From: Acinetobacter phage vB_AbaSI_3 | Sequence record: PQ382034.1 | DNA: 64,000 nucleotides | Reading direction: 5' to 3' (one strand) | Part shown: piece after piece, positions 1 to 64,000 of the stretch | Position numbering within the stretch: the first letter of the stretch is position 1 | How the letters are laid out: each line of letters opens with the position of its first letter | Notes under the pieces: model-generated | What the model saw: only the letters and a program-made list of their open reading frames with translations | What the model was told of the DNA's origin: nothing | Databases searched by the model: none | Position numbers and translations under genes: made by a program

Positions 1-695
1 GTGTTGTCAAATCCTGTTTAAAGAATAGATCTCGAGAACAATTTACTTCAGCATCGCCATCCATGTAAAATGTATACGCAGGGCGTTCAAGGAGTTTTAC
101 TGCTTCATGTATAGAATCATGATCATAGATGTAATCAAAATTTGATGTAAAGAATTCATCTTTACGGACATTAAGCATAGGGTGCCCATAATCATATGTC
201 TCTTTAGCACGTCGTTGTAACCATGCTGGATCATGAGGAATTGCACCAATTGCTGGGCTTCGCAAATTCCGAATTGTGTTCATAGTCTTCAAGAAATGTG
301 GTGAATTCTTGAGAAAGCGATGAGACAATTTAAGTGAGTACAACATATTTATTGTTGCAATAGTACATGGAATTGAGCCGACGTTAACACTATCACGAAT
401 AGTCCAAGAACTTTCTACCAGTTCATACGTGGTGCAATTTTTAGACATCGGATACGTGACTTCAAAGATTTGCCCGTTGATTCGATAGGCGCGAGTGTGA
501 GTATTGAACTTCTTCGATTTTGCATCAAATATTAATTCGGCCAACTCTGCATTGTGTTTAAGAGTTTCAATGACTTCATTTGCATGCTTTTCATCAATGC
601 AAATCATATCAATGTCTTTAGGTTTTAAGTTGTTAGGAATTTTCATGCGCTCTAAATGTTGAGCTAAAGCATACGAACCAATAATCAATGGTCTC
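1..695 (-). CDS. hypothetical protein, partial (N-terminus in window, runs off the 5' edge)
   Basis: Minus-strand ATG at 695 (MRPLIIGSYALAQ...) overlaps the upstream gene's stop as ATGA. The frame stays open to position 1. It was probably dropped from the ORF track because it is truncated. Confidence 0.5.
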
Positions 696-867
696 ATTTC
701 ATACCTCTACTATTTACAGCGTGTTTGATTTCTAATTGCATTTGATTAAAAATGAATGACAGCTGGATATCAGCTTTAGATGCATTAGGATCATCACGAA
801 CAGATTTGACAACCTGCTTGAGGGCTTTACGAGCCTTAATTATCAATTCAATATCTTTATCTTTCAT
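692..867 (-). CDS. small hypothetical protein (58 aa)
   Basis: ATG at 867 (MKDKDIELIIKARKALKQ...) with TGA at 692-694. An extended -10 box lies 30 nt upstream. It is below the ORF-track length cutoff. Confidence 0.35.
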
Positions 868-895
868 AACAATTTACTCTTTAAGGTAATAGAGC

Positions 896-905
896 TATTA
901 TATCA
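896..905 (-). promoter_or_regulatory. sigma70-type early promoter, extended -10 (TGATATAAT on the minus strand)
   Basis: The reverse complement of ctattatatca reads TGATATAATAG, about 30 nt upstream of the 867 start. The same motif recurs upstream of many minus-strand genes. Confidence 0.4.
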
Positions 906-928
906 AAACAAACAGCTCTATGTAAATA

Positions 929-1249
929 TCACGAATAATATTTTTTGCATGCAGTATAAATGCGATCAAGCCATTTCTCTTCAGTCATTTCGCCTTCATC
1001 GAACATCGTCGGATCATAGCCATAATTGAGATATCGAACCCAAGCCATCATTGGGATTTGATTATCGATTACTTCGTAGATATTACGACAATACTCGTCA
1101 AAATAGTAATACAACTGTTTCGCTTCAAGCTGAAATGCTATGCTTTTGAAGTTGCCATTGTACTTTCGATAAAGCATTGTAAACACAGTGTTAGCGAATT
1201 CTGCACGTGGATCTGTAGGTTTGTCATAAAAATCATAATACATCAACAA
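929..1249 (-). CDS. hypothetical protein (106 aa)
   Basis: ORF track entry; it is co-directional with the neighbouring genes and has no recognisable motif. Confidence 0.45.
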   Translation of the reverse strand: MLMYYDFYDKPTDPRAEFANTVFTMLYRKYNGNFKSIAFQLEAKQLYYYFDEYCRNIYEVIDNQIPMMAWVRYLNYGYDPTMFDEGEMTEEKWLDRIYTACKKYYS

Positions 1250-1482
1250 GACTCCGAGCTATTATACCATGTGATTTCAGTTGTGCCATGACTTTGAGTG
1301 ATGTCAAAATTCATGAAGTGTAACTCATGTTCTTCGATAATTTCGCCTACATGTTCAGCTAGTGTACGAACAGTGGCAAGAATTTCTTTTACACGAATTT
1401 CTGCAGTGAGCCGAGCTAAACGTTTAGCCTCTTTTTCATCTTCACGACGTTGCTTGACAACTAATGCGCCTTGTTTACTCAT
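1243..1482 (-). CDS. small hypothetical protein, member of a tandem paralog trio (conserved C-terminal HELxF...W-N/S-S-S-E-S/T-C motif)
   Basis: The C-terminus ...HELHFMNFDITQSHGTTEITWYNSSESC resembles the ends of the two ORFs immediately upstream. Confidence 0.5.
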   Translation of the reverse strand: MSKQGALVVKQRREDEKEAKRLARLTAEIRVKEILATVRTLAEHVGEIIEEHELHFMNFDITQSHGTTEITWYNSSESC

Positions 1483-1659
1483 TTAACTCTCCGAATTCGA
1501 CCAATTGCTGTTATGCCACACTTGTTCAATGACGCCATATCCATTGTTAGATGTAATAGAGAAATCTAAACGTTCTTCAATTGAAACTCGTTCGGCTTCA
1601 TCTAATAAGTCTTGAATGCTGTTGACAAGTTCTTGTAAATATTGCTTACTTTTGCTCAT
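1483..1659 (-). CDS. small hypothetical protein, paralog 2 of the trio (probable start MSKSKQYLQ)
   Basis: The track ORF 1483..1734 overlaps the next gene. The internal ATG at 1659 follows an aaaggtg SD. The C-terminus reads ...ERLDFSITSNNGYGVIEQVWHNSNWSNSES. Confidence 0.45.
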   Translation of the reverse strand: MSKSKQYLQELVNSIQDLLDEAERVSIEERLDFSITSNNGYGVIEQVWHNSNWSNSES

Positions 1660-1669
1660 AATGGCACCT

Positions 1670-1861
1670 TTAACATGTTTCCGATGATGGCGACCATGAA
1701 GAAGTCGAACCGTAATAGCGACCACCCATGCCATATGCGGGTTGAATATAAAAATTTAACTCATGCTTGTCAGCAAAAGCCTCGGCTTCATGAATAGCAG
1801 CATAGATTTTCTTACGCAATGCTTCCATATGTTCATCGATTTGGTCTTCAGACGTTCCCAT
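1670..1861 (-). CDS. small hypothetical protein, paralog 3 of the trio
   Basis: The C-terminus ...HELNFYIQPAYGMGGRYYGSTSSWSPSSETC carries the same motif. Confidence 0.45.
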   Translation of the reverse strand: MGTSEDQIDEHMEALRKKIYAAIHEAEAFADKHELNFYIQPAYGMGGRYYGSTSSWSPSSETC

Positions 1862-1923
1862 GTGTTTATCCTTAAAAGGTAATAGGACTATTATAACATA
1901 GTCCTATGATGCTGTAAACCACT

Positions 1924-3420
1924 TTAGAAATTTAATTGTGCTGCAAGATCTTCAAGTTCAGATCGTGATGCTGCAGAAATTCGATGTACTTTTTCTAGTT
2001 CTTCACGATTAGACAATTTGATTGACTCTTCTGTGATAGGAATATTCTCCTTTGCATCAACACATGCTTTAATAATGATGTCATCAGTCATCATTTCGCC
2101 AGGAATAACTGGTGCACTTGGACCATCCGCTTCATACCAACGCTGATTACCTTTCTTAACACATAACGTGAATTTGTTATTGATTGACTTGTCGCCATAA
2201 CGAGATTTAATTTGTTTCATTAGCTGAACACCTTGTGCTGCAAGCTCTTCAGTTTCAATTGCAGCTAAAATGAAGTCAGCAGTATGGCTCAAGCCTGCAG
2301 ATTCTGCAATATCGCTCATGGTAATATCGGAGTTATCCCAACCGCCACGAGTTGTTTGAGCAGCAGTCCAAATTGGGACTCCTTCTTCAACCGCTAATGC
2401 ACGTAGTTCTTCAGCGATTGCTTTAACGAGTGTATATGAATTTTCGCTAAACACCTTAATTCGAGATGATGCACAAATACCCAAGTAATCGACAACAATA
2501 ACATCTGGCTTAAATCCTTTCTTGAGTTTGAGTTCATTCAATAACGCTTTAAATGTTAATGCATGCGCACCACCAATAGGATATTGTTTGATGTACAATT
2601 GTCCTAAAACATTTGCTCGTCTCCAACGTTCCATACGAGCTTTATATTCAGGGTAACTAACATGTCCATCATCTAAGTCATCCATTGAGATATCTAGCAA
2701 ATTTGCATCAATACGTTTTGCAACAACTTCTTCTGCCATCTCCATTGAGATATAAAGAACATTTTTACCAGATTGCAAATAGTCGGCAGTTAATGAACAT
2801 AGCCCTAAAGATTTACCAACATTGACACCTGCTAAAATGATGTTAAGTGTTCCAATTTCTACACCGCCTTTAGTGATTTTTCCAAGTATAGAAAGTTTGA
2901 ATGGAATCTTACGTGCTTTGTTCTGATATGATAACCAACGAGATTCATAGTCATCCATCCAGTTATGCCCAATAGATGAATCAAAGCATACTGCTAATGC
3001 CTCTTTCATGATATCTGGGATTGCACCTACATCAGGCAATCGTTTATCTCGTTGGTTTATGGGTTTATCAGCATTGTTCTGAATTTGAACAATTTTTACA
3101 GTGGCATTATATATCGCACGTTTTTTGATAAACGCTTCTGTTTCTGGTACTAACCAATCAATAGATTCCTTTTCAGTTTTAAGATTGTTTAATAAAGTAG
3201 TTGTGCCGTTGAAGTCTACTTCGTTTAAACTTGAATTGTTGACAACCAAGTCTAATGCTACTTTTGATGGAACTCCATGGTATGCATCTACATGCTTCTT
3301 AATAGAGTTATAGAGAATTCTTGCTGGTCCTTTGTCAAAATATTCCTCTTTGAGATATGGCCATACTTTGCCAAAATACTCTTGATTCGAGATCAATTGT
3401 CCTAAAATAATATCAATCAT
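1924..3420 (-). CDS. 41: replicative DNA helicase (DnaB family, T4 gp41-like) with an extra ~100-aa C-terminal tail
   Basis: Walker A GVNVGKSLG and overall DnaB-like organisation. It sits in the replication gene block, and at 498 aa is longer than T4 gp41 (475 aa). Confidence 0.75.
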   Translation of the reverse strand: MIDIILGQLISNQEYFGKVWPYLKEEYFDKGPARILYNSIKKHVDAYHGVPSKVALDLVVNNSSLNEVDFNGTTTLLNNLKTEKESIDWLVPETEAFIKKRAIYNATVKIVQIQNNADKPINQRDKRLPDVGAIPDIMKEALAVCFDSSIGHNWMDDYESRWLSYQNKARKIPFKLSILGKITKGGVEIGTLNIILAGVNVGKSLGLCSLTADYLQSGKNVLYISMEMAEEVVAKRIDANLLDISMDDLDDGHVSYPEYKARMERWRRANVLGQLYIKQYPIGGAHALTFKALLNELKLKKGFKPDVIVVDYLGICASSRIKVFSENSYTLVKAIAEELRALAVEEGVPIWTAAQTTRGGWDNSDITMSDIAESAGLSHTADFILAAIETEELAAQGVQLMKQIKSRYGDKSINNKFTLCVKKGNQRWYEADGPSAPVIPGEMMTDDIIIKACVDAKENIPITEESIKLSNREELEKVHRISAASRSELEDLAAQLNF

Positions 3421-3445
3421 GTGAACACCTTAATTAACTAAATCA

Positions 3446-3455
3446 ATTATATCAT
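3446..3455 (-). promoter_or_regulatory. early promoter, extended -10 (TGATATAAT)
   Basis: The reverse complement of caattatatca reads TGATATAATTG, 26 nt upstream of the helicase start at 3420. Confidence 0.4.
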
Positions 3456-3471
3456 CATCTCATAGAAGCAA

Positions 3472-3487
3472 TAGGCCCGAAGGCCTA
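3472..3487. terminator. GC hairpin taggcccgaaggccta (GNRA-like gaag loop), intergenic
   Basis: A perfect 6-bp GC stem with a 4-nt loop, directly downstream of ORF 3489..3791. This is the T4-style intergenic hairpin class. Confidence 0.4.
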
Positions 3488-3488
3488 T

Positions 3489-3791
3489 TTAAAAACTGAA
3501 CGGTTTCTTACGTTTAGAGAAGTTCACAATCATTTCTTTTAGAATATATTCGATATGTGGAATCAACTCTGCCTTACGATCTTCACTTGGAGTACTGAAG
3601 CCATATGTTACTCCATTGCCAGAAATTTGGAATTCTGTAATGTAAACAATATGATCTGTACCATCTTCAAGCTTAATTAGGAGTTCATGTTTTACATCTT
3701 TCATTGCATCCTTAATAATACTTAAAGACTTTTCATATAAAGCGCCTGATGGGCCTTTATCATCTTCTTGAATTGCTTCAACTTGTTCCAT
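3489..3791 (-). CDS. hypothetical protein (100 aa)
   Basis: ORF track entry; no recognisable motif. Confidence 0.45.
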   Translation of the reverse strand: MEQVEAIQEDDKGPSGALYEKSLSIIKDAMKDVKHELLIKLEDGTDHIVYITEFQISGNGVTYGFSTPSEDRKAELIPHIEYILKEMIVNFSKRKKPFSF

Positions 3792-3794
3792 ATG

Positions 3795-4913
3795 TTACTC
3801 CAATAATGCCTTTTCCCACATCGCGTACACACGAGATGGATTGTATTGTTCATATAATGCATTAGCACGTGCAACACGTTGTTCATATGTGTCTTCGAAC
3901 TCATTTAATGCTTTAGAATATGCGGCAATAATATCATTAGTTGACATACCTTCTTCAATCCAAACAACTTTAGTTAATGGATCATGTTCAAGTGTTGCAT
4001 GGCTATAACCACGTTTGATGAGTTGAAGTACAGGCACACCTTTCTCAATAGCTTCCAATGAACCGTGTTCAATAGTGCCTGTGTCATGACAAGTGTTAAC
4101 AAGGACTAGCGCTTCGGCTAATGTTGCCTGGATAGTTGCACGCGGAACATCAATATGTACAAAAGGCTCTTTGAGATATTTCTTAGGTGGTGCCCATTGA
4201 CTTGGCAGGAATGCAGCAATTTTATGATGAGATTTACTCATTGCTTCTAAAGCTACATTTGTCTTTCTGAATTTCAAATCATAGCGCTGTGCTGAAACTA
4301 CAACACCATTAGAAGGCAGCACTTTAGGGCGATTTTCGATTAATGTAGCCGGGAAGAAATTATCTGAGATGATGTCATGCTCTTGCCAATAATCAAAATC
4401 AATTGCACCTTTAGCAACTTTGATATTCATTTTTGAATACACTTGTGCTGTAAGGTCTTTAAATGTTTGAGTTGGCACAAGATTCTTGCCGCCATTTTGG
4501 TGAATAAAAACAGCAGTACGCCAAATTGAAACAAGTGTTCGAATACTAGGATCGAGTGGCGTTGCTAAAAGGTTTCGAATTTTAGGTCCTAACCCGAGTT
4601 TGATCAAGCCATTGATAACACCTTTTGCACCTTCAACAGTAACAACTACATCATATTTTGAATGGTCCAATTGTGAAATTTTGTCAATGATTTTGTTACC
4701 GTGTTTGATAGTGTACTTGTCTACAATTGGGTAGTCAATAGATATTGCATTGACTTTATATGGGCCAAAGTTTTCATCACCGAACGCCATGTAATCGATT
4801 TCATGGTGCTTACTCATTGTTTTGATGAAATTCAATTGAACTGATTCTAAGCCACCAGAAATATAATCAGCATTAAAAGTAATAAATCGACATGGAATGT
4901 ATAAAATTTTCAT
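3795..4913 (-). CDS. GT-B fold glycosyltransferase (candidate hydroxymethyl-pyrimidine DNA glycosyltransferase), paralog 1
   Basis: The C-terminal GSLEAIEKGVPVLQ...E motif resembles the GT4 EX7E region. The N-terminus (MKILYIPCR...GGLESVQ) recalls T4 alpha-gt (ARGLEG). It is a paralog of the next gene and is adjacent to gene 42. Confidence 0.55.
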   Translation of the reverse strand: MKILYIPCRFITFNADYISGGLESVQLNFIKTMSKHHEIDYMAFGDENFGPYKVNAISIDYPIVDKYTIKHGNKIIDKISQLDHSKYDVVVTVEGAKGVINGLIKLGLGPKIRNLLATPLDPSIRTLVSIWRTAVFIHQNGGKNLVPTQTFKDLTAQVYSKMNIKVAKGAIDFDYWQEHDIISDNFFPATLIENRPKVLPSNGVVVSAQRYDLKFRKTNVALEAMSKSHHKIAAFLPSQWAPPKKYLKEPFVHIDVPRATIQATLAEALVLVNTCHDTGTIEHGSLEAIEKGVPVLQLIKRGYSHATLEHDPLTKVVWIEEGMSTNDIIAAYSKALNEFEDTYEQRVARANALYEQYNPSRVYAMWEKALLE

Positions 4914-4946
4914 GTTTCATCTCAAAGAAAGTGTAGTAGTATTTAT

Positions 4947-4962
4947 GGAGCCCGAAGGCTCC
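4947..4962. terminator. GC hairpin ggagcccgaaggctcc
   Basis: A perfect stem with a gaag loop lies between the two GT paralogs. Confidence 0.4.
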
Positions 4963-4972
4963 AGTTTCAAAG

Positions 4973-6094
4973 TTATTTTAAAACATTTTCCCAGAGTTTG
5001 AAATATGCTTCTTCGTTAAATTTGTTGTAAAGATATTCAGCCCGAGCAACACGTTGTTCATATGTATCTTCAAACTCATTTAATGCTTTAGCATACATCT
5101 CGATTAATTCTTGAGTACTTGTGCCTTCTTCAAATTCAACTCGAACAGTATTAGGGTCGTACTCAAATGTAGCATGGTTGTATCCTTTTTGAATGAGTTG
5201 AAGTACTGGCGTACCTTGAGAAATAGCTTCAAGCGATCCATTTTCTACTGTACCAGTGTTGTGGCACGTATTGACAAGAAGTTTGGCAGTTGAAATTTCT
5301 TTTTGTATGGTTTGGCGTTTGGCATCGATAATGACCCAGTGATCTTTCTCCAGCCATTTTTTGCCAGGTGCCCATTTCGATGGACAGAATGCGATCTTAG
5401 GCCCATCAAATAAATCCATTGCACCGAATGCAACATTAGATTTTCTGAATGCATTGTCAAACCGTTGGGCTTGTACAATATGCCCTTCAGAATGAAGGAC
5501 TTCAGGTTTATTTGCAATCAAAATCGGCGGATAAAATTCATCTGCAATAATATCATGCTTTTGCCAATAATCAAAATCAATGACTTCTGCAGCAATACGT
5601 TCATTCATTTTAGAATAAACCTTTGCAGCTAAATCTTTAAATGTTTGAGTAGGAACGATATTCTTTCCGCCAAGTTTATGGACCATTACTGCATTGTTCC
5701 AGCATTGTACGATACCACGAACTGATGGGTCAAGTGGAGTAGCAAGAATATTACGAACCTTTGAAATTTGTCCGAGCTCTGCTAATGTATTAAGAACCAT
5801 TTTACTGCCTTCAATGATCACAATAGCATCGTACTGGTCCCAGTCTGTGATTTCTTGAAGTTTGTACTTGATTTTATATGCATGTGCGGTAGTGAACTTT
5901 GCGCCAATAGGTTTATCAATTGATAATTCGTTAACTTTAACACTGCCGAAGTTTTCGTCGCCAAATGAAACGTAATCGATATCATGCACTTTTGACAAGT
6001 TGACAATAAAATTATACTGAACCGCTTCAAGACCGCCAGCAACACGATCAATATCAAATGGCACTGAACGGCAAGGTAAGTATAAAATTTTCAT
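4973..6094 (-). CDS. GT-B fold glycosyltransferase, paralog 2 (probable start MKILYLPCR)
   Basis: It aligns along its full length with the 3795..4913 product (shared ...NEFEDTYEQRVARA C-terminus). The second ATG at 6094 forms an ATGA overlap with the upstream gene's stop. Confidence 0.55.
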   Translation of the reverse strand: MKILYLPCRSVPFDIDRVAGGLEAVQYNFIVNLSKVHDIDYVSFGDENFGSVKVNELSIDKPIGAKFTTAHAYKIKYKLQEITDWDQYDAIVIIEGSKMVLNTLAELGQISKVRNILATPLDPSVRGIVQCWNNAVMVHKLGGKNIVPTQTFKDLAAKVYSKMNERIAAEVIDFDYWQKHDIIADEFYPPILIANKPEVLHSEGHIVQAQRFDNAFRKSNVAFGAMDLFDGPKIAFCPSKWAPGKKWLEKDHWVIIDAKRQTIQKEISTAKLLVNTCHNTGTVENGSLEAISQGTPVLQLIQKGYNHATFEYDPNTVRVEFEEGTSTQELIEMYAKALNEFEDTYEQRVARAEYLYNKFNEEAYFKLWENVLK

Positions 6095-6095
6095 A

Positions 6096-6638
6096 TTATG
6101 CTCCAATAAAATTTTCAAGGGTTAAATCATAAACAACATCAGTAAATGATTTAGCTTCATTAATATTGTTGTGTACATCATGATCGAGGATTTTATATGG
6201 AGTTATATTAAATTCATCATATACTTCATTAAACCGATCCACAATTGCATTGAATTGATCTTCACTTACTGTAATTAAATCATCAGTAAAGCTATCTACA
6301 AGTTTGTTTCGTGTTAGCCCAATAACCAAGACTTCATTGTTTTGAATGAAACGTCTGAAATCTTCTTTGAAGATTTCAACTGGCTTTCCACGAAGAACAC
6401 TTTCATATACAATGTTACTTAAACCGCCTCGATCCAAAACATAGGTTTTACTGTTATCGACATAATTTAACATTGTTTCAAAAATTGCGACTTCATTTCG
6501 AGTTAGACAAGTGAAACGTCCTTCACTTGTCCTTTTCGGAAATTCCATCAAGGTTACATCAAAATGACGAGTAAGATTGCTAATCAAAGTTGTCTTACCA
6601 GCATTATCAGGCCCTTCTACAAGAATTATTTTTGCCAT
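6096..6638 (-). CDS. P-loop kinase (thymidylate/shikimate-kinase-like fold), substrate unknown
   Basis: N-terminal Walker A ILVEGPDNAGKTTL at the extreme N-terminus, as in small (d)NMP or sugar kinases. It is distinct from the gp1 dNMP kinase at 45.6 kb. Confidence 0.5.
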   Translation of the reverse strand: MAKIILVEGPDNAGKTTLISNLTRHFDVTLMEFPKRTSEGRFTCLTRNEVAIFETMLNYVDNSKTYVLDRGGLSNIVYESVLRGKPVEIFKEDFRRFIQNNEVLVIGLTRNKLVDSFTDDLITVSEDQFNAIVDRFNEVYDEFNITPYKILDHDVHNNINEAKSFTDVVYDLTLENFIGA

Positions 6639-7570
6639 ACATCTTCACCAGGTTGAATAACTACTTCATCATATGAAGGCATTATATACTCACTAATGAT
6701 GTTAGCATCAAAATAAATCAATTCACCTAACCCGGGATGAAACACATTTTGTGGATTTTCGTTGTAGATAATTGTCGGACGCTGAGACAACGTAATGTAA
6801 TACGCGATCTTTGACATTTTAACATCCATGATGGTTACATCTGGATATAGCTCGGCAATCTGATCTTTAAAATCGACATATGTGTCATTTGGATCTGTGA
6901 TAATGAGCATATTACCAGTTTCTGCACAATCTTTTACAACATCCATGAATCTATAACATTTGTCAGAGAGTCTGAATGGAAAGAATACAATATTAGAACC
7001 CATGTGCTGAGTGTCATCGATATTTTTAATATATCGTGCAATGACATCAGGATTGACTACCTTTTGAGTCATCACAATTTTATCTGCATCGATTCCATGA
7101 GCAATAAATTCTGCTCGTTGAGATTCATTCAATACAAATACTTTAATAGATTGCCGTGCAGTTTCAAGATCAGATTCCCACCATTTATCAATGTATGGAC
7201 GATCTAATCCAGGAACTTTGGAAATATTTGCATTGAAAATAAATTCATGAACTCCATTATAACCAGTGACATCAGTTATTAATACGTCGATGTTGTTTAT
7301 TCGCATAATTTCATCAACATTAGATTCATTCCAATACCAGAACCATTGGCGAGTTTCTTCAGCATTAGTACCATAATGAAATTGTACAAAGTTGAAATCT
7401 GGAAATAAGAATTCTAATTCAGATTTGTCTGAAATGTTGAATGGTACAGCAATCAAATCACCTTTCTGTGCACGATGTAGATGCAACTGAAAGTTGCCGT
7501 CTTTGAGGACGGCATACTTTCTAGTTTCATATGATCGCATCGAAAAAATTGGTACAATCATTCTAGCCAT
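6626..7570 (-). CDS. hypothetical protein (314 aa) within the modification module
   Basis: No motif recognised. Its position between the kinase and the dCMP hydroxymethylase suggests a role in DNA modification (a third transferase is possible). Confidence 0.45.
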   Translation of the reverse strand: MARMIVPIFSMRSYETRKYAVLKDGNFQLHLHRAQKGDLIAVPFNISDKSELEFLFPDFNFVQFHYGTNAEETRQWFWYWNESNVDEIMRINNIDVLITDVTGYNGVHEFIFNANISKVPGLDRPYIDKWWESDLETARQSIKVFVLNESQRAEFIAHGIDADKIVMTQKVVNPDVIARYIKNIDDTQHMGSNIVFFPFRLSDKCYRFMDVVKDCAETGNMLIITDPNDTYVDFKDQIAELYPDVTIMDVKMSKIAYYITLSQRPTIIYNENPQNVFHPGLGELIYFDANIISEYIMPSYDEVVIQPGEDVWQK

Positions 7571-7575
7571 ATCAT

Positions 7576-8283
7576 TTATCCTAAAAAGTTCTTAACGTAA
7601 TCCAAATCACGTTCAAATACATGTGCAGATACAATTGAGTGTGCATAAGTGCCAAGTCCTACACCACATTCTTTAGCAACATGTTCCATGAATCGATGCA
7701 TAAGATAAAAATCTAATTGCATTACCACTGCACAGTTTTGACTACGCATATGAGTATGCATGTACAAACGTCCTTCACGAATATAAAAGGTAATAGAATC
7801 TGTACATGGATATTCTAAAGTTTCATCTGAATCTAAAAGAACTTGGTCTTGCTCCTGAAGAATTTGGAAAACTACTCGTCGTGAGTTTGGTTTTTCTTTA
7901 AGTTCTTTAATAAGAGCTGGCATTTGGGCGGCGATTCGTGGCCCGTAGAAGGTGTTGAAATTCGAAGGAAGAGTATCCGTCTTCGGCTTTGCAATGAACT
8001 TCGCGACATTTGGATACTCCTTAAACGCTTGTTCCGCATCTGTGCCACCTTGAATCATGAATTCCCAGAATTTTTCTGCATAACCATAATCAATACGATT
8101 GATACGTTTGTCTTTAAATGTTGCACCAACATCTGGAAGTGCTACCTCTAAAAGAATTGATCCGATTTCACGACATTTGCCGATACGAGAATCCGTGACA
8201 AATTCAGGTTCAGTAATCACTAGATAATTGAGGCGTTTGAATGCTTCTTCAAATGTGCTAGCTAAAATATACTTTGTCATCAA
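7576..8283 (-). CDS. 42: deoxycytidylate (pyrimidine) hydroxymethylase, thymidylate-synthase fold (T4 gp42-like)
   Basis: Conserved blocks match T4 gp42: NSRR (T4 NPDSRRGIM), PCTDSITFYIR (MCTNTVQYLIR) and MRSQNCAVVMQLDFY (MRSNDVVFGFRNDYAW), with a histidine near the C-terminus. Confidence 0.7.
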   Translation of the reverse strand: MMTKYILASTFEEAFKRLNYLVITEPEFVTDSRIGKCREIGSILLEVALPDVGATFKDKRINRIDYGYAEKFWEFMIQGGTDAEQAFKEYPNVAKFIAKPKTDTLPSNFNTFYGPRIAAQMPALIKELKEKPNSRRVVFQILQEQDQVLLDSDETLEYPCTDSITFYIREGRLYMHTHMRSQNCAVVMQLDFYLMHRFMEHVAKECGVGLGTYAHSIVSAHVFERDLDYVKNFLG

Positions 8284-8675
8284 TTCACCTCTGGGACATA
8301 TGGTTGTTTAGATAATAATTCATTGTTACGAAAAGCATCTTTGAATTCTTTAGGGTTCAACGCCTTATCATCAATGATCCAGTCATAAACCGGCTTATGA
8401 GTTATTAAGTGGTGATATTTCAATCCGATTTTCTTGAGATTTTTTATTAAAGGTGGCAAGATAATCGAATCAATTAATTCTGGGCCTACTGACTTCATGC
8501 CTCTGGCTGTGAACAGCGTGATTGTATGCCCTTGATCATATAACGAATTAATAGTATCAACCATCTGTTGGTCTGGAACGAAATTCTCATAATCTCGATT
8601 ATCATTCCAGACAGTAATGGTGTTATCGATATCTATGCAAAAATGTTTTGCACCAGTCATTAAAGTTTCTCCCAA
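8280..8675 (-). CDS. HAD-superfamily phosphatase (small, KdsC-like size)
   Basis: The DxDxT motif CIDIDNTIT is present near the N-terminus of a 131-aa protein. Confidence 0.55.
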   Translation of the reverse strand: MGETLMTGAKHFCIDIDNTITVWNDNRDYENFVPDQQMVDTINSLYDQGHTITLFTARGMKSVGPELIDSIILPPLIKNLKKIGLKYHHLITHKPVYDWIIDDKALNPKEFKDAFRNNELLSKQPYVPEVN

Positions 8676-10321
8676 TGCATACCATCAATGAATTTATTTG
8701 GACGATATTTTTCACCGGTTTCTAAATCAATTAAGAGCCATTTATCAGGATTTTTGGTTGTCAATGTAGCGCTGACTAATCCTGTGTCATACGCTACTGA
8801 ACCATCCTGAAGACGTCGTCCCATGTGACTAAGTGTTTTCGATAACAAATACATGCCATAGTAGTATGCACTTACAGCTTTAAGTGGATTGTTTTTGAAA
8901 TATCCCGCAAGCGCGATCCAAATAACAGCAACCCATAAATGATGATACTCATTAAATGGTTCTGCATCAACATTTGTCAAGCCTAATGGCTCAATATTCA
9001 CAATAGCTGAATCGCCATCAATCGATAATCCACCCCACATAGGATCCGCATTAAATTTATCATAACCAGTTAATGCATAAAATACTTTAGCTTCATCATA
9101 AATTCGTGGACCATAAATTTTTGTTTTGCCAAAGTATCCACGTGGATCAATCAAACGAACTTTGCCTTTATCATCTAACATCAAGTTACTAAAGTTCGGG
9201 TCGCCATGAATAATATAGTAATCTTTGTCAGAGGCTTCATACATTAAATGGGCGTATGCTTGTTCAAGCATAGTTTCTAAACGTCCAATTTTATGATGAT
9301 TCACATATTGAATATTGCCAAATGATTGTATTAGTCCTTTAATTTCATTACAACGAGCTAAAACTTTATCGACGACTTCATAACGATAGTCTTCAGCGAT
9401 TTGTTCACGCGATGTGAATTCATTCATTTTAGGGAACTTAAGTGTTTCAAGAATTTCTGTGAGCATTTCTGGTTTATATGCCTCAAACATTGGAACACCT
9501 TTAATTCGTTCCATTTTAAAAGACGTATATTCACCAAAATCACGTCGATCAATGATTTTTGGCACCGCATCACTTTCTACACTATCGTACCATGCAAGTT
9601 CTTCACGTTGAAGTTCTCGCCCCTTTTCATTCAATGCAGTTTTATACACAACATCATTTGCTATTGTAATTGAATTAAATTCTCGATTTAATTCACGGTG
9701 ACGATGTGCGTGTTGGAGTTTTGGTTTATCACCAAGATCAATAAGATTAATCAATTCTTCTTGATACATATTTTTTGCATCAAGCAATTCTACAAAATCA
9801 CGTCCTTTGAAGAATTCGTTCGCTTCATCTTTATCATCAAAGTTACTAATAAAGAAATCTTTAAATTGATAGATGCCGACAACATTACCACCTGTACCAC
9901 CAGTTTCAGTTAATGTTTTGCCATCAAAATTATATCGGCATTCATCACCAAATGTATAAACCGAATTGCTATTCCATGAGAATGCATCAAATTGTGGAAT
10001 GACATCACACCAATTGAATACTACATTATGCAGATTGATCAAATGAGAAATTCGAGAAATTGCATAAGCCGAGCCATAAGCTTCATCAACAGTTTCAACA
10101 ATTATGTCTAACTTGAAAACCTTTGCATACTCACGTACTTGTTCTGCAAATTTGCTATGTACAACCACAATAATTTCATCTGCACCTAATTTTTTGTAGA
10201 TGCCATGCAAATGATGTAGAATTGTATGCTGTTTGTAGTTCACCAAAACTTTAGGAATATGATGTGTGATAGGATACAAACGAGTAGCTAAGCCTGCACC
10301 TAAAATAACCGCTTTTTTCAT
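8660..10321 (-). CDS. bifunctional sugar-1-phosphate nucleotidyltransferase (N-terminal) / sugar kinase (C-terminal, APH/ChoK-like)
   Basis: The N-terminus MKKAVILGAGLATRLYPITHHIPKVL is the G-x-G-x-R-L NTP-transferase signature. The C-terminus HGDPNFSNLMLDDKGKVRLIDPRG is the HGD..N...D kinase catalytic loop of the APH/choline-kinase fold. Confidence 0.65.
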   Translation of the reverse strand: MKKAVILGAGLATRLYPITHHIPKVLVNYKQHTILHHLHGIYKKLGADEIIVVVHSKFAEQVREYAKVFKLDIIVETVDEAYGSAYAISRISHLINLHNVVFNWCDVIPQFDAFSWNSNSVYTFGDECRYNFDGKTLTETGGTGGNVVGIYQFKDFFISNFDDKDEANEFFKGRDFVELLDAKNMYQEELINLIDLGDKPKLQHAHRHRELNREFNSITIANDVVYKTALNEKGRELQREELAWYDSVESDAVPKIIDRRDFGEYTSFKMERIKGVPMFEAYKPEMLTEILETLKFPKMNEFTSREQIAEDYRYEVVDKVLARCNEIKGLIQSFGNIQYVNHHKIGRLETMLEQAYAHLMYEASDKDYYIIHGDPNFSNLMLDDKGKVRLIDPRGYFGKTKIYGPRIYDEAKVFYALTGYDKFNADPMWGGLSIDGDSAIVNIEPLGLTNVDAEPFNEYHHLWVAVIWIALAGYFKNNPLKAVSAYYYGMYLLSKTLSHMGRRLQDGSVAYDTGLVSATLTTKNPDKWLLIDLETGEKYRPNKFIDGMHWEKL

Positions 10322-10337
10322 AATTAAAAATCCTAAA

Positions 10338-10371
10338 AGAGTTGTGATACAACTTATAATATCACAACTCT
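10338..10371. terminator. 11-bp perfect inverted repeat hairpin (agagttgtgat...atcacaactct)
   Basis: Intergenic, between the SIS gene and the NTase/kinase gene. Confidence 0.35.
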
Positions 10372-10388
10372 CAATTAAAGTACAATGC

Positions 10389-11018
10389 TTATTTAGATTC
10401 TGCTCTGAGCATAGCTCCTAATGAGCCACCAGGATGGTAAGAATAAAAGTCTTCGCGGGTGAATTGTAAATAATCTGAAAGTGTTACGCCGATAGTGTCA
10501 AGTAGTGTTAATAGAACCGTGGTGCTGGTAGTTGGTGCCAATTGATTGACATCACACTCTACAATATTCGGTACACCGAATTCCATATCAAATGGTGCTT
10601 TTTGCTCTTCAGTTAATTGGCTATTGCAGTGCAACAAGATTTGAAGAACATTAGGACGAATAGTCTTCAAATGACGTGCCATATATTGCATTTCTTCTGT
10701 TTTACCAGAACGCGAAACATGGATAACTACGTCATCATGTCCGATAAATCCTGCATCGCCATGAGAATAATGACATGTATTTAAGTACATAGACGGGATG
10801 CCAAGGCTCGCAAATGATTCTGATGCTTTAGTGGCCAAGTTTGAGTTTTTGCCGACGCCAGTAATCATAATACGTTGTCGATAATTTGATGCTGCCACAG
10901 GCTTCAAAATTTCAAGTAACTTTTCATATTTCACTTGATTTTCTGCAATAAAATCGCCTAGTATTTTAAGCGCCTGTTGTTGAGCCGCTACTACATCTAA
11001 TGCTAATTTGATACTCAT
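10389..11018 (-). CDS. SIS-domain phosphosugar isomerase (KdsD/GutQ-like arabinose-5-phosphate isomerase)
   Basis: RIMITGVGKNSNLATKASESFASLGIPSMYLN...HGDAGFIGHDDVVIHVSRSGKTEEM closely parallels the KdsD SIS core (VVTGMGKSGHIGKK...GTP..F.HP.EAAHGDLG...DVVIAISNSGES.E). Confidence 0.65.
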   Translation of the reverse strand: MSIKLALDVVAAQQQALKILGDFIAENQVKYEKLLEILKPVAASNYRQRIMITGVGKNSNLATKASESFASLGIPSMYLNTCHYSHGDAGFIGHDDVVIHVSRSGKTEEMQYMARHLKTIRPNVLQILLHCNSQLTEEQKAPFDMEFGVPNIVECDVNQLAPTTSTTVLLTLLDTIGVTLSDYLQFTREDFYSYHPGGSLGAMLRAESK

Positions 11019-11044
11019 AATGTTTACCTCTAAATTATGGAACT

Positions 11045-11053
11045 ATTATATCA
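11045..11053 (-). promoter_or_regulatory. early promoter, extended -10 (TGATATAAT)
   Basis: The reverse complement of attatatca lies 27 nt upstream of the SIS gene start. Confidence 0.4.
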
Positions 11054-11377
11054 TCAATCTTTCAAAATTGATCTGCTTATAGAAAAGTGAATTTTGGCAG
11101 GTTCATAATGGCGCCCTTGTTCAAATTCTCTAGTGAAACGAATTGAGAGTTGTGTTTTATTCATTCGAACAAAATTTGTATCGATGTACTCAAACAACTC
11201 TTTTATTGCACTTGCACTTTTTTCGCCGTTGAAGTATACATGAGTCCACATCTCATTATCAGGCGAGCTGATAATTCGATCTTTAAGAATGTGCTCAGCT
11301 TCAGTTACAATAGCTTCAGCTTCTGCATGGTTGATGAAACGTGGAGTCTCGCTCAATAATTTTTTAAAGTTAATCAT
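11054..11377 (-). CDS. hypothetical protein (107 aa)
   Basis: ORF track entry. Confidence 0.45.
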   Translation of the reverse strand: MINFKKLLSETPRFINHAEAEAIVTEAEHILKDRIISSPDNEMWTHVYFNGEKSASAIKELFEYIDTNFVRMNKTQLSIRFTREFEQGRHYEPAKIHFSISRSILKD

Positions 11378-11829
11378 TAGTACAAGTTCTCCGAATAAAG
11401 AGTTCCGCCTTTAGATGTGTCACCACCTACACGACAAACAATTTGCTGTTGCTCTGCCGCAATTTTCCAAGCTTCTTGGCGATCAACAAATCGATGTTTA
11501 TTTGTTAAGAAGCCTTGTACTTCTGTTTCACGGTATAGGATTGTTTCACCGCTATTGTGTCCAACAAATGACGAATACATCACATCACATGCGTGGCGAA
11601 CACCTGCAATTACAACTTTGTTTCCATTGTGATCTGTGTACTGGTTTGCAGCACAAACAATACGTTCAGGTACAATATGTGTTCGGCCTTCAGGTAATTT
11701 GTTAATATCATATTTAGGCAAATCAGTCAATTCTTCACATTTCTGTTGCCATGCCATGTTTGCATGTGCCAAATGATTAACTTCAAATTCATGTACCTGT
11801 TTTAATTTTGAAACTTCTGCTTCAGACAT
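11377..11829 (-). CDS. hypothetical protein (150 aa)
   Basis: ORF track entry; ATGA overlap with the downstream gene. Confidence 0.5.
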   Translation of the reverse strand: MSEAEVSKLKQVHEFEVNHLAHANMAWQQKCEELTDLPKYDINKLPEGRTHIVPERIVCAANQYTDHNGNKVVIAGVRHACDVMYSSFVGHNSGETILYRETEVQGFLTNKHRFVDRQEAWKIAAEQQQIVCRVGGDTSKGGTLYSENLY

Positions 11830-11830
11830 T

Positions 11831-12184
11831 TTATTTGACTCCCATGCATGTATCTAATAATGTACGATAGTGTTTTGAATTAAGATAGCCAAACCGGAAA
11901 ACAGTCTCATCGATTGCCATTTGGCGACAAATCTGAACTGCGATAACTTCTGGTGAAATTTGTGGTTTGTTTCGTAGTTGTTCCATTACAGGACGCTCAC
12001 GTTCTACTGCATCATCAATATGTGTCTGAAGCATCTTGCGATGATTTTGCATATCTTCTTCTAAATCAATTCGACGTTGTTGATCAGCTAAACATCGTTT
12101 GTCCCATCCTTTGCACATTTGTATATCTTCAGCAAAAGATAAACTTGGAATAGCTAATGCTAGTGCAATCAATACAAATTTCAT
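11831..12184 (-). CDS. secreted hypothetical protein (signal peptide MKFVLIALALAIPSLSFA)
   Basis: Classic signal peptide with an AxA cleavage site. Confidence 0.5.
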   Translation of the reverse strand: MKFVLIALALAIPSLSFAEDIQMCKGWDKRCLADQQRRIDLEEDMQNHRKMLQTHIDDAVERERPVMEQLRNKPQISPEVIAVQICRQMAIDETVFRFGYLNSKHYRTLLDTCMGVK

Positions 12185-12477
12185 TACATTGCTCCTAATA
12201 AGCTTGCTATAATTGCAAGGTCACCGACACCTGCTATAGCAACAATTAGTAATAAGACTAATGCAAATGCGATAGATTTTAAAGTATTCATCACACCGAT
12301 CGATATTGCAGCTATGATAAATGCAATGAATGTTGTTACGCCCATTGTAACGAAGCCAAGTAAGTTTAGAATAACTACAAGGACTGTAATCGCAGTAGAA
12401 CTCTTATAGAATACTACCATTGCAATAGGAAATATTGACAAAAATAACGCTACGATACTTCCAACTAAGAGACTCAT
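12184..12477 (-). CDS. small integral membrane protein (Imm-like position near gene 43)
   Basis: Almost entirely hydrophobic, with 2-3 predicted TM helices. In T4 the imm gene lies between 42 and 43. Confidence 0.4.
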   Translation of the reverse strand: MSLLVGSIVALFLSIFPIAMVVFYKSSTAITVLVVILNLLGFVTMGVTTFIAFIIAAISIGVMNTLKSIAFALVLLLIVAIAGVGDLAIIASLLGAM

Positions 12478-12785
12478 GAGGCGTCTCCTTTAAGTAAAAT
12501 TAACTCGGTTGTAGTATAGTTAAGTTGATCAATAGCGATACAAGTATCTTCCCATTGTTTAACAACATCCTGAACTTCAGCAATGACTTCGTAGTCAGTT
12601 CCTGGATAGTTGTCCCAATCTTCTGCACGTCGGATCGGTTCATCACTAAATGCGGTAATAGTTCCATCTTTGTCGACTGCTACATGAGCAGCCCATTCTG
12701 GTAAGTATACTGTTACAGGACCAGTTTTTTCAGAACCTGAGATTAGTGTAACATTTAACGCATGTGGATAGTAAGTAATTTTCAT
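12474..12785 (-). CDS. hypothetical protein (103 aa)
   Basis: ORF track entry. Confidence 0.45.
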   Translation of the reverse strand: MKITYYPHALNVTLISGSEKTGPVTVYLPEWAAHVAVDKDGTITAFSDEPIRRAEDWDNYPGTDYEVIAEVQDVVKQWEDTCIAIDQLNYTTTELILLKGDAS

Positions 12786-12836
12786 GACGATTTCCTCATT
12801 AGGAATAATTATTTGATAGAGCTATTATAATACCAC

Positions 12837-12870
12837 AAAAGGCAAAAGTAAATAAAAACTTTTGCCTTTT
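12837..12870. terminator. hairpin aaaaggcaaaag...cttttgcctttt
   Basis: An 11-bp stem flanked by A/T runs on both strands, in an intergenic position. Confidence 0.35.
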
Positions 12871-12875
12871 GATAA

Positions 12876-13175
12876 TTAACCGAAACGCCTTGTAAGATGT
12901 TCAACCATATTGTCTGCAATAGATGCAGCTGATGAAGAAACTCCATCGCATCCACGAAGGACACCGCTATTTGGCAGATATGCCAATGCACAAGCCTTCC
13001 AGAATTCACGCTTCTCTAATTCTGTGATTGCGGGAATAGGTGTACTAAAAAGCTGGTATTCGCGAGCTTCATCTACCGATACAGTAGTTTTACATTTAGT
13101 ACAACGAACTTTAGGTGGACTACTTAGCAATACTGCGTCGAAATTAAATTCATGATTGCATAATAAACTGTTCAT
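12876..13175 (-). CDS. hypothetical protein (99 aa; CxxC...CxxC pairs)
   Basis: ORF track entry; cysteine pairs (CNHE...RCTKCKT) suggest a zinc ribbon. Confidence 0.45.
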   Translation of the reverse strand: MNSLLCNHEFNFDAVLLSSPPKVRCTKCKTTVSVDEAREYQLFSTPIPAITELEKREFWKACALAYLPNSGVLRGCDGVSSSAASIADNMVEHLTRRFG

Positions 13176-13208
13176 AACTTACCTCTAGAGGGCATAGAGC
13201 CCTCGGTT

Positions 13209-14381
13209 TTAAAAGTCAAATAAATCTTCTAATGAAGAACGTTTTTCTGCTTGCATACCTGCAGATTCACACATACCTTCCAAAGGTTTCTTATATGTTT
13301 TTGTAAACAATGACATAACGTCAACATGTTTTAAAACATCTTCACGAATTTCTTTAGGAAGTTCGTTGCCTGATGGCCATGCAATAACTTTGTCGCCAAA
13401 TGGATTTCCAGGTTTCAAAGGCAAGATCATAACTTTATCACCTTCACTAATATCCGGTAAGTTATCGAATGCCTTAATTGCACGTCGATACGTCAAAACA
13501 CCACGAATATGACTAGGACATTTCAATCCAGGGAAGCCATTATCATCATATTTTGCAATGTTATTTGCAGTTCTTACACCTGCAATAACTTTGTAATCAA
13601 GATTTCTAAATTCATTTTCAAATTTCTTGAAATAGTCTTGAAGTGGCTTTTCACCTTCTTGAAGCATGATTCGAATACTTTCTAATAATGCATCTTTAAC
13701 CGCTTTAGGTGTAGATGATTGTTGAGTTTCCATGCCCATGATTTTCAAGTATGGCTCTTTAAAACGAGTACCTTCCATGTCATACACATTTAATGCATAA
13801 CGTTTCTTAGCTCGCCAGAATCCGCCGATGCCGTTAGAACCAAGTGGTGGGCATGCAATAGCTTCACGATCCATGAACATTAATTGCTCATAGTTGTTAA
13901 GATATTCGCACAGTTCTTGGAAGCCTGCATTAATAACCGGTTCGATTTTCTTTGAACCTACTGCATCCAAGAAGTCAACTAATTTTTCAGTTGATGCAAA
14001 TTTTTCAATGCCAACTTTATCAATGAGTGGACTCAATTCAATATACAATGAATCTGTATCACCATAAATTACATACGGATGATTAGTTGTTCCACACATT
14101 TCATTAAGGTATGCATTAATTTTTCGTTCTGTCCATTGAAGGACCAATTGTCCGAAAATAGTAATCGCTTCTGCATTACGAAGATCGTAAAATCTAAAGT
14201 AGATATTGCCGAGTGCCCCATATAATGAGTTAATGAGCAACTTCCGATTAATTTGATTCGTATCACACAAAACAATATAATTTTCACATTCATGCTCAAG
14301 TTCAAGCAATTCTTCTTGTGAAAGTGTTTTGAGATATTCGATTTCGGATTCAGTTAAGTCACGACTAAAATCTAATTTCAT
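13209..14381 (-). CDS. 43B: DNA polymerase, C-terminal (palm/thumb) segment, gp43B
   Basis: It aligns with T4 gp43 residues ~520-898 (LINSLYGALGNIYFRFYDLRNAEAITIFGQ, YGDTDS, KKRYALNVYDMEG, IMGMETQQSSTPKA, GNPFGDKVIAWPSG). Confidence 0.9.
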   Translation of the reverse strand: MKLDFSRDLTESEIEYLKTLSQEELLELEHECENYIVLCDTNQINRKLLINSLYGALGNIYFRFYDLRNAEAITIFGQLVLQWTERKINAYLNEMCGTTNHPYVIYGDTDSLYIELSPLIDKVGIEKFASTEKLVDFLDAVGSKKIEPVINAGFQELCEYLNNYEQLMFMDREAIACPPLGSNGIGGFWRAKKRYALNVYDMEGTRFKEPYLKIMGMETQQSSTPKAVKDALLESIRIMLQEGEKPLQDYFKKFENEFRNLDYKVIAGVRTANNIAKYDDNGFPGLKCPSHIRGVLTYRRAIKAFDNLPDISEGDKVMILPLKPGNPFGDKVIAWPSGNELPKEIREDVLKHVDVMSLFTKTYKKPLEGMCESAGMQAEKRSSLEDLFDF

Positions 14382-14402
14382 ATAAACTCCAAATTGATGG
14401 GA

Positions 14403-14567
14403 TTATTCTATAACATCATAATCAACTGACACTATAGCTTTAATTGTTAGTTCCTTTGAACAGGATTCGCAATTGACTTTGAATTCTTCATCAGCATGTC
14501 TCCAATGCTCAAAGTAATCAGACGTGTCAAGTTCAGAATTGCAGTGTGGGCAGTATATTTCAAACAT
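14403..14567 (-). CDS. small zinc-ribbon protein (54 aa: CPHC...CESC)
   Basis: Hand-translated: MFEIYCPHCNSELDTSDYFEHWRHADEEFKVNCESCSKELTIKAIVSVDYDVIE. It lies immediately upstream of 43B and is below the ORF-track cutoff. Confidence 0.45.
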   Translation of the reverse strand: MFEIYCPHCNSELDTSDYFEHWRHADEEFKVNCESCSKELTIKAIVSVDYDVIE

Positions 14568-14677
14568 TTCTGTGCCTCAAAAGGGATATGACAATTATAT
14601 CATATCCCTTATCAAAAGCTTAACTATAATTCAGATTGTATAATGTAATACGAATCACTTTAGGCGTACGTTTATAT

Positions 14678-14896
14678 TCAAAACATCGCATTGATAACTT
14701 CGGTGCCGGCAATTACAGGATTTTTAAACATGATACAACCTGTAACAAATCCGGCTAAAAACAACACCGGAATACAGATTAATAGGGCTACAAAAACTCG
14801 ATACCACAAGCTAACGTATTCACCAATTGATTCACAATTTTCATTTGCTACTTTAATTTGTTCGAAGATATTCATAGGCCTAACTCCCACAGGCAT
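14678..14896 (-). CDS. small membrane protein (72 aa) in the gp43 intervening segment
   Basis: Hydrophobic stretch YRVFVALLICIPVLFLAGFVTGCIMF. Confidence 0.4.
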   Translation of the reverse strand: MPVGVRPMNIFEQIKVANENCESIGEYVSLWYRVFVALLICIPVLFLAGFVTGCIMFKNPVIAGTEVINAMF

Positions 14897-15189
14897 TGGT
14901 TTAATAACTGATTGATTGAACGTTCGTTATGTATAGATTCATTAAGAAGCTGAGCTATAACACGATAATCTGTTTCACTATTGCATCGAGCGTTAAGAAT
15001 TGTTTGTGCATTTGTGCGACACATATCAAACGTTTTGAAGAAACTGTCATAACGAGGCAAACGAATTGCATTTAACACATTAGGTTTCCAAACAACATTG
15101 AACTTGCCATTGACTTCATCAATAAAGAACAACATAGTTTCAATAGATTGAGTATATGTGTACTCTTCGGCCGATGTATAAACTCTCAT
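14872..15189 (-). CDS. hypothetical protein (105 aa) in the gp43 intervening segment
   Basis: ORF track entry; no nuclease motif seen. Confidence 0.45.
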   Translation of the reverse strand: MRVYTSAEEYTYTQSIETMLFFIDEVNGKFNVVWKPNVLNAIRLPRYDSFFKTFDMCRTNAQTILNARCNSETDYRVIAQLLNESIHNERSINQLLNQCLWELGL

Positions 15190-15530
15190 CGACTTACCTC
15201 CATATCAAAATCTACAAATTTAGCTCTACATTCCTGATAGACACTATGCATTAAATCTAACACTCCATAATTGAATTGAGAATTTTCTGATTTCCCAAGC
15301 AGAGCTCGGGAGCGTGCCGCTATTTCTGAATTTATAAATTCTAGAACTTCTTTACCTTGTGGATATCGTAGCATCTTAGGCACGAATTGTGCGTCAATAG
15401 TAATATTACATCTGCCTCTTAACACAGTAGCTATAAATGGATAATATTCTATCCAATGCTCGCCTGTCGAGCTTGATATTACTCTATTTTGTCCATACAT
15501 AATAACCTCGTAATATATCAAATTAATCAA
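15186..15530 (-). CDS. hypothetical protein (114 aa) in the gp43 intervening segment
   Basis: ORF track entry; overlaps the upstream gene at its stop/start. Confidence 0.45.
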   Translation of the reverse strand: MINLIYYEVIMYGQNRVISSSTGEHWIEYYPFIATVLRGRCNITIDAQFVPKMLRYPQGKEVLEFINSEIAARSRALLGKSENSQFNYGVLDLMHSVYQECRAKFVDFDMEVSR

Positions 15531-15557
15531 ATCATCTAATTTCGGCGCTGTGCGCCG

Positions 15558-15648
15558 GCTGCGCAGCAGCTATTCTGTACCGAACGGCAGATATAATTAG
15601 AGCGGTGAACCGGTAGAACCATTATACCATCAAAATTTTGTAAAGCAC
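15558..15648. repeat. copy A of a dispersed inverted-repeat element (GC hairpin gctgcgcagc + attctgta + 60-bp core)
   Basis: 15589-15648 matches the reverse complement of 46994-47054 at 59 of 60 positions. The gctgcgcag / attctgta motifs further left also match 47191-47226. It is followed by the palindrome aaagcactcgtgtgcttt. Confidence 0.7.
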
Positions 15649-15695
15649 TCGTGTGCTTTATGAATATAGATCATTTTATGAACACTCAAACCAAA

Positions 15696-15923
15696 TCATA
15701 ACAATTCTTGGATTCTTCTAGATTTATACTGCATAAGTTCGGTACGTGTCATTCCTGAAGTGTCCTGTTCACACTGCGTGTTAACTGTTTTAATCATAAT
15801 GAGGGTATTATGATTTATATTATCTATAGGAAGTTGTCGCCGGTGTGTGTCTGGCGTAACTATTCTGCATGGATATTGCTTTGCGATATCTCTAATACTT
15901 TCATAATATTGCTTAAGTGGCAT
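15696..15923 (-). CDS. hypothetical protein (75 aa) in the gp43 intervening segment
   Basis: ORF track entry; an extended -10 box lies 26 nt upstream. Confidence 0.45.
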   Translation of the reverse strand: MPLKQYYESIRDIAKQYPCRIVTPDTHRRQLPIDNINHNTLIMIKTVNTQCEQDTSGMTRTELMQYKSRRIQELL

Positions 15924-15948
15924 ATCAAATCTCCATAGATTTTAGAAT

Positions 15949-15958
15949 AATTATATCA
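15949..15958 (-). promoter_or_regulatory. early promoter, extended -10 (TGATATAAT)
   Basis: Reverse complement of aattatatca. Confidence 0.4.
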
Positions 15959-15995
15959 TAATCAAAAAGCAAAGTAAATATTTTAGACAAAAATA

Positions 15996-16017
15996 AAGGA
16001 CCCATTTGGGTCCTTTA
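15996..16017. terminator. hairpin aaaggaccc-attt-gggtccttt
   Basis: A perfect 9-bp stem, intergenic within the gp43 insert. Confidence 0.45.
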
Positions 16018-16029
16018 GATAAAATGAAA

Positions 16030-16320
16030 TTATACAACGCTATACATTGTAACCGCAATAGGTAGAATTTCATTTGTCAATGTATTAAGACTGCCTCCAG
16101 TGATAGGAGTACCTTGGAAACGATGAACGATACGTTCAATTTCAACAACTTTTCGTTTATTAGTTTCTCGATCACGTGGATCAATTACCAATTTGATATT
16201 ATCATCTTTAAATTCCAGTGCAAGGATCCCAAGAGTAATTTTTGCATCTAACGAACGTGTAGAACGAGTATCAATTACTGGAGCTGCTGTGTTAAATTGT
16301 AATTTAGATTGCTGGATCAT
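16030..16320 (-). CDS. hypothetical protein (97 aa; start MIQQSKLQ) in the gp43 intervening segment
   Basis: The track ORF 16030..16386 begins at a TTG that would span the promoter. The internal ATG at 16320 lies 35 nt downstream of a TGATATAAT box. Confidence 0.45.
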   Translation of the reverse strand: MIQQSKLQFNTAAPVIDTRSTRSLDAKITLGILALEFKDDNIKLVIDPRDRETNKRKVVEIERIVHRFQGTPITGGSLNTLTNEILPIAVTMYSVV

Positions 16321-16354
16321 AATATCTCTACGTACTTTGTAAGTTGATAGGATT

Positions 16355-16363
16355 ATTATATCA
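16355..16363 (-). promoter_or_regulatory. early promoter, extended -10 (TGATATAAT), immediately after the 43A stop
   Basis: Reverse complement of attatatca at 16355-16363. Confidence 0.4.
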
Positions 16364-16387
16364 ATAACCCTATCACATGTAAACAAA

Positions 16388-17896
16388 TTATTTCATTAAT
16401 TTTTTAATCACTTCGGCATTACGTTTTGCAGCCATCATTTTCTTCTTCCATTCTTTACGTTGGAAGAACACTTTAGTAATTTCTTGTGGAATGATACCTT
16501 GCTTTGTCTTCGAATACATCATACCACTTGGCGAGCATGAGAATTCATTTGAAGGGCTCGGCGCAATCTTATTAATGAAATCGCTAAGTTTAGGCGGCGC
16601 AAATTGTCCTGCAATTGTTTCTGGGCTAATGTTTACTTGGCGAATGATTGACGGATACAGAGATGTTACGTCAAACGACAAAACATATTTGTACGCACCA
16701 GGCACAGGGTTTTTAACATATGCGCCTTCATACGGTTGTCGAACATTTGGCTTAGCTTCCGGTAAAACTAAGTGCTCGGCTTTTAATGAGTTGAAGATAA
16801 TTGCATCCCAAGTTTTCACAGGACTCATTACTGTTGCAATATTCATTCGAGCGTAATAGCCCATTGAAATTGACAGGTTGATAAATCCACGTTTTGCGTC
16901 AATTGCTTGTACACAGTACACATCGACAATGTTATATGAAATATAACGCTGGTGGTTTGATTCACGTAATTTGTCGATTGGACCGTCATATTCTAATTTG
17001 TTGATGCCGGCTTCATATTCTGCAATATAATCGAGTTTATATGATGGCTGTGAAGTAAACGCAAACTTTTTATATAAATCCATGTAATCGAGAATCATGA
17101 TTCCAGAAATATTGAAAATTTCTTTATCTCCATACATGTTTTGAATGACTTTTGACGTTACTTTACCAAAAGGACTTAAACGTTTCATGTTCGAGACACC
17201 AAGAACGTTTTTGATACGATTTACAATATATGGAATATCAAATCCTTCAACGTTCCAACCGGTGAAGATGACAGGAGTTTTTTCTTCCCATAAACGAATG
17301 TATTCTAACAGCATTTCCTTTTCTGTTTCGAATGGCATATACACAACTTTATCTAAAATATGTTGTGGAACTTCATCGCCGCCTTCATCAATTGATTTGC
17401 CTGCAAGAACCGGATCCCACTTTGAAACACGTCCACGTTGAGAGTTCAACAAGTCAAACACGTAGTATTTGTCATCAATAGAATCATAGTGTGTAATTGC
17501 ATCAATTTCATATTTTGCAAAGGTCGGATTCGGGAACTCTCCTGCTGTTACCTCGATGTCACAGTTTGCAACACGAATTGCATTTCTGCTATATGTGATG
17601 TCCTTTTTTCCATACACATCAGAAATATATGCAAGTTTGAAGTCATCCATACCTAAAATTTCTACAATTCCACGTGTCTTTTGCATCCAGTCTTTAGCTT
17701 CACGAATGGAGCTAAAACGTTTAGGAATACATGGCTTGCCATAAATGTCTTTATATTTTGATTCAACGCCTTCTTTGGCATGAATGAACAGTGTAGGCTC
17801 ATATGGAATTTCACGAACTTTTTCGACGCCATTTTCCACATAACGCTCTTGAATAAGGTCGCCAGATTGTTCAACTACTAGATAGAAATTATCCAC
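16388..17896 (-). CDS. 43A: DNA polymerase, N-terminal and 3'-5' exonuclease segment, gp43A
   Basis: Near-identical blocks to T4 gp43 residues 1-505 (DFKLAYISD, RVANCDIEVT, YEIDAITHYDSIDD, FTGWN.EGFD.PYI.NR, HQRYISYNI.DV, VMSPIKTWDAIIFNSLK, DVTSLYPSIIRQVNISPETI, GIIP.EI.KVFFQRK.WKKKM). It ends where T4 continues with KGAGSCS... Confidence 0.9.
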   Translation of the reverse strand: MDNFYLVVEQSGDLIQERYVENGVEKVREIPYEPTLFIHAKEGVESKYKDIYGKPCIPKRFSSIREAKDWMQKTRGIVEILGMDDFKLAYISDVYGKKDITYSRNAIRVANCDIEVTAGEFPNPTFAKYEIDAITHYDSIDDKYYVFDLLNSQRGRVSKWDPVLAGKSIDEGGDEVPQHILDKVVYMPFETEKEMLLEYIRLWEEKTPVIFTGWNVEGFDIPYIVNRIKNVLGVSNMKRLSPFGKVTSKVIQNMYGDKEIFNISGIMILDYMDLYKKFAFTSQPSYKLDYIAEYEAGINKLEYDGPIDKLRESNHQRYISYNIVDVYCVQAIDAKRGFINLSISMGYYARMNIATVMSPVKTWDAIIFNSLKAEHLVLPEAKPNVRQPYEGAYVKNPVPGAYKYVLSFDVTSLYPSIIRQVNISPETIAGQFAPPKLSDFINKIAPSPSNEFSCSPSGMMYSKTKQGIIPQEITKVFFQRKEWKKKMMAAKRNAEVIKKLMK

Positions 17897-17925
17897 GTTA
17901 TCTCCTTGGTAGGGTATTTTGTATC

Positions 17926-17934
17926 ATTATAACA
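17926..17934 (-). promoter_or_regulatory. early promoter, extended -10 (TGTTATAAT) upstream of 43A
   Basis: The reverse complement of attataaca lies 30 nt upstream of the 17896 start. Confidence 0.4.
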
Positions 17935-17972
17935 CCACAAAAGAGGAAGCTAACTCCCTCTTTTATTTTAAA

Positions 17973-18206
17973 TTACTTAGATTCAACAACTGTAGTCTTT
18001 GTCATTTCTTCGCGAGGTATCCAAGTGTTCTTGCCAGTTTTGACATAACATCCGGTGATAAAACTATATTTGGTTTGACGACCTGTAATAGATTCATAAC
18101 TGTTACATTTAACATAACCACTTACCGTATTGTATGTTAAGCCTACTACAACAATAACACAGACGATAATAACAGAGAATACGAGTTCAGTTAAATTATT
18201 ACTCAT
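17973..18206 (-). CDS. small membrane protein (77 aa)
   Basis: TM segment LTELVFSVIIVCVIVVVGLTY; sits between regA and 43A. Confidence 0.4.
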   Translation of the reverse strand: MSNNLTELVFSVIIVCVIVVVGLTYNTVSGYVKCNSYESITGRQTKYSFITGCYVKTGKNTWIPREEMTKTTVVESK

Positions 18207-18589
18207 TATGCACCTACGACATATTTTGATTTAAGAGTCCACTCAGCTTTCTGTGCAGCTTTGATAACACGGAAATTGTTAGTAACTTCAATTTCAGGTG
18301 GGACATATTCAACCTCAATAAGTCCCCATGCTTCAAGTGTCTTAGCGATAGAAACGGTACGTTGAACATCTTCATCACTAATATTAACTACTTTACCATC
18401 GAGGCGCATCATATCTTTAAAATGAACGATGTACATTTGATCAGCGCCAGTTTGCGGAGACTGCTTCTTCAAAATATGGCAGGATTGATAAAGTACTTTA
18501 TCTCGTTGGTTAGCGATACCCATACGAGTCAAAGTTTCTTTAACTTTAAGAAAATTTTCTGGGTGTACCAATTTAATAGGGATCATCAT
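18206..18589 (-). CDS. regA: RegA translational repressor
   Basis: FLKVKETLTRMGIAN..DKVLYQSCHIL.K matches T4 RegA; correct size (127 aa) and position (62-regA-43). Confidence 0.85.
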   Translation of the reverse strand: MMIPIKLVHPENFLKVKETLTRMGIANQRDKVLYQSCHILKKQSPQTGADQMYIVHFKDMMRLDGKVVNISDEDVQRTVSIAKTLEAWGLIEVEYVPPEIEVTNNFRVIKAAQKAEWTLKSKYVVGA

Positions 18590-19155
18590 AGCTGCTTCAA
18601 CTCTTTAATTTCTTTAGGATTTTTAGTGATAGATTTAAGGAATTCATCTGTTGCTAACGCTTTAGCCTCTCTAAGAACTGTTTGCAATTTGCCTTTTCGT
18701 TCAAGCAATTGACGATAGTCGTAGGCAACCTGTGAATTCACTTTATAGTAAGCCATAAGAAGCTTGAGTATGTATTGATCTTTAATACTTTCATCTAACT
18801 TTAGCGATTTAGAAAATCGTCGTCCATACGGAATAAGGTTCATCAAATAATTATGATGCGCTTGATCTGGCAATGAACTTAACATTAAATTAGCATTGTA
18901 CACAGTAGTCAAGCAATCCATATGCTGGCTTAACATATTATCAATCATGAATTTTGAATAGCTTTCAAATTGACTGACATTCAATTCACCCTTTACAGAG
19001 TTGATGTTATTAAGAATCACAAAGAGTTCATTTTCAGGTTTCTCTTTATATTCTTCAATAAGTTTTTTAACCGTGTCCCAGTCTTTATTAGCCCAGGCTG
19101 CCTGATGTGGATTTAGAACTTCCTCATCATCGTCAAATAAACATATCATGCTCAT
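18586..19155 (-). CDS. 62: clamp-loader small subunit gp62
   Basis: Size (189 aa vs T4's 187) and conserved position between gp44 and regA. Confidence 0.7.
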   Translation of the reverse strand: MSMICLFDDDEEVLNPHQAAWANKDWDTVKKLIEEYKEKPENELFVILNNINSVKGELNVSQFESYSKFMIDNMLSQHMDCLTTVYNANLMLSSLPDQAHHNYLMNLIPYGRRFSKSLKLDESIKDQYILKLLMAYYKVNSQVAYDYRQLLERKGKLQTVLREAKALATDEFLKSITKNPKEIKELKQL

Positions 19156-19184
19156 TTTAATTTACTCACTTAAATTTTAAGGCT

Positions 19185-19193
19185 ATTATATCA
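19185..19193 (-). promoter_or_regulatory. early promoter, extended -10 (TGATATAAT)
   Basis: The reverse complement of attatatca lies within a ggctattat...ataatagcc palindrome upstream of gp62. Confidence 0.4.
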
Positions 19194-19216
19194 CATAATA
19201 GCCTAAATTGATAACC

Positions 19217-20197
19217 TTATTTTACCCATTTCATCTCTTTGAGGAGTTGAACAAATAAGTACATCAAATGAATTTCTGGATTTGCTGCAATCCCATGCAT
19301 TTGATTGTTTTCACCTACAAGTTCATATAAACGAAGAACCGAAACACGATCTACGCGGGTGTATAACTCATCAATAAGTTTCTCAATGAATACTGCATAA
19401 TCCGGTGCATATTTCTTTGCAAGCTTGCGAAGTTCTGCAAATTCACCTTTTTGTCCATTTGCTCCTAACGCAGTTATAACATCATCAATCGAACTTCGAG
19501 ATTCCATGACCATAGACAGAATGCCTTGATCAATAATACCATTTGTTGAATAGTGGTCTAAATCACTAATTGTTTTACGAAAATCTGGGAAGTTTTTCTT
19601 GACTAATGCTGCAATAACGGTCGGAGTTTCGACTTTAATATTTTCATTTTTGCAGATTTCAATGCAACGAACTACCATTTGACGCATCATATTTGTTACG
19701 TCTTCACCTATCGGTGCACCGAACTTAATGACCTTTGCACGAGATTTTATTGGGCGAGAAATGCCATCGAGATTGTTTGCGGTAATAATCACAGAACAAT
19801 TCTTTGCATAAGCTTCCATGAATGAACGCAAGTATCGTTGTGCTTCAGCTAATTGAGGTCTATCAAACTCATCAAGAATAATGACTTTTGGCTTACCTTC
19901 AATTGATTTTGATGTTGCAAACCGAGTTAATTCATTTTTGACAAAATCGATGCCAATACCTGAACCATTGACAAAAATATATTCTGCACCAATGTCATTA
20001 CACAATGCCATAGCTACGGTAGTTTTACCAGTCCCAGGAGAATTTGATTGAAGGACTAAATGTGGCAGTTTGCCTTTAGCCACTAATCCTTTGAAAATAT
20101 CTTTATCTGCTTGAGGTAAAATACATTCATCCAAAGTAGTTGGACGATATTTTAATTCAAACATGTGTTCACGTTCATTAACTGATAAAGCTGTCAT
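19217..20197 (-). CDS. 44: clamp-loader ATPase gp44 (RFC-like AAA+)
   Basis: Walker A SPGTGKTT, a DEFD box, and size (326 aa vs T4's 319). Confidence 0.85.
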   Translation of the reverse strand: MTALSVNEREHMFELKYRPTTLDECILPQADKDIFKGLVAKGKLPHLVLQSNSPGTGKTTVAMALCNDIGAEYIFVNGSGIGIDFVKNELTRFATSKSIEGKPKVIILDEFDRPQLAEAQRYLRSFMEAYAKNCSVIITANNLDGISRPIKSRAKVIKFGAPIGEDVTNMMRQMVVRCIEICKNENIKVETPTVIAALVKKNFPDFRKTISDLDHYSTNGIIDQGILSMVMESRSSIDDVITALGANGQKGEFAELRKLAKKYAPDYAVFIEKLIDELYTRVDRVSVLRLYELVGENNQMHGIAANPEIHLMYLFVQLLKEMKWVK

Positions 20198-20227
20198 AAT
20201 ATTTCTCTCTAATTCAATTCAAAGGAT

Positions 20228-20243
20228 TGGGCCCGAAGGCCCA
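20228..20243. terminator. GC hairpin tgggcccgaaggccca
   Basis: A perfect stem with a gaag loop between gp45 and gp44. Confidence 0.4.
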
Positions 20244-20248
20244 TACAA

Positions 20249-20938
20249 TTAAAAGTTATGTGTAGACCCATCTTCTACTGAAAGTACATAACTTGATTGA
20301 GTGCCAGCAAATTTAACTGCAAACTTTTCACCAACAGCCCATAGCTTAACTCTATAATCATCTGGCAATAATTTCATGTTTTGAATATGAAGAATGAATT
20401 TGAATTCTTTATCACCAGTATAATCTGCAACATCGAATGTTGATAATGGCTTTTCAAAATTAGGATCAATTTCTTTGTTGTATGTTTTGAATACAACTTT
20501 GCCATTTGCATTTTCGATTGTTAGAGTGGTTGCACCGAGTCCGTGAGAGATTTTCATCAATTGTTTGTAATCGTCACCGCTAAGATCAAATTCAACTGAT
20601 GCTTCTGGGAATTTAATCGCTTTCTTTGGATAAACAATTGCTGATGGATCTGCTGCTGGCCATGTAATAACTGAACGTTTGCCTTTAATAAGAATTTCAT
20701 CGCCGTTTGATGTGATTTCTGAATCTTCACCCGATAGAGATAAAATACCTAAGAATGCATTCAAATCATAAATTGCAACGTTAAATTCAATTTCTTCACC
20801 TGGAGGCAATGTAGTTTCACCATAAGTTGCACCGGATGCAGAACGGGTCATTACAAAATCGCCGGCTTGAAAGTAAATTCCTGAGTTAATTGTTGCAAAG
20901 TTTTTAAGGATTGACACAAACTGTTTAGAAAATTTCAT
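20249..20938 (-). CDS. 45: sliding clamp gp45
   Basis: Strong identity to T4 gp45 (LKNFATINSGI, VAIYDLN.FLGILSL, WPAADPS, ending STH.F); 229 aa. Confidence 0.9.
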   Translation of the reverse strand: MKFSKQFVSILKNFATINSGIYFQAGDFVMTRSASGATYGETTLPPGEEIEFNVAIYDLNAFLGILSLSGEDSEITSNGDEILIKGKRSVITWPAADPSAIVYPKKAIKFPEASVEFDLSGDDYKQLMKISHGLGATTLTIENANGKVVFKTYNKEIDPNFEKPLSTFDVADYTGDKEFKFILHIQNMKLLPDDYRVKLWAVGEKFAVKFAGTQSSYVLSVEDGSTHNF

Positions 20939-20962
20939 AATTACCTCTTAATTGTCTTTAAA

Positions 20963-20971
20963 ATTATATCA
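20963..20971 (-). promoter_or_regulatory. early promoter, extended -10 (TGATATAAT) upstream of gp45
   Basis: The reverse complement of attatatca lies 25 nt upstream of the gp45 ATG. Confidence 0.4.
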
Positions 20972-20976
20972 CATCA

Positions 20977-21351
20977 TTATGCTTTAGCTTGTGCTTCACG
21001 TTGTGCAAAACGTTCAATAAAGATTTGAGCAGCTTGGATAAGTAATTCATCTGGGTCTTGGCAATATGCATCTTCAAGGCGTTTCACACCATCGATTCGA
21101 ACTTCTTTAGCACCTTGTTCACCGGCACGTTTATTTGCATTGGCCATCATATTGACCCAGATTTCATTAACTTCTTTATCAAATGAAACATATAGCTGGC
21201 GTTTGACTTCGCCTGGGAAATGTGAGAACTTAGCTTTAACTTCGTCTGGCATTTGTAAAGACCATGCTTTACGAATACGATTATCAGCTGATTCACCACG
21301 AGAATGTTTAGGTTGCAAGTCATTAACCGTAATTTCTTTAAAATTTAACAT
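20977..21351 (-). CDS. hypothetical protein (124 aa) in the rpbA-equivalent position
   Basis: It lies between gp45 and gp46, where T4 has rpbA / 45.2. Identity was not verified. Confidence 0.4.
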   Translation of the reverse strand: MLNFKEITVNDLQPKHSRGESADNRIRKAWSLQMPDEVKAKFSHFPGEVKRQLYVSFDKEVNEIWVNMMANANKRAGEQGAKEVRIDGVKRLEDAYCQDPDELLIQAAQIFIERFAQREAQAKA

Positions 21352-21385
21352 AATGTATTACCTTGTATCATTTGATGAATGTATT

Positions 21386-21622
21386 TTAAATCAAATTATT
21401 GAAAGCACCAATAATTTGATTTTGGTTGTGTGGATCATATGTATTTTCAATAACAGTCCACGCCGGGCTCCGATTGGACATGATTTTCATACGCGTAGTT
21501 TCATCAGGAAATGCCTGAACTAGCTGTGCTTCTGTGACAACTAGTTCAGCGCCTGTGTATAGATTAATCAATGTCCATGTAGGAATTTCAGGATATGTTA
21601 TTATATCACTAAATGGTTCCAT
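21386..21622 (-). CDS. hypothetical protein (78 aa)
   Basis: ORF track entry. Confidence 0.4.
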   Translation of the reverse strand: MEPFSDIITYPEIPTWTLINLYTGAELVVTEAQLVQAFPDETTRMKIMSNRSPAWTVIENTYDPHNQNQIIGAFNNLI

Positions 21623-21631
21623 TGTACACCT

Positions 21632-21832
21632 TTAATTTACACAAATTACTCGTTGACCACATTCATCGAATGCTTCTTCTATAGGATCCCACTTGCAAAC
21701 TGATGGTCTGAAGTGGACTTCTTTAACTACATTGCCTTCGTCATCCGATGCCGAAACTATTTTGCAATTCAATAATTCGGGGTCATTTTTAACAAGTCTA
21801 TTTAGATGGTTCAAATATTGCTTAAGATTCAT
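21632..21832 (-). CDS. hypothetical protein (66 aa)
   Basis: ORF track entry. Confidence 0.35.
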   Translation of the reverse strand: MNLKQYLNHLNRLVKNDPELLNCKIVSASDDEGNVVKEVHFRPSVCKWDPIEEAFDECGQRVICVN

Positions 21833-22026
21833 ATGCCTTTAATCTCTTCATACGGATTTTTGTCTTGCGGATGACACTCAATAAAGAGTTCCCAGTGTTG
21901 TCTAACTTTATGCATCCACTTTTCATAATCACCTAGATTGCGATCGTTAAAATCATGTATGGCTCCATCTAGACAATATAGCATATCTTCTAGAACTTCT
22001 TGGCATTCAGGTGTTAACTTTTTCAT
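21829..22026 (-). CDS. hypothetical protein (65 aa)
   Basis: ORF track entry; overlaps its neighbours at stop/start. Confidence 0.35.
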   Translation of the reverse strand: MKKLTPECQEVLEDMLYCLDGAIHDFNDRNLGDYEKWMHKVRQHWELFIECHPQDKNPYEEIKGI

Positions 22027-23708
22027 GATACCTCCATTACAGTAAAACGTCCAACTTTCTTCATTTGAAGATGTTGCCCATAATCTTGCGGGTTATGATC
22101 TCGATGGCTGATAATAAACACATTTGAATCAGGCATATTATTCAAGATAGTAGTGACAGATTTTGTGGCGGATGCATCGAAGGCACCGTCAAAGATTTCA
22201 TCTAAAAAGAGGCATGAGATTTTGATGCCAGATATTTTTTCGGCAATATCTCGCCATGTAAACATCAATGCCAGATCAATTCGTCCTTTTTCACCTTGCG
22301 AGAATGATGCGTATGAAAAATCTTCTCGACCACGAGATTTAATAGTTTCAGAAAATTCTTCATTTAATGTGAACGAATAGTCTGCTTCCATCATCGCCAA
22401 ATACGAATTGATTTGTTTGTTGAAAATAGGGATGTATTTTTTGATGATGGACCCTTTAATGCCAGAATCTTTTAACATTTCAGTGATGACTGTTCGACGT
22501 TGCTTGTCAATGACAAGTGCACTTTTTCGTTGAATCACATCAGACAATTCATCTTTGAGGCGTTGAACTTCAGATGTGTTGTCTACAAAATCCTTTTTGG
22601 CTTCTTCAAGCGCGGCATTGACTTTTTTAATACGTTCTATTTGTTGAAGCGCTAATTGGCGATTAGTTGCAATTTTATTTTCTAAGCCACGTATAACTTC
22701 TTTGGCATTCAAATATGCAACCTTACGATCATGTATCTCTTTGTGGATTTCCTTGAGGCGCTCAAGTTCTGCACTGAGTGTGAGTTTAGAGTCTTCGATT
22801 TTTTCCACTAATGAGTTGTCTGAAAGCAATTGAAGGCATGTAGGACATGATCCGCCGCCTTCATACAATTTCAATACGCGTAAGGTCGAATTGAGTTCAC
22901 TTTCAGCTTGAACGATAGCTCGATGAGAATTATGAGACTCTTCACTCGGGTCATCGCCTAGTTCTATGGCTAAAATTTGCTCATTGTACGATTGATTTTG
23001 TGCTTTAATCTTGTCTACTTCGGCCACAGCTTCATCTTTCATAGCTTCCAAACGAGTGATGTTATCACCAGATAGTTTTTGCTGACGCTCATTCGCTGCA
23101 ATAAGAGTTTGAATTTGTGTTTGAAGATGCGTAATTGTCAATTCGGTTTTCGATAATTCAGCATTAATGTTACGAATTTCATCCTTATTGAGCTTGTCCA
23201 TGTCAGCAAGAATTGACACTTCTAATAGGTCTTCAACAAGTTTACGGCGAGCACCAGTAGATAGGCTCATAAATGGTGTGTAACCTGCAGTACCGAGAAC
23301 TACAACCTGCTTGTATGAGTTATAGTTCATCCCAATCATTTCTTCAAATTCGCTTTGGAAATCTTTAGCGCTTGCTGCAACATCGAGCGGCTTACCATCT
23401 TTATATACTTCGAAGATATTTGGCTTGATGCCACGTTTGATGTAATATTCATGATTGTTGTACTCTAATAACAATTTAACCAATAGGCCCTTTTTGTTAG
23501 TTGAGTTAAGTAATTGTCCCTTTTTGATGTCACGAAATGGTTTACCAAACAATGCAAATGTAATGGCCTCGAGAAGTGTAGACTTCCCTCCGCCATTTGG
23601 ACCTGTGATAAGAGTTTTATGAACCTTATCCAATTGAATGAATATTGAATTGTCACCGACCGACATAATATTACAATATTCAATTTCTTTAAGTTTAAAC
23701 GTTTTCAT
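22023..23708 (-). CDS. 46: recombination endonuclease subunit gp46 (SbcC/Rad50-like ATPase)
   Basis: Walker A GPNGGGKST, a long central coiled coil, a C-terminal signature/D-loop region, and size (561 aa vs T4's 560). Confidence 0.85.
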   Translation of the reverse strand: MKTFKLKEIEYCNIMSVGDNSIFIQLDKVHKTLITGPNGGGKSTLLEAITFALFGKPFRDIKKGQLLNSTNKKGLLVKLLLEYNNHEYYIKRGIKPNIFEVYKDGKPLDVAASAKDFQSEFEEMIGMNYNSYKQVVVLGTAGYTPFMSLSTGARRKLVEDLLEVSILADMDKLNKDEIRNINAELSKTELTITHLQTQIQTLIAANERQQKLSGDNITRLEAMKDEAVAEVDKIKAQNQSYNEQILAIELGDDPSEESHNSHRAIVQAESELNSTLRVLKLYEGGGSCPTCLQLLSDNSLVEKIEDSKLTLSAELERLKEIHKEIHDRKVAYLNAKEVIRGLENKIATNRQLALQQIERIKKVNAALEEAKKDFVDNTSEVQRLKDELSDVIQRKSALVIDKQRRTVITEMLKDSGIKGSIIKKYIPIFNKQINSYLAMMEADYSFTLNEEFSETIKSRGREDFSYASFSQGEKGRIDLALMFTWRDIAEKISGIKISCLFLDEIFDGAFDASATKSVTTILNNMPDSNVFIISHRDHNPQDYGQHLQMKKVGRFTVMEVS

Positions 23709-24322
23709 TTAAGACCCTTTGGTATAGCGTATGCACCTGAATGAATGTCTAAGTATATAGAACGTGTAGCGCTCTGTATTTCAGGTGACACTGAGCCTGA
23801 AATAGAGTCATAAATTGATGCATAGTAATGTTTTCTTGCTTTAATTATATCACGAATCTGATAAAGCGAGATAGGTTTATAGTCGGTGTTTTCTAACGAT
23901 GTATTGACATAACGACAATCATCTAAAGTGGCAAAATGAACATGACCATGGATATTAATCTTTCCACGTAGTTCTGTCGGATGTAGTGGTGCATGAGACA
24001 ACCAAAACTCTTTGTACTTACGCAATGCTGCTACTTCATCAAATGTTTCACAAAGTTGTTGCATTGTCAAATTATCGGTGTCATGATTTCCACAAATAAG
24101 AATCTTTTTGCCTGGCCATTTAGCGATTTGACGTGCACGTTCCAATGAAAATACTGCATCGCCTGTAAAGTAACAGACATCTCGTTTTGTTACTGCGTTA
24201 TAGTATTCACGCTCAACATGTTCGAAATGGTCTTGTTCGTCACGAAATTGAGTGCGATATTTTGCGATAGCTTTATGTCCTGCATGCAAGTCGCCATAAA
24301 ATAATACGTTAGCCATTACCAT
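23705..24322 (-). CDS. calcineurin-like metallophosphoesterase (205 aa) inserted between gp47 and gp46
   Basis: Motifs GDLHAGH, GDAV, GNHD and HGHVH are present. This is not the Mre11-like gp47, which follows at 24570. Confidence 0.6.
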   Translation of the reverse strand: MVMANVLFYGDLHAGHKAIAKYRTQFRDEQDHFEHVEREYYNAVTKRDVCYFTGDAVFSLERARQIAKWPGKKILICGNHDTDNLTMQQLCETFDEVAALRKYKEFWLSHAPLHPTELRGKINIHGHVHFATLDDCRYVNTSLENTDYKPISLYQIRDIIKARKHYYASIYDSISGSVSPEIQSATRSIYLDIHSGAYAIPKGLK

Positions 24323-24573
24323 TCTCCAGGTGGAAGTTCTTCACCGATATTTGCATCTATAACTGAATCGACTGCTGCCTCTACTTGATGAGGATATAAA
24401 CGCATTGAACGCCCAGTCTCTTCGCATGTAATTGTAAGTTGTCCGACTTTGCCTCCTTTACGAGTAACAAGATATTCAATCTTGAATCGAGCAGGATATT
24501 CAGATGCTAGATTAAACATAATGTGTTTTGTCTTTGGTTTCTCGTTGACCAATAGAACATTTTTCAATTTCAT
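24316..24573 (-). CDS. hypothetical protein (85 aa)
   Basis: ORF track entry. Confidence 0.4.
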   Translation of the reverse strand: MKLKNVLLVNEKPKTKHIMFNLASEYPARFKIEYLVTRKGGKVGQLTITCEETGRSMRLYPHQVEAAVDSVIDANIGEELPPGEW

Positions 24574-25580
24574 TTTGAAGCCTCCAGATATAACAATTTT
24601 GACATATCTTTGATTGCAGCTGCATCTTCGGATGTTAAGTCTTCAATCGATTCAACATATTCATCGATAAGTTCAGATAATGACTTTACTTCAGTTGTGT
24701 CTTCCTCTTCAATAACTGCACTTGTATCTACTCGGTTGACCACTTTAAGTTCATGAACTACATTTTCTAATGCAGTTTCAAATGCAGCTAATTGTTTATC
24801 TACTTTAGTGACATACAATCTAACTGATAGATTTTTATAGATTTCAGGATTTATTTGGGTAGGATAATCGATACGTCTGTGCCACATAGTATTGTTCTGA
24901 ATGAATTTTGATTCTTCAGTATCTGAATCAAATTCCCAGAATCCACGTGGATCATTTTCATCACCTGCTGTCAGTGACCATGGTGTCCCGATATATGTTA
25001 CATTTTTATTTTCAGAAATTGTATGGAAATGCCCAGACCAAACACGCTTATATGACTTCAAGAAATCAGGTTCTTCACCATGAGATTCCATACCTTTGTA
25101 GAAATAGAACCCATTGAGTTCAAAATGCCCCATGCAATATTTCGATTTAGATGCCTTAATAAATTTTAAAATTTCTTCTCGATTCTCTTCACAGATCCAA
25201 GGCACCATATCAATCTCTACGCCTAAATCTATAGTTGTAGGAGAACTAATGACTGTGAAATTTTCAAATTGTGTCAATAATTCGTCACATGCATTAGGGA
25301 AGATAGTATTTTTAAATGTTGCATCATGGTTACCGACAATAACATAAACTTTAATGCCAGCATTAAGAATCTCTTGGCAAATTTTTCTGTTGAAATTCAT
25401 TGTCTTATGTGTGATTGCCTTACGAACATCAAACCAATCGCCAGCCTGCAACCAAGTTGTTATTCCTCTAGATTTAGAGTAATCAATGGCCTGTCTAATT
25501 CCTTGCAATTGGATATTCTGGATCCATGGATCATCTTGACGAACACCAATATGCAAGTCTCCTAATTTCAAAAATTTCAT
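24570..25580 (-). CDS. 47: recombination nuclease subunit gp47 (SbcD/Mre11-like)
   Basis: LGDLHIG phosphoesterase motif I, GNHD, and size (336 aa vs T4's 339). Confidence 0.85.
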   Translation of the reverse strand: MKFLKLGDLHIGVRQDDPWIQNIQLQGIRQAIDYSKSRGITTWLQAGDWFDVRKAITHKTMNFNRKICQEILNAGIKVYVIVGNHDATFKNTIFPNACDELLTQFENFTVISSPTTIDLGVEIDMVPWICEENREEILKFIKASKSKYCMGHFELNGFYFYKGMESHGEEPDFLKSYKRVWSGHFHTISENKNVTYIGTPWSLTAGDENDPRGFWEFDSDTEESKFIQNNTMWHRRIDYPTQINPEIYKNLSVRLYVTKVDKQLAAFETALENVVHELKVVNRVDTSAVIEEEDTTEVKSLSELIDEYVESIEDLTSEDAAAIKDMSKLLYLEASK

Positions 25581-25642
25581 ATGAATACCTTATCTAATCT
25601 ATGGATCTATTATATATCATATAGCATGCATAGTAAACAACA

Positions 25643-25660
25643 AAGGGACCGAAGTCCCTT
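25643..25660. terminator. GC hairpin aagggaccgaagtccctt
   Basis: A perfect stem with a gaag loop. Confidence 0.4.
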
Positions 25661-25663
25661 AAA

Positions 25664-26026
25664 TTATTTTTGTTCTAGTTTAGCGGCTTTGTGAGCTATA
25701 TCCAACATCGCTTCGCGAGAAGAGTTCCACATTGCAAGAATTAATTCATCATTATATGGCTGACGATAGAACTTACGAAGTTTTTTAATTGCATAAGAAT
25801 ACCCAGTGAAATTATTTGTAATTAGACATTCACCTGCATGTTTTTTGAGGCGTTCTAATTCCTTTTTGTTACGTTTAATTAATTTCTGCGCACGTTTTTG
25901 TGCTTGAGCTTCAATGCGTCTCTGAATTTTCTCTGCATCATATTCATCTATAACTGAGCCTAAGAATTCGTCATCATGTTCAACAGTTTCAGATTCGATA
26001 AATAGCTGTTCGATATTAGCTTCCAT
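25664..26026 (-). CDS. hypothetical basic coiled-coil protein (120 aa)
   Basis: ORF track entry. Confidence 0.45.
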   Translation of the reverse strand: MEANIEQLFIESETVEHDDEFLGSVIDEYDAEKIQRRIEAQAQKRAQKLIKRNKKELERLKKHAGECLITNNFTGYSYAIKKLRKFYRQPYNDELILAMWNSSREAMLDIAHKAAKLEQK

Positions 26027-26163
26027 AGCTTTATCCTTGATTGAGTGTTAAGTAAAGACCGGAATCTTGTACATCAAATAAGTATTCAGATTCCGGGTCA
26101 ATTTCAAATAATTCAGATTCAGAGCTGAAAAAATCTTTCTCTTCATTCAATAAGTGCGTTAAA

Positions 26164-26706
26164 TCAAGTATTCTCTCCATACAAAAAGTCCAGTGCATCA
26201 GTGTCTTCGACCTTTGGTCTTTCTTTTGGCTGTGCCTTTGTCGAAGCTTCATATTGTGTCATCTTATCGTAAATGTCCTGAATAAAGCCTTCATCTGCAA
26301 TAGATGCCATTTCAGGATCACGAGAATCATACACGTTGTTAATAAAGTAGCTGTATTTTACCGCAGTTTGTTTGCGTTCTTTTTTGATACGCTGAATAAA
26401 TGCATTAAAACAAGCCATAGTGATATATGCATGAGGATTATCGTATTTTGTCTCATCAAAATTGATGAGTCCTTTAATTGCAGCCTCTACACCATCACCA
26501 ATCATTTCTTCTTTCCAGGCTGGCGTATAGCCAGAAAAGTTAAAACGTTTTGATAGACCTCTTGAAATAAGAAGTATTGCTCTTCCAATAGTATCATTTT
26601 GTTTGACAATTGTACCAGCGGCTCTACACTCTTCCTTCCAAGAACATATAGCTTCATACAATTCTTTGTTATTCACATAGTTGTGCTTAACTTGTGTATT
26701 ACTCAT
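26164..26706 (-). CDS. 55: late sigma factor gp55
   Basis: Very high identity to T4 gp55 ([87 protein letters not shown]). Confidence 0.9.
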
Positions 26707-26760
26707 TAAAATCTCTCCTAAGTAAGCTCAAATATTTGATGAAGCATACTTTAATATTTA

Positions 26761-27132
26761 TCAACTCGGTAAAGTGTCTAATGGCGAAAATTCCACAACG
26801 CGAAATAACAAGTCTTCAAAATATTTGACAATGCGGTCATGGTCTTTGCCAGATGCATGTATTAATTCATTTGAATCATTATCAAACACATATACATCTA
26901 AAATTTCGTTTTTGTCATACAAAATAGAACCGATTTTTTCGCCATTGGCATCAAATATTAGTGCTCGAACATAACTGTTTGACAAGTCTAAGTCAATGTA
27001 TCCTAACGGATATGTTTCTACTTTTACACGTCTGAAAATCCAAAAACCTCGCTCTACTAAACGAGTTCCATTGACAGTATACATCCCGCTTATTTTTGGA
27101 AATAAGTGAAAAACGTTTTTAAGAACTTTCAT
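26761..27132 (-). CDS. hypothetical protein (123 aa)
   Basis: ORF track entry. Confidence 0.45.
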   Translation of the reverse strand: MKVLKNVFHLFPKISGMYTVNGTRLVERGFWIFRRVKVETYPLGYIDLDLSNSYVRALIFDANGEKIGSILYDKNEILDVYVFDNDSNELIHASGKDHDRIVKYFEDLLFRVVEFSPLDTLPS

Positions 27133-27187
27133 ACCTATGCCTATAAAATTTCATTTAGAATTATTATACTACACTCAGTGATATAGC

Positions 27188-27210
27188 AAAGGGACCTTGC
27201 GGTCCCTTAA
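27188..27210. terminator. GC hairpin aaagggacc-ttgc-ggtcccttaa
   Basis: A perfect 8-bp stem. Confidence 0.35.
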
Positions 27211-27491
27211 AATGTATCATAACCTAATTGCAGAAGATAGTTCTTAAGCTCTTTGATCTTAACACGTGTCCCATCTATGAAAATATATGGCATGAATAAT
27301 TTTGACACTGTGATCTTTGTCTTTAACTCCGCATACAATTCATCATCGATCTTTGGAATACCATCTACAATTTTTACAATACGCTTGAATGTATAAGGCA
27401 AACCTGCCTCATTAAAGGTTTTCTTTGCACTTTCACAGCCTGCACATCGAAACGTTTCTTCTTCAATACCGTAAATTTCAATATTCATCAC
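27207..27491 (-). CDS. glutaredoxin/NrdH-like redoxin (CxxC)
   Basis: N-terminal RCAGCESAKK CxxC motif, characteristic of the thioredoxin-fold family. Confidence 0.5.
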   Translation of the reverse strand: MMNIEIYGIEEETFRCAGCESAKKTFNEAGLPYTFKRIVKIVDGIPKIDDELYAELKTKITVSKLFMPYIFIDGTRVKIKELKNYLLQLGYDTF

Positions 27492-27732
27492 GATTAAATC
27501 CGCTATAATAAATGAAGTTGTAGATTTCTACTAAATCAAATCCGCTTATATTGAGCTCACATAACGCTACTTCAATATCTCTCATTGATATATCACGATC
27601 TGTTGGCATATCGACGCAATGTTTATAACCATTGCTCCATGTTTCAAAGTGTACTAAATCTTCTTGCGCAATAATATACAATCTATCGCCTGTATCGCCT
27701 TCATAATTGATTGAGACTGATGTAACTTTCAT
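27478..27732 (-). CDS. hypothetical protein (84 aa)
   Basis: ORF track entry. Confidence 0.4.
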   Translation of the reverse strand: MKVTSVSINYEGDTGDRLYIIAQEDLVHFETWSNGYKHCVDMPTDRDISMRDIEVALCELNISGFDLVEIYNFIYYSGFNRDEY

Positions 27733-28211
27733 TGCTTATCCTTTAAGAATAGTCTGAGAGCCTTTTTAAACAAGGGTACTCGTTTTGCCTTAGTGCATTT
27801 TGCCGGGAATTCTAAACCTATTGATGCTGCAAGATTATCCATGCCATCAAGATCAAGTTTAGAAAAGTACTTGGTTAAATCATTGATATAAGCAGGGTGA
27901 GTGTTGTGCTCGGATAAATCTTTTTTGTAATATTCAGACAACGTCATAAAATATTCAGAGATGTCAACACCTTTGGATTTCAATCCTGAAGTATCAAATT
28001 TATGTTTGAGTTGTCCTTCTAATGCATTACAATAATTGCATAAGAGAGCACGTACTTTGCCTGCATTTGGACCATGTAATGTATGGTCATGGTCTAGATG
28101 ATTAGATTTTATATCTGGAGAAAGAGCTCTTCGGCATAATGGGCATATTCCATTTTGTGCATGATACAATCTAATCTTTTCTTCTTCAAATTTTTTGCCG
28201 ATTAATAACAT
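27729..28211 (-). CDS. 49: endonuclease VII (Holliday-junction resolvase, gp49)
   Basis: Strong identity to T4 EndoVII (AQNG.C..C.R.L.PD...NHLDHDH.L.GP.AGKVR.LLCN.CNA.EGQ.KHKF). Confidence 0.85.
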   Translation of the reverse strand: MLLIGKKFEEEKIRLYHAQNGICPLCRRALSPDIKSNHLDHDHTLHGPNAGKVRALLCNYCNALEGQLKHKFDTSGLKSKGVDISEYFMTLSEYYKKDLSEHNTHPAYINDLTKYFSKLDLDGMDNLAASIGLEFPAKCTKAKRVPLFKKALRLFLKDKQ

Positions 28212-28243
28212 ACTATCACCTCAGTAGATGATAGTATTTATTG

Positions 28244-28519
28244 TCAGCCAATCACGCGATATGAATCATCAGCGTCTAAGATACACCAATAATCCTTTAG
28301 TTCTTCAACAGTCGAAATGTCAATAATTTCACCCGTTTCAGTATTTTTTAGCTTATCGATTCCCCAGATGTCATCGATTAAAATTGTGACACTTTCAACT
28401 GTATAGGGAATTCCAGGCTTTAATTCTGGGAAATATTGTGCAATAAAAACATTATCTTCGAAATATTTTTTGTTGATAATGACAGTATTGCCTATACTAG
28501 GCTTCACTCGAATCGGCAT
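28244..28519 (-). CDS. hypothetical protein (91 aa)
   Basis: ORF track entry. Confidence 0.4.
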   Translation of the reverse strand: MPIRVKPSIGNTVIINKKYFEDNVFIAQYFPELKPGIPYTVESVTILIDDIWGIDKLKNTETGEIIDISTVEELKDYWCILDADDSYRVIG

Positions 28520-28796
28520 TTAGCACCTCATATTCTTGCGGATTGGATGTAGTAATGAATGCCCACCATTTTGCCTTTGGCTGCTCATTTTCTGGAAGTC
28601 GATGAACTTCGTGGACATTAAACTTTTCTGATGTTTCGACACAAATCATCTCAATAACGCCAGATATTTCTCCAAGATTTCTGATGCAAGTAGCTCTATA
28701 TGATTTACCCAGAGATAGCTCTGGGTAATGTATTAAGAAATCATCAGATGTATTGAAGAAATGGTCTGTCAATTTAAAAACCATTCCAGTTTGCAT
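28497..28796 (-). CDS. hypothetical protein (99 aa)
   Basis: ORF track entry. Confidence 0.4.
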   Translation of the reverse strand: MQTGMVFKLTDHFFNTSDDFLIHYPELSLGKSYRATCIRNLGEISGVIEMICVETSEKFNVHEVHRLPENEQPKAKWWAFITTSNPQEYEVLNADSSEA

Positions 28797-28797
28797 A

Positions 28798-29124
28798 TTA
28801 CACCTTTACAAAGAAATGTGAAGTGAAGTTAGTGAAGAATGCCCAGAAGTCTTCATCCAATGGATTAATTTCAAATACTACACCAGTAGATAAAGCTTTG
28901 AGTGCAACACATCCTTTAGTCATATCTAAAAGTTCAGTGAATTCATCTTCTGCAGGAGTTTCACGAACTTTTTCAATAACAAAAATACTATGTTTACTCA
29001 ATTCTGGAGTTTTCTTAATTAAAGGCTTGATGTGGCGAAGACCTTCAGGAGTGAATGAAATTTTATCGCCTTCAGCAAAATCAACAGGGTTCAAATATGT
29101 AGTATTCATTTCAATTTCCTTCAA
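28798..29124 (-). CDS. hypothetical protein (108 aa)
   Basis: ORF track entry. Confidence 0.4.
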   Translation of the reverse strand: MKEIEMNTTYLNPVDFAEGDKISFTPEGLRHIKPLIKKTPELSKHSIFVIEKVRETPAEDEFTELLDMTKGCVALKALSTGVVFEINPLDEDFWAFFTNFTSHFFVKV

Positions 29125-29151
29125 TTAATAACAACTTAGGTATTTTAAACC

Positions 29152-29430
29152 TTATTTCGATAAAGCAATGTCTTGGCGAAGCTCATGGAACCCACCAATA
29201 AGTGTTTCACCTTTAAAAATAACAGGTAATGAGATTCCAGCAGGAGAGGTTTTACCGAGTTTTGCTAACAAGCTATGAAATTCTGGAGTCCATATCGGTC
29301 CATTTTCATTTATACCAGATGCAATACTAATAAATTTGAACTCTTTGCCTTTTGCCGTACATAAACGTTTTGCACTATCGCAATTGATACATTTTTGAAC
29401 TTCAGGCAAATAACCATAAATCGTGTACAT
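29152..29430 (-). CDS. nrdC: thioredoxin/glutaredoxin NrdC
   Basis: YGY....KC..CD.AKRL motif and GGF..LR C-terminus match T4 NrdC; 92 aa. Confidence 0.75.
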   Translation of the reverse strand: MYTIYGYLPEVQKCINCDSAKRLCTAKGKEFKFISIASGINENGPIWTPEFHSLLAKLGKTSPAGISLPVIFKGETLIGGFHELRQDIALSK

Positions 29431-29519
29431 TTTGTTTCCTCTGTTAAATACGATAATTAATCTATCGTATTTATTTTATGAGGCTATTATATACAATAAC
29501 CTCATGTTTGTAAATACTT

Positions 29520-30104
29520 TTAAATTAAATTTACAGCCTTTGCAATTGCATATGAAATTCGTGGCATAGCAATACCTGTTCCAAAATATACAACCTTGCC
29601 TTCATGTGTTCGCTTGCCATAGGACCCAAGTTCGACACCTTTATATTCAATATCTAAACCCTGCGGCGTATCAACAACTATTGCGTCTTTGAGTCCTTCT
29701 TGTCTAAAAAATGCTAAAGCATCGGTCACGACTGTTCGTTCAAATGACACTAACTCGAGTTTAAGAAAGATTTCTAAGTGTGAATCATCAATTACTCTTT
29801 CATTTCGTTGACAAGGCGTAAGCATCATAAACTTGCCTTCAGATGGGACAGGTACACCGGCTTGAGCATATTTAGTCATCATATCATAAAATGACTGTTC
29901 TGCACTTCCAACGTAAAAATTGTCCTCATCATGCGCCATAGGTACAGCACCTTCAGGGATAGTTTTGTTAATTGCTTGTATGCTGACACACTGTGCAGCT
30001 GAAATAGGCTTATAGCCTAGCTTTTTATAAAACTCTATAGCGCGTAATAACTGTGGTAGATTAATTTCAAATCTTGGGTCAATTGTTAGATGTCGTTCAA
30101 ACAT
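29520..30104 (-). CDS. hypothetical protein (194 aa)
   Basis: ORF track entry; weak resemblance to ligase/synthetase-like motifs only. Confidence 0.4.
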   Translation of the reverse strand: MFERHLTIDPRFEINLPQLLRAIEFYKKLGYKPISAAQCVSIQAINKTIPEGAVPMAHDEDNFYVGSAEQSFYDMMTKYAQAGVPVPSEGKFMMLTPCQRNERVIDDSHLEIFLKLELVSFERTVVTDALAFFRQEGLKDAIVVDTPQGLDIEYKGVELGSYGKRTHEGKVVYFGTGIAMPRISYAIAKAVNLI

Positions 30105-30709
30105 TCAAGTGCCTCTGCAATTTTGTCAGTATTTCCTAATTTGGTAAGACGTTCAGTTCGGGTGAATTTCACAAGTGTGCCCTTTGTTGCCACCCAATGA
30201 TATGAATCATTACGATGAAATAACTGACCTGGCTTCTTGTGCATTTTCGTTTGTGGTACATAGATTTCACCGCGAATGACTTCGCCTACTGTAGTGAATC
30301 CTTTAATATCACTTTCGGATACCACAGGCAAGCTAGTAGAGTTTTCAGTGAAAATAATATAGTAAGTGTTGTAGTCGACCCAAATCTTTACTTGGTCGAT
30401 GCCATCAACAAAACTTGTTGCATTTTCGAGTAAATATTTCTTCCATCCAGCGGTTGAACCAAATGATGGTCTGCCATTAGCTTCAAATGCGCCTTTAGTA
30501 GTTTCAGACATTATGTCTAAATCTTTTAATGAGACACCTAACTGGTTTGCCTGATATTTTAATGCACCATACAAATCTGATAACTCAACTTGTGCCATTA
30601 TGCGGTTGTCTGAGGCAAGAGCGTCAATAAACTCTTGAGCTTCTTCAATGAGTTTGTATGCACTTGAGTGCATACTTTTCTTTATGTCAGCAACATGGTA
30701 CCCAGCCAT
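30086..30709 (-). CDS. hypothetical protein with a MazG-like N-terminal region
   Basis: LIEEAQEFIDAL...ELSDLYGAL resembles the EExxE...E..D helix pair of MazG/HisE-type NTP pyrophosphohydrolases. Confidence 0.35.
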   Translation of the reverse strand: MAGYHVADIKKSMHSSAYKLIEEAQEFIDALASDNRIMAQVELSDLYGALKYQANQLGVSLKDLDIMSETTKGAFEANGRPSFGSTAGWKKYLLENATSFVDGIDQVKIWVDYNTYYIIFTENSTSLPVVSESDIKGFTTVGEVIRGEIYVPQTKMHKKPGQLFHRNDSYHWVATKGTLVKFTRTERLTKLGNTDKIAEALECLNDI

Positions 30710-31407
30710 TATTTGAACTCCTTCACAATTTTTCCACCATATTGTGCAAATTGACTACGATATTCATACCCATTGTCTTCCCATTTGTGTTTTTCAGGAT
30801 TCCACATTTTGAATGGCTTTTGCGTAGTATCATATACTGCAACCTGATCTTTAGATGAATCTTCTTCATCCATAAAATGTACGGCTACCGTTGCACGTTC
30901 AAGCTGTTTTTTAATTTTTTGATTTTCCCAATAGCCTGGATTGCTATAGAGTGTTTCTTCTGAAGATATTGGGCGCATTGTAATGCTATCAATAGTGTGG
31001 ATGCCAAATTCACCGAATGGCAGATTGTCATCAAGTGCCTCTTTAACCCGAAGAATAGCTTCATATGCCTTTTCATCGCCGTGTTTTTCAATAAACTCGT
31101 GGCCATTAGGATCGATGCCAAACAATGTAATGAAGACCCATGTAGATGTTTCTATGGCCGCACTAACATCATCAAATTCACTTCGCGTCCATGTGTGAGT
31201 AGTTTTTCGTGGCAAATGTAATGAACTTGCTAACGCGTTGATCAATTCCATAAAATTGACTGCACGACTACCTTTGAATACTTCATTAGGTTCAAAGATC
31301 CGATTTGGGAATTCAGGATTAATTCGATGCTCAATATTAATCATATCAGCGTCGTTTTCATCGCCTTCAATTTTAAGAATATGTGTAGGTGCTGCAATAT
31401 TTGCCAT
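30709..31407 (-). CDS. hypothetical protein (232 aa)
   Basis: ORF track entry. Confidence 0.45.
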   Translation of the reverse strand: MANIAAPTHILKIEGDENDADMINIEHRINPEFPNRIFEPNEVFKGSRAVNFMELINALASSLHLPRKTTHTWTRSEFDDVSAAIETSTWVFITLFGIDPNGHEFIEKHGDEKAYEAILRVKEALDDNLPFGEFGIHTIDSITMRPISSEETLYSNPGYWENQKIKKQLERATVAVHFMDEEDSSKDQVAVYDTTQKPFKMWNPEKHKWEDNGYEYRSQFAQYGGKIVKEFK

Positions 31408-31436
31408 GACGATTCTCCAAAGGAATATGTGTTTAA

Positions 31437-31754
31437 TTATACTATATTATCAGGTGTTTGTAAACTAAAATGTTTAATAAAACCTCGAATTGTATCTCGC
31501 ATTGCATTTTCACGTTCGCGATTTGAGGCACAAACTTTCAAGTACTCATGGTTCATACTAATAACTTGTGCAGCATCTTCTACCGTGTCATATACACCTA
31601 ACACTGCAGACTTCCAATATTTTGATTGGCGAGATCCGATTTGAACGTCAATTGAATCATCGGCTTCATCTACCACTTTGTATGCCTTGTCTAGCATAAA
31701 ATTAGGACTAGAATTATAGGCGATTATAACATATTTTCCGACTAAGCTAGACAT
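31437..31754 (-). CDS. hypothetical protein (105 aa)
   Basis: ORF track entry. Confidence 0.4.
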   Translation of the reverse strand: MSSLVGKYVIIAYNSSPNFMLDKAYKVVDEADDSIDVQIGSRQSKYWKSAVLGVYDTVEDAAQVISMNHEYLKVCASNRERENAMRDTIRGFIKHFSLQTPDNIV

Positions 31755-32041
31755 TTTGATTTCTCCGTACGATATTTTGCAATTTCTTCTGCAACAGCTA
31801 AGGCTACATCAGAACGCATCGGTCTAACCTCTAGATACGTTGAATATGAGCCTATAACTATTTCATATTCAAGAAGAACTTCGCCGTTTAAAATATAACG
31901 AGTTATATTTGGCTTGTTAATTTGTTGCTGAGAATGTACTTCAACATTACAAGGGTATCCTTCAGTGTTCAAAATGAATTTAATTATTGCATTAGACACA
32001 CAAAGCTCTTGTTCACATATACGCTCAAAGATGCTTAGCAT
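31742..32041 (-). CDS. hypothetical protein (99 aa)
   Basis: ORF track entry. Confidence 0.4.
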   Translation of the reverse strand: MLSIFERICEQELCVSNAIIKFILNTEGYPCNVEVHSQQQINKPNITRYILNGEVLLEYEIVIGSYSTYLEVRPMRSDVALAVAEEIAKYRTEKSKCLA

Positions 32042-32834
32042 TATACACCTCTTTGTTCCAAATTACACCATCACGAAGTACATGATTTGGCAGCATATAG
32101 TCAGAGAACCACCAGTCATTATCATACATCGCTTCAATATAGTTATCAATACACTCCTTGTACATCCAGGATTTCTTATACTCTTTTATCGTCAACAGTT
32201 TGCGACGAATTTTAGAGATTTCGCAATGGTGTTTTGCCATTTTGTTGATAATTCGTACAACATGATTTCTTGCTACATGGTATCCATGATTGTGTGCAAA
32301 GGTATGAATAGGGTCGTACCAATACACCTTATTTCTTACGTCAGGGTGAGCGATTTTAGGATCATACCACTTGTATTGGTTACTCTCTTTATTAAATTTT
32401 TCGAGTTTATGCTGGTTAACGTGCTTTAAATCTATGTAGTGTGAACATCCCATCTCATAATCGAAATGGTAATCAAATTCGACAGGCTCAAGTTCAAAGA
32501 ACGTGTCGTCGTTGAAAAATACATCAGATGTGCAGGCATCATAATTAGACTCATCCCATGATGCATTAAAAACCGAATAGTCAATAATACCTGGTGCAGA
32601 GACTTCTTCAAAATGAAACCATGAGCCATGATCGGATACTGCCTTAATCATAGACTTATCAAGCTTTAAATTATTCTGTTTTGCAAAACCCATGATTTCA
32701 TCATAGTCTAGCCCGAATGCAGATTCACAACGCAAATTTAACGTATCACATAATGTTTGTGCTTCGAAATCAGATTTAACAATTGTTACTAAGTCTTTGT
32801 GTTGTTCATAATCTTTTAAAAATACAACAAACAT
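32025..32834 (-). CDS. hypothetical protein (269 aa)
   Basis: ORF track entry; a TGTATAAT box lies 26 nt upstream. Confidence 0.45.
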   Translation of the reverse strand: MFVVFLKDYEQHKDLVTIVKSDFEAQTLCDTLNLRCESAFGLDYDEIMGFAKQNNLKLDKSMIKAVSDHGSWFHFEEVSAPGIIDYSVFNASWDESNYDACTSDVFFNDDTFFELEPVEFDYHFDYEMGCSHYIDLKHVNQHKLEKFNKESNQYKWYDPKIAHPDVRNKVYWYDPIHTFAHNHGYHVARNHVVRIINKMAKHHCEISKIRRKLLTIKEYKKSWMYKECIDNYIEAMYDNDWWFSDYMLPNHVLRDGVIWNKEVYNAKHL

Positions 32835-32859
32835 CTTAAACCTCCATGGTATAGAGCCT

Positions 32860-32867
32860 ATTATACA
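32860..32867 (-). promoter_or_regulatory. early promoter, extended -10 (TGTATAAT)
   Basis: Reverse complement of attataca. Confidence 0.4.
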
Positions 32868-33286
32868 AAATGATAGTATGCTTGTAAACAGTTATGTATG
32901 TCAATTTGTCCAGAAGTCAATTTCATGACATGACGCACCCATTCATTTTGTGTGTAACGCCCAGGGTAGTCATTCCATTGTGTACAATATTCGATTATCT
33001 GATCTGCATGAATTCCACACGTCTGATATCCTATATCGCTTTCAATTGTTGCAATTGCAGTTTCTAATGGCAAATGTTTAACTTTATTATATGTTGGAAA
33101 TGAAATCATTCCCCATTTATACATTTCTGATACTGATTTTGGTGTTGTGCGAATTCTGCTATCTACGCCTTTCATATTTTTACTCACTAGATTAGGCTCG
33201 TTAGAGCCTAAGTTAAACATTAAGGAATTAACGAAGTTGTGTAACTTCAGCAATTTCTTTCCAGTTTTGTTCATCAGTTTTAACAA
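32861..33286 (-). CDS. hypothetical protein (141 aa)
   Basis: ORF track entry. Confidence 0.4.
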   Translation of the reverse strand: MLKLMNKTGKKLLKLHNFVNSLMFNLGSNEPNLVSKNMKGVDSRIRTTPKSVSEMYKWGMISFPTYNKVKHLPLETAIATIESDIGYQTCGIHADQIIEYCTQWNDYPGRYTQNEWVRHVMKLTSGQIDIHNCLQAYYHFV

Positions 33287-34235
33287 AACTTGCTAAATAT
33301 AATGCTGTACGTAATGATACATTACGAAGTCTTGAAATGTTATCCTTCATCCATTCTAAAATTTGTTTAGTTTCAGATTCAAGTAATCCCGCTTTAAACA
33401 TCATATCTGTGTTTAAAATTACGTCTTCAACACGAACCATAATTTCTTCGTTGGTGTGAACTCCAAGATCTAAGTAAACCGAGCGAGATACTAGAGCATC
33501 AAGATGTGGTGCTAATTTTGATCCACGATCAATTTCACGATCAATATCGGTGTTGGTAATGAAAACGATTGTACCTTCAAATTCAAATTCTTGTGGAATT
33601 TCTTTTTCTTCAAGATAAGATGATGCAGTCGTCCAACAAACTTTACGAGTTTCGGAAGTATCTAATGCAGCTTTCAAAAGGTTAAGAGAATCTTCAGATG
33701 AGAAAACATCTACATCGTCTAAAACTAATACACTGTTTGGGCCTGAGCATTCATACAGTTTACAGAACATACCAATTGGAGACATTTTACCATTTACGAT
33801 TGTATACTCGATTTTACCTTCAGCATCGGCTTTTTCTAAGTCACGATTTAACGTGTATGTCTTGCCAATGCCTGGTGCACCTGAGATAATGAGTGAACGA
33901 ATAGATTTGTTAATTAACCCTTTAGTCATAATATCCATAACTGAAAAGCGTTTATTAATTCGTGCTTTCATTTCTTCAACTGATTCAGCAACATATTGAG
34001 CAGCAAGTGGAGATTCAACTTTCATTGTTTTTGGAAGTTGTCCTTCGATTGAGTAATCACCATGATAAACCCAAATTCCGCGTTGTTTACCATTAAAATT
34101 AATAATGACTTTACCATCACCAAATTGACTGTCATAATCATTTAGTTCTGCAGGGAACCAAGTATTGATTAATTCGAACGTACCATGAAATTCATTTCCA
34201 CGATAAATTCCTTTGTTGATAGTAACTGTAGCCAT
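33228..34235 (-). CDS. P-loop AAA-type ATPase (335 aa), function unknown
   Basis: Walker A ISGAPGIGKTYTL, Walker B-like VLVLDDVD and an arginine-containing region downstream. Confidence 0.55.
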   Translation of the reverse strand: MATVTINKGIYRGNEFHGTFELINTWFPAELNDYDSQFGDGKVIINFNGKQRGIWVYHGDYSIEGQLPKTMKVESPLAAQYVAESVEEMKARINKRFSVMDIMTKGLINKSIRSLIISGAPGIGKTYTLNRDLEKADAEGKIEYTIVNGKMSPIGMFCKLYECSGPNSVLVLDDVDVFSSEDSLNLLKAALDTSETRKVCWTTASSYLEEKEIPQEFEFEGTIVFITNTDIDREIDRGSKLAPHLDALVSRSVYLDLGVHTNEEIMVRVEDVILNTDMMFKAGLLESETKQILEWMKDNISRLRNVSLRTALYLASFVKTDEQNWKEIAEVTQLR

Positions 34236-34274
34236 AATATTTTACTCAATGTAGTATTTGATTTGATATGTCTA

Positions 34275-34283
34275 TTATACCAT
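34275..34283 (-). promoter_or_regulatory. early promoter, extended -10 (TGGTATAAT)
   Basis: The reverse complement of attatacca lies 40 nt upstream of the ATPase start. Confidence 0.4.
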
Positions 34284-34335
34284 AAAGTGTAATAGGCGTA
34301 AACATTTATTGAAAAATATTTACGCCTATTTGTTG

Positions 34336-34617
34336 TTATTTTGCGAATAGCGCGATGAGAGCTAGGCCTAGAACTATCCACCCGAGCAACTCGATGATTG
34401 AACTAAGGCGATAGACTGACACATTTTGAGTATCTTCTCTAGGCCAAGCTGCTTGCAATGCAAAGTTATTTTCACCGCGCAATGTACTCAAAGAGAATTC
34501 ATAGTCTCCGCTTTTGAGCCATAGTGTATCAACTGAACGAACTTTACGAATAGCGACAATTTTTGCAAATCGCATTAATGGCACTATTAAAACAGTTTCA
34601 CCAACTTTATATTTCAT
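34336..34617 (-). CDS. hypothetical protein (93 aa) with a C-terminal TM segment
   Basis: ORF track entry. Confidence 0.4.
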   Translation of the reverse strand: MKYKVGETVLIVPLMRFAKIVAIRKVRSVDTLWLKSGDYEFSLSTLRGENNFALQAAWPREDTQNVSVYRLSSIIELLGWIVLGLALIALFAK

Positions 34618-34618
34618 A

Positions 34619-34828
34619 TTATTGCTCCAATGGATATAATTTCAATAAGAAGTCACGAAGTAAAATTTGTTCACGAACAGTCAAAACTATGCCTTCACAT
34701 TCGTCTACACAATCAATGTACAAATCCTTGTCAGGAAGAACTTCTACAATTGTGTCACAAAATTCACCTGTTTCTTTTTCTTCAGGCGTTTGTTCAATGA
34801 TCCAACGGTTCTCAGCGATTTGTTTCAT
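34619..34828 (-). CDS. hypothetical protein (69 aa)
   Basis: ORF track entry. Confidence 0.35.
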   Translation of the reverse strand: MKQIAENRWIIEQTPEEKETGEFCDTIVEVLPDKDLYIDCVDECEGIVLTVREQILLRDFLLKLYPLEQ

Positions 34829-35865
34829 AGTTTCAATCCCATTTTAACTTGATCTTTGTATACATCAAAAATAAATTTATCCCAAAACTCTTTGTCGACA
34901 CTAGATCGCATACCATTCTTGGCAGCTTCGGCTGATAATTTATCAACATCACTGATAAGGTCTTCAAGAATTGTGGAAACCTCTTTAAACTCGAGTTTGC
35001 CTAATTTAATATCCATTAGCAATTCACGATCTTTTAATGGATATTTAAGGTCACCAGTCTTATAGATCTCTTGTAATTGTAATCCACCTCGAATCGCATG
35101 ATGCATTGCTTTCCAGTCGATGCCGTTATTTAATTCAGCCTGACGTGCACGTTCACCATACTTATCCCACTCGGTAGCAATTTTCCGCTTGAGTTCTGAC
35201 ATTTTAATAGTGAGTTGGTGCTTTACACCCATGACATTGTAGAATGTTGATCCAGTTTTAGGATTTGTTTCAATTTTGCAATATTCATTGATAGGTAATG
35301 CATCCACAAAATCTGCAACACGATAATCTCTAGTTCTAGAAATATATCGATCTGGATAGAACGTCACATCAGCAATATCAATGTTATGCTGAGTAGGCAA
35401 GTCCTTAATAGCATCATGAACTTGGCGAAGTGCCGCCATTCGAGTACCTTTGATGCCGTATTTTGCCGCTTGTTTTTTGACATAGCCTAAATATGCTTTC
35501 ATGTCAGTAGTATAGAACATTGAACGATTCGCAACAATAAAGTCCCATGGCTCCATGAAATCGTAATCGACAATAAACTCTGGCGGTGTATGGAGCATGT
35601 CTAATGCAATAGTTTCACCTTTAATTGCAAGTTCAATGAAATATTTCAATGAGTACATTTCCACATCAACATCATCTGCTGTGTTTTTGGTGTGGCTGTT
35701 GTTTGTGTTCTTATTATAGTGAGTCAATGCGTTGCCCATAATGATACTTTTTGCATCAGGGATAAAGATGCCTTTGATGTCTAAATCGCTTGATGGCGTA
35801 GATGTACCATACAACTTAGATCCAAACACACATTGCATAACTAAACGTTCTTTCATAATATTCAT
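34825..35865 (-). CDS. polymerase-beta-superfamily nucleotidyltransferase-fold protein (346 aa)
   Basis: FGSKLYGTSTPSSDLDIKG (GS...DxD) followed by a third acidic cluster ADDVDVEMY about 50 residues later; ~250-aa C-terminal domain of unknown function. Confidence 0.5.
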   Translation of the reverse strand: MNIMKERLVMQCVFGSKLYGTSTPSSDLDIKGIFIPDAKSIIMGNALTHYNKNTNNSHTKNTADDVDVEMYSLKYFIELAIKGETIALDMLHTPPEFIVDYDFMEPWDFIVANRSMFYTTDMKAYLGYVKKQAAKYGIKGTRMAALRQVHDAIKDLPTQHNIDIADVTFYPDRYISRTRDYRVADFVDALPINEYCKIETNPKTGSTFYNVMGVKHQLTIKMSELKRKIATEWDKYGERARQAELNNGIDWKAMHHAIRGGLQLQEIYKTGDLKYPLKDRELLMDIKLGKLEFKEVSTILEDLISDVDKLSAEAAKNGMRSSVDKEFWDKFIFDVYKDQVKMGLKL

Positions 35866-35928
35866 CTCATTGATCAGATAGTGGTATTATAATATCATAA
35901 TTCATTAAAGTAAACAATTAAATGCACA

Positions 35929-35952
35929 AAAGGAGAACAATGTTCTCCTTTT
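35929..35952. terminator. hairpin aaaaggagaacaatgttctcctttt followed by ATTTT
   Basis: A 10-bp stem flanked by A/T runs on both strands. Confidence 0.4.
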
Positions 35953-35955
35953 ATT

Positions 35956-36207
35956 TTAGATTGATTCACGTAAATCGGCCATCCAGGCTCCACCGTCATA
36001 TTCAAGTTCGAATGGCAATGGTGCACTAAAATCCAATTCATTTGTGAAAGTTTTGACAGAAACTTCAACCGTAGTGCCATCAGGCCAAATGAATTTTGCA
36101 ACAGGTACTTTGAAAAGTGACTGTGTTTTTATTTCAGCTTTAAACTGAACTCGTTCACCATTTACCCAATAGTACTTTGTGTGTTTAAGAAGGTTTAAGA
36201 TTGACAT
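35956..36207 (-). CDS. hypothetical protein (84 aa; probable start MSILNLLKHTKYYW)
   Basis: The track ORF 35956..36360 overlaps the upstream membrane-protein gene by 150 nt; the internal ATG at 36207 removes the overlap. Confidence 0.4.
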   Translation of the reverse strand: MSILNLLKHTKYYWVNGERVQFKAEIKTQSLFKVPVAKFIWPDGTTVEVSVKTFTNELDFSAPLPFELEYDGGAWMADLRESI

Positions 36208-36208
36208 G

Positions 36209-36670
36209 TTAGTCCTTAAAGTCAAGTTGTTGACATATTTTTGAATGTTTCGCTTTGAGGTAATTGAATAGCAATGAAGACGATTTATATTCACCAGAAG
36301 AACGCTTACGAAGCATGTTATTGATATATGATGCGCCTTCAGCCACGACAAAGACTCCACCGAGCGCTATAGCAAATATACCAGCAATAGTCATTGCACC
36401 TAAAGGAATTGCTACAATATTTACCCAAATGTTATTTGTGTACCACTCAGGACCTGCAATAACACCTAAATGAGTTAATGGCTCAGACAAAATGAATACT
36501 GATAGGCCAACCAGTCCGCATACAGCAACTATAAACAATGACACTATGCTGAATAATGATAGTTTTATCAAAAGCGTTCTAACATATCCGCAAAGATTGT
36601 CTGGAACACGCCCATTTGAACTAGACCAGCGCAAGAATCGATAATGCCATGATGATTTGTTAATTTCCAT
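36209..36670 (-). CDS. integral membrane protein (153 aa, ~4 TM helices)
   Basis: Hydrophobic segments IKLSLFSIVSLFIVAVCGLVGLSVFIL and VNIVAIPLGAMTIAGIFAIALGGVFVV. Confidence 0.5.
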   Translation of the reverse strand: MEINKSSWHYRFLRWSSSNGRVPDNLCGYVRTLLIKLSLFSIVSLFIVAVCGLVGLSVFILSEPLTHLGVIAGPEWYTNNIWVNIVAIPLGAMTIAGIFAIALGGVFVVAEGASYINNMLRKRSSGEYKSSSLLFNYLKAKHSKICQQLDFKD

Positions 36671-36675
36671 AATAA

Positions 36676-36942
36676 TTACCTCAATTGTGAATCTTTATTA
36701 CCACGACGATTGTAGTAAGATTGATGATTTGTGTCATGTGATGATTGACATGTTACACAAAATTGTACACCTTTAACAAACAAACGGCGCTTTTCTGGAA
36801 TCTCGTCTCCGCAATCGTCGCAAAACTTGTTTGATTCTCGTTTTGCTTGAAGTTCAAGTTCCAATCTAGCCCAGTCAACTGCATCGTCAATTGTTGCTTT
36901 ATTAGTTTCAAAAACCGGATCGTTAGGACCCCAGCCGTTCAT
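36676..36942 (-). CDS. DksA/TraR-family C4 zinc-finger protein
   Basis: C-terminal CDDCGDEIPEKRRLFVKGVQFCVTCQ (CxxC-17-CxxC) preceded by an acidic helical region, which is the DksA/TraR architecture. Confidence 0.6.
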   Translation of the reverse strand: MNGWGPNDPVFETNKATIDDAVDWARLELELQAKRESNKFCDDCGDEIPEKRRLFVKGVQFCVTCQSSHDTNHQSYYNRRGNKDSQLR

Positions 36943-37003
36943 TTTAATTTACTCATATTGGTTGATACAGTGCAATTATATACACTGTATCATGTGATGT
37001 AAA

Positions 37004-37282
37004 CTACTTTTTAGCTTTAATTTCAATATTTTTCTCCTTTGCGTATTGTCGCCCGATTACATAGCCAACATGTGTGCAATCTCTTGAGCATTCAGTCTTA
37101 TTCCACCTGTCTTGTATAAACGTGTAAAAACGTTCGGACTCTTGCTTAGAAGGCGTTTTGAATTGAGAGTAAACTATCAATGCTCCTTCAACAAATTTAT
37201 CAAAATCTTTATCTTCTTCAGCGGCAAGACACTGTTGGATGCAGCATCCAACTAGCATAGCAAAGAGTAAAACTGCCTTCAT
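37004..37282 (-). CDS. secreted hypothetical protein (92 aa)
   Basis: Signal peptide MKAVLLFAMLVGCCIQQCLA. Confidence 0.45.
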   Translation of the reverse strand: MKAVLLFAMLVGCCIQQCLAAEEDKDFDKFVEGALIVYSQFKTPSKQESERFYTFIQDRWNKTECSRDCTHVGYVIGRQYAKEKNIEIKAKK

Positions 37283-37578
37283 TGATACTCTCCTCTATGA
37301 GGATTTAGCTGTAGACATGTTTCCATGAATCTACTATCAAAATTATCATTGATCCAGCCTAGTTTTGTTACATTATTGTTATTCACGGTTGACACATAAT
37401 CATCTCTAATTTCTTTAAGGATTGCACGATTTGGACAAACTGACGATTTGTATACACGATACGAAAACGCTAATGAGTCCACTTCATGCTCATACGTTTT
37501 AATTTTTATTGCAGGAATGTAATAAATTCCTGTCCCTAATAAAATTAGAGATGATGTTATTAACACCATCTTTTTCAT
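37279..37578 (-). CDS. secreted or membrane-anchored hypothetical protein (99 aa)
   Basis: N-terminal MKKMVLITSSLILLGTGIYY. Confidence 0.45.
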   Translation of the reverse strand: MKKMVLITSSLILLGTGIYYIPAIKIKTYEHEVDSLAFSYRVYKSSVCPNRAILKEIRDDYVSTVNNNNVTKLGWINDNFDSRFMETCLQLNPHRGEYQ

Positions 37579-38003
37579 TATTCTGTCTCTGGTAAGGCGC
37601 CGCCATTTTCAAATTTGTATGTAACATAATCATTAGATGTGTTCCAAACTCTGAAAAATATAGGGCGTTTGCAATCTAAAAATATATTATCTAGTTGGTC
37701 TTTAGAAGAAATATCAACTAGAGCGGGACCTGCAATTGCACCAAGTGTATTAATTCCACAAGTTCTCATATTGAACATACCATATGGGATAGTAGTTCTA
37801 ATTCCATTTGATCCTATGAATGAGATACCAAATGAATCGGTTTCTTTATCATAGCTAATCTCGGCGAAAGGAGGCAAAAGCGGAGTTCTGGACTGGTCAA
37901 TCCGTGTACCGTATATTGTAAAGATTGATGGTGTCAATTGTTCCCAAGCTGCTGCAAAGGGACTTACTAAAAGTAGGCTTAACAACGCAGCTTTTAGTTT
38001 CAT
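37578..38003 (-). CDS. secreted hypothetical protein (141 aa)
   Basis: Signal peptide MKLKAALLSLLLVSPFAAA. Confidence 0.45.
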   Translation of the reverse strand: MKLKAALLSLLLVSPFAAAWEQLTPSIFTIYGTRIDQSRTPLLPPFAEISYDKETDSFGISFIGSNGIRTTIPYGMFNMRTCGINTLGAIAGPALVDISSKDQLDNIFLDCKRPIFFRVWNTSNDYVTYKFENGGALPETE

Positions 38004-38329
38004 CTATCTAATAGTCCTATTATATATTTTAGCATTAATTGATTTTTGTAATTTTCGCACATGACTTTATCTTCAGCATGTTCACATAATGAATCAAGAG
38101 ATCTAGATTTTCTATTAATTAGTGTACCAATAGATGCTCGACGATCCCGTTCATTTAATCCCATAAAATACATGCCATCGAGTTGCATTGAAACTATGTC
38201 AATACATTCTGCATTAGATGAACATACTAAGCTTGCTGCCTTTGAAGTGCGTCTGTCTTCTACTGAAGCGTTTGTCAAAATAGGTGCAACTAGTGCACCT
38301 GTAATAACAATGAGTTTTAATAACTTCAT
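38000..38329 (-). CDS. secreted hypothetical protein (109 aa)
   Basis: Signal peptide MKLLKLIVITGALVAPILTNA. Confidence 0.45.
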   Translation of the reverse strand: MKLLKLIVITGALVAPILTNASVEDRRTSKAASLVCSSNAECIDIVSMQLDGMYFMGLNERDRRASIGTLINRKSRSLDSLCEHAEDKVMCENYKNQLMLKYIIGLLDR

Positions 38330-38850
38330 TATTCAACCTTTAGAACATTGTTATCCTTAAGATAATTTGCTTTCTTAAGTACATTTCGAGAATATAATGC
38401 TCCTCTTTGATGTTTCCAACCTGCATTATATGATGCTAATGCTCGACTGATATCCCCGTTATGCACTTTTAGCCAAGATTGCATCTCGACTCTAGCCCAG
38501 TGGGCTGAAACATTAGGATTTTGAAGCTCCTTTGTAATTTGAGCTCGACTTTTTTGTATGCCATTTTGGGCCATACGTGATTTTACAGTCGTGACCAAAT
38601 TTTGATATTGGCCAGCTGCATGTTTGCCTGTTCCGCAGTTGATTCCTGCACTAGTCTCTTGCCAAATGATGGCAGCCATAATGTATCCAAAATCAACTCG
38701 TGAACCGTTAAACTTTAGTGGTTGAGAGCGGCCGTATTTATAGGCCTTTTGCATGTTTTTGATTTGATCTTCGCTAAAGTTGTATTTGGCGAAGATCGTG
38801 GGCGATACCATTAACGTGATTGAAAGTAATAATAACTTTAAGTATTTCAT
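38329..38850 (-). CDS. secreted lytic transglycosylase (SLT domain)
   Basis: Signal peptide MKYLKLLLLSITLMVSPTIFA plus the SLT catalytic signature AIIWQETSAG and a YNAG-containing downstream block. Confidence 0.65.
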   Translation of the reverse strand: MKYLKLLLLSITLMVSPTIFAKYNFSEDQIKNMQKAYKYGRSQPLKFNGSRVDFGYIMAAIIWQETSAGINCGTGKHAAGQYQNLVTTVKSRMAQNGIQKSRAQITKELQNPNVSAHWARVEMQSWLKVHNGDISRALASYNAGWKHQRGALYSRNVLKKANYLKDNNVLKVE

Positions 38851-38947
38851 AGGGGTCTCCTGCTGATTTCAGCTTCGTTTCATTTACGCTACGCGCATCC
38901 TTCTAATTAGTTGATAAAAATATTTATACCATGATCAACTTTTGACT

Positions 38948-38956
38948 ATTATAACA
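38948..38956 (-). promoter_or_regulatory. possible early promoter, extended -10 (TGTTATAAT)
   Basis: Reverse complement of attataaca; about 98 nt upstream of the SLT gene. Confidence 0.3.
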
Positions 38957-38967
38957 TACAATACACA

Positions 38968-38990
38968 AAAAGGACATCAAAAATGTCCTT
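38968..38990. terminator. hairpin aaaggacatcaaaaatgtccttt + TATTTTTT (downstream of the GIY-YIG gene)
   Basis: An 8-bp stem followed by a T-run on the plus strand and an A/T run on the minus strand. Confidence 0.45.
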
Positions 38991-39414
38991 TATTTTTTGC
39001 CCTTTTCTTGCCTTCCATCATCCTAGAATACCAAAACTTATAGAACTCCGGGTCCTTGAGTTTCTCTTGAAAGACTTTAGATGCTTTGCGATTTCGTTCT
39101 AAAATAAACTCTTTGGTGTTAGTAGCATTGACATAATCAAATCCGCCATGGCCTCCGAGTTTAATATTGTATGACTTTTTGTTTAATACCAAATCGGCAT
39201 TGACTAACTCCTTTTCATGCTCATACATTTCTTCTTGTGAATCGTGAAATTTAAGAATTTGTTTTTCAAATTTATCTGCACCGTACTTCTTTATGGCATG
39301 TTTAAGAGCCGTACCAGAGCCCATATAGCCATCATTTAAATTAGATGTCTTGTGGGCTCCGATATAAAAATGACCATTAACTTTGTTAGTGATCTTGTAT
39401 GTGTAATAATACAT
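38977..39414 (-). CDS. GIY-YIG homing-endonuclease-like protein (Seg-like, 145 aa)
   Basis: N-terminal YYYTYKITNKVNGHFYIGAH matches the GIY-(10)-YIG motif; a basic C-terminus (KKRAKNKGHF) suggests DNA binding. Confidence 0.65.
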   Translation of the reverse strand: MYYYTYKITNKVNGHFYIGAHKTSNLNDGYMGSGTALKHAIKKYGADKFEKQILKFHDSQEEMYEHEKELVNADLVLNKKSYNIKLGGHGGFDYVNATNTKEFILERNRKASKVFQEKLKDPEFYKFWYSRMMEGKKRAKNKGHF

Positions 39415-39468
39415 CTTTCCACTTTACAAAATACCACGATAGTAATATTTAATAAAGTAGGAATATTG

Positions 39469-39729
39469 TTAGTCACCGTATGTGCCATATTTCAAATACG
39501 CTTCATGATTTGCATCGCCTTGATCTCGAATTGCTATAGACAAGTGTTCAGCAATGTAATCTTCATCTGCCTCGTTTTCTGCTTGACAAGTGATCCAATA
39601 ATCACTAACACATCCGAGCTCGGTGCCAAGTTCTTTAAGCACTTCAATGACTTCATTTGGATCATTGTACTCAATCAAATAATTATAATGATCTGTAGAT
39701 TCAGTTATTAAATGGACGGATACAAACAT
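39469..39729 (-). CDS. hypothetical acidic protein (86 aa)
   Basis: ORF track entry. Confidence 0.4.
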   Translation of the reverse strand: MFVSVHLITESTDHYNYLIEYNDPNEVIEVLKELGTELGCVSDYWITCQAENEADEDYIAEHLSIAIRDQGDANHEAYLKYGTYGD

Positions 39730-39732
39730 ACT

Positions 39733-40206
39733 TTACTCCAATGTGATAGATTTAACAGATAGAACGCGATAATGGCAAATGTCAAAGAAGAACATACCTT
39801 GAAACGAACTAACATTTTTATGTAGGTTCAGGATACCATACTGAACTTTCATGTCACGTGTATTCAGAACTTTTGCGAGATATTGACCATCAGGCAGGTT
39901 TAACGCCTTTCTAGACATAAGAGTCTCACATTCAAACACTTTGTCAATTTGTGGTTCAGGAATTTCCAAATCGATATCAAATGTCATTTTTACAGACTTC
40001 ATGTTCCATCGATAAATGGCTTCATCTGTGTCCGCATTAACAAATGCTGGATCAAACAAATTTTTATCAATAATTTTGATTGGCACTTCTGAATCATCTT
40101 CTAGTATTGCGGTGAATTCAATAAGGCTCTTACCTGATTGTTTGTTATACAATTCAGATATTGTGTATGAATCAGAAGGAGCGAACTCTTGTGTTATTTT
40201 AGCCAT
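39733..40206 (-). CDS. hypothetical protein (probable start MAKITQEF)
   Basis: Track ORF 39733..40263; the internal ATG at 40206 is preferred. Confidence 0.4.
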   Translation of the reverse strand: MAKITQEFAPSDSYTISELYNKQSGKSLIEFTAILEDDSEVPIKIIDKNLFDPAFVNADTDEAIYRWNMKSVKMTFDIDLEIPEPQIDKVFECETLMSRKALNLPDGQYLAKVLNTRDMKVQYGILNLHKNVSSFQGMFFFDICHYRVLSVKSITLE

Positions 40207-40362
40207 AACAATATGCTCCCGAATAAAAATAATAGCGTGCCAAGAATCAATTGTTGCTTGCACAAGTTCAAATCTTTTCCGCGAGTAACAAATACACCGT
40301 GGACAATAAGGATTATTCCAATGTACATACCCAAAATATATGTGAAAGCATCCATTGACATA

Positions 40363-40995
40363 TTACATACCTTTGAGTGCACAGAACTCTACAGCTTCTA
40401 CAAATTCTTTGTCATCTTTAATTGACATATTATTTGCAGCGCATACTGGCAATAATTCTTTGAATCGTGGATCATTACGATACTCAGTACCTTCATAGTT
40501 TTCTACTATTTTAGGGTAAACTGTGTTAAATCGATCTTCCGAATTAAAGTTTGCCTCTTCTTCTGGTGATAACTCTAGGCCTTGTCCGGGTTCGTCAGCG
40601 CGTGGAATTTTATGACGCTGTGCTTCTGGTATAACTGAATAGTTTCTTAAAGAATTAGTTGCACATTCTCTGACATTTGCCTGGTATTCGGATAGAACAG
40701 TCGAGCCATAGTCAGTTGATGTGTCAATATTTGACAGCATACTGTCATAATTCTTACCGCAATAGTAGATAGCTTTAAATCCATTTGTGCCATAACGTTC
40801 AGCTAAGTCGTATTCCCAGTCGAATTCTAAATCGAATCCTTGGATATTGCCATCGACTTTAGACAAGTCAACGTATGCTTTATTTGTTTGAGATGTAGGA
40901 AGTGGCACTGTACCAACATCTGATTCTTTAGATAAACTAGGCTCTGAACATCCTACTAATCCGATAATTGATGCTACAATGAATAACTTTTTCAT
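40363..40995 (-). CDS. lipoprotein (lipobox LVGC)
   Basis: MKKLFIVASIIGLVGCSEPS gives signal peptidase II cleavage before the Cys. Confidence 0.55.
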   Translation of the reverse strand: MKKLFIVASIIGLVGCSEPSLSKESDVGTVPLPTSQTNKAYVDLSKVDGNIQGFDLEFDWEYDLAERYGTNGFKAIYYCGKNYDSMLSNIDTSTDYGSTVLSEYQANVRECATNSLRNYSVIPEAQRHKIPRADEPGQGLELSPEEEANFNSEDRFNTVYPKIVENYEGTEYRNDPRFKELLPVCAANNMSIKDDKEFVEAVEFCALKGM

Positions 40996-41035
40996 GGTTA
41001 TCTCTTTTGTGTATTTGATAGTTTAATTATACCAA

Positions 41036-41044
41036 ACTTGATCT
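41036..41044 (-). promoter_or_regulatory. early promoter, extended -10 (TGGTATAAT)
   Basis: The reverse complement of attatacca lies 41 nt upstream of the lipoprotein start. Confidence 0.4.
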
Positions 41045-41066
41045 ATGGTGTAAATAGTTTTGACAA

Positions 41067-41094
41067 AAAAATAGGACTCAATTGAGTCCTATTT
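41067..41094. terminator. hairpin aaaataggactcaattgagtcctatttt
   Basis: A 10-bp stem flanked by A-run and T-run, i.e. a bidirectional rho-independent terminator shape. Confidence 0.45.
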
Positions 41095-41099
41095 TGCCT

Positions 41100-41340
41100 G
41101 ATGGTAAGTTCATCAGGTCTTACAAGCCCTTAAAGGAACTTAATCTGGCAGGCACTGAACGAATCGAACGCTCGTTAATGGGGTTGGAGCCCACTGTAAT
41201 AACCACTATACGAAATGCCTGTGGCGGAAAGCAGTGTAATCGAAACACAACCGAATTAACAGTCCACTCGCTTAGCAGGCGGTGCCAATCACCCTATTGG
41301 ATTACTTTCCTTAGAATAAACATAATGATGTGACAAGCCA
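41100..41340 (-). ncRNA. candidate structured non-coding RNA region (GC-enriched, multiple local hairpins) adjacent to the tRNA array
   Basis: The region contains hairpin cctgatggtaagttcatcagg and other local stems, has higher GC than its surroundings, and has no convincing ORF (the + ORF 41082..41333 has no SD and odd composition). T4 carries stable RNAs C/D near its tRNA genes. Confidence 0.3.
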
Positions 41341-41688
41341 TTGATTTTGGCGTTGTATATTATTGGTGAGGCGGCGAGAACGTTCTTCATCTTCTTTGCG
41401 ACGTTTTTCTCGCTCAGCCTCTTGTCTTGCAATTCTTTTACGTGTCTCTTCCTCAATTGATCGTTCACTATGGCCACTATATCGTGGAAATCCAGTGCTA
41501 TACGAAGGTGAATCAAACCCCGTTCCATTACGCATTGTCATTTCATTCATGCGTCTTGAGAAATCAACATATTGAGAAACGCTCATATTTCCTCCAAGGA
41601 ATATGGTGGAGTGTGATGGAATTGCACCATCCTAATCCTGCTCTTCAGGCAAGCGCTAATCTATCTCAGCTAACACTCCAAAAGTAAA

Positions 41689-41765
41689 TGGTCTCCGTAA
41701 AATGATTTGAACATTTGACCCTATCGTCCCAAACGATATGCTCTACCAGACTGAGCTATACGGAG
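41689..41765 (-). tRNA. tRNA-Pro (anticodon TGG), CCA encoded
   Basis: Hand-folded: acceptor CTCCGTA/TACGGAG, D arm GCTCAGTCTGGTAGAGC, anticodon loop TTTGGGA, T arm AAATGTTCAAATCATTT, ACCA 3' end. Confidence 0.75.
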
Positions 41766-41766
41766 A

Positions 41767-41861
41767 TGGCGGAAGGTGAGGGGAACGATCCCTCAAGGCG
41801 TGTCACCACGCTCGACTGATTTCAAGTCAGCTGCCGTCGCCAGCCATCGGCTTGACCTTCC
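41767..41861 (-). tRNA. candidate type-II tRNA-Ser (anticodon TGA) with an atypical T-loop
   Basis: Acceptor GGAAGGT/ACCTTCC + G + CCA, anticodon arm GCTGA-CTTGAAA-TCAGT, long variable arm GCGTG-GTGA-CACGC. The T-loop ATCGTTC is non-canonical. Confidence 0.45.
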
Positions 41862-42086
41862 AATATTTTTCAATTCTCACTTAAGGCGGAGGAACACCTA
41901 AATTGTCTTGTGTAGAATGTCCTTTTATACTTTCGAGCATTCTACCACTCAATAAGTAAATCTTGAAGTTTAGTACATTTAACGAGTTGATACTTCAACA
42001 AGCTCATAAACAAGACAATAAAAACATGACGACCTAGGAATTTACGCCATTAGGACACCTAGGTCCATTTACGTCATTTTTGAATT

Positions 42087-42163
42087 TGGCTCCCCGCGGT
42101 GGGTTCGAACCACCGACCTCCAGATTAACAGTCTGTCGCTACTACCAACTGAGCTAGCGGGGA
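42087..42163 (-). tRNA. tRNA-Asn (anticodon GTT), CCA encoded
   Basis: Acceptor TCCCCGC/GCGGGGA + G + CCA, anticodon loop CTGTTAA, T arm GGTGGTTCGAACCCACC. Confidence 0.7.
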
Positions 42164-42170
42164 ATAATGT

Positions 42171-42250
42171 TGGAATCACCCGGAGGAATCGAACCTCTCA
42201 CTTCCTTCCCACTTTTTAAGTATCTGCTTAGAAGGCAGATGTGGGGGCGA
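42171..42250 (-). tRNA. tRNA-like element: Arg-type anticodon hairpin (TCT) plus canonical T arm, but no recognisable D arm (possible pseudo-tRNA)
   Basis: TCTGC-CTTCTAA-GCAGA hairpin and GAGGTTCGATTCCTC T arm with a CGGGTGA 3' acceptor strand. The 5' half does not form a cloverleaf by eye. Confidence 0.3.
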
Positions 42251-42269
42251 GCGACATAAATTCTTAAAG

Positions 42270-42340
42270 TTCTGGCACGAGGAATCGAACCTCGGTGACT
42301 GGAGTACAAAACCAGCATAATACCATTATATGACGCCAGA
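42270..42340 (-). tRNA. tRNA-Thr (anticodon TGT), CCA not encoded; acceptor stem extended by a 10-bp leader/trailer duplex
   Basis: Acceptor TCTGGCG/TGCCAGA, anticodon loop TTTGTAC, T arm CGAGGTTCGATTCCTCG. The flanking gttcttaaagt / actttaagaa extend the acceptor stem to 17 bp. Confidence 0.65.
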
Positions 42341-42656
42341 ACTTTAAGAACTTTTGATAATATTATTTATACAACCATAAAGGCACCGTCATGACCACTC
42401 ATCAAGAACACAGTGAGTTAAAACTTTTTGTGATGAGATTAATAAGGCCTAATCGAAAACATTTGAACTTTGCTAAATAAAAACTTTGATCTTTAAGATT
42501 TTAGCTTTGAACTTTAGCATTGGGATAATGTACAGGATTCGCGCTTGGGAAACCTATATCATCATCAAAGTTCTATAACCTTAGAAGTTAGCCGGATTTA
42601 GGAATACCGGCTCGAACCCTCTACAGTTTTTGATCATGACGATTAAAATTTACCTA

Positions 42657-43223
42657 TCAGTCGATAACGATTGTAGGATTTGTTTCAGTTAAAATTGCAT
42701 CGAATTCAAGATCGAAGAAATCAATTGTAGATTTGAGCTCATCAATTTGTTCTTGAATTTCCATAATTGTAGGTTTTTCTCGTTTTTCCATTAATTGCTT
42801 GAGCTCATCATCGTGTGCAGCTTTAGACAATTTAACTTCGTAATCACGTTCGATGTTAGCAAATGTAGCACGAGCACTAGCTAGCTCTTTCACTAAACGT
42901 GTATACAAAGCTTTAAGTCGAGGTAAAATATGTGTACGATACGTTAATGCATCGTTGATAGACATTTGTTCTTTGCCTACGGTTACCATCGTTTCAAAAT
43001 TTGCTTTATTGACCTTTTTGCGAAGATCAAATTCTGCATCAAGTTTGTCTTTAATTGATTGTATGTTTTTACGAGATTTGTCAACAAATTCAGCAGTTTT
43101 GATTCCAGTGCTAATCTCTACACCATTACGGAATACACCGCAGAATGTCATTTCACGAAGATTTTCGTCGAAAGACACTTTGTTGCGTTTAAGTGTTACT
43201 AATGCACGAGCGATGGTAGTCAT
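42657..43223 (-). CDS. hypothetical protein (188 aa)
   Basis: ORF track entry. Confidence 0.45.
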   Translation of the reverse strand: MTTIARALVTLKRNKVSFDENLREMTFCGVFRNGVEISTGIKTAEFVDKSRKNIQSIKDKLDAEFDLRKKVNKANFETMVTVGKEQMSINDALTYRTHILPRLKALYTRLVKELASARATFANIERDYEVKLSKAAHDDELKQLMEKREKPTIMEIQEQIDELKSTIDFFDLEFDAILTETNPTIVID

Positions 43224-43299
43224 TCAAATTTCCTCTAATCAAAATAATCTTTAATTTATGTAGTTAATTATATAACATAAATCATTAAAAGCCTTTGCT

Positions 43300-43536
43300 T
43301 TACGAATAAGTTTGTGTTGGTTCATAAAATAAACGTTCTTTCAACATTCTGTCGAGCTTTGCAATTGCGGCAGATCGGTTAAGGTACTGTGAACGTTTAT
43401 TTGCACTTTCGGCAATTAAACCAGTTGGTAAATGAGTAACACGTACTGCATTAAAAGGCCGATTGACCCATCGGCGTGCACCACTTGTTCTATACTCATC
43501 AATTCTCAATTCACTAGGTTTGAATGAGTAATCCAT
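43300..43536 (-). CDS. ArfB/RF-H-like peptidyl-tRNA hydrolase-domain protein with the GGQ motif replaced (SGARRW)
   Basis: RTSGARRWVNRPFNAVRVTHLPTGLIAESANKRSQYLNRSAAIAKL parallels E. coli ArfB [20 protein letters not shown]...YRSQELNREAALARL. The DNA was re-read to confirm GGQ is replaced by ARR. Confidence 0.6.
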   Translation of the reverse strand: MDYSFKPSELRIDEYRTSGARRWVNRPFNAVRVTHLPTGLIAESANKRSQYLNRSAAIAKLDRMLKERLFYEPTQTYS

Positions 43537-43549
43537 ATCAATATTCTCA

Positions 43550-43792
43550 TTACTTCAATTTAATTTTGGCTTCAAATACGTAGCGATAATTGTTATCACA
43601 TAATATTTCAGCTCGTTCATATGTTGTGGCCATTCGCAATACTGCTCCAGTATATGAAACGATTGCAAAAACACAATCAGTTGAATCCGGTGATGCGATA
43701 TCACCAACTTTAAAACGAAGTTTTCTATAAGTATATTTATCATCATACTTACATAAGAATTTGGCTAAACTTAACGAGAATGTGAATCTCAT
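43550..43792 (-). CDS. hypothetical protein (80 aa)
   Basis: ORF track entry. Confidence 0.4.
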   Translation of the reverse strand: MRFTFSLSLAKFLCKYDDKYTYRKLRFKVGDIASPDSTDCVFAIVSYTGAVLRMATTYERAEILCDNNYRYVFEAKIKLK

Positions 43793-43898
43793 AACTTTAC
43801 CGTCTTCGTTAAAAATTCCATAGATGCTTCGTTGAGAAGTTTTATCTATGCAGTTTCGACAGATCTAATGTTTCATATTTTTTCCTCATTAAATTAAA

Positions 43899-43976
43899 TG
43901 GTACATGACCTCGGACTCGAACCGAGAGGCTCTTGTTTCTAAGACAAGAAGGTATACCAATTCCCGTCAGTCATGC
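43899..43976 (-). tRNA. tRNA with anticodon TAG (Leu-type reading, CUA/CUG), short variable arm, enlarged D region
   Basis: Acceptor GCATGAC/GTCATGT + A + CCA, anticodon arm TCTTGT-CTTAGAA-ACAAGA, T arm CTCGGTTCGAGTCCGAG. Confidence 0.5.
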
Positions 43977-43977
43977 A

Positions 43978-44053
43978 TGGTGGATACTGGGAGTGCTTGC
44001 ACCTCCAATCAACTACGTTGTCCGCTGCTTTACTATTTAAGCTAACAGTACCC
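43978..44053 (-). tRNA. tRNA-like element, 76 nt, correct acceptor and ACCA end but non-canonical T-loop and no clear anticodon arm (possible degenerate tRNA)
   Basis: Acceptor GGGTACT/AGTATCC + ACCA. It is packed at 1-2 nt spacing between the flanking tRNAs. The T region GGAG-GTGCAAGCA-CTCC lacks the TTC motif. Confidence 0.3.
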
Positions 44054-44055
44054 AA

Positions 44056-44131
44056 TGGAGACGTCGACTGGACTTGAACCAGCATCGTCACGGATTTGCA
44101 ATCCGTCGTATAACCATTCTACCACAACGTC
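44056..44131 (-). tRNA. tRNA-Cys (anticodon GCA), CCA encoded
   Basis: Acceptor GACGTTG/CGACGTC + T + CCA, anticodon arm ACGGA-TTGCAAA-TCCGT, T arm GCTGGTTCAAGTCCAGT. Confidence 0.65.
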
Positions 44132-44138
44132 TTAAACT

Positions 44139-44213
44139 TGGTGGGCCCAGGGAATTTCGAAATCCCAACCTTCAGATTATGAGTCTGCTGCTCTGCCTTT
44201 GAGCTATAGGCCC
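44139..44213 (-). tRNA. tRNA with CAT anticodon (Met, or Ile if lysidine-modified), CCA encoded
   Basis: Acceptor GGGCCTA/TGGGCCC + A + CCA, D arm GCTCAAAGGCAGAGC, anticodon loop CTCATAA. Confidence 0.7.
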
Positions 44214-44222
44214 ATTTAAATT

Positions 44223-44297
44223 TGGTACTCGTGACCAGAGTCGAACTGGTAACCTAAGACTTTAGAGGTCTCTGCTCTACCATTGAGCTACACGAGT
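44223..44297 (-). tRNA. tRNA with predicted CTA anticodon (amber-reading suppressor-type), canonical cloverleaf
   Basis: Acceptor ACTCGTG/CACGAGT + A + CCA, D arm GCTCAATGGTAGAGC, anticodon arm GAGAC-CTCTAAA-GTCTT (U33 and A37 in place), T arm ACCAGTTCGACTCTGGT. Confidence 0.5.
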
Positions 44298-44345
44298 ATA
44301 AAAGTAACTTTTTAATATCAACTTCTCTTAATTGATATTAAAAAG
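44287..44345. promoter_or_regulatory. 18-bp perfect inverted repeat hairpin (gtaactttttaatatcaa...ttgatattaaaaagttac) at the upstream edge of the tRNA array
   Basis: A perfect 18-bp stem with a 10-nt loop, directly 5' (in the minus-strand sense) of the first tRNA; possibly a processing or attenuation structure. Confidence 0.35.
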
Positions 44346-44381
44346 TTACCTCAATTAAGAGGTAACCCGAGGTAATTCAAA

Positions 44382-44657
44382 TTATTGAACCAAACCTAAT
44401 TGAGCAGCTTCTTCATAATCCGATTGTTCGATAGCATCTAAGATCGTATCAAATGATTCATCAACAATAGTTTGAATGACTTGTCCATTTCGAGCTTCAA
44501 ATGTTACAGCTACTAAGCCGTTTTCATATTGTAAGAGGCCAATGATTTTAGCAGCATCAAGAACAAAACGGCTAACATTTGTGTTTTGTTCAACAGCGCG
44601 AGATACAGTAAGAGCAATGCGAGTAGCCATGATGTTTTCCTTTAAGGTTGAGTACAA
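44382..44657 (-). CDS. hypothetical protein (91 aa)
   Basis: ORF track entry. Confidence 0.4.
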   Translation of the reverse strand: MYSTLKENIMATRIALTVSRAVEQNTNVSRFVLDAAKIIGLLQYENGLVAVTFEARNGQVIQTIVDESFDTILDAIEQSDYEEAAQLGLVQ

Positions 44658-44663
44658 AAATAT

Positions 44664-44879
44664 TTATTCAGCAGTTTTTGAACGTTTTTCAATAATTGCT
44701 GAGATTAATGCAAAAATCATTGAGATTGAAATAAATTTTAAAGATGTTAATCCTAAAGCTTTAATTTCAGCATTAGTCATGAATATACCGAATACCGCAG
44801 TAGTCAATGCAATTACCATGCCAACGAAAAAGATCCAATAGGCAGAAGTTTCAAAAAATTCAATAACTTTAGCATTCAT
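44664..44879 (-). CDS. small membrane protein (71 aa, 2 TM)
   Basis: Hydrophobic segments WIFFVGMVIALTTAVFGIFM and ISMIFALISAII. Confidence 0.4.
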   Translation of the reverse strand: MNAKVIEFFETSAYWIFFVGMVIALTTAVFGIFMTNAEIKALGLTSLKFISISMIFALISAIIEKRSKTAE

Positions 44880-44965
44880 GATAATTTACTCAATGATTTA
44901 TTTGATAAAACTATAATAACACAATTAATTTGCGATGTAAACTGCTTTATGAAATAATTTTCAAA

Positions 44966-45421
44966 TTATGCAGTCCACTCTAAATCAAGATCTTGTACGT
45001 ATTCACTTGCAGCAATAATCGGGTTGCTAATGAAACCTACCTTTGGCAACTCACGTTGTCCAATATCATATGATAGTGTAACATGTGGTTGATAGTCAGG
45101 AAAATCATAAGTTGCACCTAATGCCATTGCATATTTAAAGCGCTCATGAAGATAATCTGAATCAATGAGTATAACAAGAGCTCGTTCACCTGTTTTAGTG
45201 TCAAAAACCTTTAACTCACCGGTAACACCAATTTGTTCGCCTATCAACTGTGGCTGATAAGGAATTTTCACCCGAGAATATGCAATTGTGCAATGCAATT
45301 TGTCTCGCGGGACAGGCTTGTAGAGATCCAATGATTTTTGGATCTCTTGTAACAAGTCTAATGTTTCATCAGCGAAATTGATTGCGGCATAAGTACCTTT
45401 GCCAACTTCACTTAGTTTCAT
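44966..45421 (-). CDS. 2H-phosphoesterase superfamily protein (LigT/CPDase-like), in the gene 57B position
   Basis: Two H-x-T/S-x motifs are present (HCTIAY and HVTLSY) in a 151-aa protein. Confidence 0.5.
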   Translation of the reverse strand: MKLSEVGKGTYAAINFADETLDLLQEIQKSLDLYKPVPRDKLHCTIAYSRVKIPYQPQLIGEQIGVTGELKVFDTKTGERALVILIDSDYLHERFKYAMALGATYDFPDYQPHVTLSYDIGQRELPKVGFISNPIIAASEYVQDLDLEWTA

Positions 45422-45660
45422 TATTCAGCCTCTGGTTCAGCTTTGGCTTCTTCATCACCAACAGCAAGACCAGCTACAGCTTGAACGATTGTATCTAATT
45501 CAAGGTTGCCGGTTTCATCCGGTTGCAAACCTAAAATTTGTGCAATAGATTGAAGTGTTTGAGATAATTGTTGATTGTGCTGATGAAGCGCCTGATTAGC
45601 TTCGATAGCATCTAACAATTTTGCTTTAGTTTCAAGTAATGTTTGGTTAACGTCTGTCAT
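45421..45660 (-). CDS. 57A: tail-fiber assembly chaperone gp57A-like (79 aa coiled coil)
   Basis: Size, low-complexity Q/L/A-rich coiled coil (QALHQHNQQLSQTLQSIAQILG) and position immediately upstream of gene 1. Confidence 0.55.
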   Translation of the reverse strand: MTDVNQTLLETKAKLLDAIEANQALHQHNQQLSQTLQSIAQILGLQPDETGNLELDTIVQAVAGLAVGDEEAKAEPEAE

Positions 45661-46384
45661 TTTGTAATACCTCTGTGTGAAATAAATTCGAAATTTTCTG
45701 TTTAAATTCCTCTAATGTTCCATCATTATGGATGACTGGATCACCTGGTTGCCGCTGAAGTCCTGCTTCAGTAATGTGATTGTCTGTATTAGTGTTAGTA
45801 TTTATACTATCACGCTCTACAAAAATTAATCGTGCGTTGATGAAACGCATAAAATCAATTTCATGTTGTTGACGAATGTCTGTGACAATAAAAATCTTTG
45901 CGCCATTTGCAAATTCGGTGATGTACTGATTCATCATTAAACGAAGCCAGAAATGTTTGTCGTAGTGTTCACAAACAAGATCTGTGCCTAAAATTTGCAT
46001 AAGTCTGCGAACTGTCCACGGCTCTATATTTCTATTGATGCTATTAAAAACACTCAAATAACTTTCGAAACCAGAGGTCAAGTTTTCACGAAGACCGTAT
46101 TGCTCAATGAGAATTTTAATACATTTTCGAAGCCAATCATTTACATCAGAATTTGACAAAATCAACGGAGATTCTCTATCGTATGGAGAGTCGCCATTAA
46201 AATCAGCAAATGATAAGCTTAACCCAGACTTTGTTGAAAGATTCAATTCAGAATAGGTTTCAAATAATACCTTTTTGATGGGCAGAGCAAGTGCATATTT
46301 GACCGCACCTAGCTCTTCTACCATGTAATCAGCCATAGTGTCTTTGCCACTACGTTTCTTACCTACAATAGAAACAATTGTCAT
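45647..46384 (-). CDS. 1: deoxynucleoside monophosphate kinase gp1
   Basis: N-terminal GKKRSGKDTMADY...AVKY.LA.PIK matches T4 gp1 (GVKRSGKDTTADF...AVKYQLAGPIK); 245 aa. Confidence 0.8.
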   Translation of the reverse strand: MTIVSIVGKKRSGKDTMADYMVEELGAVKYALALPIKKVLFETYSELNLSTKSGLSLSFADFNGDSPYDRESPLILSNSDVNDWLRKCIKILIEQYGLRENLTSGFESYLSVFNSINRNIEPWTVRRLMQILGTDLVCEHYDKHFWLRLMMNQYITEFANGAKIFIVTDIRQQHEIDFMRFINARLIFVERDSINTNTNTDNHITEAGLQRQPGDPVIHNDGTLEEFKQKISNLFHTEVLQNDRR

Positions 46385-46950
46385 AAGATTTCTCGTTTGC
46401 CGTTCATTAACATATCCGAAATACTTTTCCGTGTTTCTATTATAACACCATTTTTTTCTACAGTGAAGTAGCTATATTGAAAGGTTACGTTAGCAAAAAT
46501 AGCCGGGTCCGATTCTTCTGTGTAATTGAATTCAAGGTCACCAATAACTTGTGGCCACGCGTCATGATAGTGAATTGACATAAGTGGTGTCGTTTTATCA
46601 TTAGATAATATGTGCAGTGTTATAAATTCTGGCAAGACACCAGGATTAGCACCATTATTGTCATGAGTTAGATAGTTATTGATTGATAGCATCCATGTAT
46701 AAATGTCTGTCCATGCATCTAGATTTTCATCGATTAGCACGCGGCATACCAATGGCTCAAATTCAAATGTTGAACCTGGGCGGTTAGCACGCCCGAGGCC
46801 TTTATTGCCTAGTGCCATATTGACTGTTGGTATACTGATACCCGGGATTAATGCAGATTGGACATTGAGTTTGAAAGCATCGGTGATTTTAGCATCAGGG
46901 ATGTCCAATACAAAGTTAGTTATGTTAGTTTGGTTAAATTGTAGTGTCAT
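46381..46950 (-). CDS. 3: tail tube terminator / sheath stabiliser gp3
   Basis: Position between gene 1 and gene 2, and size (189 aa vs T4's 176). Confidence 0.6.
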   Translation of the reverse strand: MTLQFNQTNITNFVLDIPDAKITDAFKLNVQSALIPGISIPTVNMALGNKGLGRANRPGSTFEFEPLVCRVLIDENLDAWTDIYTWMLSINNYLTHDNNGANPGVLPEFITLHILSNDKTTPLMSIHYHDAWPQVIGDLEFNYTEESDPAIFANVTFQYSYFTVEKNGVIIETRKSISDMLMNGKREIL

Positions 46951-46993
46951 AATGTGCCTTGTTTAAAATTTGATCACTTAGCTTGTTAAGCCC

Positions 46994-47226
46994 TGTGCTT
47001 TACAAAATTTTGATGTTATAATGGTTCTACCGGTTCACCGCTCTAATTATATCTATTCGGTCGGAGAAGATAGAGTTTCAGATGATATAGATGTATCAGA
47101 TGATATAGATGTATCAGATGATATAGATGTATCAGATGATATAGATGTATCAGATGATATAGATGTATCTGATATATCTGCACTGAAAAATACAGAATAT
47201 TGTGCTGCGCACAATGATGCGCAGCA
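46994..47226. repeat. copy B (inverted) of the dispersed element, carrying an internal 18-bp x5 tandem array and a 9-bp-stem GC hairpin (tgctgcgca-caatga-tgcgcagca)
   Basis: 46994-47054 is the reverse complement of 15589-15648 (59/60). The attctgta and gctgcgcag motifs are shared with copy A. The tandem array interrupts the element relative to copy A. Confidence 0.7.
47081..47170. repeat. tandem repeat, 18-bp unit gatgatatagatgtatca x5 (last copy ends ...tct)
   Basis: Five perfect head-to-tail copies read directly from the sequence. Confidence 0.9.
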
Positions 47227-47232
47227 TCTAAT

Positions 47233-48072
47233 TTATTTCTTCCATACTTTTGAGGCTGCAAAACGTTTACCTTGTGATACAAATTGTTGAAGTGGCATCA
47301 GGACTACATTACCCCAATCAGCAGGTTTAATTTCAACGAATCTGCCTTTTACATGAGCAGGCAAATATGCTTTAATCATTACATCAGCGCCATTGAAGCC
47401 TTTAACTTTTGACCAATCAATTTTAAGTACAGTATTATTTGTGATAGTTTTTGTAGATGAATAACTTTTTAATAACTCTTCTAAAAATTGTTGTCGTGCT
47501 TTAGGTGGAATATAATGCAAGTTAAGGCCATGAAATAAAGTTGTGCCAGCAACTTTGGAACGGGACGTTCCTAAAAATATGATAAGTGGATATTTATCCC
47601 AAAATGGTAACTTGTCTTTATGTTTAGCATCATATATGAAAGCATAAAGTTTACCCGGCTGTGGCTTGACCACAGAGTGTCCTCGGACACCTTTAGCAAG
47701 AGTTTCTTTAAACCATTTCTCAGATTTATTGTTTACTGCAGCACCTTCATTACGAATTTTTTCTCGCATCGATTGTCTAAAGCTATTAATCAAAATTGCT
47801 TCACGTTCTTTAGGTGTCAACTTATTTTTAGGTTTGTTCTTAGCCAATTCAGCTGCATAAGCGAGCTTGATTTTATCTCTATAGCGTGTCATGCTTCTAG
47901 TAAAAGTCGCATATGGGATTCCACGTTCTTCGGCAAATGCTTTACCTTGTACGCCTTTAGCTTTGGCCTTGTACCAATCAACACCAATATTAACCCATGC
48001 TAGTTCTTGGCGTGTGATTTTAGGCTGAAGATTTTTTGGCACTTCGGCTTCATCTAATTGAAAAATACTCAT
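47233..48072 (-). CDS. 2: DNA end-protector protein gp2
   Basis: Position (3-2-4 order as in T4), size (279 aa vs T4's 274), basic composition. Confidence 0.65.
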
Positions 48073-48080
48073 AATAACTC

Positions 48081-48536
48081 CTAAATTTTCATCCCAAGTT
48101 TCCTGAGTCCTTCTTCCGTCAGTACTCTGAATTTTACATTTCGTTTTTCAGCTAGCGCTTGTGCTGCTTTCCACTTGTCTAAGTTCACTTGCCACGTGTA
48201 GCATTCATTTTCATATCTACGTTTTGCACCGGCGGTCAATTTTGCAGGAGGCTTTGGAGGCATAGTTTCTTTCTTTGGCTTAATTTCAATGAAGAATTCT
48301 TGCCCTTCATGTGTTTTGAACCAAATGTCCATAAAGTAACGACGTTTACGTCCATCTGCATGAGAAAAATATTGGATGACCACCTCTTCACTTGACCAGT
48401 ACTTTACACGAGGATCAGTATCTAACCAGTTGAAGTACCACTTCTCCCATGACGACCTATATGTTACTTTGTCAACATGCCCTTTGTACTTTGACTTATT
48501 TTTGACGATGTACTTACCGCTGTATGCCACATTCAT
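48081..48536 (-). CDS. 4: head completion protein gp4
   Basis: Position adjacent to the divergent gene 53 as in T4; size (151 aa vs T4's 150). Confidence 0.65.
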
Positions 48537-48545
48537 ACCTCCATT

Positions 48546-48553
48546 TATAAATA
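48546..48553. promoter_or_regulatory. late promoter TATAAATA (plus strand, for gene 53); a TATAAATG variant lies on the minus strand for gene 4
   Basis: catTTATAAATActt occurs 25 nt upstream of the gp53 ATG. The reverse complement reads TATTTATAAATGGAGGTATGAATG, with SD + ATG of gp4. Confidence 0.5.
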
Positions 48554-48577
48554 CTTTTATTAAAATTTTATTTATAA

Positions 48578-49183
48578 ATGGAGATCGTTGTGATTAATTC
48601 TTACTTTGATCCAGTTCCTTATGCTGCAAAAACAGTTAACATCAATGCTCCAGAAAGATTGATGACTAACATATTCAAAAATTATACTGCGTTTTTTAAA
48701 AATGTTGCATCAAAATACAATCTTATAACATATTATATCCAAGGTGCACCAAGACCTGAAGCATTGTCATATGAGCTCTATAACAACACACAATTTTATT
48801 GGGCTCTAACAATGGCAAATGATTGCTATGATCCTTATCATGATTGGATCAAATCACAAGAAGCATGCTATGAATCAGTTGCACAAATATACGATCGACC
48901 TGAAGAAGTAATAGTTTACCATATTGATGCCAGAGGCGAACGATATTACAATCTTATTCAATACGATGACGAGCCTGGTGTTTGGTACGACAAGGGCGAT
49001 AAAAACAGAAAATATCCGCAATTTAAAGGTGCTTTAGCAGCGGTCAATGCATATGAAGATGCATTAATGGAAAATGAAAAGAAGCGTGAAATTAAAATTA
49101 TTTCACCTACTGATATTGACAACTTTGTTGCAGATTTGATTAAAGAAATGGAGAAGAGCTTAAATGAGACTACAATCAGATGA
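48578..49183 (+). CDS. 53: baseplate wedge protein gp53
   Basis: Position (start of the plus-strand late block, upstream of gene 5) and size (201 aa vs T4's 196). Confidence 0.7.
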   Translation: MEIVVINSYFDPVPYAAKTVNINAPERLMTNIFKNYTAFFKNVASKYNLITYYIQGAPRPEALSYELYNNTQFYWALTMANDCYDPYHDWIKSQEACYESVAQIYDRPEEVIVYHIDARGERYYNLIQYDDEPGVWYDKGDKNRKYPQFKGALAAVNAYEDALMENEKKREIKIISPTDIDNFVADLIKEMEKSLNETTIR

Positions 49184-50948
49184 TGTTAAATGGTGGGTAG
49201 GAGTCGTTGAAGATCGTCTTGACCCATTGCAACAAGGACGTGTCAGAGTACGTGTTGTAGGCGTTCATCCATTTTCAAGGATTCAAGGCGAGTTTTCAGG
49301 GTTGCCAGTCGAAGATTTACCTTGGATGAGTGTACTTTTGCCTGTAACTACTCCAGCAGTAGCAGGTGTATCTGGTGCGGTCACTGGACTCTTGCCTGGT
49401 TCTGGAGTATTTGGTATTTGGCTTGACAAATATAAAACAAATGGGCTTGTTCTAGGTTCATATTCAGGTAATCAAGTTAATATTCCAAATTCTGAAGAGG
49501 GATTCAGTGATCCATCAGGTCAATATCCCGATTATGCTGGGCCTGATAGTTCTGCGCTTAATGCCGGTGGTGCCTATGGGGATGCTGCAGGCGCCAATGC
49601 TAGTCAAAATGCCAACTCATCTACAGGTTTATGGCCTGGAGGAGCAGATATTTCTGGTCCAGACGATTCGCCAAATTTTACTATCGAGAAAATGCTTAGA
49701 GGCGATGAAGGTGTTAAGAACACCGTGTATTGGGATCATTTAGGCTACCCTACTGTAGGAATTGGCCACTTGATTTTATATCGTAAAACACGTGATATGG
49801 GGCTTATCCTTAAAAAGTTATCTAGTGACCTTGGACACTCGGTTGGTGCCACTATTTCACAAGCCGATATCTCTAAATTGTTTGTTTCTGATTTAGGCAA
49901 GACACAAGCTGAAATCAAAAAGAATCGTATTACAGGTCCAGTCTATGCTAAATGCAACCGTTCTAGACAAATGGCACTAGAAAATATGGCCTTTCAAATG
50001 GGAACTGGTGGTCTGGCCAAGTTTAAAAAGTCTTTAGCATTAATGGCAGAAGAAAAATGGGATGAGGCTGCAAAACAGCTTAAAAATTCTTTATGGGCTA
50101 GACAAACTCCAGGCAGAGCTAATCGTGTTTGTATGGTGATTAAGAACGGTAATCTAGGAGCTTATGGTGTTATACCTAGAAAACCACAACCGAATAGTAA
50201 ATCTTTATCTGCTGCTCAGCCACTAAGCATGGGTTTTATGGATAACAATTTTGACCCATATGACAAGTCAGATACAGAAATTTATCCTAATTATGACACT
50301 ACTGAGACTAAGGATGGCATTGATGAAGATCTTAGTGTCCCGTATGTTAGAGAACCGTCAGCCACATTATTTGTAGAGCCAAATAGTTCATATCAAGGAA
50401 ATTATCCTTATGTGCAGGCTCTAACTACTGAAGGCGGTCATTCACAAGAATTTGACAACACTCCTGGGCAAGAGCGTTATCGTATTCGTCATCCATCAGG
50501 CTCATATGTCGAGGTGGCTCCAGATGGAAGAAAGACTGACAAATGCACTGGTGATTTGTACCATTTAACTGAGGGAGACAGAAATGAATTAACTTCTGGC
50601 GAACGCAGAGTTAATGTCGGTGGCAACGAGACATATATCAATTTTGCTGATGTGGTACGCCAAATTGAAGGATCAAACAGCACTAAAATTGCAGCTGATA
50701 ATACTATCGAAGTAGCAGGCAATGAGACGAGAAAAATAACTGGCGATGGCACTATAGAAGTTTCTGGCAATTTAAAAATCATAGTTGCAGCAGATGCTTC
50801 TATTGAAGTTGGTGGCAATGCAAATCTTAAAGTGTCAGGGAATCTAACTTCTAATATTAGTGGAAATTATAATATGACTGTAGGTGGCACATATACTATC
50901 AATTCAGGTACAGTTAATTGGAATGCACCACGTTACAATATGGTATAA
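49164..50948 (+). CDS. 5: baseplate hub / cell-puncturing protein gp5 with lysozyme domain
   Basis: The N-terminus WWVGVVEDRLDPLQQGRVRVRVVG matches T4 gp5 (WFVGVVEDVMDPLKLGRVRVRIVG). The lysozyme motif YWDHLGYPTVGIGHLI is present, as are C-terminal beta-helix VxGNxxxxV repeats. Confidence 0.9.
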   Translation: MRLQSDDVKWWVGVVEDRLDPLQQGRVRVRVVGVHPFSRIQGEFSGLPVEDLPWMSVLLPVTTPAVAGVSGAVTGLLPGSGVFGIWLDKYKTNGLVLGSYSGNQVNIPNSEEGFSDPSGQYPDYAGPDSSALNAGGAYGDAAGANASQNANSSTGLWPGGADISGPDDSPNFTIEKMLRGDEGVKNTVYWDHLGYPTVGIGHLILYRKTRDMGLILKKLSSDLGHSVGATISQADISKLFVSDLGKTQAEIKKNRITGPVYAKCNRSRQMALENMAFQMGTGGLAKFKKSLALMAEEKWDEAAKQLKNSLWARQTPGRANRVCMVIKNGNLGAYGVIPRKPQPNSKSLSAAQPLSMGFMDNNFDPYDKSDTEIYPNYDTTETKDGIDEDLSVPYVREPSATLFVEPNSSYQGNYPYVQALTTEGGHSQEFDNTPGQERYRIRHPSGSYVEVAPDGRKTDKCTGDLYHLTEGDRNELTSGERRVNVGGNETYINFADVVRQIEGSNSTKIAADNTIEVAGNETRKITGDGTIEVSGNLKIIVAADASIEVGGNANLKVSGNLTSNISGNYNMTVGGTYTINSGTVNWNAPRYNMV

Positions 50949-50951
50949 CTT

Positions 50952-51410
50952 ATGGCAAAGATAGTTCCAGCAAGTACTAAATTATCTACAATTATGGAAG
51001 GTGATAACGTTAGTTTCACCTTCTCAGCCGAATTGGCTGCAACAGAAAAATTGGTTAGTTTAAAAATTATACAACACGACTTCCCGTCTTATATTTCTAT
51101 TAATGGCGCAACATTTTCAGGAAAATTTACAAATTTATTCAAACTTCCGCTGAATTCATTAAAATATCGTAAAGGCCTAGAATATGGACAGGCAACAACT
51201 TTCGCTGAGTTACCGCCTAAAGGAACTGCTGACATATATTCGTTTACCACTCCTAATGTTATGTTGAAAGATTTTAATTTAACAGTTCAATTAACGTACA
51301 CCGAAGAAGCAAACCCTACAACCGAATTAAATATAACTATTAGTTATATTCAGCCCGTACAAGGAAATTGGGACACATTTAAACATCAATTTTTAGACTA
51401 TGTGAGATAA
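50952..51410 (+). CDS. hypothetical baseplate-associated protein (gp5.1 position)
   Basis: It sits between gene 5 and the PAAR protein. Confidence 0.45.
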   Translation: MAKIVPASTKLSTIMEGDNVSFTFSAELAATEKLVSLKIIQHDFPSYISINGATFSGKFTNLFKLPLNSLKYRKGLEYGQATTFAELPPKGTADIYSFTTPNVMLKDFNLTVQLTYTEEANPTTELNITISYIQPVQGNWDTFKHQFLDYVR

Positions 51411-51411
51411 T

Positions 51412-51687
51412 ATGGCATCTTTATCATTTGACAAGGCCATGACTACTGGTCACGGGCCATATCCACCTACACAAATAAATTCATCACAATCTAAATTCTT
51501 TGTAGAAAATAAAGCTGCATTAGTAACAGGCGATCTTGCCAATAATCATGGGCATAGTCCTGTTGGTGCATGTATAGCATCTTCAACAAAATTTTTCATT
51601 GGTGGTAAGGCTGCAGTTCAGATAGGTGATCCACTTACAGATGGGGATACCGTTGCACAAGGCAGTTCAAAATTTTTCATAAATTAA
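51412..51687 (+). CDS. 5.4: PAAR-repeat spike-tip protein gp5.4
   Basis: Repeated SKFFVENKAALV / TKFFIGGKAAVQ / SKFFIN PAAR-type repeats with His/Cys ligands; 91 aa. Confidence 0.75.
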   Translation: MASLSFDKAMTTGHGPYPPTQINSSQSKFFVENKAALVTGDLANNHGHSPVGACIASSTKFFIGGKAAVQIGDPLTDGDTVAQGSSKFFIN

Positions 51688-51696
51688 GAGGCATCT

Positions 51697-53646
51697 ATGG
51701 CAGATTTACCAAATTATACTCATGGGCAACTTCAACGAACAGTTAATGCTATTCCAGATGTTTTTGTTGGTGCCACATTCCAAGAAATAAAAAATTCTTT
51801 AATTAACTGGCTCGCTGGTCAAAAAGAATTCAAAGATTATGATTTTAGCGGGTCACGCATTAATGTATTATTAGATTTATTAGCATACAATACGTTATAT
51901 ATTCAACAATTCTCTAATACTGCAATATATGAATCATTTTTAAGAACCGCTAATTTAAGAAGTTCTATTGTTCAAGCCGCTCAAGATAATTCGTACTTAC
52001 CTAGTGGCATGACCGCTGCTGAAAATACCATTCAGCTACGTGTTTCTAACCCGACTAAACCAAATAAAATTACAATTCCACGCGGAACAAAATTTCTTGC
52101 TTATGCACGTGAAACTTCAGCTGATCCATATCCATTTGTTGTTACAGAAGATGTAGTAGCAGTTAAGGATTATCAAAATGAGTATTGGCCTATTGTTCGA
52201 TTAGCACAAGGGCGAATTGTTAGAACTGAATTATTATTTAACAGAAATGAACCGATTATCATACGAGACGAATTCATTGATCGCAATCATATCCAAGTCT
52301 TTGTAGATGGAGCAAGATGGACTAACTGGACTCATAAATCTATGGTCAATGCCGGTTCAACATCTACGATTTATTATGTTCGTGAGACAATCGATGGCTT
52401 CACTGAAATTTATTTTGGTGAAGGTGAATTATCAGTTTCAACAACCAATGGTGCTTTAGAAGCAAATTATATCGGTGGGCTTAAGCCTACACAAAATGCA
52501 TCAATTGCCATTGAATACATTCGTACTGATGGTGCAAAAGCAAATGGTGCAAAAGACTTCACATATGCCGATACTTTGCAATATATCACAATTGATGAAG
52601 TGATTGAAAACTTCAATAACGACCCGGATTATGTAGGTGCTGATGGCGGCGGTGATCCCGAAGATAAAGAGCGTATTCGTGAGATGGCCGCGGTTAAGCG
52701 TGAAGCTCAAATGCGGTGTGTTACCGCATCGGATTATGACTCATTTGTGTCTGAAAGATTTGGTTCTATTGTTCAAGCTGTTCAAACATTTACCGATTCA
52801 GATAAACCTGGCTATGCCTTTATTGCAATTAAACCAAAATCTGGATTGTACTTGACGGCTGTCCAACGCGAAGATATCCAAACTTATTTGAAAGAATATA
52901 ATTTAGCGCCTATTACGCCTTCAGTCATTTCACCTAACTACTTGTTTATAAAGCACAATATTCGTGTTACATATGCCATTAACAAGTTGCAAGAATCTGA
53001 GCAATGGCTTGAATCACAAATTCTTGATCAAATCGATAGATACTATATCGAAGATGTCGAATTGTTTAACAAATCCTTTGCTAAATCTAAAATGTTGACC
53101 TTTATTGATAATGCCGATCATTCTATTGTGGGTTCATCAGCTTCAATTCAACTGGTTCGTGAAATTCAAAACTTTTATGTTACACCAGAATCTGGGATTA
53201 AATACTATAACACTGTTAAACCTAGATCAATTGAATCTAATGAATTCCCATTTCTCCCTGGAAATGATTCAGACGCATATAATGTTAAAATTGTTTCTAC
53301 TGATGCAGATGCAAATAATAAAGGCAGTATTTTAATAGGACCGTTTGTGCCTGGTGATATTCCTTCTCATATTGCACCGTATACTAATGATGATTTTACA
53401 CGTGAAGTTATCGGAGCACAACGAGTTTATTACAAAATAGGTGAAGCCAATTACACAACAGATTATGTGTATTGGAATATGGGAGCGTTAGATGTAACAT
53501 CTGATAAGTTTGAGGTACAACAAATTGAACTTTATTCAGATCCAACTACGGATAATATTTTCACACGTGATGGATCATTGATTGTATTTGAAAATGACTT
53601 ACGCCCACAATACACAAAAATTACATTAGAGGCAATCACACAATGA
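51697..53646 (+). CDS. 6: baseplate wedge protein gp6
   Basis: Size (649 aa vs T4's 660) and conserved order 5-6-7-8. Confidence 0.75.
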   Translation: MADLPNYTHGQLQRTVNAIPDVFVGATFQEIKNSLINWLAGQKEFKDYDFSGSRINVLLDLLAYNTLYIQQFSNTAIYESFLRTANLRSSIVQAAQDNSYLPSGMTAAENTIQLRVSNPTKPNKITIPRGTKFLAYARETSADPYPFVVTEDVVAVKDYQNEYWPIVRLAQGRIVRTELLFNRNEPIIIRDEFIDRNHIQVFVDGARWTNWTHKSMVNAGSTSTIYYVRETIDGFTEIYFGEGELSVSTTNGALEANYIGGLKPTQNASIAIEYIRTDGAKANGAKDFTYADTLQYITIDEVIENFNNDPDYVGADGGGDPEDKERIREMAAVKREAQMRCVTASDYDSFVSERFGSIVQAVQTFTDSDKPGYAFIAIKPKSGLYLTAVQREDIQTYLKEYNLAPITPSVISPNYLFIKHNIRVTYAINKLQESEQWLESQILDQIDRYYIEDVELFNKSFAKSKMLTFIDNADHSIVGSSASIQLVREIQNFYVTPESGIKYYNTVKPRSIESNEFPFLPGNDSDAYNVKIVSTDADANNKGSILIGPFVPGDIPSHIAPYTNDDFTREVIGAQRVYYKIGEANYTTDYVYWNMGALDVTSDKFEVQQIELYSDPTTDNIFTRDGSLIVFENDLRPQYTKITLEAITQ

Positions 53647-56600
53647 CAGTAAAAGCGCCTATTATTACAAGTTTAACCATAGCTAAGCTTTCTGCTAATG
53701 CTGTACAATTGACTTGGGATGATGTAGGTGAGAACTTTTATTACTTAGTAGAGCTAACTGAAATTAGAGAGGACGATCAACCACGTTGGACTCCTCTCGG
53801 CTACACTGCAGACAATAGATGGTTCTCATCAGAATTAACAGCTTCATCATTTTATAAAATTCGTGTTGCAGTAGCATCAGAAGGCTTCGAGCAATCTGAT
53901 TGGGTAGAAACTGAACAATTCCAGACATTTGAGCAAAACGCGTATACGTTTGAATTGATGAATGAGTTAACACTCAACAAAAAATTCATTGATGAAAAAT
54001 TCATCAAAGGCAACAACTCATATGTTAATTTTAGCACAGACGTTATTCATGCTGCGTTGACTAATGAAACATTTACATATTCTGATGCATACACTGACAT
54101 CTCACAGATTCGCCCTTTCATTATAAAGGAAAATGAATACCATGAGATTCAAGGCGACATAACTTCAATTTGTCGTGACTTGGATCGTATGTACTTGATG
54201 GAAGATGAAGGTGTATTATACTTATTCGAACGGTGGCAAAATCTTGTTAAGGTTTCAAATGATAAAGGGCAAAACTGGCAAGCCGTAGGCTTGATGAATG
54301 ATCGTGTAGGTTGGCCTTTGTCTAAAACCGTTTTCTATCAAAATTCAACAACTAACTTTGTGTTAGGATGGGATTACCTATTCTACGGCAGAAAATCTAC
54401 TGATACACGTTGGTCATCAGACACGGTTAGATTTTCCAATGATGACATCACCTTTGCTAAAATTGGTGACACACTTAACTTAGGATTTGATGTCAATATT
54501 TTTGGTAATTATGCAATGCTTCCTGGGGATGTGGCTAAAATTGGCGAAGCTATTACATGCAATGAAGATTATATCTACATTGTTGCTCGCGATAAAGTTA
54601 GATTCATTAAAGCAAAAAATCCACCAGTTGATAATACTCCTGGGTCTCCTACTGAAGGCCAAAAAATATTTGAAACCGCGTTCCATAACATTACTGGCAA
54701 TAACAAAGCAGTTACATGGAAAATGGACTCAGTTGGAGGACAAGTATTTGCTTTAGTCATTGGAGAAGTGGCTAATTATGGCGATGACCCACGCAAGGTG
54801 CCTATTCTCGATTCAGAGTCTAAAGGAGTCTGGATGCTTAAAGACCATGATGCTGGTACATGGGTGCGTGTATTTGGTAACACAGAAGAAGAGCGTCGCC
54901 GCATTGAAGTTGGCTATACAAATATGTCATGTGATGAAAAGGAAATATTCATTTCATCTAGCAACTATAAAGTCATTGAATCCGACATTGTGGATGACCC
55001 GGACACAGTTGCTAAATATCCAGATCAAGTTAATGCTGCCGTAAAAAATCTTTATGAACCACAATGGATTCATGATAAACATTTAATGATGATGTCATTT
55101 AGGGCTAATGGTGAAGATGGCTGGGACAAATGGGCACCTGGACGCATGCGTTATTATGCTGAGCCATATTTTAGCAAATGCACTAATTCTGGCACAAGAT
55201 GTTGGGTAAACAACTCTAACAAAGTTGTGATGGTTTATTCTGATGTACAGCATGAGTACGCTATTGATCCATATCCTGTTACATCTCCTAGTAGATATAT
55301 GGAAGAAGTTTGGAATACTGGTGATTGTACAGTGATTTTCCCTAATATTGAATTTAACAACTTCACTCAGTACTCTAATGGGATAATTTTCTTCAAACAG
55401 TCAGGCGAGTTGATTGGATACTTTGAATTTAACTATCGTGTTAAAGATAACGTTCGTGTAGTGTGGAAGCCATCAAATACCTTCCTTAAAGCATTTATGC
55501 AGAACCAGACCAGAGAAGATCCATGGACTCCTGATGATGCAGGCGGCTATAATAACCCTGACTTAAGACCATTCTTAACTAGAATGATTCCAGATAGCTA
55601 TTTGTTAGAGAATTCAACATTTGAAAAGTTCTGCGAATATTACATTCAATATATTTCAGATGGTTATGGAACACCTTATAATAATTTGGTTAACCTAATT
55701 CGCGACAAATATCCTAAAGAGAAACATTCGTGGGAGTACATGTGGTCAGAAATTTATAAACGTAACATTTATTTGAATAAAGATAAGCGTGATCTTGTAG
55801 CTAGATTCTTTGAGACACGCAAAAATGATTTCTACTCTACTAAAGGTATCGAGGCGTCATATAAGTTCTTATTCAAAGTGCTCTATAATGAGGATGTTGA
55901 GATCGATATTGAATCACTCAATGGGCTTGAGTATGACATCATTGTGGAATCAGACAACATCACTGAAGATTTAGCCGGTAGAACAGTTTACACTGCAACC
56001 GGTCGTTCAAATGTTACATATATTGAGCGCCATTACACTAAAGGTAAGCTTCAATGGAAATTGACAATCCATAATTTGCTTGGGAGATTTATTGCCGGCC
56101 AAGAGATTAAATCGGAACGAACTAATTTTGAAGGCATGATTGTACAAGGTGTACGTGGCAAAGATATGACATCTAACACTATTGAATACATCAATAGAGG
56201 AAGAGCATACTATGTTATGAAAATTAAATCTGCATTGCCATCGTCTCGATATCGTGATGACGTGTTACGATTTGTACATCCGGTGGGTTTTGGCTTCATT
56301 GGTATCACATTGATCACAATGTTTATTAATTCTGGATTGAGTATGAAGCATACTGAAACAGTAATAAATAAATTAAAAGTGTATAGATGGGATTCTGGTA
56401 TTCCAACAATGTGGCCGGATAGAATTGCTAAATTAGGACCTAATGGCAAGATTGATAGAGACCCTGTTACAGGTGAACCTATCTATTTAGATCACCATAA
56501 TAAAGGCAAAGAATATGAATTGTCCGATGCAGAAAAAACACAATATCTTAAAGATAATCCAGGTACATTCTATGGATTTAATGCATTAGAATTGCGTCGT

Positions 56601-56735
56601 CCTATGAGTCCACTATTTGATCAATCTGCAGTAACATTCGCTAGATTCAGGAATCTTGTAGATGAGCGCCTTAAAGACGATATTGGAAATCCTCGAGATC
56701 CATCGAACCCAACACAGGTACAAATAAATGAATGA
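53643..56735 (+). CDS. 7: baseplate wedge protein gp7
   Basis: Size (1030 aa vs T4's 1032) and conserved order. Confidence 0.8.
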   Translation: MTVKAPIITSLTIAKLSANAVQLTWDDVGENFYYLVELTEIREDDQPRWTPLGYTADNRWFSSELTASSFYKIRVAVASEGFEQSDWVETEQFQTFEQNAYTFELMNELTLNKKFIDEKFIKGNNSYVNFSTDVIHAALTNETFTYSDAYTDISQIRPFIIKENEYHEIQGDITSICRDLDRMYLMEDEGVLYLFERWQNLVKVSNDKGQNWQAVGLMNDRVGWPLSKTVFYQNSTTNFVLGWDYLFYGRKSTDTRWSSDTVRFSNDDITFAKIGDTLNLGFDVNIFGNYAMLPGDVAKIGEAITCNEDYIYIVARDKVRFIKAKNPPVDNTPGSPTEGQKIFETAFHNITGNNKAVTWKMDSVGGQVFALVIGEVANYGDDPRKVPILDSESKGVWMLKDHDAGTWVRVFGNTEEERRRIEVGYTNMSCDEKEIFISSSNYKVIESDIVDDPDTVAKYPDQVNAAVKNLYEPQWIHDKHLMMMSFRANGEDGWDKWAPGRMRYYAEPYFSKCTNSGTRCWVNNSNKVVMVYSDVQHEYAIDPYPVTSPSRYMEEVWNTGDCTVIFPNIEFNNFTQYSNGIIFFKQSGELIGYFEFNYRVKDNVRVVWKPSNTFLKAFMQNQTREDPWTPDDAGGYNNPDLRPFLTRMIPDSYLLENSTFEKFCEYYIQYISDGYGTPYNNLVNLIRDKYPKEKHSWEYMWSEIYKRNIYLNKDKRDLVARFFETRKNDFYSTKGIEASYKFLFKVLYNEDVEIDIESLNGLEYDIIVESDNITEDLAGRTVYTATGRSNVTYIERHYTKGKLQWKLTIHNLLGRFIAGQEIKSERTNFEGMIVQGVRGKDMTSNTIEYINRGRAYYVMKIKSALPSSRYRDDVLRFVHPVGFGFIGITLITMFINSGLSMKHTETVINKLKVYRWDSGIPTMWPDRIAKLGPNGKIDRDPVTGEPIYLDHHNKGKEYELSDAEKTQYLKDNPGTFYGFNALELRRPMSPLFDQSAVTFARFRNLVDERLKDDIGNPRDPSNPTQVQINE

Positions 56736-57732
56736 TAGTTCAATGGTATATCGTGCGATAATCACATCAAAATTTCGCACTGAAAAAATGCTAAATTTTT
56801 ATAAGTCTATTGGAGACGGCCCAAATGATAACACTATCTATTTGACATTCGGGCGAGATACACCATGGTCGCCATCAGAAAATGAACCCGGCTTCGCGCC
56901 ACCGTATCCTGTAGATAATCCTGCAGGCGTTACTGATGTATGGACAAATATTCTCGGTGCGGTAAAGGTACAACAATCATATCTTGATGCAGTTGTACCA
57001 CGTAAAGATTGGGGTGACAGACGTTACCCTAACCCTTTAACATTTCACATTGGCGATATTGTTGTAACAAATACTATGCCAAACAACAGAGCACCATCTG
57101 CCGAAGGTTGGATGGTCTACAAAGTAGTCGATGTGCCTGAAGATGGTACATGTTCTATTAGCTCAATAACTGAAAAAATGGAATGTTTAAAACTTGGTGG
57201 CAAATGGACGTCTGGTGTTGAAAGTTTCTTCCCGCCTACAGGCCGTGGAGATACTGAAGGCATGGTAGATACTGGCGATGGATACAAATGGGAATATTTG
57301 TACGAAATCCCACCTGATGTGTCTATCAATAGATGTACGAATGAATATATTGTTGTGCCATGGCCAGATGAAATTGCAGCAGACCCTAAACGCTGGGGAT
57401 ACCAAAATAATTTGACTTGGCAACAAGATGATTACGGGCTGCTTTTTAGAATTAAAGCTGTTATTATGAGATTTAAAGCATATCTTGATTCGGTCTACTT
57501 CCCTGAAGCATCCGTTCTTGGTAACAAAGGGTTCAGACAAATCTCAATGATTATGAATCCATTAGAAGCTAAATCTGATCCAACACAACCTAACAAGAAA
57601 GCCATTGCAAATTATTATGGCAAAAATGGATTAAATAGGCACTCTGGTGAAATGGTCTATATCGAAAATCGACAGCCGATTATTAGAGCACTCGATCAGA
57701 CGGAGGAAGTTTCCATATTTTTCGAATTCTAA
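56728..57732 (+). CDS. 8: baseplate wedge protein gp8
   Basis: Size (334 aa, identical to T4) and conserved order. Confidence 0.8.
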   Translation: MNDSSMVYRAIITSKFRTEKMLNFYKSIGDGPNDNTIYLTFGRDTPWSPSENEPGFAPPYPVDNPAGVTDVWTNILGAVKVQQSYLDAVVPRKDWGDRRYPNPLTFHIGDIVVTNTMPNNRAPSAEGWMVYKVVDVPEDGTCSISSITEKMECLKLGGKWTSGVESFFPPTGRGDTEGMVDTGDGYKWEYLYEIPPDVSINRCTNEYIVVPWPDEIAADPKRWGYQNNLTWQQDDYGLLFRIKAVIMRFKAYLDSVYFPEASVLGNKGFRQISMIMNPLEAKSDPTQPNKKAIANYYGKNGLNRHSGEMVYIENRQPIIRALDQTEEVSIFFEF

Positions 57733-57737
57733 CAACA

Positions 57738-57753
57738 GGGACCTTTAGGTCCC
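57738..57753 (+). terminator. GC hairpin gggacctttaggtccc after gene 8
   Basis: A perfect 6-bp stem with a ttta loop, 6 nt after the gp8 stop. Confidence 0.45.
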
Positions 57754-57760
57754 AATGTTG

Positions 57761-57768
57761 TATAAATA
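57761..57768 (+). promoter_or_regulatory. late promoter TATAAATA for gene 9
   Basis: gttgTATAAATAtt occurs 24 nt upstream of the gp9 ATG, preceded by the hairpin. Confidence 0.55.
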
Positions 57769-57791
57769 TTAAAATTATAAGAGGATTACGT

Positions 57792-58658
57792 ATGTTCATA
57801 CAACAACCAAAGATGGAAATCGATGTCGGCGAAATTGGCAATGCATCTACTGGTGATATTCTTTTTGATGGTGGTGAGAAGATCAATAGCAATTTCACTG
57901 CAATTTATAATCAGTTTGGTGATCAACGGATGTATAATGCTAATACTCAAGTAGGCAACCAAACGATACATGCTACTGGCTATTATCAAAAAGTTTCAGG
58001 CATAGACCTCCGTTCAGCAGTAACTCTAGGTTCCATGTGGGATATTGATACTAATCCTACAGGTGGAGCTAATCCAATTTTGCCTAAAGGCAAACCTGGC
58101 GAATGCGTAAAATTCATCAACTCGAATGGTAGTTGCTCAGTCAATCAGCCTATTGATATTCAAGTTATTGATGGTTCGTTTGTAGGCATTCAAGGTGGAT
58201 TGAAAATTACTCAGCCGTATTGCATGGTCGATTGTTGGTGTATAGCAGTTAATAACAATATTGCTATTTGGAACTATTCTATTAAATCAATGTTTGGTTC
58301 ATTTGAGACTCCAGTAGAGGTCACAAAATCTGTACCTGCAAACACGCCTACGGAGATTCCTATTGCGCACTTTAGTGAATATAACTCATTAAAACTACTT
58401 ATTACCGCTCAAACTCAAAATGGTGAGATTTCTCGCCAATCAGAAGTAAATATCTTAATTGACAGATATTTAAAAAATGTCCATCATACAGAGTTTGGTG
58501 TTATCCGAATCGGTAACAAATCTGAAGAAGATGAGATTGTAGATATTAAATACAATATATCTAGTGCTGGTGTACTGACATGCACAGTATCTACAAAGAT
58601 TAATAATATGAGAGTTGCAATCAAAAGTATAGCTACACAAAGACTTGGATCAGCATAA
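57792..58658 (+). CDS. 9: baseplate protein gp9 (long-tail-fiber socket)
   Basis: Size (288 aa, identical to T4) and conserved order. Confidence 0.8.
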   Translation: MFIQQPKMEIDVGEIGNASTGDILFDGGEKINSNFTAIYNQFGDQRMYNANTQVGNQTIHATGYYQKVSGIDLRSAVTLGSMWDIDTNPTGGANPILPKGKPGECVKFINSNGSCSVNQPIDIQVIDGSFVGIQGGLKITQPYCMVDCWCIAVNNNIAIWNYSIKSMFGSFETPVEVTKSVPANTPTEIPIAHFSEYNSLKLLITAQTQNGEISRQSEVNILIDRYLKNVHHTEFGVIRIGNKSEEDEIVDIKYNISSAGVLTCTVSTKINNMRVAIKSIATQRLGSA

Positions 58659-60475
58659 TGAAAGAATTAGTAAACATTGGACAAATGGTTGATGATGGCA
58701 CAGGAGATTATCTTCGTGAAGGTGGCATCAAGATCAATAACAACTTTACCGAAACCTATGATGAATTAGGCGATGGAAAGAATTTGCATCCTGCTGGTGC
58801 TTGGCAGACTATTGAAGCACATAAACTCACAAATGGCACACTGAATGCTGTATTCGGGAAGTCATATGCAGTTGATACGGGAACATCTAAAGCAACAATA
58901 AAATTACCTAAAGGCACTCCAGCCGATTACAATAAAGTTATTAGAATTCGAGATACATTTTCTACCTGGCAGGCCAATGCAGTTACAATTGAGCCTGCTA
59001 GTGGAGACACATTAAAAGGTGGTGGAACACGTGTCTTTAGTACAAACCTTACTGACTTAGAATTAGTTTATTGTCGTCCTAATCGCTGGGAATATCTACC
59101 AAACAAATTACTTAATAAAATTTCAAATGGCGATATTGCTACAGTAATGAAAAAGGAATATTTGTGTACTGAAGGGCAAACAGATTTTCTTAATATTTTT
59201 GACAATAACGACTATAACTTAGTCAACACACATGTCTATTTACGTGGCAACTTGCTTTATTACGGCAAAGATTTTTCTGATGATTCCGATTATGGTAGCC
59301 CTGGAGCAACGGCTGGCGCACTAGTTCCATTAGATGGCAAAAGTATCAGATTACGTACACCTGCTCAAAAGGGCGATTCATTAATGGTAGTAACTTACCT
59401 AGATGGCATCGCACAATTCAGATCAACGTATAACCGTTTGGATTGTACTATTCTTGATGCTAAATTAACCAATGAAGTTACCGCACCAGGTGCACGTTTA
59501 GTTGCAGATCTTGAAACATTGGATTCAATAACTGTTGAACAGCTCGGATACGTCTTCAATAGCAATAGCGGTTTAATTAATACCAATACACTGGAAGTGT
59601 ATGTCAATGGTGTTATTTTGAATATGGCAGGGCGTGCAGGCTTACCGATGATGTATTGTGAAGGCGCTGATGCCAATAATTTGACTGATTGTCAATTAAT
59701 GGGTGGTAATTGGGTTACTTCACACAATGACTACACAATTACTACAAATGATAACGGAGCGGTAACAAGCATAGAATTTGGACGAAAATTTGAACATGGT
59801 GACATCGTAACTATTAAATGGTTCAACAATGACATTGGCACAACAATGGAAATTGATGAAATCACAGATGTAACAGATGACATGTATATCCAACGTGGTC
59901 CTGAATACAATATTTCAGGTGCAGTTCGTGTAACAGATTATACAAACCCAGTTTTGCCGAATGTAGAACCAGAAGCTCAGAAATTTGTACGTGTACAAGT
60001 GCCGGGCGACATGTTTGATTTGCTATATCCTGTTGGCACCATCTATGAAAATGCTATCAACAAATCTAATCCTGTAACATATATGGGCTTTGGTGTTTGG
60101 ACAAGATGGGGCGAAAAACGAGTACTTGTTGGCTGGACTGAAGACAACCAAGATACGCAGTTTGGTTTAAATAATAATGACCTTGACATTAATGGGCAGC
60201 CAACACATACTGCAGGTGGTACAGGCGGAAATCGAACAATTACTATTACAAATGATAATATGCCGTCAACCGTTACTGATAAAGAGGTTCTTGTTGCTGA
60301 TGTAGATGGGCCTGTTGTAATCGGCGGATGTCAATTTGATCCTGATGATTCCGGACCGGCGTATTATAAATATCGCCAAGAAAAAGTTACAACTAATGTT
60401 ACTCATATTCCACCTAAACCTATTGAAACACTAGATCCATACATCACAGTGTATCGTTGGATGAGGATTGCATAA
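58658..60475 (+). CDS. 10: baseplate wedge protein gp10
   Basis: Size (605 aa vs T4's 602) and conserved order. Confidence 0.8.
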   Translation: MKELVNIGQMVDDGTGDYLREGGIKINNNFTETYDELGDGKNLHPAGAWQTIEAHKLTNGTLNAVFGKSYAVDTGTSKATIKLPKGTPADYNKVIRIRDTFSTWQANAVTIEPASGDTLKGGGTRVFSTNLTDLELVYCRPNRWEYLPNKLLNKISNGDIATVMKKEYLCTEGQTDFLNIFDNNDYNLVNTHVYLRGNLLYYGKDFSDDSDYGSPGATAGALVPLDGKSIRLRTPAQKGDSLMVVTYLDGIAQFRSTYNRLDCTILDAKLTNEVTAPGARLVADLETLDSITVEQLGYVFNSNSGLINTNTLEVYVNGVILNMAGRAGLPMMYCEGADANNLTDCQLMGGNWVTSHNDYTITTNDNGAVTSIEFGRKFEHGDIVTIKWFNNDIGTTMEIDEITDVTDDMYIQRGPEYNISGAVRVTDYTNPVLPNVEPEAQKFVRVQVPGDMFDLLYPVGTIYENAINKSNPVTYMGFGVWTRWGEKRVLVGWTEDNQDTQFGLNNNDLDINGQPTHTAGGTGGNRTITITNDNMPSTVTDKEVLVADVDGPVVIGGCQFDPDDSGPAYYKYRQEKVTTNVTHIPPKPIETLDPYITVYRWMRIA

Positions 60476-61134
60476 TGGTAAGTAAAAATTTATCTCTAAC
60501 ACATAACACATCTAGAGATGCTACTCAGCATGAATTTGATGTTCAGAAAGGTAGTATTATTGTTGGTAACACTCAGCCTTATGGGTCTCCGACAATTAGA
60601 AGCACCGCCAAAGGCGTAAAATATCCAAATGTACAAGCGGCCATTGATGACATGGCTGCATTGTATGAGTTGCCGCTTAACACAGTTATCGTCAATGATG
60701 ACGGTATAGAACCAGGCGGCAAACCACAACAAGATGAATTCAAATTTTCTGGTATTGTAGCGTATCCTGGAAAAACAAAGGACCAACCAGTCCAGTTTAA
60801 TTTCTTAGGCTTTGTTGTTACAGCATTAGTTGGAGAGACAGGTGAAATGGTTGCAGCTAAAGTTTTACGAGAGTTGCAAATTGCAATGAATAACAATTTT
60901 GTAATTAATCGTGTCAACTTTGGTGCATCAAATGATATTTTACAAATAGTATATAATGACTGTCAATCACACAACATCGGTGAATTTGTAGAATGTGGTA
61001 TTAGAATATCGCAAACTATTACCTCTCCAGCACGTCCAGGATATGGAGTCTGGAGTCGTTTAGGTACGCAAACTATTGCTTTAGATGGTGCTGGCGGTAA
61101 CACAGTTCTTTATTATTTTAAGAGAGTAAGCTAA
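60457..61134 (+). CDS. 11: baseplate wedge protein gp11 (short-tail-fiber attachment)
   Basis: Size (225 aa vs T4's 219) and conserved order. Confidence 0.75.
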   Translation: MDEDCIMVSKNLSLTHNTSRDATQHEFDVQKGSIIVGNTQPYGSPTIRSTAKGVKYPNVQAAIDDMAALYELPLNTVIVNDDGIEPGGKPQQDEFKFSGIVAYPGKTKDQPVQFNFLGFVVTALVGETGEMVAAKVLRELQIAMNNNFVINRVNFGASNDILQIVYNDCQSHNIGEFVECGIRISQTITSPARPGYGVWSRLGTQTIALDGAGGNTVLYYFKRVS

Positions 61135-62660
61135 TGGCGACACCACTTAATAATACATACAAACACATTGCAGATGCAGCACAATATATCTCATTCAATC
61201 CGACAGGTACAAGTTTTCCTGCAACTGTAGTAGATGTTCAAGCTGCATTGGCCCTTACTTCTCCTACTACATACGCCACTGCCACTACCGCAGGTGTTGT
61301 CAAAATTGCTACCAAAGATGAAGTTTTAGCAGGGGTTGATAACACAAAAATGGTGACACCATTCACTCTAAATGAGAGAATGAAATATCCCGATGCCACT
61401 ACAACAGTTAAAGGGCTTGTAACTTTAGCTACTAATGCGGAGGCTCAAGCCGGAGCCATAACTACAAATAAGGCTATCAATCCGGCAAGTTTGAAATACA
61501 CACTTGATTGGTGGTGGAACAATAAATTAGCATCTGAATCTGCACAAGGTGTTATTAAATTATCTACACAACAAGCCGCACAAGCCGGAGTAGATGATTC
61601 TACCGCAATGACACCATTAAAGGTCAAACAAGCCATTGCAGCTGCCACAGCACAAATTCCACAACCTGTACAAGCTACTGAGGCTGCACCTGGTATAGTT
61701 CAACTTGCAACAATTGGGCAAGCACAACAAGGTACTTTAAGAGATGGATATGCAATCTCGCCATATACTCTTCAACGTATTACAGGAAGTCTTACAACAC
61801 GTGGATTAGTCCAAGCTGCAACTTTAGCACAAGCTAACACAGGGACAGATGACACCTTATACATTTCTGCTAAAGGATTCAAAACATATAATGCTACCAC
61901 TACAAATTATGGTACAGTTAAATTAACTGATACACTTGGAACCACCGGTGCTGGTGTCGTGTTAAGTTCTAATGCTAAAGTATTAAGCACTGTATCTACC
62001 GGTACACAAACTGTCACAGGCATTGTTAATTTTACTGGAACACTTCAACTTCAAGGACAACCAGTAGCCAATCAAAAATATGTTAAAGATTCTATTCCGG
62101 TTGGCGTCATGATGGAATGGTTCGGCGATTCAGCGCCTCCTGGAGGTATGTGGGCATTATGCGACGGCGGAGCCGAATCAAAGGCTGCACGACCAGAGCT
62201 TTTTGCGGTTATTGGCTATAAATTCGGCGGTTCTGGTGATACATTCTATCGCCCAGATATGAGAGGTCTTTATGCTCGTGGTGCTGGTCGTGGTAAAGAC
62301 ATCATTGCAAACACTGGGTATGATGAGTTCAATAAACCTCTATTAGGTAATGGTGTAGATGGCGGTGTTGTTGGACAAGTTCAAAAGCAACAAATTCGTG
62401 AACATAAACACATTATTTCTTGGGGCGAAAATCGTTGGGAGACACCTAACTTCCCATTTGGTGGCACACAGTTAAGTAAATATTGGGGGACTGCTGGTCG
62501 GGAAGATCATGATAATGGTTGGATGTTCTCTAACGATGGAACAGAATTTGAACCTGCATCAGTGCGGACCGAATATTCTACTGTCAACTCTAAAGAGTTA
62601 ATTGGATCAGAGACACGCCCATGGAGCATGTCAGTAAACTATATTATTAAGGTGGCTTAA
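61134..62660 (+). CDS. 12: short tail fiber gp12
   Basis: Size (508 aa vs T4's 527); Ala/Thr/Gly-rich repeats; C-terminal receptor-binding domain with HKH. Confidence 0.8.
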   Translation: MATPLNNTYKHIADAAQYISFNPTGTSFPATVVDVQAALALTSPTTYATATTAGVVKIATKDEVLAGVDNTKMVTPFTLNERMKYPDATTTVKGLVTLATNAEAQAGAITTNKAINPASLKYTLDWWWNNKLASESAQGVIKLSTQQAAQAGVDDSTAMTPLKVKQAIAAATAQIPQPVQATEAAPGIVQLATIGQAQQGTLRDGYAISPYTLQRITGSLTTRGLVQAATLAQANTGTDDTLYISAKGFKTYNATTTNYGTVKLTDTLGTTGAGVVLSSNAKVLSTVSTGTQTVTGIVNFTGTLQLQGQPVANQKYVKDSIPVGVMMEWFGDSAPPGGMWALCDGGAESKAARPELFAVIGYKFGGSGDTFYRPDMRGLYARGAGRGKDIIANTGYDEFNKPLLGNGVDGGVVGQVQKQQIREHKHIISWGENRWETPNFPFGGTQLSKYWGTAGREDHDNGWMFSNDGTEFEPASVRTEYSTVNSKELIGSETRPWSMSVNYIIKVA

Positions 62661-64000
62661 TGACTACAAAACTTAAACTTCCATATGTTGTTGGAATTCC
62701 AGAAGACGGGCAACGCCGTCTTTCTTGGATCAGAGATGGCGAACTCCTTGAAGGTGCCAAAAGTAGATACGGGAGTGAAGGCAACCTGAATCTTATGCAA
62801 AAACAACTCCAAGAAAATATTGTTGTTATTGCAAATGAAATTGATAGCGCTAATGCATCTAATGCTATTATTGAAGATGAATTAGAAAAAATCAAAGAAA
62901 TTTTAGCAGATGTAGGCAATACTTCGCTCATCGAACAGGTTAACGAAAATAAAAATAACATTGATGGTTTAAAGGATTCTTTAGATACTTTAGACGAGCA
63001 TTCTAAAGGTGTAGAACAATCTGTTACTGATCTCAAATCTTTAGTGGGATCACCTATTCAATTTGTAGATGGAAATCTAACGGCATTTGAAAACTTGCAC
63101 TTTATCAAATCAGTAATAGGTAATGAAAAAGATTTTGATGTTAATGGTGATTCAGCGCCAAATAATCCTGAAAGTGGCCTAATAGCTAAAATAAATAGCG
63201 CTATTACTCAAACTATTGAAAATAAAGGTAAAATTGACAATATTGAAGCTGAATTAGCTGAAGCAAACCTTTCAGGATTAGAGTCTAAAGTATCAAATAT
63301 TCGTTCAGAACTGGGTGAGACACCTAATGGCAAAACAATATATTCTAGGCTTAACGCTATAGAAGATAACGAAGTCGAAGTAGATTCACGAATTGATAAA
63401 ATTAACGAATCTATTGGCACAGAAAGTGTTACTAAACGAATAGATTCAGTAAACGTTGAAATTTCTGATATCAAAGCTGAAATTAATGGTACTAATGGCA
63501 TCAAAGCCTCGATATCTAAATTGGATGATACGGTATTCACAGAAGACACAGGACTTGTATCACGTGTGTCTTCTGTTGAAAATACTTCTAACGCGTTGAA
63601 TTCAACCGTAAATGATCCGGAATCCGGATTGGTCAAGGCGATAGAAAATATATCATCAACAATAGGTTTGAGTGATTCTTCACCTAATACAATTTTAGGG
63701 CGAATCAATACACTTGAGCTCAACACTGGCAATACTGCCGCAACTGTTCAAGATATGCAAGTAACACTAGGCGACGGTTCGTCTGGATTAGTAGCTGATG
63801 TTAATGCATCATCAAAATCACTTTATGGTAATGCCGAAGCTGAAGACCCGGTAGATAAAGCAGGCGTAGTGGCTGCAACAAAAACAGTTTACAACGGTTT
63901 GAACACCACTAATGCTGCTGTTAAAGGGCTTTATGATAGATTGAAATATTCTGGATTGACGTTCTCTAGTTTATCTGATGCAACATATACTGATAATGCC
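62660..64000 (+). CDS. wac: fibritin (whisker antigen control, wac), N-terminal part; continues beyond the window
   Basis: The N-terminus GIPEDGQRRLSWIRDGELLEGAKSRYGSEGNLN matches T4 wac (GPPAEGQSRISWIKNGEEILGADTQYGSEGSMN), followed by coiled-coil heptads. Confidence 0.8.
   Translation, partial: MTTKLKLPYVVGIPEDGQRRLSWIRDGELLEGAKSRYGSEGNLNLMQKQLQENIVVIANEIDSANASNAIIEDELEKIKEILADVGNTSLIEQVNENKNNIDGLKDSLDTLDEHSKGVEQSVTDLKSLVGSPIQFVDGNLTAFENLHFIKSVIGNEKDFDVNGDSAPNNPESGLIAKINSAITQTIENKGKIDNIEAELAEANLSGLESKVSNIRSELGETPNGKTIYSRLNAIEDNEVEVDSRIDKINESIGTESVTKRIDSVNVEISDIKAEINGTNGIKASISKLDDTVFTEDTGLVSRVSSVENTSNALNSTVNDPESGLVKAIENISSTIGLSDSSPNTILGRINTLELNTGNTAATVQDMQVTLGDGSSGLVADVNASSKSLYGNAEAEDPVDKAGVVAATKTVYNGLNTTNAAVKGLYDRLKYSGLTFSSLSDATYTDNA

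Follow-up and report, generated by a model that had tools for sequence, protein, structure and literature searches.

Free-standing homing endonuclease genes split genes of T4-like phages, as mobE does in nrdA of Aeh1 and mobA in gene 39/60 of T4. The polymerase gp43 of T4-like phages has been described as split at the fingertip, with spacers ranging from 2 bp in Aeromonas phages to 3 kb in an Acinetobacter phage (PMC3061061), and for Aeromonas phage 25 the subunits of the split gp43 purify together and show activity (Petrov et al. 2010, summarised in PMC2988022). Petrov et al. (2006, 2010; quoted in PMC3061061 and PMC2988022) described the split polymerase of Acinetobacter phage 133, and gene 43 of phage ZZ1 was likewise reported as split (PMC4177764). 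The label “gp43A/gp43B split DNA polymerase” has been in use in GenBank since the 2010 records of Acj9, Acj61 and Ac42.

Here, we analysed a window of 64,000 nucleotides from Acinetobacter phage vB_AbaSI_3 (PQ382034.1), a T4-like Lazarusvirus whose host is Acinetobacter baumannii. Its gene 43 very probably encodes a naturally split PolB-type replicative polymerase (gp43A and gp43B) of the kind that characterises T4-like phages of Acinetobacter (Straboviridae, Twarogvirinae), an assessment that includes the views on assembly and origin given at the end.

Comparison with described split polymerases

The two polymerase genes (Table 1) are separated by 2006 bp containing six small ORFs, promoters and hairpins. 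The locus is 99.2% identical to that of phage PhaR5, and the same cassette was found at 96.5–99.4% identity in 37 GenBank records, with part of it in a 38th. A split gp43 was present in every Twarogvirinae lineage inspected (Lazarusvirus, Hadassahvirus, Zedzedvirus, Acj9, Acj61 and Ac42), and 43A measures 1509 nt and 43B 1173–1176 nt in PhaR5, AM101, PhT2, Maestro, AB1I1M-1, Acj61, ZZ1, Ac42 and Acj9. The window locus is a member of the gp43A/gp43B split group of Acinetobacter T4-like phages: it shares with 133, Acj9, Acj61, Ac42 and ZZ1 the break point and subunit lengths (502 aa and 390–391 aa), the gene neighbourhood 45-44-62-regA-(small ORF)-43A, and a multi-kilobase spacer whose first gene is an ORF96 homolog. 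Only the detail of the spacer differs, with six ORFs in 2.0 kb in the window compared with 5–10 ORFs in 1.7–3.9 kb in other Acinetobacter lineages, and with a different occupant of the slot beside 43B. The split layout is real; because it is common to all sequenced T4-like Acinetobacter phages inspected and has been both annotated and published since 2006–2010, it is already known. An earlier note on this DNA had considered the cargo of the cassette to be new, which is contradicted by the 37 records and by the retention of the core ORFs across the inspected Twarogvirinae.

In Aeromonas phages 44RR2.8t, 25, 31 and Aes002, gp43 is also encoded by two cistrons, and the break interrupts the same loop at the tip of the fingers, no more than a few alignment columns from that in the window. 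Their spacer, an untranslated intercistronic sequence with or without a GIY-YIG endonuclease gene, consists of 2 bp or a single endonuclease gene, in contrast to the 2-kb multi-ORF spacer of the window, and their locus lacks a conserved multi-gene cassette such as the window has. Co-purification and activity of the Aeromonas subunits were seen experimentally, according to the summary in PMC2988022. Independent fingertip splits with endonuclease genes were found in Aeromonas phage Aes002 and Vibrio phage PVA8.

Table 1. Positions of the two polymerase genes, the spacer ORFs and the predicted regulatory sites in the window.
Feature	Position	Strand	Details
Terminator-like hairpin upstream of 43A	17964..17939	minus	fold z = -2.8
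Extended -10 TGTTATAAT, after this hairpin	17934..17926	minus	sequence read
43A Shine-Dalgarno AAGGAG	17907..17902	minus	sequence read
Gene 43A, N-terminal polymerase subunit	16388..17896	minus	502 aa, GTG start; ORF listing
Early-type sigma-70 promoter-like site TTTACA-17-TGATATAAT	16355..16383	minus	right after 43A stop codon; 11/12 consensus positions match, plus TG extension
ORF96	16030-16320	minus	96 aa from ATG or 118 aa from upstream TTG; PHROG 21960, E = 4e-35
Stem-loop then early promoter, PeSL arrangement	15950..16017	minus	hairpin and TTTACT-17-TGATATAAT
ORF75	15696-15923	minus	75 aa, small ORF
Dispersed repeat, copy A	15531..15660	minus	ends just 5′ of ORF104 start codon
ORF104	15186-15500	minus	104 aa; ORF listing
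ORF105	14872-15189	minus	105 aa; PHROG 26620, E = 1e-28
ORF65	14678-14875	minus	65 aa, single membrane-spanning helix; PHROG 24434, E = 2e-30
Terminator-like hairpin, AAGGGATATGAYA...TCATATCCCTT then TTTTG	14578..14610	minus	upstream edge of variable slot
ORF54, CPHC...CESC zinc-ribbon protein	14403-14567	minus	54 aa; weak zinc-ribbon Pfam matches, PHROG 6504
Gene 43B, C-terminal polymerase subunit	13209..14381	minus	390 aa, ATG start; ORF listing

Position of the break

43A aligned with residues 1–500 of T4 gp43 and 1–502 of RB69 gp43 (E about 1e-214), residues 3–390 of 43B aligned with RB69 residues 516–903 (E about 1e-154), and the two together are colinear with both proteins. The exonuclease and polymerase motifs are all intact and are shared out over the two halves. 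43A contains the N-terminal domain, the 3′–5′ exonuclease (Exo I DIE, 113–115; Exo II NVEGFD, 215–220; Exo III YNIVD, 321–325), palm motif A (DVTSLYPS, 409–416) and the first finger helix; 43B begins with the second finger helix bearing motif B (KLLINSLYG, 47–55) and continues with palm motif C (YGDTDS, 106–111), KKRY (192–195) and the thumb. The palm is divided between the halves, with motif A in 43A and motifs B and C in 43B. The earlier assignment of the exonuclease and N-terminal part to 43A and of palm and thumb to 43B is wrong: motif A of the palm and a finger helix also lie in 43A. Purifying selection is equally strong on the two halves (dN/dS = 0.07 for each; for 43A, compared with phage PhT2).

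The alignment to T4 and RB69 gp43 placed the break at RB69 residues about 503–515. The fingers domain of RB69 comprises residues 469–572, and the break region is the tip loop between its two long helices. The break lies in this tip loop, and not in an inter-domain linker as had been proposed. Approximately 10 tip-loop residues are absent from 43A and 43B compared with the closest contiguous polymerase. When a 200-aa junction query was searched against 50,697 phage records, a contiguous polymerase from a Pseudomonas phage ranked first, with 60.5% identity; since the match table was ordered by coverage times identity, we infer that this collection contains no closer contiguous junction.

Small genes of the spacer

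All six small ORFs described in the earlier note, including a membrane protein and the zinc ribbon upstream of 43B, were recovered. ORF96 shows 56–85% identity to its homologs in PhT2, Maestro, AB1I1M-1 and Acj61 (dN/dS 0.15), and a PDB fold search with its AlphaFold2 model (pLDDT 84) returned no match. ORF105 is 34–54% identical to its counterparts in four other lineages (dN/dS 0.29), and ORF65, with a hydropathy peak of 2.78 (Kyte-Doolittle, 19-residue maximum), is 38–69% identical to those in PhT2, Maestro and Acj61, being called a transmembrane protein in the Maestro record. This core of ORF96, ORF105 and the membrane protein ORF65 is conserved in protein sequence and subject to purifying selection. 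ORF75 has 38–46% identity in Hadassahvirus, and no homolog was found at the corresponding slot in AB1I1M-1 and Acj61; ORF104 is kept by position only, with weak similarity (17–25% identity) to the same-slot ORF of relatives. Homologs of ORF54, 37–43% identical, occupy the same slot in AB1I1M-1 and Acj61.

Such conservation raises the question of whether the split polymerase works together with ORF96, ORF105 and perhaps the zinc ribbon, for example as assembly or bridging factors encoded in a multi-subunit polymerase operon, a reading that we regard as unlikely. In its favour, ORF96 occurs in 67 phage records, one copy each, of which 66 are named Acinetobacter phage, and it directly follows 43A in 10/10 Acinetobacter T4-like genomes inspected, and the zinc-ribbon ORF, which three divergent lineages carry, was seen at no place other than immediately upstream of 43B. 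This co-occurrence is, however, equally explained by vertical inheritance in one subfamily; Aeromonas split polymerases function with a 2-bp spacer (PMC3061061), the zinc ribbon is dispensable, since Maestro, PhT2 and the siblings with MobE lack it, and no fold or family pointed to DNA or polymerase binding.

Promoters, the dispersed repeat and the variable slot

The early promoter, GC hairpin and repeat copy A noted between the halves are all present (Table 1). The hairpin AAAGGACCC-AAAT-GGGTCCTTT with its T-run (16017..15994) folded better than 200/200 shuffles (z = -4.4) and is followed by a second early promoter, TTTACT-17-TGATATAAT, at 15978..15950. This arrangement, an A3-4G3-loop-C3T3-4 stem-loop followed by a TTTACW-N17-TAYWAT promoter between small variable ORFs, corresponds to the PeSL motif type (PMC4122927; PeSL/PmSL also PMC2839356). 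In copy A, a hairpin overlaps a Mot-box-like TGCTTTA; the copy also contains an extended -10 TGGTATAAT, GC-rich hairpins and an invariant transcribed segment, GGTTCTACCGGTTCACCGCTCTAA. Positions 15589–15648 match 46995–47054 of the window in inverted orientation over 60 bp at 98.3% identity, with an expectation of 0 in shuffles. There are four copies per genome, the others lying at 46995–47054 (plus strand) of the window and at 30488–30537 and 62388–62430 of PhaR5. As in PeSL/PmSL elements, a Mot-box-like TGCTT is combined with a -10 element in a repeated module, but the spacing from Mot box to -10 is 14 nt instead of about 12, and the repeat keeps ~30 transcribed nucleotides downstream of the -10, which is outside the PeSL definition. 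The dispersed repeat is a promoter-plus-leader module like the PeSL/PmSL elements; it is found at four genome sites and is not specific to the split.

The slot directly upstream of 43B contains the ORF54 zinc ribbon in the window and homologs of it in AB1I1M-1 and Acj61, is empty in Maestro and PhT2, and in the AM101 group of sibling Lazarusviruses is occupied by a gene for a MobE homing endonuclease instead of the zinc ribbon. In these siblings, the first ~37 codons of 43B (14271–14381, ~110 nt) are highly divergent, further differences are scattered as far as about codon 54, and the gene is otherwise ~99% identical. At the upstream edge of the slot, the hairpin at 14610..14581 is conserved in AM101, Maestro and PhT2 and folded better than 200/200 shuffles (z = -4.4). 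No convincing promoter was found between this hairpin and 43B, the transcription of which would depend on either read-through or an unrecognised promoter.

The variable slot, the siblings’ MobE with a tract resembling co-conversion, and the 60-bp repeat inside the cassette might suggest a recent mobile element with cargo particular to this phage and tied to the dispersed repeat. Such an element is very unlikely: core ORF order is conserved across the seven lineages inspected, GC content is uniform (0.31–0.42) over the locus and flanks, the repeat lies inside the cassette and does not flank it, and its copies outside the cassette are normal promoter regions between genes, such as the one upstream of rnh. 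Moreover, Pfam and PHROG comparisons of the cassette ORFs revealed no endonuclease, transposase or integrase domain in the window cassette. The cassette is an old one, passed on vertically and maintained by purifying selection.

Possible splicing or assembly error

Removal of the spacer by a group I or II intron or a split intein, giving a single gp43 chain, is highly improbable. At least one record, that of Maestro, does give 43A and 43B as one joined CDS, implying a single chain, and the 43B genes of Aeromonas phages carry group I introns (Aes002 record; PMC2988022), located after motif B. In the window, however, the six ORFs of the spacer are conserved, evolve under purifying selection and have promoters and terminators of their own, 43A ends with TAA, and 43B has a GGAG Shine-Dalgarno sequence (14390..14387) and an ATG. 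No Rfam intron family was matched at E<=1 across 12500–18500 and there was no Hint or intein Pfam match; because the alignments to gp43 reach residue 501 of 502 in 43A (T4) and start at residue 3 in 43B, there is no room for intein halves. These results agree with the previous view that the locus shows no intein or intron signature.

There is next to no chance that the split is an artefact, whether a frameshift, a misassembly or a foreign insert in this sequence: the ZZ1 authors did report that many split genes of their first assembly were errors, but gene 43 remained split after PCR resequencing (PMC4177764), distant lineages keep the 43A and 43B lengths, both halves have a dN/dS of 0.07, and in each of 37 independent phage records a single place accounts for 80% or more of the 4688-bp query at no less than 95% identity. 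The sequencing or assembly error once named as a possible refuter is effectively refuted. No positive support for an artefact was found for the window itself.

Proposed assembly and origin of the split polymerase

A naturally split polymerase remains the preferred explanation. The gene is interrupted in the fingertip loop and would yield two polypeptides, gp43A and gp43B, since a stop codon closes 43A and an ATG with a separate ribosome-binding site opens 43B; as had been claimed, the two are independent cistrons, both of which have a Shine-Dalgarno sequence and a start codon of their own. By analogy with the Aeromonas phage data, gp43A and gp43B probably associate non-covalently. Each chain would contribute one of the two long finger helices, which would pair antiparallel, and the palm active site would be composite, 43A supplying the aspartate of motif A and 43B those of motif C. 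Similarly, in the splits of Aeh1 nrdA and T4 gene 39/60, an essential enzyme gene lies in two cistrons whose products reassemble.

The spacer is an old island of small early-type genes with stem-loop/promoter modules between them, and not recent cargo, in which a conserved core of ORF96, ORF105 and ORF65 is accompanied by the variable slot directly upstream of 43B. The likeness to the mobE-type splits extends to the sibling Lazarusviruses, which have a MobE-family gene at the split site and a divergent tract alongside; unlike these splits, the window cassette lacks an endonuclease gene. The split itself may have arisen by insertion of an endonuclease gene; the window cassette contains neither an endonuclease nor a recognisable remnant of one. 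The split is older than the present MobE insertion, and it would have originated in an ancestor of the subfamily through an insertion into the part of the gene that encodes the fingertip, which is poorly conserved, at a site that homing endonucleases appear to use to this day.

Layout, distribution and known status of the split polymerase

The two halves of the split gp43 DNA polymerase, 43A and 43B, are separated by 2006 bp filled with six minus-strand ORFs of 54-105 aa each, here called the cassette (from 43A to 43B: ORF96, ORF75, ORF104, ORF105, the membrane ORF65 and the zinc-ribbon ORF54). When aligned with solved structures, 43A corresponded end to end to residues 1-500 of T4 gp43 and 1-502 of RB69 gp43, and residues 3-390 of 43B corresponded to RB69 gp43 residues 516-903; jointly, these adjacent same-strand cistrons are colinear with the full-length T4 and RB69 enzymes. 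In Pfam, 43A matched the exonuclease domain of PolB and the first third of its polymerase domain, and 43B matched the next portion of the latter. An earlier note, made from the sequence alone, had described the two genes with six small ORFs, an early promoter, a hairpin and one copy of a dispersed repeat between them, and this description is correct.

Coordinates of the polymerase genes, the variable slot, regulatory signals and repeat copies
Feature	Sequence	Coordinates	Strand	Remarks
43A	window	16388..17896	minus	502 aa, GTG start (ORF listing)
43B	window	13209..14381	minus	390 aa (ORF listing)
Polymorphic slot	AM101 (L002) vs window	4233-5357 vs 14216-14572
Early-type promoter	window	16383..16355	minus
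Early-type promoter	window	15978..15950	minus
Strong terminator-like hairpin	window	16017..15994	minus
Strong terminator-like hairpin	window	14610..14581	minus
Repeat copy A	window	~15531-15660	minus	reads into ORF104
Repeat copy B module	window	46995-47232	+
Repeat copy	related phage DNA (L007)	30420-30545	minus
Repeat copy	related phage DNA (L008)	12365-12600	+

Megablast placed the locus among the T4-like phages of Acinetobacter baumannii (Straboviridae, Twarogvirinae, Lazarusvirus). The relative PhaR5 is 99.2% identical over the whole 4688 bp, and in 37 records, all with at least 95% identity, a single stretch spans 80% or more of the query. Many of the 37 already use the gene names "split DNA polymerase", "gp43A" and "gp43B". 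The same layout was found in Hadassahvirus (PhT2, Maestro), the AB1I1M-1 group, Acj61, ZZ1, Ac42 and Acj9, with a 43A of 1509 nt, a 43B of 1173-1176 nt and the neighbourhood 45-44-62-regA-small ORF-43A in each of these lineages. Both halves are under equally strong purifying selection (dN/dS 0.07 each, against PhT2). The sequencing or assembly error that the earlier note had considered is contradicted by this selection and by the 37 records sharing the locus; an assembly artefact or decaying pseudogene is excluded.

A 200-aa query spanning the junction matched 2286 phage records, 1898 of which are contiguous. Ranked first was Pseudomonas phage PspYZU05, whose contiguous polymerase is only 60.5% identical, and given the ranking rule we infer that closer relatives with an unsplit gene are absent from the searched collection. 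The locus is real and correctly located, and it represents the split gp43 already known from Acinetobacter T4-like phages, which is annotated in dozens of public genomes and has been treated in the literature since 2006 (PMC3061061; PMC4177764; Petrov et al. 2006 and 2010, cited through PMC3061061 and PMC2988022). The novelty that the earlier note had seen in the cassette and its link to a repeat does not hold.

The break lies at the tip of the fingers domain

Alignment of 43A and 43B to T4 and RB69 gp43, as the earlier note had proposed, placed the break at approximately RB69 residues 503-515, at the tip of the fingers domain between two finger helices. We take the RB69 fingers domain to comprise residues 469-572, with two long helices and a distal tip between them, as in the RB69 structures. 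The contiguous polymerases of T2 and PspYZU05, which serve as the unsplit relatives for comparison, define the exchange: 43A ends in ...NAEVIKKLMK, 43B begins with MKLDFSRDLTES..., and a stop codon, the cassette and a start codon stand in place of about 10 loop residues present in the contiguous enzymes. The breaks of Aes002, PVA8 and Ac42 align to the same loop.

43A contains Exo I to Exo III together with palm motif A (DVTSLYPS), and 43B carries motif B (KLLINSLYG), motif C (YGDTDS) and KKRY, so that the exonuclease and polymerase catalytic motifs are all intact across the two genes. The motif positions and the break site therefore correct the labels "exo/N-terminal" for 43A and "palm/thumb" for 43B, and the split point, which had been assigned to an inter-domain linker, falls inside the fingers. 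As predicted from these alignments, the fingers and the palm would each be built from both chains, with the catalytic carboxylates supplied by different polypeptides.

Probable separate translation and assembly of the two halves

By analogy with the split gp43 of Aeromonas phages, the most likely mechanism here is separate translation of gp43A and gp43B followed by non-covalent assembly. For the Aeromonas phages, independent translation and non-covalent assembly were shown by experiment (Petrov et al. 2010, as cited in PMC2988022), and association into an active polymerase is established only in Aeromonas phages 25 and 44RR (PMC2988022). The gene boundaries agree with the earlier view of independent cistrons, each with its own start: 43A terminates in TAA, and the 43B ATG is preceded by GGAG, seven bases upstream.

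Splicing at the RNA level would require an intron between the halves. The Rfam scan of 12500-18500 returned no intron family at E ≤ 1, its sole match being a chance-level sRNA (E = 0.8), and the covariance models did not detect the conserved ribozyme core of a group I or group II intron in this interval, and an intron is rejected. Protein splicing is likewise rejected: no Hint or intein domain was matched by Pfam at the locus, and with at most 1-2 unaligned residues at the 43A C-terminus and 2 at the 43B N-terminus, nothing is left over for the halves of an intein or split intein. The absence of an intein or intron signature, as first noted from the sequence, is thus borne out by Rfam, Pfam and alignment coverage. 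The GenBank record of the Hadassahvirus Maestro (L004 1225-5682) presents gp43 as one CDS joined across its 1.7-kb cassette in the fashion of an intron. This join is best regarded as an annotation choice without support, because there is neither an intron or intein match nor a spare residue, and the TAA and GGAG/ATG signals are present.

A variable slot next to 43B and homing endonucleases

Directly upstream of 43B is a variable slot, delimited by the conserved hairpin at 14610..14581 on its upstream edge and by the 43B ribosome-binding site at its other end. The slot is empty in Maestro and PhT2, and is filled by a 54-aa zinc-ribbon ORF in the window, 21 other Lazarusvirus records, AB1I1M-1 and Acj61, with 37-43% identity between lineages. 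Sixteen other Lazarusvirus records (AM101, Lazarus, Berthold and others) have there, instead of the zinc-ribbon ORF, an opposite-strand gene for a 374-aa MobE-type endonuclease; the AM101 protein belongs to PHROG 655 (E = 4e-29). Lazarusviruses are thus polymorphic at the slot, with 22 zinc-ribbon records (the window's near-identical match included) and 16 MobE records. A search for homing-endonuclease homologs among the six cassette ORFs of the window, as suggested earlier, found no HNH or GIY-YIG domain in Pfam or PHROGs; the MobE gene is in the sibling AM101. The zinc-ribbon ORF as an endonuclease remnant is ruled out by full-length homologs in the same slot of Acj61 and AB1I1M-1.

In the MobE carriers, the first ~110 nt (~37 codons) of 43B are highly divergent from the window and the remainder is nearly identical, identity returning exactly at the start of the coding region for the highly conserved motif B. 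This divergent 5′ tract would fit endonuclease-driven co-conversion or a cleavage-resistant allele. The window carries the endonuclease-free allele and is therefore a potential homing recipient.

Endonuclease genes also occur at this fingertip site outside Acinetobacter phages: Aeromonas phage Aes002 has a GIY-YIG gene, and Vibrio phage PVA8 has an opposite-strand HNH gene. On these grounds the fingertip is a recurrent target, as already argued (PMC3061061; PMC2988022). PVA8, a schizo-T4 vibriophage, carries a small ORF together with the HNH gene between its gp43 halves (L014 4831-8498), and its split appears independent and recent because its relative R10Z is contiguous.

The cassette is an old, vertically inherited island

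ORF96, the first ORF after 43A, shows 56-85% identity in four other lineages and a dN/dS of 0.15. A single copy is present in each of 67 phage records, of which all except one carry the name Acinetobacter phage, and it directly follows 43A in 10 of the 10 genomes inspected; homologs are also present in phage 133. Conservation among lineages holds for ORF105 and the membrane ORF65 too, ORF104 keeps its position and not its sequence, and ORF75 is common to the window and Hadassahvirus only. Cassette size ranges from ~1.7 kb with 5 ORFs (Maestro) to 3.9 kb with 10 ORFs (Acj61). The cassette is thus an old, vertically inherited island and not cargo new to vB_AbaSI_3, as the earlier note had supposed.

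Searches for what the cassette ORFs do yielded no Pfam match above thresholds, and the PHROGs matched were all families of unknown function. A set of 5.8 billion proteins contained only 8 clusters of ORF96 homologs; the confident AlphaFold2 model of ORF96 (pLDDT 84) had no PDB match at E ≤ 0.001, and its matches in the viral structure library were limited to its own Acinetobacter-phage homologs. It seems very improbable that the lineage-restricted proteins of the cassette co-evolved with the split polymerase as its accessory or assembly subunits. If they did, ORF96 would be the prime candidate and the zinc-ribbon ORF, known solely directly upstream of 43B, the second, and the Acinetobacter enzyme would be a PolB holoenzyme with three or more subunits. 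The cassette also contains a PeSL arrangement, with hairpin 16017..15994 followed by promoter 15978..15950 amid variable small ORFs, and a similar hairpin-promoter pair lies upstream of 43A.

A four-copy repeat is a probable genome-wide regulatory module

A 60-bp stretch of the cassette (15589-15648) has a 98% identical inverted counterpart at 46995-47054. Each genome carries four copies, one of them upstream of rnh. The elements of copy A are a Mot-box-like TGCTTTA overlapped by a small hairpin, TGGTATAAT as an extended -10 element, the invariant transcribed segment GGTTCTACCGGTTCACCGCTCTAA of ~30 nt, and GC-rich hairpins. The transcribed segment is unchanged in the PhT2 cassette copy despite flanks that are ~22% diverged. 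The phage encodes MotA and AsiA, and the module resembles the promoter-stem-loop (PeSL/PmSL) motifs of T4-type phages (PMC4122927). In the genomes compared, the position of the repeat did not match a boundary between presence and absence of sequence. The repeat is best read as a regulatory module spread across the genome and untied to the polymerase split. The special link between cargo and repeat that had been proposed is accordingly not upheld, the copies elsewhere lying in ordinary intergenic regions; this distribution, and the position of copy A inside the cassette and not at its ends, also rules out mobile-element ends. A tRNA-like element is ruled out as well, since ARAGORN found tRNAs in the window at 41-44 kb only.

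Two copies, copy B among them, sit in long intergenic gaps with their direction opposed to that of the flanking genes, and they end close to terminator-like hairpins. These two could therefore be small RNA genes or conserved 5′ leaders, and the four-copy repeat as a whole could give rise to a small family of regulatory RNAs or 5′ leaders. Rfam gave only chance-level matches to known RNA families for copy B, and copy A folded no better than shuffled sequence (z = -0.5).

Directly downstream of copy B is an 18-nt tandem repeat, GTATCAGATGATATAGAT, in ~6 copies (47057-47191). In PhaR5 the gap between the gp3-like and gp2-like genes, which holds the array, is shorter by 54 bp, equal to three repeat units, and the array may therefore differ in copy number between strains. 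Elsewhere in the window, nine phage tRNA genes are clustered at 41146-44297; the one at 44223-44297 (minus strand) has the anticodon CTA, is labelled 'Pyl' by ARAGORN and is an amber-suppressor-type tRNA. Two pairs of direct repeats (3864-3958 / 5039-5133 and 4425-4515 / 5603-5693; 74-77% identity) are spaced by 1175-1178 bp, which suggests tandem duplication of a ~1.2-kb gene.

Implications

This locus leaves existing knowledge unchanged, and its value here is correct annotation: 43A and 43B are two genes, neither a pseudogene nor a joined CDS, the break is assigned to the fingers domain, and vB_AbaSI_3 carries the allele without MobE at a locus where the presence of a homing endonuclease is polymorphic. 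What the conserved cassette ORFs do, how 43B is transcribed and what the four-copy leader represents are modest leads, not discoveries. As replicative polymerases split in nature show, a break at the fingers tip is tolerated by the PolB fold, with an active site drawn from two chains, a tolerance exploited in polymerase engineering with split Pfu (PMC3061061), and split gp43 illustrates how essential genes are reshaped by homing endonucleases.

Follow-up and report, generated by a model that had tools for sequence, protein, structure and literature searches.

Five active replication origins are described for bacteriophage T4, three of them near the strand-switch regions 4|53-5, 25/26|51 and rnh|34; the origins have no local sequence motif in common, and the mechanisms of oriA, oriC and oriE are unclear (PMC3016281). 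At the R-loop origin oriF, with a minimal size of ~100 bp, a middle-mode promoter, PuvsY, acts as the primer promoter and is combined with an unwinding element that is independent of sequence (PMC3016281). A second origin, oriG or ori(34), uses P34i, a MotA-type, antisense, non-coding promoter inside gene 34, and provides the precedent for a promoter retained solely for its primer RNA (PMC3016281). Direct repeats are known beside the origin promoter of oriE, where iterons (GTTGAAGGTAAT) recur every 24 bp within the coding sequence of gene 5. The MotA promoters of T4, as reviewed, carry the box (a/t)(a/t)(a/t)TGCTTtA at 12 +/- 1 bp from a sigma70 -10 hexamer. Finally, PeSL cassettes (Arbiol et al. 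2010, PMC2839356) are repeated intergenic units of strong promoter and stem-loop terminator that can recombine with each other; they are numerous, co-directional with ORFans and located in hyperplastic regions, have a sigma70 -35 and share a short consensus only (PMC2839356).

The DNA analysed here (the window, 64,000 nt from Acinetobacter phage vB_AbaSI_3) belongs to a T4-like phage of the genus Lazarusvirus with ~99% identity to PhaR5. A preliminary description had reported two inverted copies of a dispersed element. A repeat finder recovered this pair as arms of 60 nt at 15589-15648 (copy A) and 46995-47054 (copy B), reverse complements at 59/60 positions (98% complementary) with 31,346 nt between them, and local BLAST gave E = 3e-27; the interval first given for copy B, 46994-47054, started one base too early. 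Both copies are intergenic, as described. Copy A is flanked by two minus-strand ORFans, ORF 15186-15500 and ORF 15696-15923, with which it is co-directional, and belongs to the ~2-kb insert separating the two parts of gene 43 (43B, 13209-14381; 43A, 16388-17896), while copy B lies between gene 2 (47233-48072, minus strand) and gene 3 (46381-46950, minus strand) and opposes the late 4-2-3-1 operon around it.

The count of two copies did not hold. In the whole genome of PhaR5 (164.5 kb) we found five, all intergenic: in the gene-43 insert (A), at gene 2|3 (B), upstream of srd (at 62.4 kb), at 25|uvsY.-2 (at PhaR5 164.5 kb) and at rnh|34. Pairs among them make up 10 of the 11 strongest dispersed repeat pairs genome-wide, making the family the dominant dispersed repeat, with 60-bp cores at >=96% identity within modules of 130-200 bp. 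The same five places are occupied in all ~50 genomes of two genera, and Maestro (Hadassahvirus) has the five loci and orientations of Lazarusvirus; the sixth copy, examined in Maestro and not in KARL-1 or AB-Navy-v2, is a local tandem duplication. ZZ1 (Zedzedvirus) has four syntenic loci in a looser form and a fifth element near nrdC, all with the same architecture. A 27-mer scan of IMG/VR matched only AbTZA1 and Kimel contigs, and a 14-mer scan returned chance matches only. The copies are thus neither ubiquitous low-complexity matches, being five specific and non-low-complexity sequences in whole relatives, nor an assembly artefact, because the arrangement recurs in ~50 independently sequenced phage genomes.

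Alignment of the five copies also clarified how far the similarity of A and B extends. The claim of ~110 bp was correct in that ATTCTGTA is shared (15572-15579 and 47191-47198), that a GC palindrome on GCTGCGCAGC (15558-15567) in copy A is paralleled by a hairpin (47204-47225) in copy B, and that an 18-bp x 6.1 tandem array (47070-47177) interrupts copy B. The two hairpins, however, are different structures, and the true longer homology is a mosaic of modules that becomes visible only with all five genomic copies aligned. The parts of the two window copies are as follows.

Copy A
15641..15660, no strand: stem-loop TAAAGCAC-TCGT-GTGCTTTA, a self-match upstream of and overlapping the -30 box of the promoter
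15641..15647, minus strand: TGCTTTA box, MotA-box-like, 14 bp 5' of the -10 hexamer (sequence)
15621..15629, minus strand: extended -10 TGGTATAAT (sequence comparison)
15570..15620, minus strand: discriminator and initial transcribed block GGTTCTACCGGTTCACCGCTCTAATTATATCT, then GCCGTTCGGTACAGAATAG; conserved among copies
15543..15567, no strand: two GC-rich hairpins, CGGCGCTGTGCGCCG and the palindrome GCTGCGCAGC, in the transcribed leader (sequence)
15502..15542, minus strand: AT-rich, G>C-skewed box with degenerate iteron-like GATATAT/AGATG, leading to the RBS of ORF 15186-15500
15186..15500, minus strand: first ORF 3' of the promoter, 104 aa, an ORFan; gene 43B lies farther downstream on the same strand

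Copy B
46960..46975, minus strand: A/T-rich box GATCAAATTTTAAACA, directly preceding the gene 3 RBS and 5' of the plus-strand promoter
46996..47002, plus strand: TGCTTTA box, 14 bp 5' of the -10 hexamer (sequence)
47014..47022, plus strand: extended -10 TGTTATAAT, antisense to the local late genes 4-2-3
47023..47075, plus strand: initial transcribed block GGTTCTACCGGTTCACCGCTCTAATTATATCT, then ATTCGGTCGGAGAAGATAGAG (alignment of copies)
47070..47177, plus strand: 18-bp tandem array, ATAGATGTATCAGATGAT x 6.1 (Tandem Repeats Finder)
47202..47227, plus strand: terminator hairpin GTGCTGCGCA-CAATGA-TGCGCAGCAT with tail CTAATTTATT, 10-pair stem (terminator scan)

The center of each module is a core promoter, TGCTTTA-N14-TGnTATAAT except at rnh|34. 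The TGCTTTA-N14-TATAAT arrangement had been noted before and is present, on the reverse complement of the sequence as it was then written out. As a promoter on the strand first written out the core was rejected: Hadassahvirus has AGATAAATT in place of the 'TATAAT' of that strand (AGATATAAT), and no -35, TGn or late TATAAATA accompanies it. Box, TGn extension, TATAAT and spacing are conserved across genera while the spacer sequence diverges, a cross-genus promoter signature that bears out the earlier suggestion of a shared regulatory module. The 14-bp spacing is constant in three genera (Lazarus, Hadassah and ZZ1 copies). An exception is the copy at rnh|34, outside the window, with a sigma70-type -35, TTTACA at 17 bp, in both Lazarus and Hadassah; a sigma70 scan found no -35/-10 pair at the element in copy A or B, and four loci are without a -35. 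The phage genome encodes MotA and AsiA homologues. The box has the MotA-like TGCTTTA, but its 14-bp placement falls outside both the 12 +/- 1 bp of T4 and the 11-12 bp of the middle-type promoters of the Lazarusvirus phage itself, so that the MotA dependence suggested by the label is no more than a possibility. Only two TGnTATAAT sites occur on the plus strand of the window, one of them copy B, versus 19 on the minus strand.

We placed the predicted starts, ~15614 (minus strand) in copy A and ~47029 (plus strand) in copy B, by analogy with PuvsY (115371) and PnrdC.7 (53325), whose starts, as mapped in T4, coincide with the A of TCT-A, 7 nt past the TATAAT hexamer. After the -10 comes an invariant block of ~45 nt in the predicted transcript, and then an AT-rich, G-skewed, iteron-like box. 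The first 24 nt of the block, GGTTCTACCGGTTCACCGCTCTAA, are identical in all PhaR5, Kimel and window copies save one substitution (PhaR5 copy A), and Maestro keeps them too, save for a 1-nt deletion common to two copies; 3' of these 24 nt there are genus-specific changes, common to all copies within a genus. Block GGTTCTACCGGTTCACCGCTCTAATTATATCT contains a tandem direct repeat, GGTTCTACC/GGTTCACC, at +1. Readings of the block as IHF-like, DnaA-box-like, ops-like or RegB (GGAG) sites were set aside as inconsistent between copies.

The box downstream of the block is a candidate DNA-unwinding or R-loop region in copy A, where the least stable 40-mer, at +74 from the predicted start, is among the least stable 0.5% genome-wide and GC skew is +0.20. 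Copy B of PhaR5 likewise has its least stable 40-mer within the least stable 0.5% of genome 40-mers. Across the family the least stable 40-mer lies at +35 to +90, in the least stable 0.3-1.8%, and GC skew on the transcript strand is +0.14 to +0.56 versus 0.03 +/- 0.18 at other TGnTATAAT sites, with the caveat that neither the instability nor the skew values are independent across homologous copies. Downstream instability is only moderately specific, 26% of ordinary TGnTATAAT sites being at least as unstable as the weakest family copy. In copy B this region is occupied by the 18-bp array, AT-rich and purine/G-skewed on the transcript strand, which has ~2.5 units in PhaR5 and ~1.5 in Maestro and is replaced by other sequence in Kimel. 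Direct repeats next to a promoter recall the oriE iterons, and related boxes, one or more, are found in all copies; unlike those iterons, the copy B array is intergenic and has an 18-bp unit, and its number of units changes among relatives, some of which dispense with it. Kinship between the two was rejected, as the sequences are unrelated.

The stem-loop of copy A, which has its like at three of the five PhaR5 copies in the five-copy alignment, looks like a terminator or insulator against transcription coming from ORF 15696-15923; in Maestro it reads CGTAAAGCA/TGCTTTACG, with G-T wobbles replaced by Watson-Crick pairs. The GC-rich hairpin module of copy A is also found 3' of the srd-copy promoter and in Maestro, there with the loop altered and the stem kept. 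Copy B is without a stem of the copy A type at its promoter, its hairpin (47202-47227) lying downstream, and a good plus-strand terminator closes the copy B transcript region in the window and in PhaR5. This terminator would stop the plus-strand transcript at ~200 nt and immediately ahead of the stop codon of gene 2 (47233-47235), and its complement acts as the gene 2 terminator. The A/T-rich box of copy B has a counterpart, GATCAAAWTTTRAWCA, common to the copies in the five-copy alignment.

Three of the five promoters head toward replication or recombination genes, namely rnh, the uvsY.-2 cluster and the gene-43 insert leading to 43B. In the last of these the first ORF, 15186-15500, had no Pfam or PHROG match and is absent from the ZZ1 gene-43 insert. 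The other two, copy B and the srd copy, are antisense with no gene downstream, and their predicted transcripts reach terminators at ~150-200 nt. An 89-aa plus-strand ORF at copy B (47021-47290) was rejected as a small protein: its first codon falls within the -10 hexamer, no RBS precedes it, most of its length is translated array (DDIDVS repeats), and at other copies it amounts to only 16-17 codons.

Short transcripts with an invariant 5' segment, ended by a terminator at the two gene-less copies, could also be the products of an sRNA gene family, each copy expressing an sRNA that begins with the conserved 45 nt and acts in trans on host or phage targets. We consider this very unlikely. RNAfold and RNAalifold on the block gave z = 0.1 to -1.0 and only three pairs, all invariant, with neither a stable nor a covarying structure, and Rfam searches of the window returned tRNAs only, permissive scans reaching 16-20 bits against gathering scores of 35-110 bits; a structured RNA was rejected on these grounds. 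Three copies, moreover, continue straight into coding genes. Beyond ~+50 the transcribed sequence is variable, with 1.5-6 array units or a replacement, and differs wholly from copy to copy and among close relatives. This variability suits an unwinding element independent of sequence, as for oriF (PMC3016281), better than an sRNA.

The spacing of the copies is nearly even. Gaps between the five in PhaR5 are 31.9, 31.8, 32.1, 38.3 and 30.5 kb; the probability of a minimum gap at least as large as that observed is 3e-5 with a uniform null model, and 6e-5 if the null allows only the 37 intergenic gaps of >=100 bp. Overall, P is about 3e-5 to 2e-4, for a statistic chosen post hoc, after the data had been seen. 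Spacing is less even in ZZ1 (42.9/18.9 kb) and T4 (41.4/22.7 kb).

T4-like phages have a very active recombination system, and the copies show signs of exchange with one another. Each lineage has its own block sequence: that of ZZ1 is lineage-specific and unlike the Lazarus/Hadassah block, and genus-specific substitutions are common to all paralogues (AATTATATCT vs AAATTTATCT). The family therefore evolves in concert. Exchange is also visible as a mosaic in Kimel, where the srd copy carries A-type downstream sequence, and in Maestro, where a 59-bp unit is duplicated in tandem and two copies have the 1-nt deletion in common. All of these would be expected if ordinary promoters in a few large intergenic regions had been homogenised neutrally by recombination, the 60-bp identity being nothing other than gene conversion, and the much lower similarity among ZZ1 paralogues is in keeping with this. 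Such a purely neutral origin nevertheless seems improbable to us. Dispersed 60-bp repeats in both orientations should be costly because deletions and inversions are possible, and yet ~50 genomes from two genera retain these at unchanged loci; the core is ~90% identical between genera versus 71-78% for intergenic flanks; and the gene-less promoters have been kept since the split from T4.

Mobility was the other reading suggested for the pair, as a unit that copy A would mark or as inverted copies able to flip the 31-kb segment. The former has weak support: copy A belongs to a lineage-specific indel, whose two ORFans ZZ1 does not have; homing-endonuclease genes neighbour some copies (a mobC-like gene beside the Maestro gene 2|3 copy, an HNH-like N-terminus in the Srd homologue); and the second-locus copy is placed differently between lineages, in the nrdC region in T4 and ZZ1 and in the gene-43 insert in Lazarus/Hadassah. 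The loci are fixed in ~50 genomes without presence/absence variation, and in the five-copy alignment neither shared element ends nor terminal inverted repeats or target-site duplications were seen. Since it keeps its loci across two genera, four of these loci being occupied in ZZ1 as well, and has T4 counterparts at three, the family is not recently mobile, and no recent movement was found among the compared relatives. Nor is an inversion fixed: the A-B segment is inverted in no genome compared, the relative orientation of A and B being constant, and their spacing 32-34 kb, in relatives where both could be placed; rare inversions may still occur within a phage population. A miniature transposable, homing-associated or inversion-mediating element is the most improbable of the explanations that we weighed.

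The closest counterparts of the family are in T4 itself, which contains exactly four copies of TATAATGnnTCTAAGYCC: at srd|modA (11.9 kb), PnrdC.7 (53.3 kb), gene 3|2 (76.0 kb) and PuvsY. PnrdC.7 is a mapped middle promoter and PuvsY the only one of the four that is a mapped origin. The srd|modA and gene 3|2 copies are on the plus strand, antisense and not among the listed promoters; the gene 3|2 copy occupies the slot of copy B and has the motif TGGTATAATGnnTCTAAGTCCnTnCCA in common with PuvsY/oriF. Antisense orientation at gene 2|3 is thus seen in Maestro, ZZ1 and T4, and T4 and the Acinetobacter phages alike have kept an antisense promoter without a gene both at gene 2|3 and 5' of srd. Copy A, in the gene-43 insert, has no T4 counterpart.

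The likeness to oriF is one of both design and position. A TGCTTYA box with TGGTATAAT, a start region and an AT-rich segment follow one another in both, over ~100-200 bp in the family versus the ~100 bp of minimal oriF (PMC3016281). The PhaR5 164.5-kb copy is in the identical slot 3' of gene 25 and fires the same way, toward a uvsY.-2 homologue (a tblastn search of PhaR5 with T4 UvsY detected no match), and the motif that follows the -10 of PuvsY recurs in T4 at the positions and in the orientations of copy B and the srd copy. The two also differ: spacing from box to -10 is 14 bp in the family versus 12-13 bp in T4; the block is ~45 nt versus ~12 nt and of different sequence; and the Acinetobacter-phage copies are near-identical, almost evenly spaced and only candidate origins, where oriF is a proven one.

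Correspondence with the other T4 origins is looser. Three family copies likewise lie near strand-switch regions. We rejected an exact gene-level match of the five copies to the annotated T4 origins, which holds for oriF only, the others lying 2-8 kb away; oriA, oriC, oriE and oriG are annotated or described at 2-6 kb from the matching family loci, and oriA and oriE fire oppositely. The promoter of oriG is ~2 kb from the rnh|34 junction where a family copy lies, and resembles the family motif only weakly (TATAATGGTCCCAGAG); unlike P34i, the rnh|34 copy of the Acinetobacter phages is intergenic with a sigma70-type -35.

The main rival to an origin reading is a purely transcriptional one. The modules would then be PeSL-related cassettes of strong early or middle promoters with upstream insulating stem-loops, their leader serving as an operator or leader for a phage or host regulator, and would have no replication role, a possibility that we regard as somewhat unlikely. 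With about the same reserve, such cassettes would co-regulate rnh, the uvsY.-2 cluster and the gene-43-insert genes and would yield two short antisense or non-coding RNAs. The cross-genus promoter signature, the stem-loops abutting the promoter (in copy A, TAAAGCAC-N4-GTGCTTTA at 15641-15660 overlaps the box), the direct repeat at +1, which resembles a protein-binding site, the aim of three of the five copies at replication/recombination genes and the status of PnrdC.7 as simply a mapped middle promoter are all consistent with this. The Lazarusvirus phage also has ~30 PeSL-like cassettes or early promoters, some of which resemble the family in TATAATGGTTCTA (PhaR5 52113, Maestro 34050). PeSLs, in contrast, number dozens per genome and accompany ORFans in hyperplastic regions with a sigma70 -35, whereas the family has five copies, distributed genome-wide and including a late operon, two of them antisense and four without a -35; at A and B there is no -35/-10 pair, nor do the copies form a large co-directional set in hyperplastic regions. 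Regulation of genes also leaves the even spacing unexplained, and two of the five copies have no gene to regulate, yet keep position and orientation from T4 to the Acinetobacter phages.

We return to the origin reading. Because they occupy the same genome positions as a T4 promoter family that includes the proven oriF, the modules are good origin candidates, and we tentatively favor, at close to even confidence, the view that they are primer or origin promoters like that of T4 oriF and, as a family, drive replication genes too. The proposed course is as follows. RNA polymerase would start at the A of GGTTCT-A-CCGG and transcribe the invariant block and then the AT-rich, G-skewed box, where the easily unwound DNA would allow the transcript to form a persistent RNA-DNA hybrid, and this hybrid transcript would prime leading-strand synthesis. 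At the rnh, uvsY.-2 cluster and gene-43 insert copies the transcript would double as a replication/recombination mRNA, as that of PuvsY does in T4; at copy B and the srd copy it would face no gene and halt at a terminator after ~150-200 nt. Gene conversion between copies would maintain their near-identity. Weighing against this model, an ordinary function is evident for three copies, that of promoter for the genes downstream.

More broadly, and with less assurance than for the five modules themselves, it is possible that T4-like phages have conserved about five PuvsY-type primer promoters as origins at constant places on the map (5' of srd, a movable second site, 3|2, 25|uvsY and rnh|34), which in Lazarus/Hadassah would have been homogenised to near-identical 60-bp cores, one having moved into the gene-43 insert to give the even spacing of ~32 kb. 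If this is true, oriA, oriC and oriE of T4 need to be re-examined against the promoters at 11.9 kb, 76.0 kb and PnrdC.7 at 53.3 kb. Even if the modules are only regulatory, concerted evolution and 60-bp repeats in both orientations in a highly recombinogenic genome stay unusual. Members of the family are found at four to five fixed loci in T4 and in three Acinetobacter-phage genera, and include both the one mechanistically understood origin promoter, PuvsY/oriF, and two conserved gene-less promoters. As the copies are near-identical and almost equidistant they are easy to mutate, clone and follow, and thus provide a testable set of candidate origins for phages used in A. baumannii therapy and a new handle on what defines a T4-type origin.

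The window was ~99% identical to Acinetobacter phage PhaR5 (Straboviridae, Twarogvirinae, Lazarusvirus), and 171 bp around copy A, the repeat in the gene-43 insert, matched phage phi1_092060 at 100% identity. A repeat finder bore out the inverted pair first noticed by eye: 15589-15648 and 46995-47054 (copy B, between genes 2 and 3) are complementary over 60 nt at 98% (59/60), with E = 3e-27 in local BLAST. The extended similarity proposed for the pair held in part: ATTCTGTA and a GC palindrome on GCTGCGCAGC were common to A and B, but their two hairpins differ in build.

Features around copies A and B in the window.
13209-14381: 43B, on one side of the ~2-kb gene-43 insert that holds copy A and both ORFs flanking it
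15186-15500 and 15696-15923, minus strand: small ORFs with copy A between them
16388-17896: 43A, on the other side of the insert
46381-46950, minus strand: gene 3, on one side of copy B
47070-47177: tandem array, 18 bp x 6.1, adjoining copy B
47202-47227, plus strand: copy-B terminator, a 10-pair hairpin
47233-48072, minus strand: gene 2, on the other side of copy B

The 18-bp array has 6.1 units in the window, ~2.5 in PhaR5 and ~1.5 in Maestro; unrelated sequence takes its place in Kimel. We rejected as spurious an 89-aa plus-strand ORF (47021-47290) over this array, which translates as DDIDVS repeats. On the transcript strand, the copy-A GC hairpin (15543-15557) reads CGGCGC-ACA-GCGCCG in the window and CGGCGC-TGT-GCGCCG in PhaR5; with the loop flipped, the whole hairpin is reverse-complemented, which may have come about through exchange between inverted copies or through three substitutions.

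The element was found in ~51 phage records, at 5 places per record and occasionally 6; apart from one labelled Tegunavirus, all ~51 came from Acinetobacter T4-like phages. A literature search found no paper describing it. When the complete PhaR5 genome was compared with itself, 10 of the 11 strongest dispersed repeat pairs belonged to this family.

Family copies in PhaR5.
~30.5 kb: between rnh and gene 34
62.4 kb: upstream of srd, beside a tk.4-like gene
94.1 kb: gene-43 insert (copy A)
126.2 kb: between genes 2 and 3 (copy B)
164.5 kb: between gene 25 and a uvsY.-2 homologue

The gaps between these copies are 31.9, 31.8, 32.1, 38.3 and 30.5 kb. The probability of so large a minimum gap was 3e-5 for random points and 6e-5 for points restricted to the 37 intergenic gaps 100 bp or longer, values to be discounted somewhat because the statistic was picked after the pattern had been seen; even so discounted, the spacing is striking. 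Maestro has the same five loci and orientations (gaps 34.1, 32.2, 40.5, 32.0 and 30.4 kb). The preliminary description envisaged possible inversion of the 31-kb segment between A and B, which was not borne out as a fixed state: the segment is inverted in none of the genomes listed. A mobile or inversion element is a highly improbable identity for the repeat.

Alignment of the five copies resolved a modular element of ~130-200 bp.

Modules of the element, in the promoter reading direction.
Module 1: upstream A/T box, GATCAAAWTTT
Module 2: stem-loop, TAAAGCAC-N4-GTGCTTTA
Module 3: TGCTTTA, 14-bp spacer, TGnTATAAT
Module 4: GGTTCTACCGGTTCACCGCTCTAATTATATCT, then (A/G)TTCGGTCGGAGAAGATAG
Module 5: optional GC hairpins, in copy A and the srd copy
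Module 6: AT-rich iteron-like box, AGATGTATCTGATATATC, single in most copies and a tandem array in copy B

The core is a promoter that reads along the reverse complement of the sequence as first written out; the forward-strand 'TATAAT' is not conserved, since Hadassahvirus (Maestro and AbTZA1) reads AGATAAATT there. In this genus the spacer has diverged (TGAAATTTGTATG, TAAAAAGTTGATG, CGAATTTTTTGTG), yet the box and its 14-bp spacing have been retained, as have TGn and TATAAT. At gene 2|3, where two copies stand in tandem, one has a degenerate box (TGCTATC) and the other none, and in the rnh|34 copy of both genera a sigma70-type TTTACA at 17 bp replaces the box. An extended -10 alone can suffice for promoter function. 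A plain sigma70 scan did not call the element in copies A and B. Starts were predicted by analogy with T4 PuvsY (115371) and PnrdC.7 (53325), each 7 nt past TATAAT at the A of TCT-A. The T4-like middle promoters of the window's phage (upstream of genes 32, rIIB and 39) have 11-12 bp spacing, so the element's 14 bp is atypical for MotA; a review gives 12 +/- 1 bp for T4 middle promoters.

Ordinary early promoters in PhaR5 comprise ~30 sites of the form GTTTACA-N17-TGnTATAAT, resembling the promoter-early stem-loop (PeSL) cassettes of T4-type phages and nearly all on the minus strand. PeSL-like promoters in the window (GTTTACn-N-TGnTATAAT; minus strand, 897-926, 1890-1918, 15950-15978, 16355-16383, 34274-34302 and 41026-41054) mostly carry an inverted repeat across the -10 and an ATCAA(A/C)T start region, and partly correspond to weak direct-repeat families (D4 and D9) in a repeat scan. 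Two further direct-repeat pairs, 3864-3958/5039-5133 and 4425-4515/5603-5693 (74-77% identical, ~1.18 kb apart), appear to correspond to a tandem pair of paralogues, PhaR5_127/128 (self-match 66% over 640 bp), which the PhaR5 annotation calls alpha-glucosyltransferases. Rfam placed an eight-tRNA cluster at 41149-44297 (minus strand), a region whose PhaR5 annotation lists an amber-suppressor tRNA.

Three copies point at genes, namely rnh, the uvsY.-2 cluster, and ORFs of the gene-43 insert with 43B farther downstream. The other two, copy B and the srd copy, oppose local transcription and have no downstream gene; their predicted transcripts would run into terminators after ~150-200 nt. Copy B's TGTTATAAT is one of 2 plus-strand TGnTATAAT sites in the 64-kb window, vs 19 on the minus strand. 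Genes 2 and 3 have no late promoter between them, which places copy B inside the late 4-2-3-1 transcription unit. A purely regulatory cassette, serving gene expression only, is a possible but less likely reading of the family.

Several patterns show concerted evolution, the copies exchanging sequence with one another. Genus-specific substitutions are common to all paralogues (AATTATATCT in Lazarusvirus vs AAATTTATCT in Hadassahvirus), two Maestro copies have a 1-nt deletion in common, and in Kimel the sequence downstream of the srd copy is of the A type. At gene 2|3 in Maestro a 59-bp unit is duplicated in tandem, which explains the 'sixth' copy of this phage. The core is ~90% identical between genera vs 71-78% for flanking intergenic DNA; neutral homogenisation is an unlikely account of the family. 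The comparisons suggest that larger blocks have also been exchanged between the copy-A and srd loci. Outside the element, PhaR5 94531-94567 and 62547-62583 have 37 bp in common (94.6%), bidirectional terminators beside these two loci; the exact segment was not found in the window, whose terminator near 15990 differs.

In the more distant ZZ1 (Zedzedvirus), rnh|34 and gene 2|3 share this design, the latter again antisense: TGCTTTA or CGCTTTA, N14, TGnTATAAT, then a tandem repeat of another sequence (GGGTTTAYCCCC TAYCCCC). Its srd|tk.4 and 25|uvsY.-2 loci and a site near nrdC (60.4 kb) carry looser relatives. There is no copy in the ZZ1 gene-43 insert (44873-46790), which has three ORFs in common with the window's (14381-16388; homologues of 14678-14896, 14872-15189 and 16030-16320) and lacks the element and ORFans 15186-15500 and 15696-15923 that flank copy A. 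Gene 43 is split into 43A/43B in all three Acinetobacter-phage genera examined, and AM101, DP45 and Lazarus have a homing-endonuclease gene within 13000-18000, the region spanning the insert. In Maestro, homing-endonuclease genes adjoin or neighbour two family copies (L133:30152-31078 and L134:18621-19321 in our sequence labels): a mobC-like insertion separates gene 2 from the element, and a pair of mobB-like ORFs comes after uvsW, ~1.4 kb away from the copy at 25|uvsY.-2. Adjoining the 62.4-kb PhaR5 copy, outside the window, is a 317-aa Srd anti-sigma homologue (PhaR5 L002:11238-12191) whose N-terminus has HNH endonuclease and endonuclease VII PHROG matches (E = 6e-21) besides Srd. OQ627712.1 (Acinetobacter phage AB1I1M-1, another T4-like lineage) gave six weak ZZ1-type promoter matches (83% over 47 nt). 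The multi-copy promoter family probably extends to further genera.

T4 itself carries a comparable set. TATAATGnnTCTAAGYCC occurs exactly 4 times in the 98.5% of the genome scanned.

Occurrences of the motif in T4 (NC_000866).
11885, plus strand: srd|modA, antisense
53337, minus strand: PnrdC.7
75988, plus strand: gene 3|2, antisense
115383, minus strand: PuvsY/oriF

This version is kept in hundreds of T-even genomes. The antisense copies at 11885 and 75988 are well-formed MotA-type promoters (TGCTTTA-N12/13-TGGTATAAT) opposing modA and gene 2, with the post-(-10) motif in common with PuvsY/oriF; neither is among the mapped T4 middle promoters tabulated in 2010.

Positions of family loci, in kb from rIIA.
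Upstream of srd: T4 11.9, ZZ1 17.5, Maestro 14.0, PhaR5 15.9
Second site (nrdC region or gene-43 insert): T4 53.3, ZZ1 60.4, Maestro 48.1, PhaR5 47.7
Gene 3|gene 2: T4 76.0, ZZ1 79.3, Maestro 80.2, PhaR5 79.7
Gene 25|uvsY: T4 115.4, ZZ1 117.9, Maestro 120.8, PhaR5 118.0
rnh|gene 34: T4 without motif (oriG 2.2 kb off), ZZ1 149.6, Maestro 152.8, PhaR5 148.5

Thus T4 and the Acinetobacter phages have these promoters at matching loci and in matching orientations, with lineage-specific blocks after the -10. One member of the T4 family, PuvsY/oriF, is a proven origin promoter. The T4 annotation and reviews (including PMC3016281) give five active origins: oriF at the uvsY promoter between genes 25 and uvsY, oriG at promoter P34i inside gene 34, oriE inside gene 5, oriA at the 5' end of gene 56, and oriC near rI.-1. 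Both oriF and oriG combine a MotA promoter with an AT-rich unwinding element and are primed by R-loops.

The conserved block directly after the -10 is not a structured RNA: it showed no covariation, folded no better than shuffled sequence (z 0.1 to -1.0) and had no Rfam match, permissive thresholds included. Transcripts past ~+50 differ from copy to copy and among close relatives, and a family of sRNAs is a very unlikely product of these loci. In every PhaR5 copy a 40-mer at +35 to +90 ranks in the least stable 0.3-1.8% genome-wide (26% of ordinary TGnTATAAT sites attain the weakest value in this range), and transcript-strand GC skew is +0.14 to +0.56 vs 0.03 +/- 0.18 at other TGnTATAAT sites; as the copies are homologous, these are not five independent observations. 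Both properties agree with a region that would be prone to unwinding or R-loops.

Taken together, the sequence comparisons firmly support a functional promoter family, evolving in concert at 4 or 5 fixed loci, and equally firmly its relationship to the T4 PuvsY family by position and design. What these promoters do is a more tentative matter. Against a role in origins, oriF is the only mapped origin in the T4 family and PnrdC.7 is an ordinary promoter, the remaining T4 origins are annotated 2-6 kb away from family loci, and the box spacing is atypical for MotA. We nevertheless favour this role because gene-less antisense members are conserved across subfamilies, the family is linked to oriF, the AT-rich downstream sequence is variable, and the copies number five and are evenly spaced. 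Their most likely function, held at somewhat short of even confidence, is that of oriF-type primer/origin promoters, with several also driving replication or recombination genes.

Follow-up and report, generated by a model that had tools for sequence, protein, structure and literature searches.

The Locus

The window that we have analyzed is a stretch of 64,000 nucleotides from the Acinetobacter phage vB_AbaSI_3 (record PQ382034.1), which the taxonomy lines of the records place among the Acinetobacter T4-like phages (Straboviridae, Twarogvirinae, Lazarusvirus). According to the listing of open reading frames (ORFs), a short gene on its minus strand opens with ATG, closes with TAA at 43300-43302 and encodes a basic protein of 78 amino acids (pI 10.1, net charge +6) with the sequence MDYSFKPSELRIDEYRTSGARRWVNRPFNAVRVTHLPTGLIAESANKRSQYLNRSAAIAKLDRMLKERLFYEPTQTYS. 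The gene lies within the phage tRNA array, for which ARAGORN gives nine tRNAs in the window; the coordinates of the gene, of its parts and of its neighbors are collected in Table 1. Over the surrounding 1.8 kb the DNA is 96.5-99.3% identical to at least 30 phage records, including those of PhaR5, Berthold, KARL-1, Kimel and Konradin.

Table 1. The gene, its parts and neighboring features in the window
Feature	Position	Strand	Basis
CDS, stand-alone release-factor domain-3 homolog without GGQ, 78 aa	43300..43536	-	ORF listing, Pfam, PHROG, fold, dN/dS
Degenerate catalytic loop, codons 18-25, S-G-A-R-R-W-V-N	43462..43485	-	DNA reading, HMMER against RF2, alignment
Strand-turn core common with RF1/RF2, codons 31-39, V-R-V-T-H-L-P-T-G	43420..43446	-	conservation
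Start of long helix (alpha7 of release factors), codons 48-53, R-S-Q-Y-L-N, RS...N kept	43378..43395	-
Short C-terminal tail, codons 69-78, F-Y-E-P-T-Q-T-Y-S, F-Y...S pattern	43303..43332	-	alignment; low pLDDT
188-aa ORF, downstream	42657..43223	-
80-aa ORF, upstream	43550..43792	-
tRNA with amber-reading anticodon CUA, ~0.7 kb upstream, same array	44223..44297	-	ARAGORN; Rfam tRNA, 71 bits
Acb1 anti-CBASS 2H phosphoesterase, 1.4 kb from the gene	44966..45421		Pfam PF23474, 3.6e-48

A sequence-only reading of this DNA had described the product as a release-factor GGQ-domain homolog in which GGQ has become ARR. Both the ORF and the codons that it quoted are borne out by the ORF listing and by the DNA, where the loop reads AGT GGT GCA CGC CGA TGG GTC AAT, that is S-G-A-R-R-W-V-N, against the S-G-x-G-G-Q-H-V-N of release factors. 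The phage loop is one residue shorter, and HMMER alignments to RF2 place the gap in two equally valid ways, giving either GGQ to ARR together with H to W, or GGQH to RRW. GGQ is missing from the protein under either placement; that part of the description stands, while the specific exchange of GGQ for ARR is one of two equally good accounts of a shortened loop.

A Single Release-Factor Domain 3

That the protein is homologous to the hydrolase domain of release factors is supported by matches far stronger than chance would give. The Pfam RF-1 profile (PF00472) is matched at 45.8 bits (E = 6.9e-12; gathering score 35 bits) over profile positions 6-71 of 116, and PHROG 20323, 'RF-1 domain peptide chain release factor', at E = 3.3e-20 with residues 5-73 on profile positions 2-72 of 73. 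Four NCBIfam models are hit as well: prfA (E = 1.6e-13, 50.3 bits against a cut-off of 423), prfB (E = 7.2e-13, 48.3 bits against 370), prfH (E = 1e-9, 38.2 bits against 166.65, over profile positions 103-166 of 200 only) and ArfB (E = 0.0042, 16.8 bits against 100), all with scores far under the full-length cut-offs because a single domain is present. Residues 226-291 of E. coli RF2 provide the best match among PDB sequences (E = 3e-13), followed by RF1 and mitochondrial RF1, with PrfH near the bottom of the list.

An AlphaFold2 model computed from a 61-sequence alignment (mean pLDDT 81) has strands at residues 10-15, 30-35 and 41-44 and a helix at residues 50-71, and the three strands and long helix required of release-factor domain 3 are present in it. 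Foldseek superimposes the model on domain 3 of ribosome-bound RF2 and RF1 with a TM score of 0.80 and an rmsd of ~2 Å over 71 residues (TM 0.80 and 2.1 Å for RF2 in 8p16), whereas PrfH ranks 43rd and ArfB 47th. On the strength of the Pfam, PHROG, NCBIfam and PDB-sequence rankings together with the Foldseek match we conclude that the 78-aa protein is a stand-alone RF1/RF2-type domain 3 and not a derivative of ArfB; thresholds and fold place it in the RF-1 domain superfamily and in PHROG 20323, with the defining catalytic feature missing. The profile searches and structure prediction that the sequence-only reading had suggested as checks have thus both returned the release-factor family, and the alignment to RF2 agrees with Pfam, PHROG and NCBIfam on a homolog of the GGQ domain that lacks GGQ. 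Its attribution to an 'ArfB / RF-H-like' ancestry is not supported, since ArfB and PrfH score far worse than RF1/RF2 and since the insertion and basic tail of ArfB, described below, are absent.

The likeness to RF1/RF2 domain 3 comprises 42-47% identity to residues 226-296 of E. coli RF2, the fold of three strands and a long helix (TM 0.80) and the motifs VRxTHxPTG and RSQ..N..A...L. The multi-domain architecture of RF1/RF2, with its N-terminal domain, codon recognition and PxT or SPF motif, is missing, however; the phage protein is domain 3 only, without domain 1 and without the codon-reading domain 2/4, and differs further from the cellular domain 3 in the missing GGQ, in the shorter loop and in that the loop, which in release factors enters the peptidyl-transferase center, is unconstrained in the phage family. 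Resemblance to ArfB (YaeJ), ICT1 and mtRF-R lies in small size, a single release-factor hydrolase domain and the lack of stop-codon recognition, but ArfB has GGQ, a helical insertion and a basic tail of ~40 residues for ribosome binding, and the phage protein has none of these. In the alignment the ArfB/ICT1 insertion forms two blocks (6 and 18 columns) in ArfB that are missing from both the phage protein and RF2, and in the AlphaFold2 model the helix ends at residue 71, leaving seven residues where ArfB continues into linker and basic tail. For ArfB/YaeJ it has been established that the isolated GGQ domain does not bind ribosomes and that the C-terminal tail is required (PMC3950681). PrfH (RF-H) is set apart by an equivalog model that includes a codon-recognition-like domain not matched by the phage protein. 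An RtcB RNA ligase gene next door is another hallmark of PrfH, and the two genes that flank the phage gene directly, the 80-aa and 188-aa ORFs, have no assigned function. The short tail that the phage protein does have is modeled with low confidence (mean pLDDT 53 for residues 71-78); its F-Y...S pattern is common to 74-86-aa relatives of the Acinetobacter-phage type, with FYxxTxxYS-like ends aligned in the window protein, P0003, P0004, P0005 and P0031 and a similar end in P0158.

Age and Selection of the GGQ Loss

GGQ is missing from all orthologs, from the homologs in Pseudomonas and Xanthomonas siphoviruses and from the best metagenomic matches. The orthologs in other Acinetobacter phages are those of AbTZA1 (Hadassahvirus, 53% identity to the window protein, loop KGASNWIN), AB1I1T (genus not assigned, 50%, loop KPT--CMN in the alignment and KPTRMN in the near-identical P0004), ZZ1 (Zedzedvirus, 41%, GKHSNWVN) and Ac42 (genus not assigned, 34%, ESQGHYLN). 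Siphovirus homologs (Pseudomonas phage 73, LPPA15, Xanthomonas NR08) are longer, at 121-170 aa with differing C-terminal extensions, and have PGASAWVA or GSAWVPN in the loop and no GGQ. When 1.84 billion representatives were searched exhaustively, GGQ was lacking from the top three matches and from nine further genuine ones among the best 150, including P0051, P0075 and P0152 of 327-417 aa; a profile search added P0153, P0154, P0158, P0162 and P0155 as further homologs, the last of these with two tandem domains and the loop deleted. With the single protein as query, a word-indexed homolog search gave 2 matches only, and searches for related loci with single proteins returned the same phage or nothing. 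Retention of GGQ by relatives, which the sequence-only reading had regarded as a sign of a recent inactivating mutation, is seen in no ortholog and in none of the nearest phage homologs.

Among four close Lazarusvirus orthologs, 14 variable codons carry synonymous changes only and 2 change the amino acid, with dN/dS values of 0-0.07, and the gene is under strong purifying selection. Because relatives also lack GGQ and because of this selection, the loss of the motif is old and adapted and does not reflect a recent knockout. A single truncated domain with a destroyed catalytic motif might of course be a functionless, decaying remnant of a host release-factor gene that had once been captured. 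We give this reading next to no credence, as it is contradicted by the purifying selection, by the presence of intact orthologs in deeply diverged phages (34-53% identity) and by the invariance of core residues. Recent capture from the host was considered separately and rejected: in a comparison made on bacterial-looking records the identity to Acinetobacter RF1/RF2 is ~42-47%, which does not exceed that to RF2 of E. coli.

Distribution and Residue Constraint

In order to gauge how widespread such domains are, IMG/VR was scanned with a degenerate DNA pattern for VR[IV]TH.P[ST]G, and 42 matches were obtained, of which 18 keep GGQ, 18 are without it and 6 are truncated or spurious. The GGQ-positive matches comprise a recurrent 73-aa mini-protein (MIDIPTNDLKIEVWPISGIHERGGQHVG...) and three near-full-length release factors, while the GGQ-less proteins range from 71 to 445 aa and have very different loops. 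The mini-proteins share with the window protein their size, their stand-alone domain and their viral setting, but differ in having kept GGQ and may be active hydrolases. Fold matches in BFVD add small release-factor-like proteins from phages of Acinetobacter, Pseudomonas, Aeromonas, Rhodococcus, Mycobacterium and Cellulophaga. The tblastn matches labeled 'Bacteriophage sp.', Listeria and Staphylococcus were set aside; the one that was checked, MT835815, is an ordinary 357-aa RF1 with GGQ and therefore most likely a bacterial sequence in a phage-labeled record. GGQ-less domains are ~45-52% identical to cellular release factors, about equal to the identity among themselves, and this equal similarity fits a single origin of the GGQ-less proteins as well as it does several.

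Residue constraint was compared between 33 non-redundant GGQ-less domains and 184 GGQ-bearing ones, the latter mostly fragments of bacterial release factors. Conservation of the loop columns SGxGGQHVNxTxSA and of Q45 and Q50 drops from 0.86-1.0 in the GGQ-bearing set to 0.15-0.45 in the GGQ-less set, in which the place of the His after GGQ is taken by an aromatic residue (W in 48%). Elsewhere in the GGQ-less set conservation is high, with values of 1.0 for R32 and L61, 0.97 for H35 and G39, 0.94 for T34, 0.91 for V31, P37 and N53, 0.88 for A57 and 0.79 for R16, R48 and S49. It would appear from these alignments that catalysis and the specific contacts with the peptidyl-transferase center have been given up and that the scaffold is held. 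The identity of 45-52% to cellular factors is consistent with a docking scaffold under the same constraint as in those factors, and equally so with simple maintenance of the fold. As a separate observation, the flanks of the motif are relaxed in viral proteins that retain GGQ as well.

The variety of residues found in place of GGQ among the homologs (RRW, SNW, SAW, GHY, or a deletion) also bears on whether the protein could still be a peptidyl-tRNA hydrolase, as one of its GenBank labels, 'putative peptidyl-tRNA hydrolase', would have it, using for example its two arginines and the tryptophan instead of GGQ. The IMG/VR scan makes hydrolysis plausible as the ancestral function in phages, since GGQ is retained, and activity may be too, in about half of the mini release-factor proteins that it found in viruses. 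Neither the conformation of the loop nor catalysis is possible, however, without both GGQ glycines (references in PMC6514570), and with a loop that is shorter and bulky and replacement residues that are not conserved we consider it highly improbable that the window protein has remained a hydrolase.

Genomic Neighborhood

The gene is embedded in a tRNA array in each of the five Acinetobacter phage lineages examined. The sequence-only reading had pointed to a stop-codon-reading tRNA nearby, correctly so, since a CUA tRNA is found in the same array in four of these lineages (the window, AbTZA1, AB1I1T and ZZ1); none was found beside the Ac42 ortholog. What is established for gene and CUA tRNA is their co-occurrence, and a functional link is conjectural. 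In the window, 66 non-overlapping ORFs have 100 aa or more, and TAG is the stop codon of 2 of them. No in-frame recoding of TAG was found there; seven candidates all lie inside longer ORFs in other frames and were rejected for that reason. Beyond the Acinetobacter phages, 6 of 39 other viral loci have tRNAs in their flanks and siphovirus members have none within the 5-kb stretches examined, so that the tRNA link is not general: it is strong in the T4-like phages of Acinetobacter and weak in the other groups.

This setting raises the question of whether the dead domain works off the ribosome as an RNA-binding module in the service of the tRNA cluster. Bound to tRNA or peptidyl-tRNA, at the 3' CCA end or elsewhere, it would protect the tRNAs, chaperone them or keep them sequestered, toxins that cut or modify the ends of tRNAs being one example of what it might guard against. 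The five of five Acinetobacter lineages with the gene inside the array, the 6 of 39 other loci with flanking tRNAs and the basic character of the window protein (pI 10.1, +6) would suit such a role, although net charge across the family runs from -2 to +6 and is not conserved, and most homologous loci have no tRNA nearby. Further support comes from the homolog P0155, encoded directly after a gene for an HD_4 (RelA/SpoT-type) hydrolase; where toxic alarmone synthetases have pyrophosphorylated the CCA ends of tRNAs, enzymes of this type can reverse the modification. There is also a precedent in MRPS35, an inactive bacterial-type release-factor domain that has been re-used as an RNA-associated structural protein (PMC6514570). 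Constraint has been lost, however, exactly in the loop that touches the CCA end of tRNA in release factors, and on balance we regard an RNA-binding role of this kind as unlikely.

The surroundings of the gene include Acb1 (Table 1). The tandem GGQ-less gene P0155, in addition to the HD_4 hydrolase gene directly upstream, has NADAR, a Phd-type antitoxin and an Acb2/Tad1-like gene nearby, and small ORFs surround P0153 in a block that also has a Lar restriction-alleviation gene; the neighborhoods of all three are typical accessory or counter-defense regions. When all ORFs of 44 loci were clustered no partner gene conserved across phage groups was found, neighbors being common only to close relatives, and no partner is apparent for that reason. 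Nothing besides RF-1 scores above the Pfam threshold in the longer GGQ-less proteins, and neither the 78-aa protein nor a siphovirus homolog matches any of the PADLOC defense models.

Such regions would be a natural place for a protein decoy, a mimic of RF1/RF2 domain 3 that sequesters a host protein, be it PrmC, the release-factor glutamine methyltransferase, or a defense or toxin protein that targets or senses release factors. The decoy would call for no conserved partner gene, and besides the accessory and anti-defense genes (Acb1 in the window; Acb2/Tad1-like, NADAR, antitoxin and Lar near homologs) it could account for the high identity to cellular release factors (45-52%), as a mimic should have; the RF1-PrmC complex (2b3t) is also among the fold matches. 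Yet the substrate of PrmC is the GGQ glutamine, which is missing here, the lack of a PADLOC match means that no known defense system has a similar domain, and a loop that is hypervariable among homologs is awkward for mimicry of one host surface. We therefore hold a decoy to be quite unlikely.

Proposed Function

We are highly confident that the gene encodes a functional protein of 78 aa that consists of domain 3 only, has a degenerate loop and is almost certainly unable to hydrolyze peptidyl-tRNA, where loss of catalysis is what we infer from the loop sequence. How such a protein might be of use is a matter for a much more tentative proposal, namely that it competes, without any catalysis, for the site on the large subunit to which release and rescue factors go. 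The core with which release factors dock beside the peptidyl-transferase center has been retained, and the protein may occupy the A-site position that the GGQ domain of RF1, RF2 or ArfB takes up on the large subunit, acting there as a competitor or plug. Besides the retained core and the old loss of GGQ, we count in favor of this proposal the setting of the gene, with its tRNA array and CUA tRNA, the counter-defense genes near it and near its homologs, and the scarcity of TAG stops. With the site occupied, peptide release or ribosome rescue would be hindered during infection, and the phage might profit in two ways, through fewer premature releases on ribosomes that have been stalled by host defenses attacking tRNA or mRNA, and through more read-through by its own amber-reading tRNA. 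Stable binding would probably need the basic surface (+6), the conserved tryptophan, the C-terminal F-Y...S tail, or a partner.

Inactive relatives of release factors that serve in non-catalytic ribosome or RNA binding are known. MRPS35, Dom34/Pelota, baeRF-1 and plant PrfB3, the last a catalytically inactive release-factor homolog, have lost the catalytic glutamine and kept the fold. They are, however, cellular or organellar, usually with extra RNA-binding domains, and none is a phage-encoded single domain; moreover, Dom34 and baeRF-1 belong to a separate, convergent superfamily, whereas the phage protein is of the bacterial type. It has been argued that GGQ-less members of the archaeo-eukaryotic superfamily are non-catalytic A-site binders, and in baeRF-1 both the length and the sequence of the loop have become unconstrained (PMC6514570).

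Several considerations weaken the proposal of a competitor at the release site. The GGQ domain of ArfB/YaeJ, taken by itself, fails to bind ribosomes (PMC3950681), and the phage protein lacks both a tail of the ArfB kind and a domain for codon reading; and docking could not reproduce the contacts that release factors make at the peptidyl-transferase center, because the loop is unconstrained across the family. In addition, the retained residues could serve fold stability alone, a stoichiometric blocker of ribosomes would be costly, and there is no conserved partner, no general link to tRNAs and no TAG recoding in the window. More doubtful still is a broader view, in which GGQ-less domains would be widespread, unrecognized translation modulators of phages, dead 'plugs' of host release and rescue that in Acinetobacter T4-like phages are paired with an amber-reading tRNA, in a genome with hardly any TAG stops, so as to re-program termination. 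Were that improbable combination of plug and amber tRNA true, one outcome could be that TAG stops of the host are forcibly read through, another that stalled phage translation is shielded from abortive release.

Annotation and Significance

The gene is not new to the databases, having already been annotated in dozens of Acinetobacter phage records, and the novelty that the sequence-only reading had claimed for it must be reduced accordingly; T4 itself is not known to carry such a gene. Existing labels are 'RF-1 domain peptide chain release factor', 'peptide chain release factor 1/2' and 'putative peptidyl-tRNA hydrolase'. Judged by the sequence the protein very likely cannot perform the reaction for which it is named, so that these labels, hydrolase and release factor alike, are probably wrong and the annotation should change. 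In the literature searched we found no description of the GGQ-less phage family or of its loss of GGQ, and the word 'phage' occurs nowhere in a broad survey of release-factor evolution (PMC6514570). What we describe is an inactive, phage-borne variant of a known domain family, and it is the variant that is new. The phrase 'lacks the GGQ' reportedly occurs in a paper of 2024 in Nature, whose subject is a new family of hibernation factors in bacteria.

Among the carriers of the gene are phages under study as a therapy for Acinetobacter baumannii, a use in which accessory genes without an explanation are of concern, and a protein of only 78 aa is very small and easily tested. If our reading holds, catalytically dead copies of the ribosome's peptide-release domain would have been retained by phages time and again, which would amount to a so far undescribed form of interference with termination, ribosome rescue or tRNA-directed host defense and would constitute a bacterial-type counterpart of inactive release-factor homologs such as Dom34/Pelota.

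Results and Discussion

The highest-scoring tRNA in the Rfam scan of window 40500-45000 is one with the amber-reading anticodon CUA, and of five Acinetobacter T4-like lineages examined, four carry a CUA tRNA. The copies are quite divergent from one lineage to another, with a mean column identity of 74% and acceptor stems that are not alike. Only 2 of the 66 window ORFs of at least 100 aa end in TAG. The GenBank record of AB1I1T, one of these lineages, carries no annotation for its CUA tRNA. Coordinates of this and the other features considered here are collected in the table, including three further tRNAs on which Rfam and ARAGORN differ.

Features of the window and of related loci
Feature	Location	Strand	Details
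tRNA, anticodon CUA	window 44223-44297	-	Rfam, 71 bits
CUA tRNA copies, related loci	L001 2094-2168; L004 2062-2133; L060 897-970
tRNA	window 41607-41679	-	Rfam, 49 bits; missing from ARAGORN output
tRNA-Ser	window 41767-41861		ARAGORN; absent from Rfam matches at gathering threshold
tRNA-Leu	window 43899-43976		ARAGORN; absent from Rfam matches at gathering threshold
188-aa ORF	window 42657-43223	-	directly downstream of RF-like gene; in tRNA/accessory region
Terminator-like hairpin	window 43458-43475	-	GCCGATGGGTCAATCGGC then CTTTTAAT
Acb1, anti-CBASS 2H phosphoesterase	window 44966-45421	-	151 aa; Pfam PF23474, E = 3.6e-48
P0155	L010 6001-6390		129 aa
GGQ-keeping mini-protein	contigs L017, L023, L031, L033, L037, L043, L053, L056, L058

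The 188-aa ORF is better conserved between genera than the RF-like gene itself (77% vs 53%). Its label of 'tail fiber protein', acquired via PHROG 1491, looks doubtful; searches with this ORF returned only weak, sub-threshold Pfam matches, some of them to coiled-coil families, and no match in the PDB. The Acb1 ORF is named 'RNA ligase' or '57B' in the records of related phages.

Within the RF-like coding sequence the terminator-like hairpin falls exactly on the RRWVNRP codons. The hairpin may be a chance occurrence, because our scan of the region located 4 sites of this kind where 1.4 would be expected.

Among the GGQ-less homologues, P0155 consists of two tandem release-factor domains, the catalytic loop being deleted in both; the collection of contigs lists this protein in 51 blocks. 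A gene for an HD_4 (RelA/SpoT-type) hydrolase lies immediately upstream, with NADAR, Phd-antitoxin and Acb2/Tad1-like genes close by.

As to release factors that retain GGQ, a number of phage records filed as 'Bacteriophage sp.' or under Listeria and Staphylococcus are of one kind, and the one record checked, MT835815, encodes a full-length, ordinary bacterial RF1 of 357 aa with GGQ present, and is therefore probably bacterial sequence filed under phage. A mini release-factor protein that keeps GGQ (MIDIPTNDLKIEVWPISGIHERGGQHVGTYPGVRITHLPSG...) recurs in a group of related IMG/VR viral contigs, measuring 73 aa in most of the nine listed, and may be an active stand-alone hydrolase.
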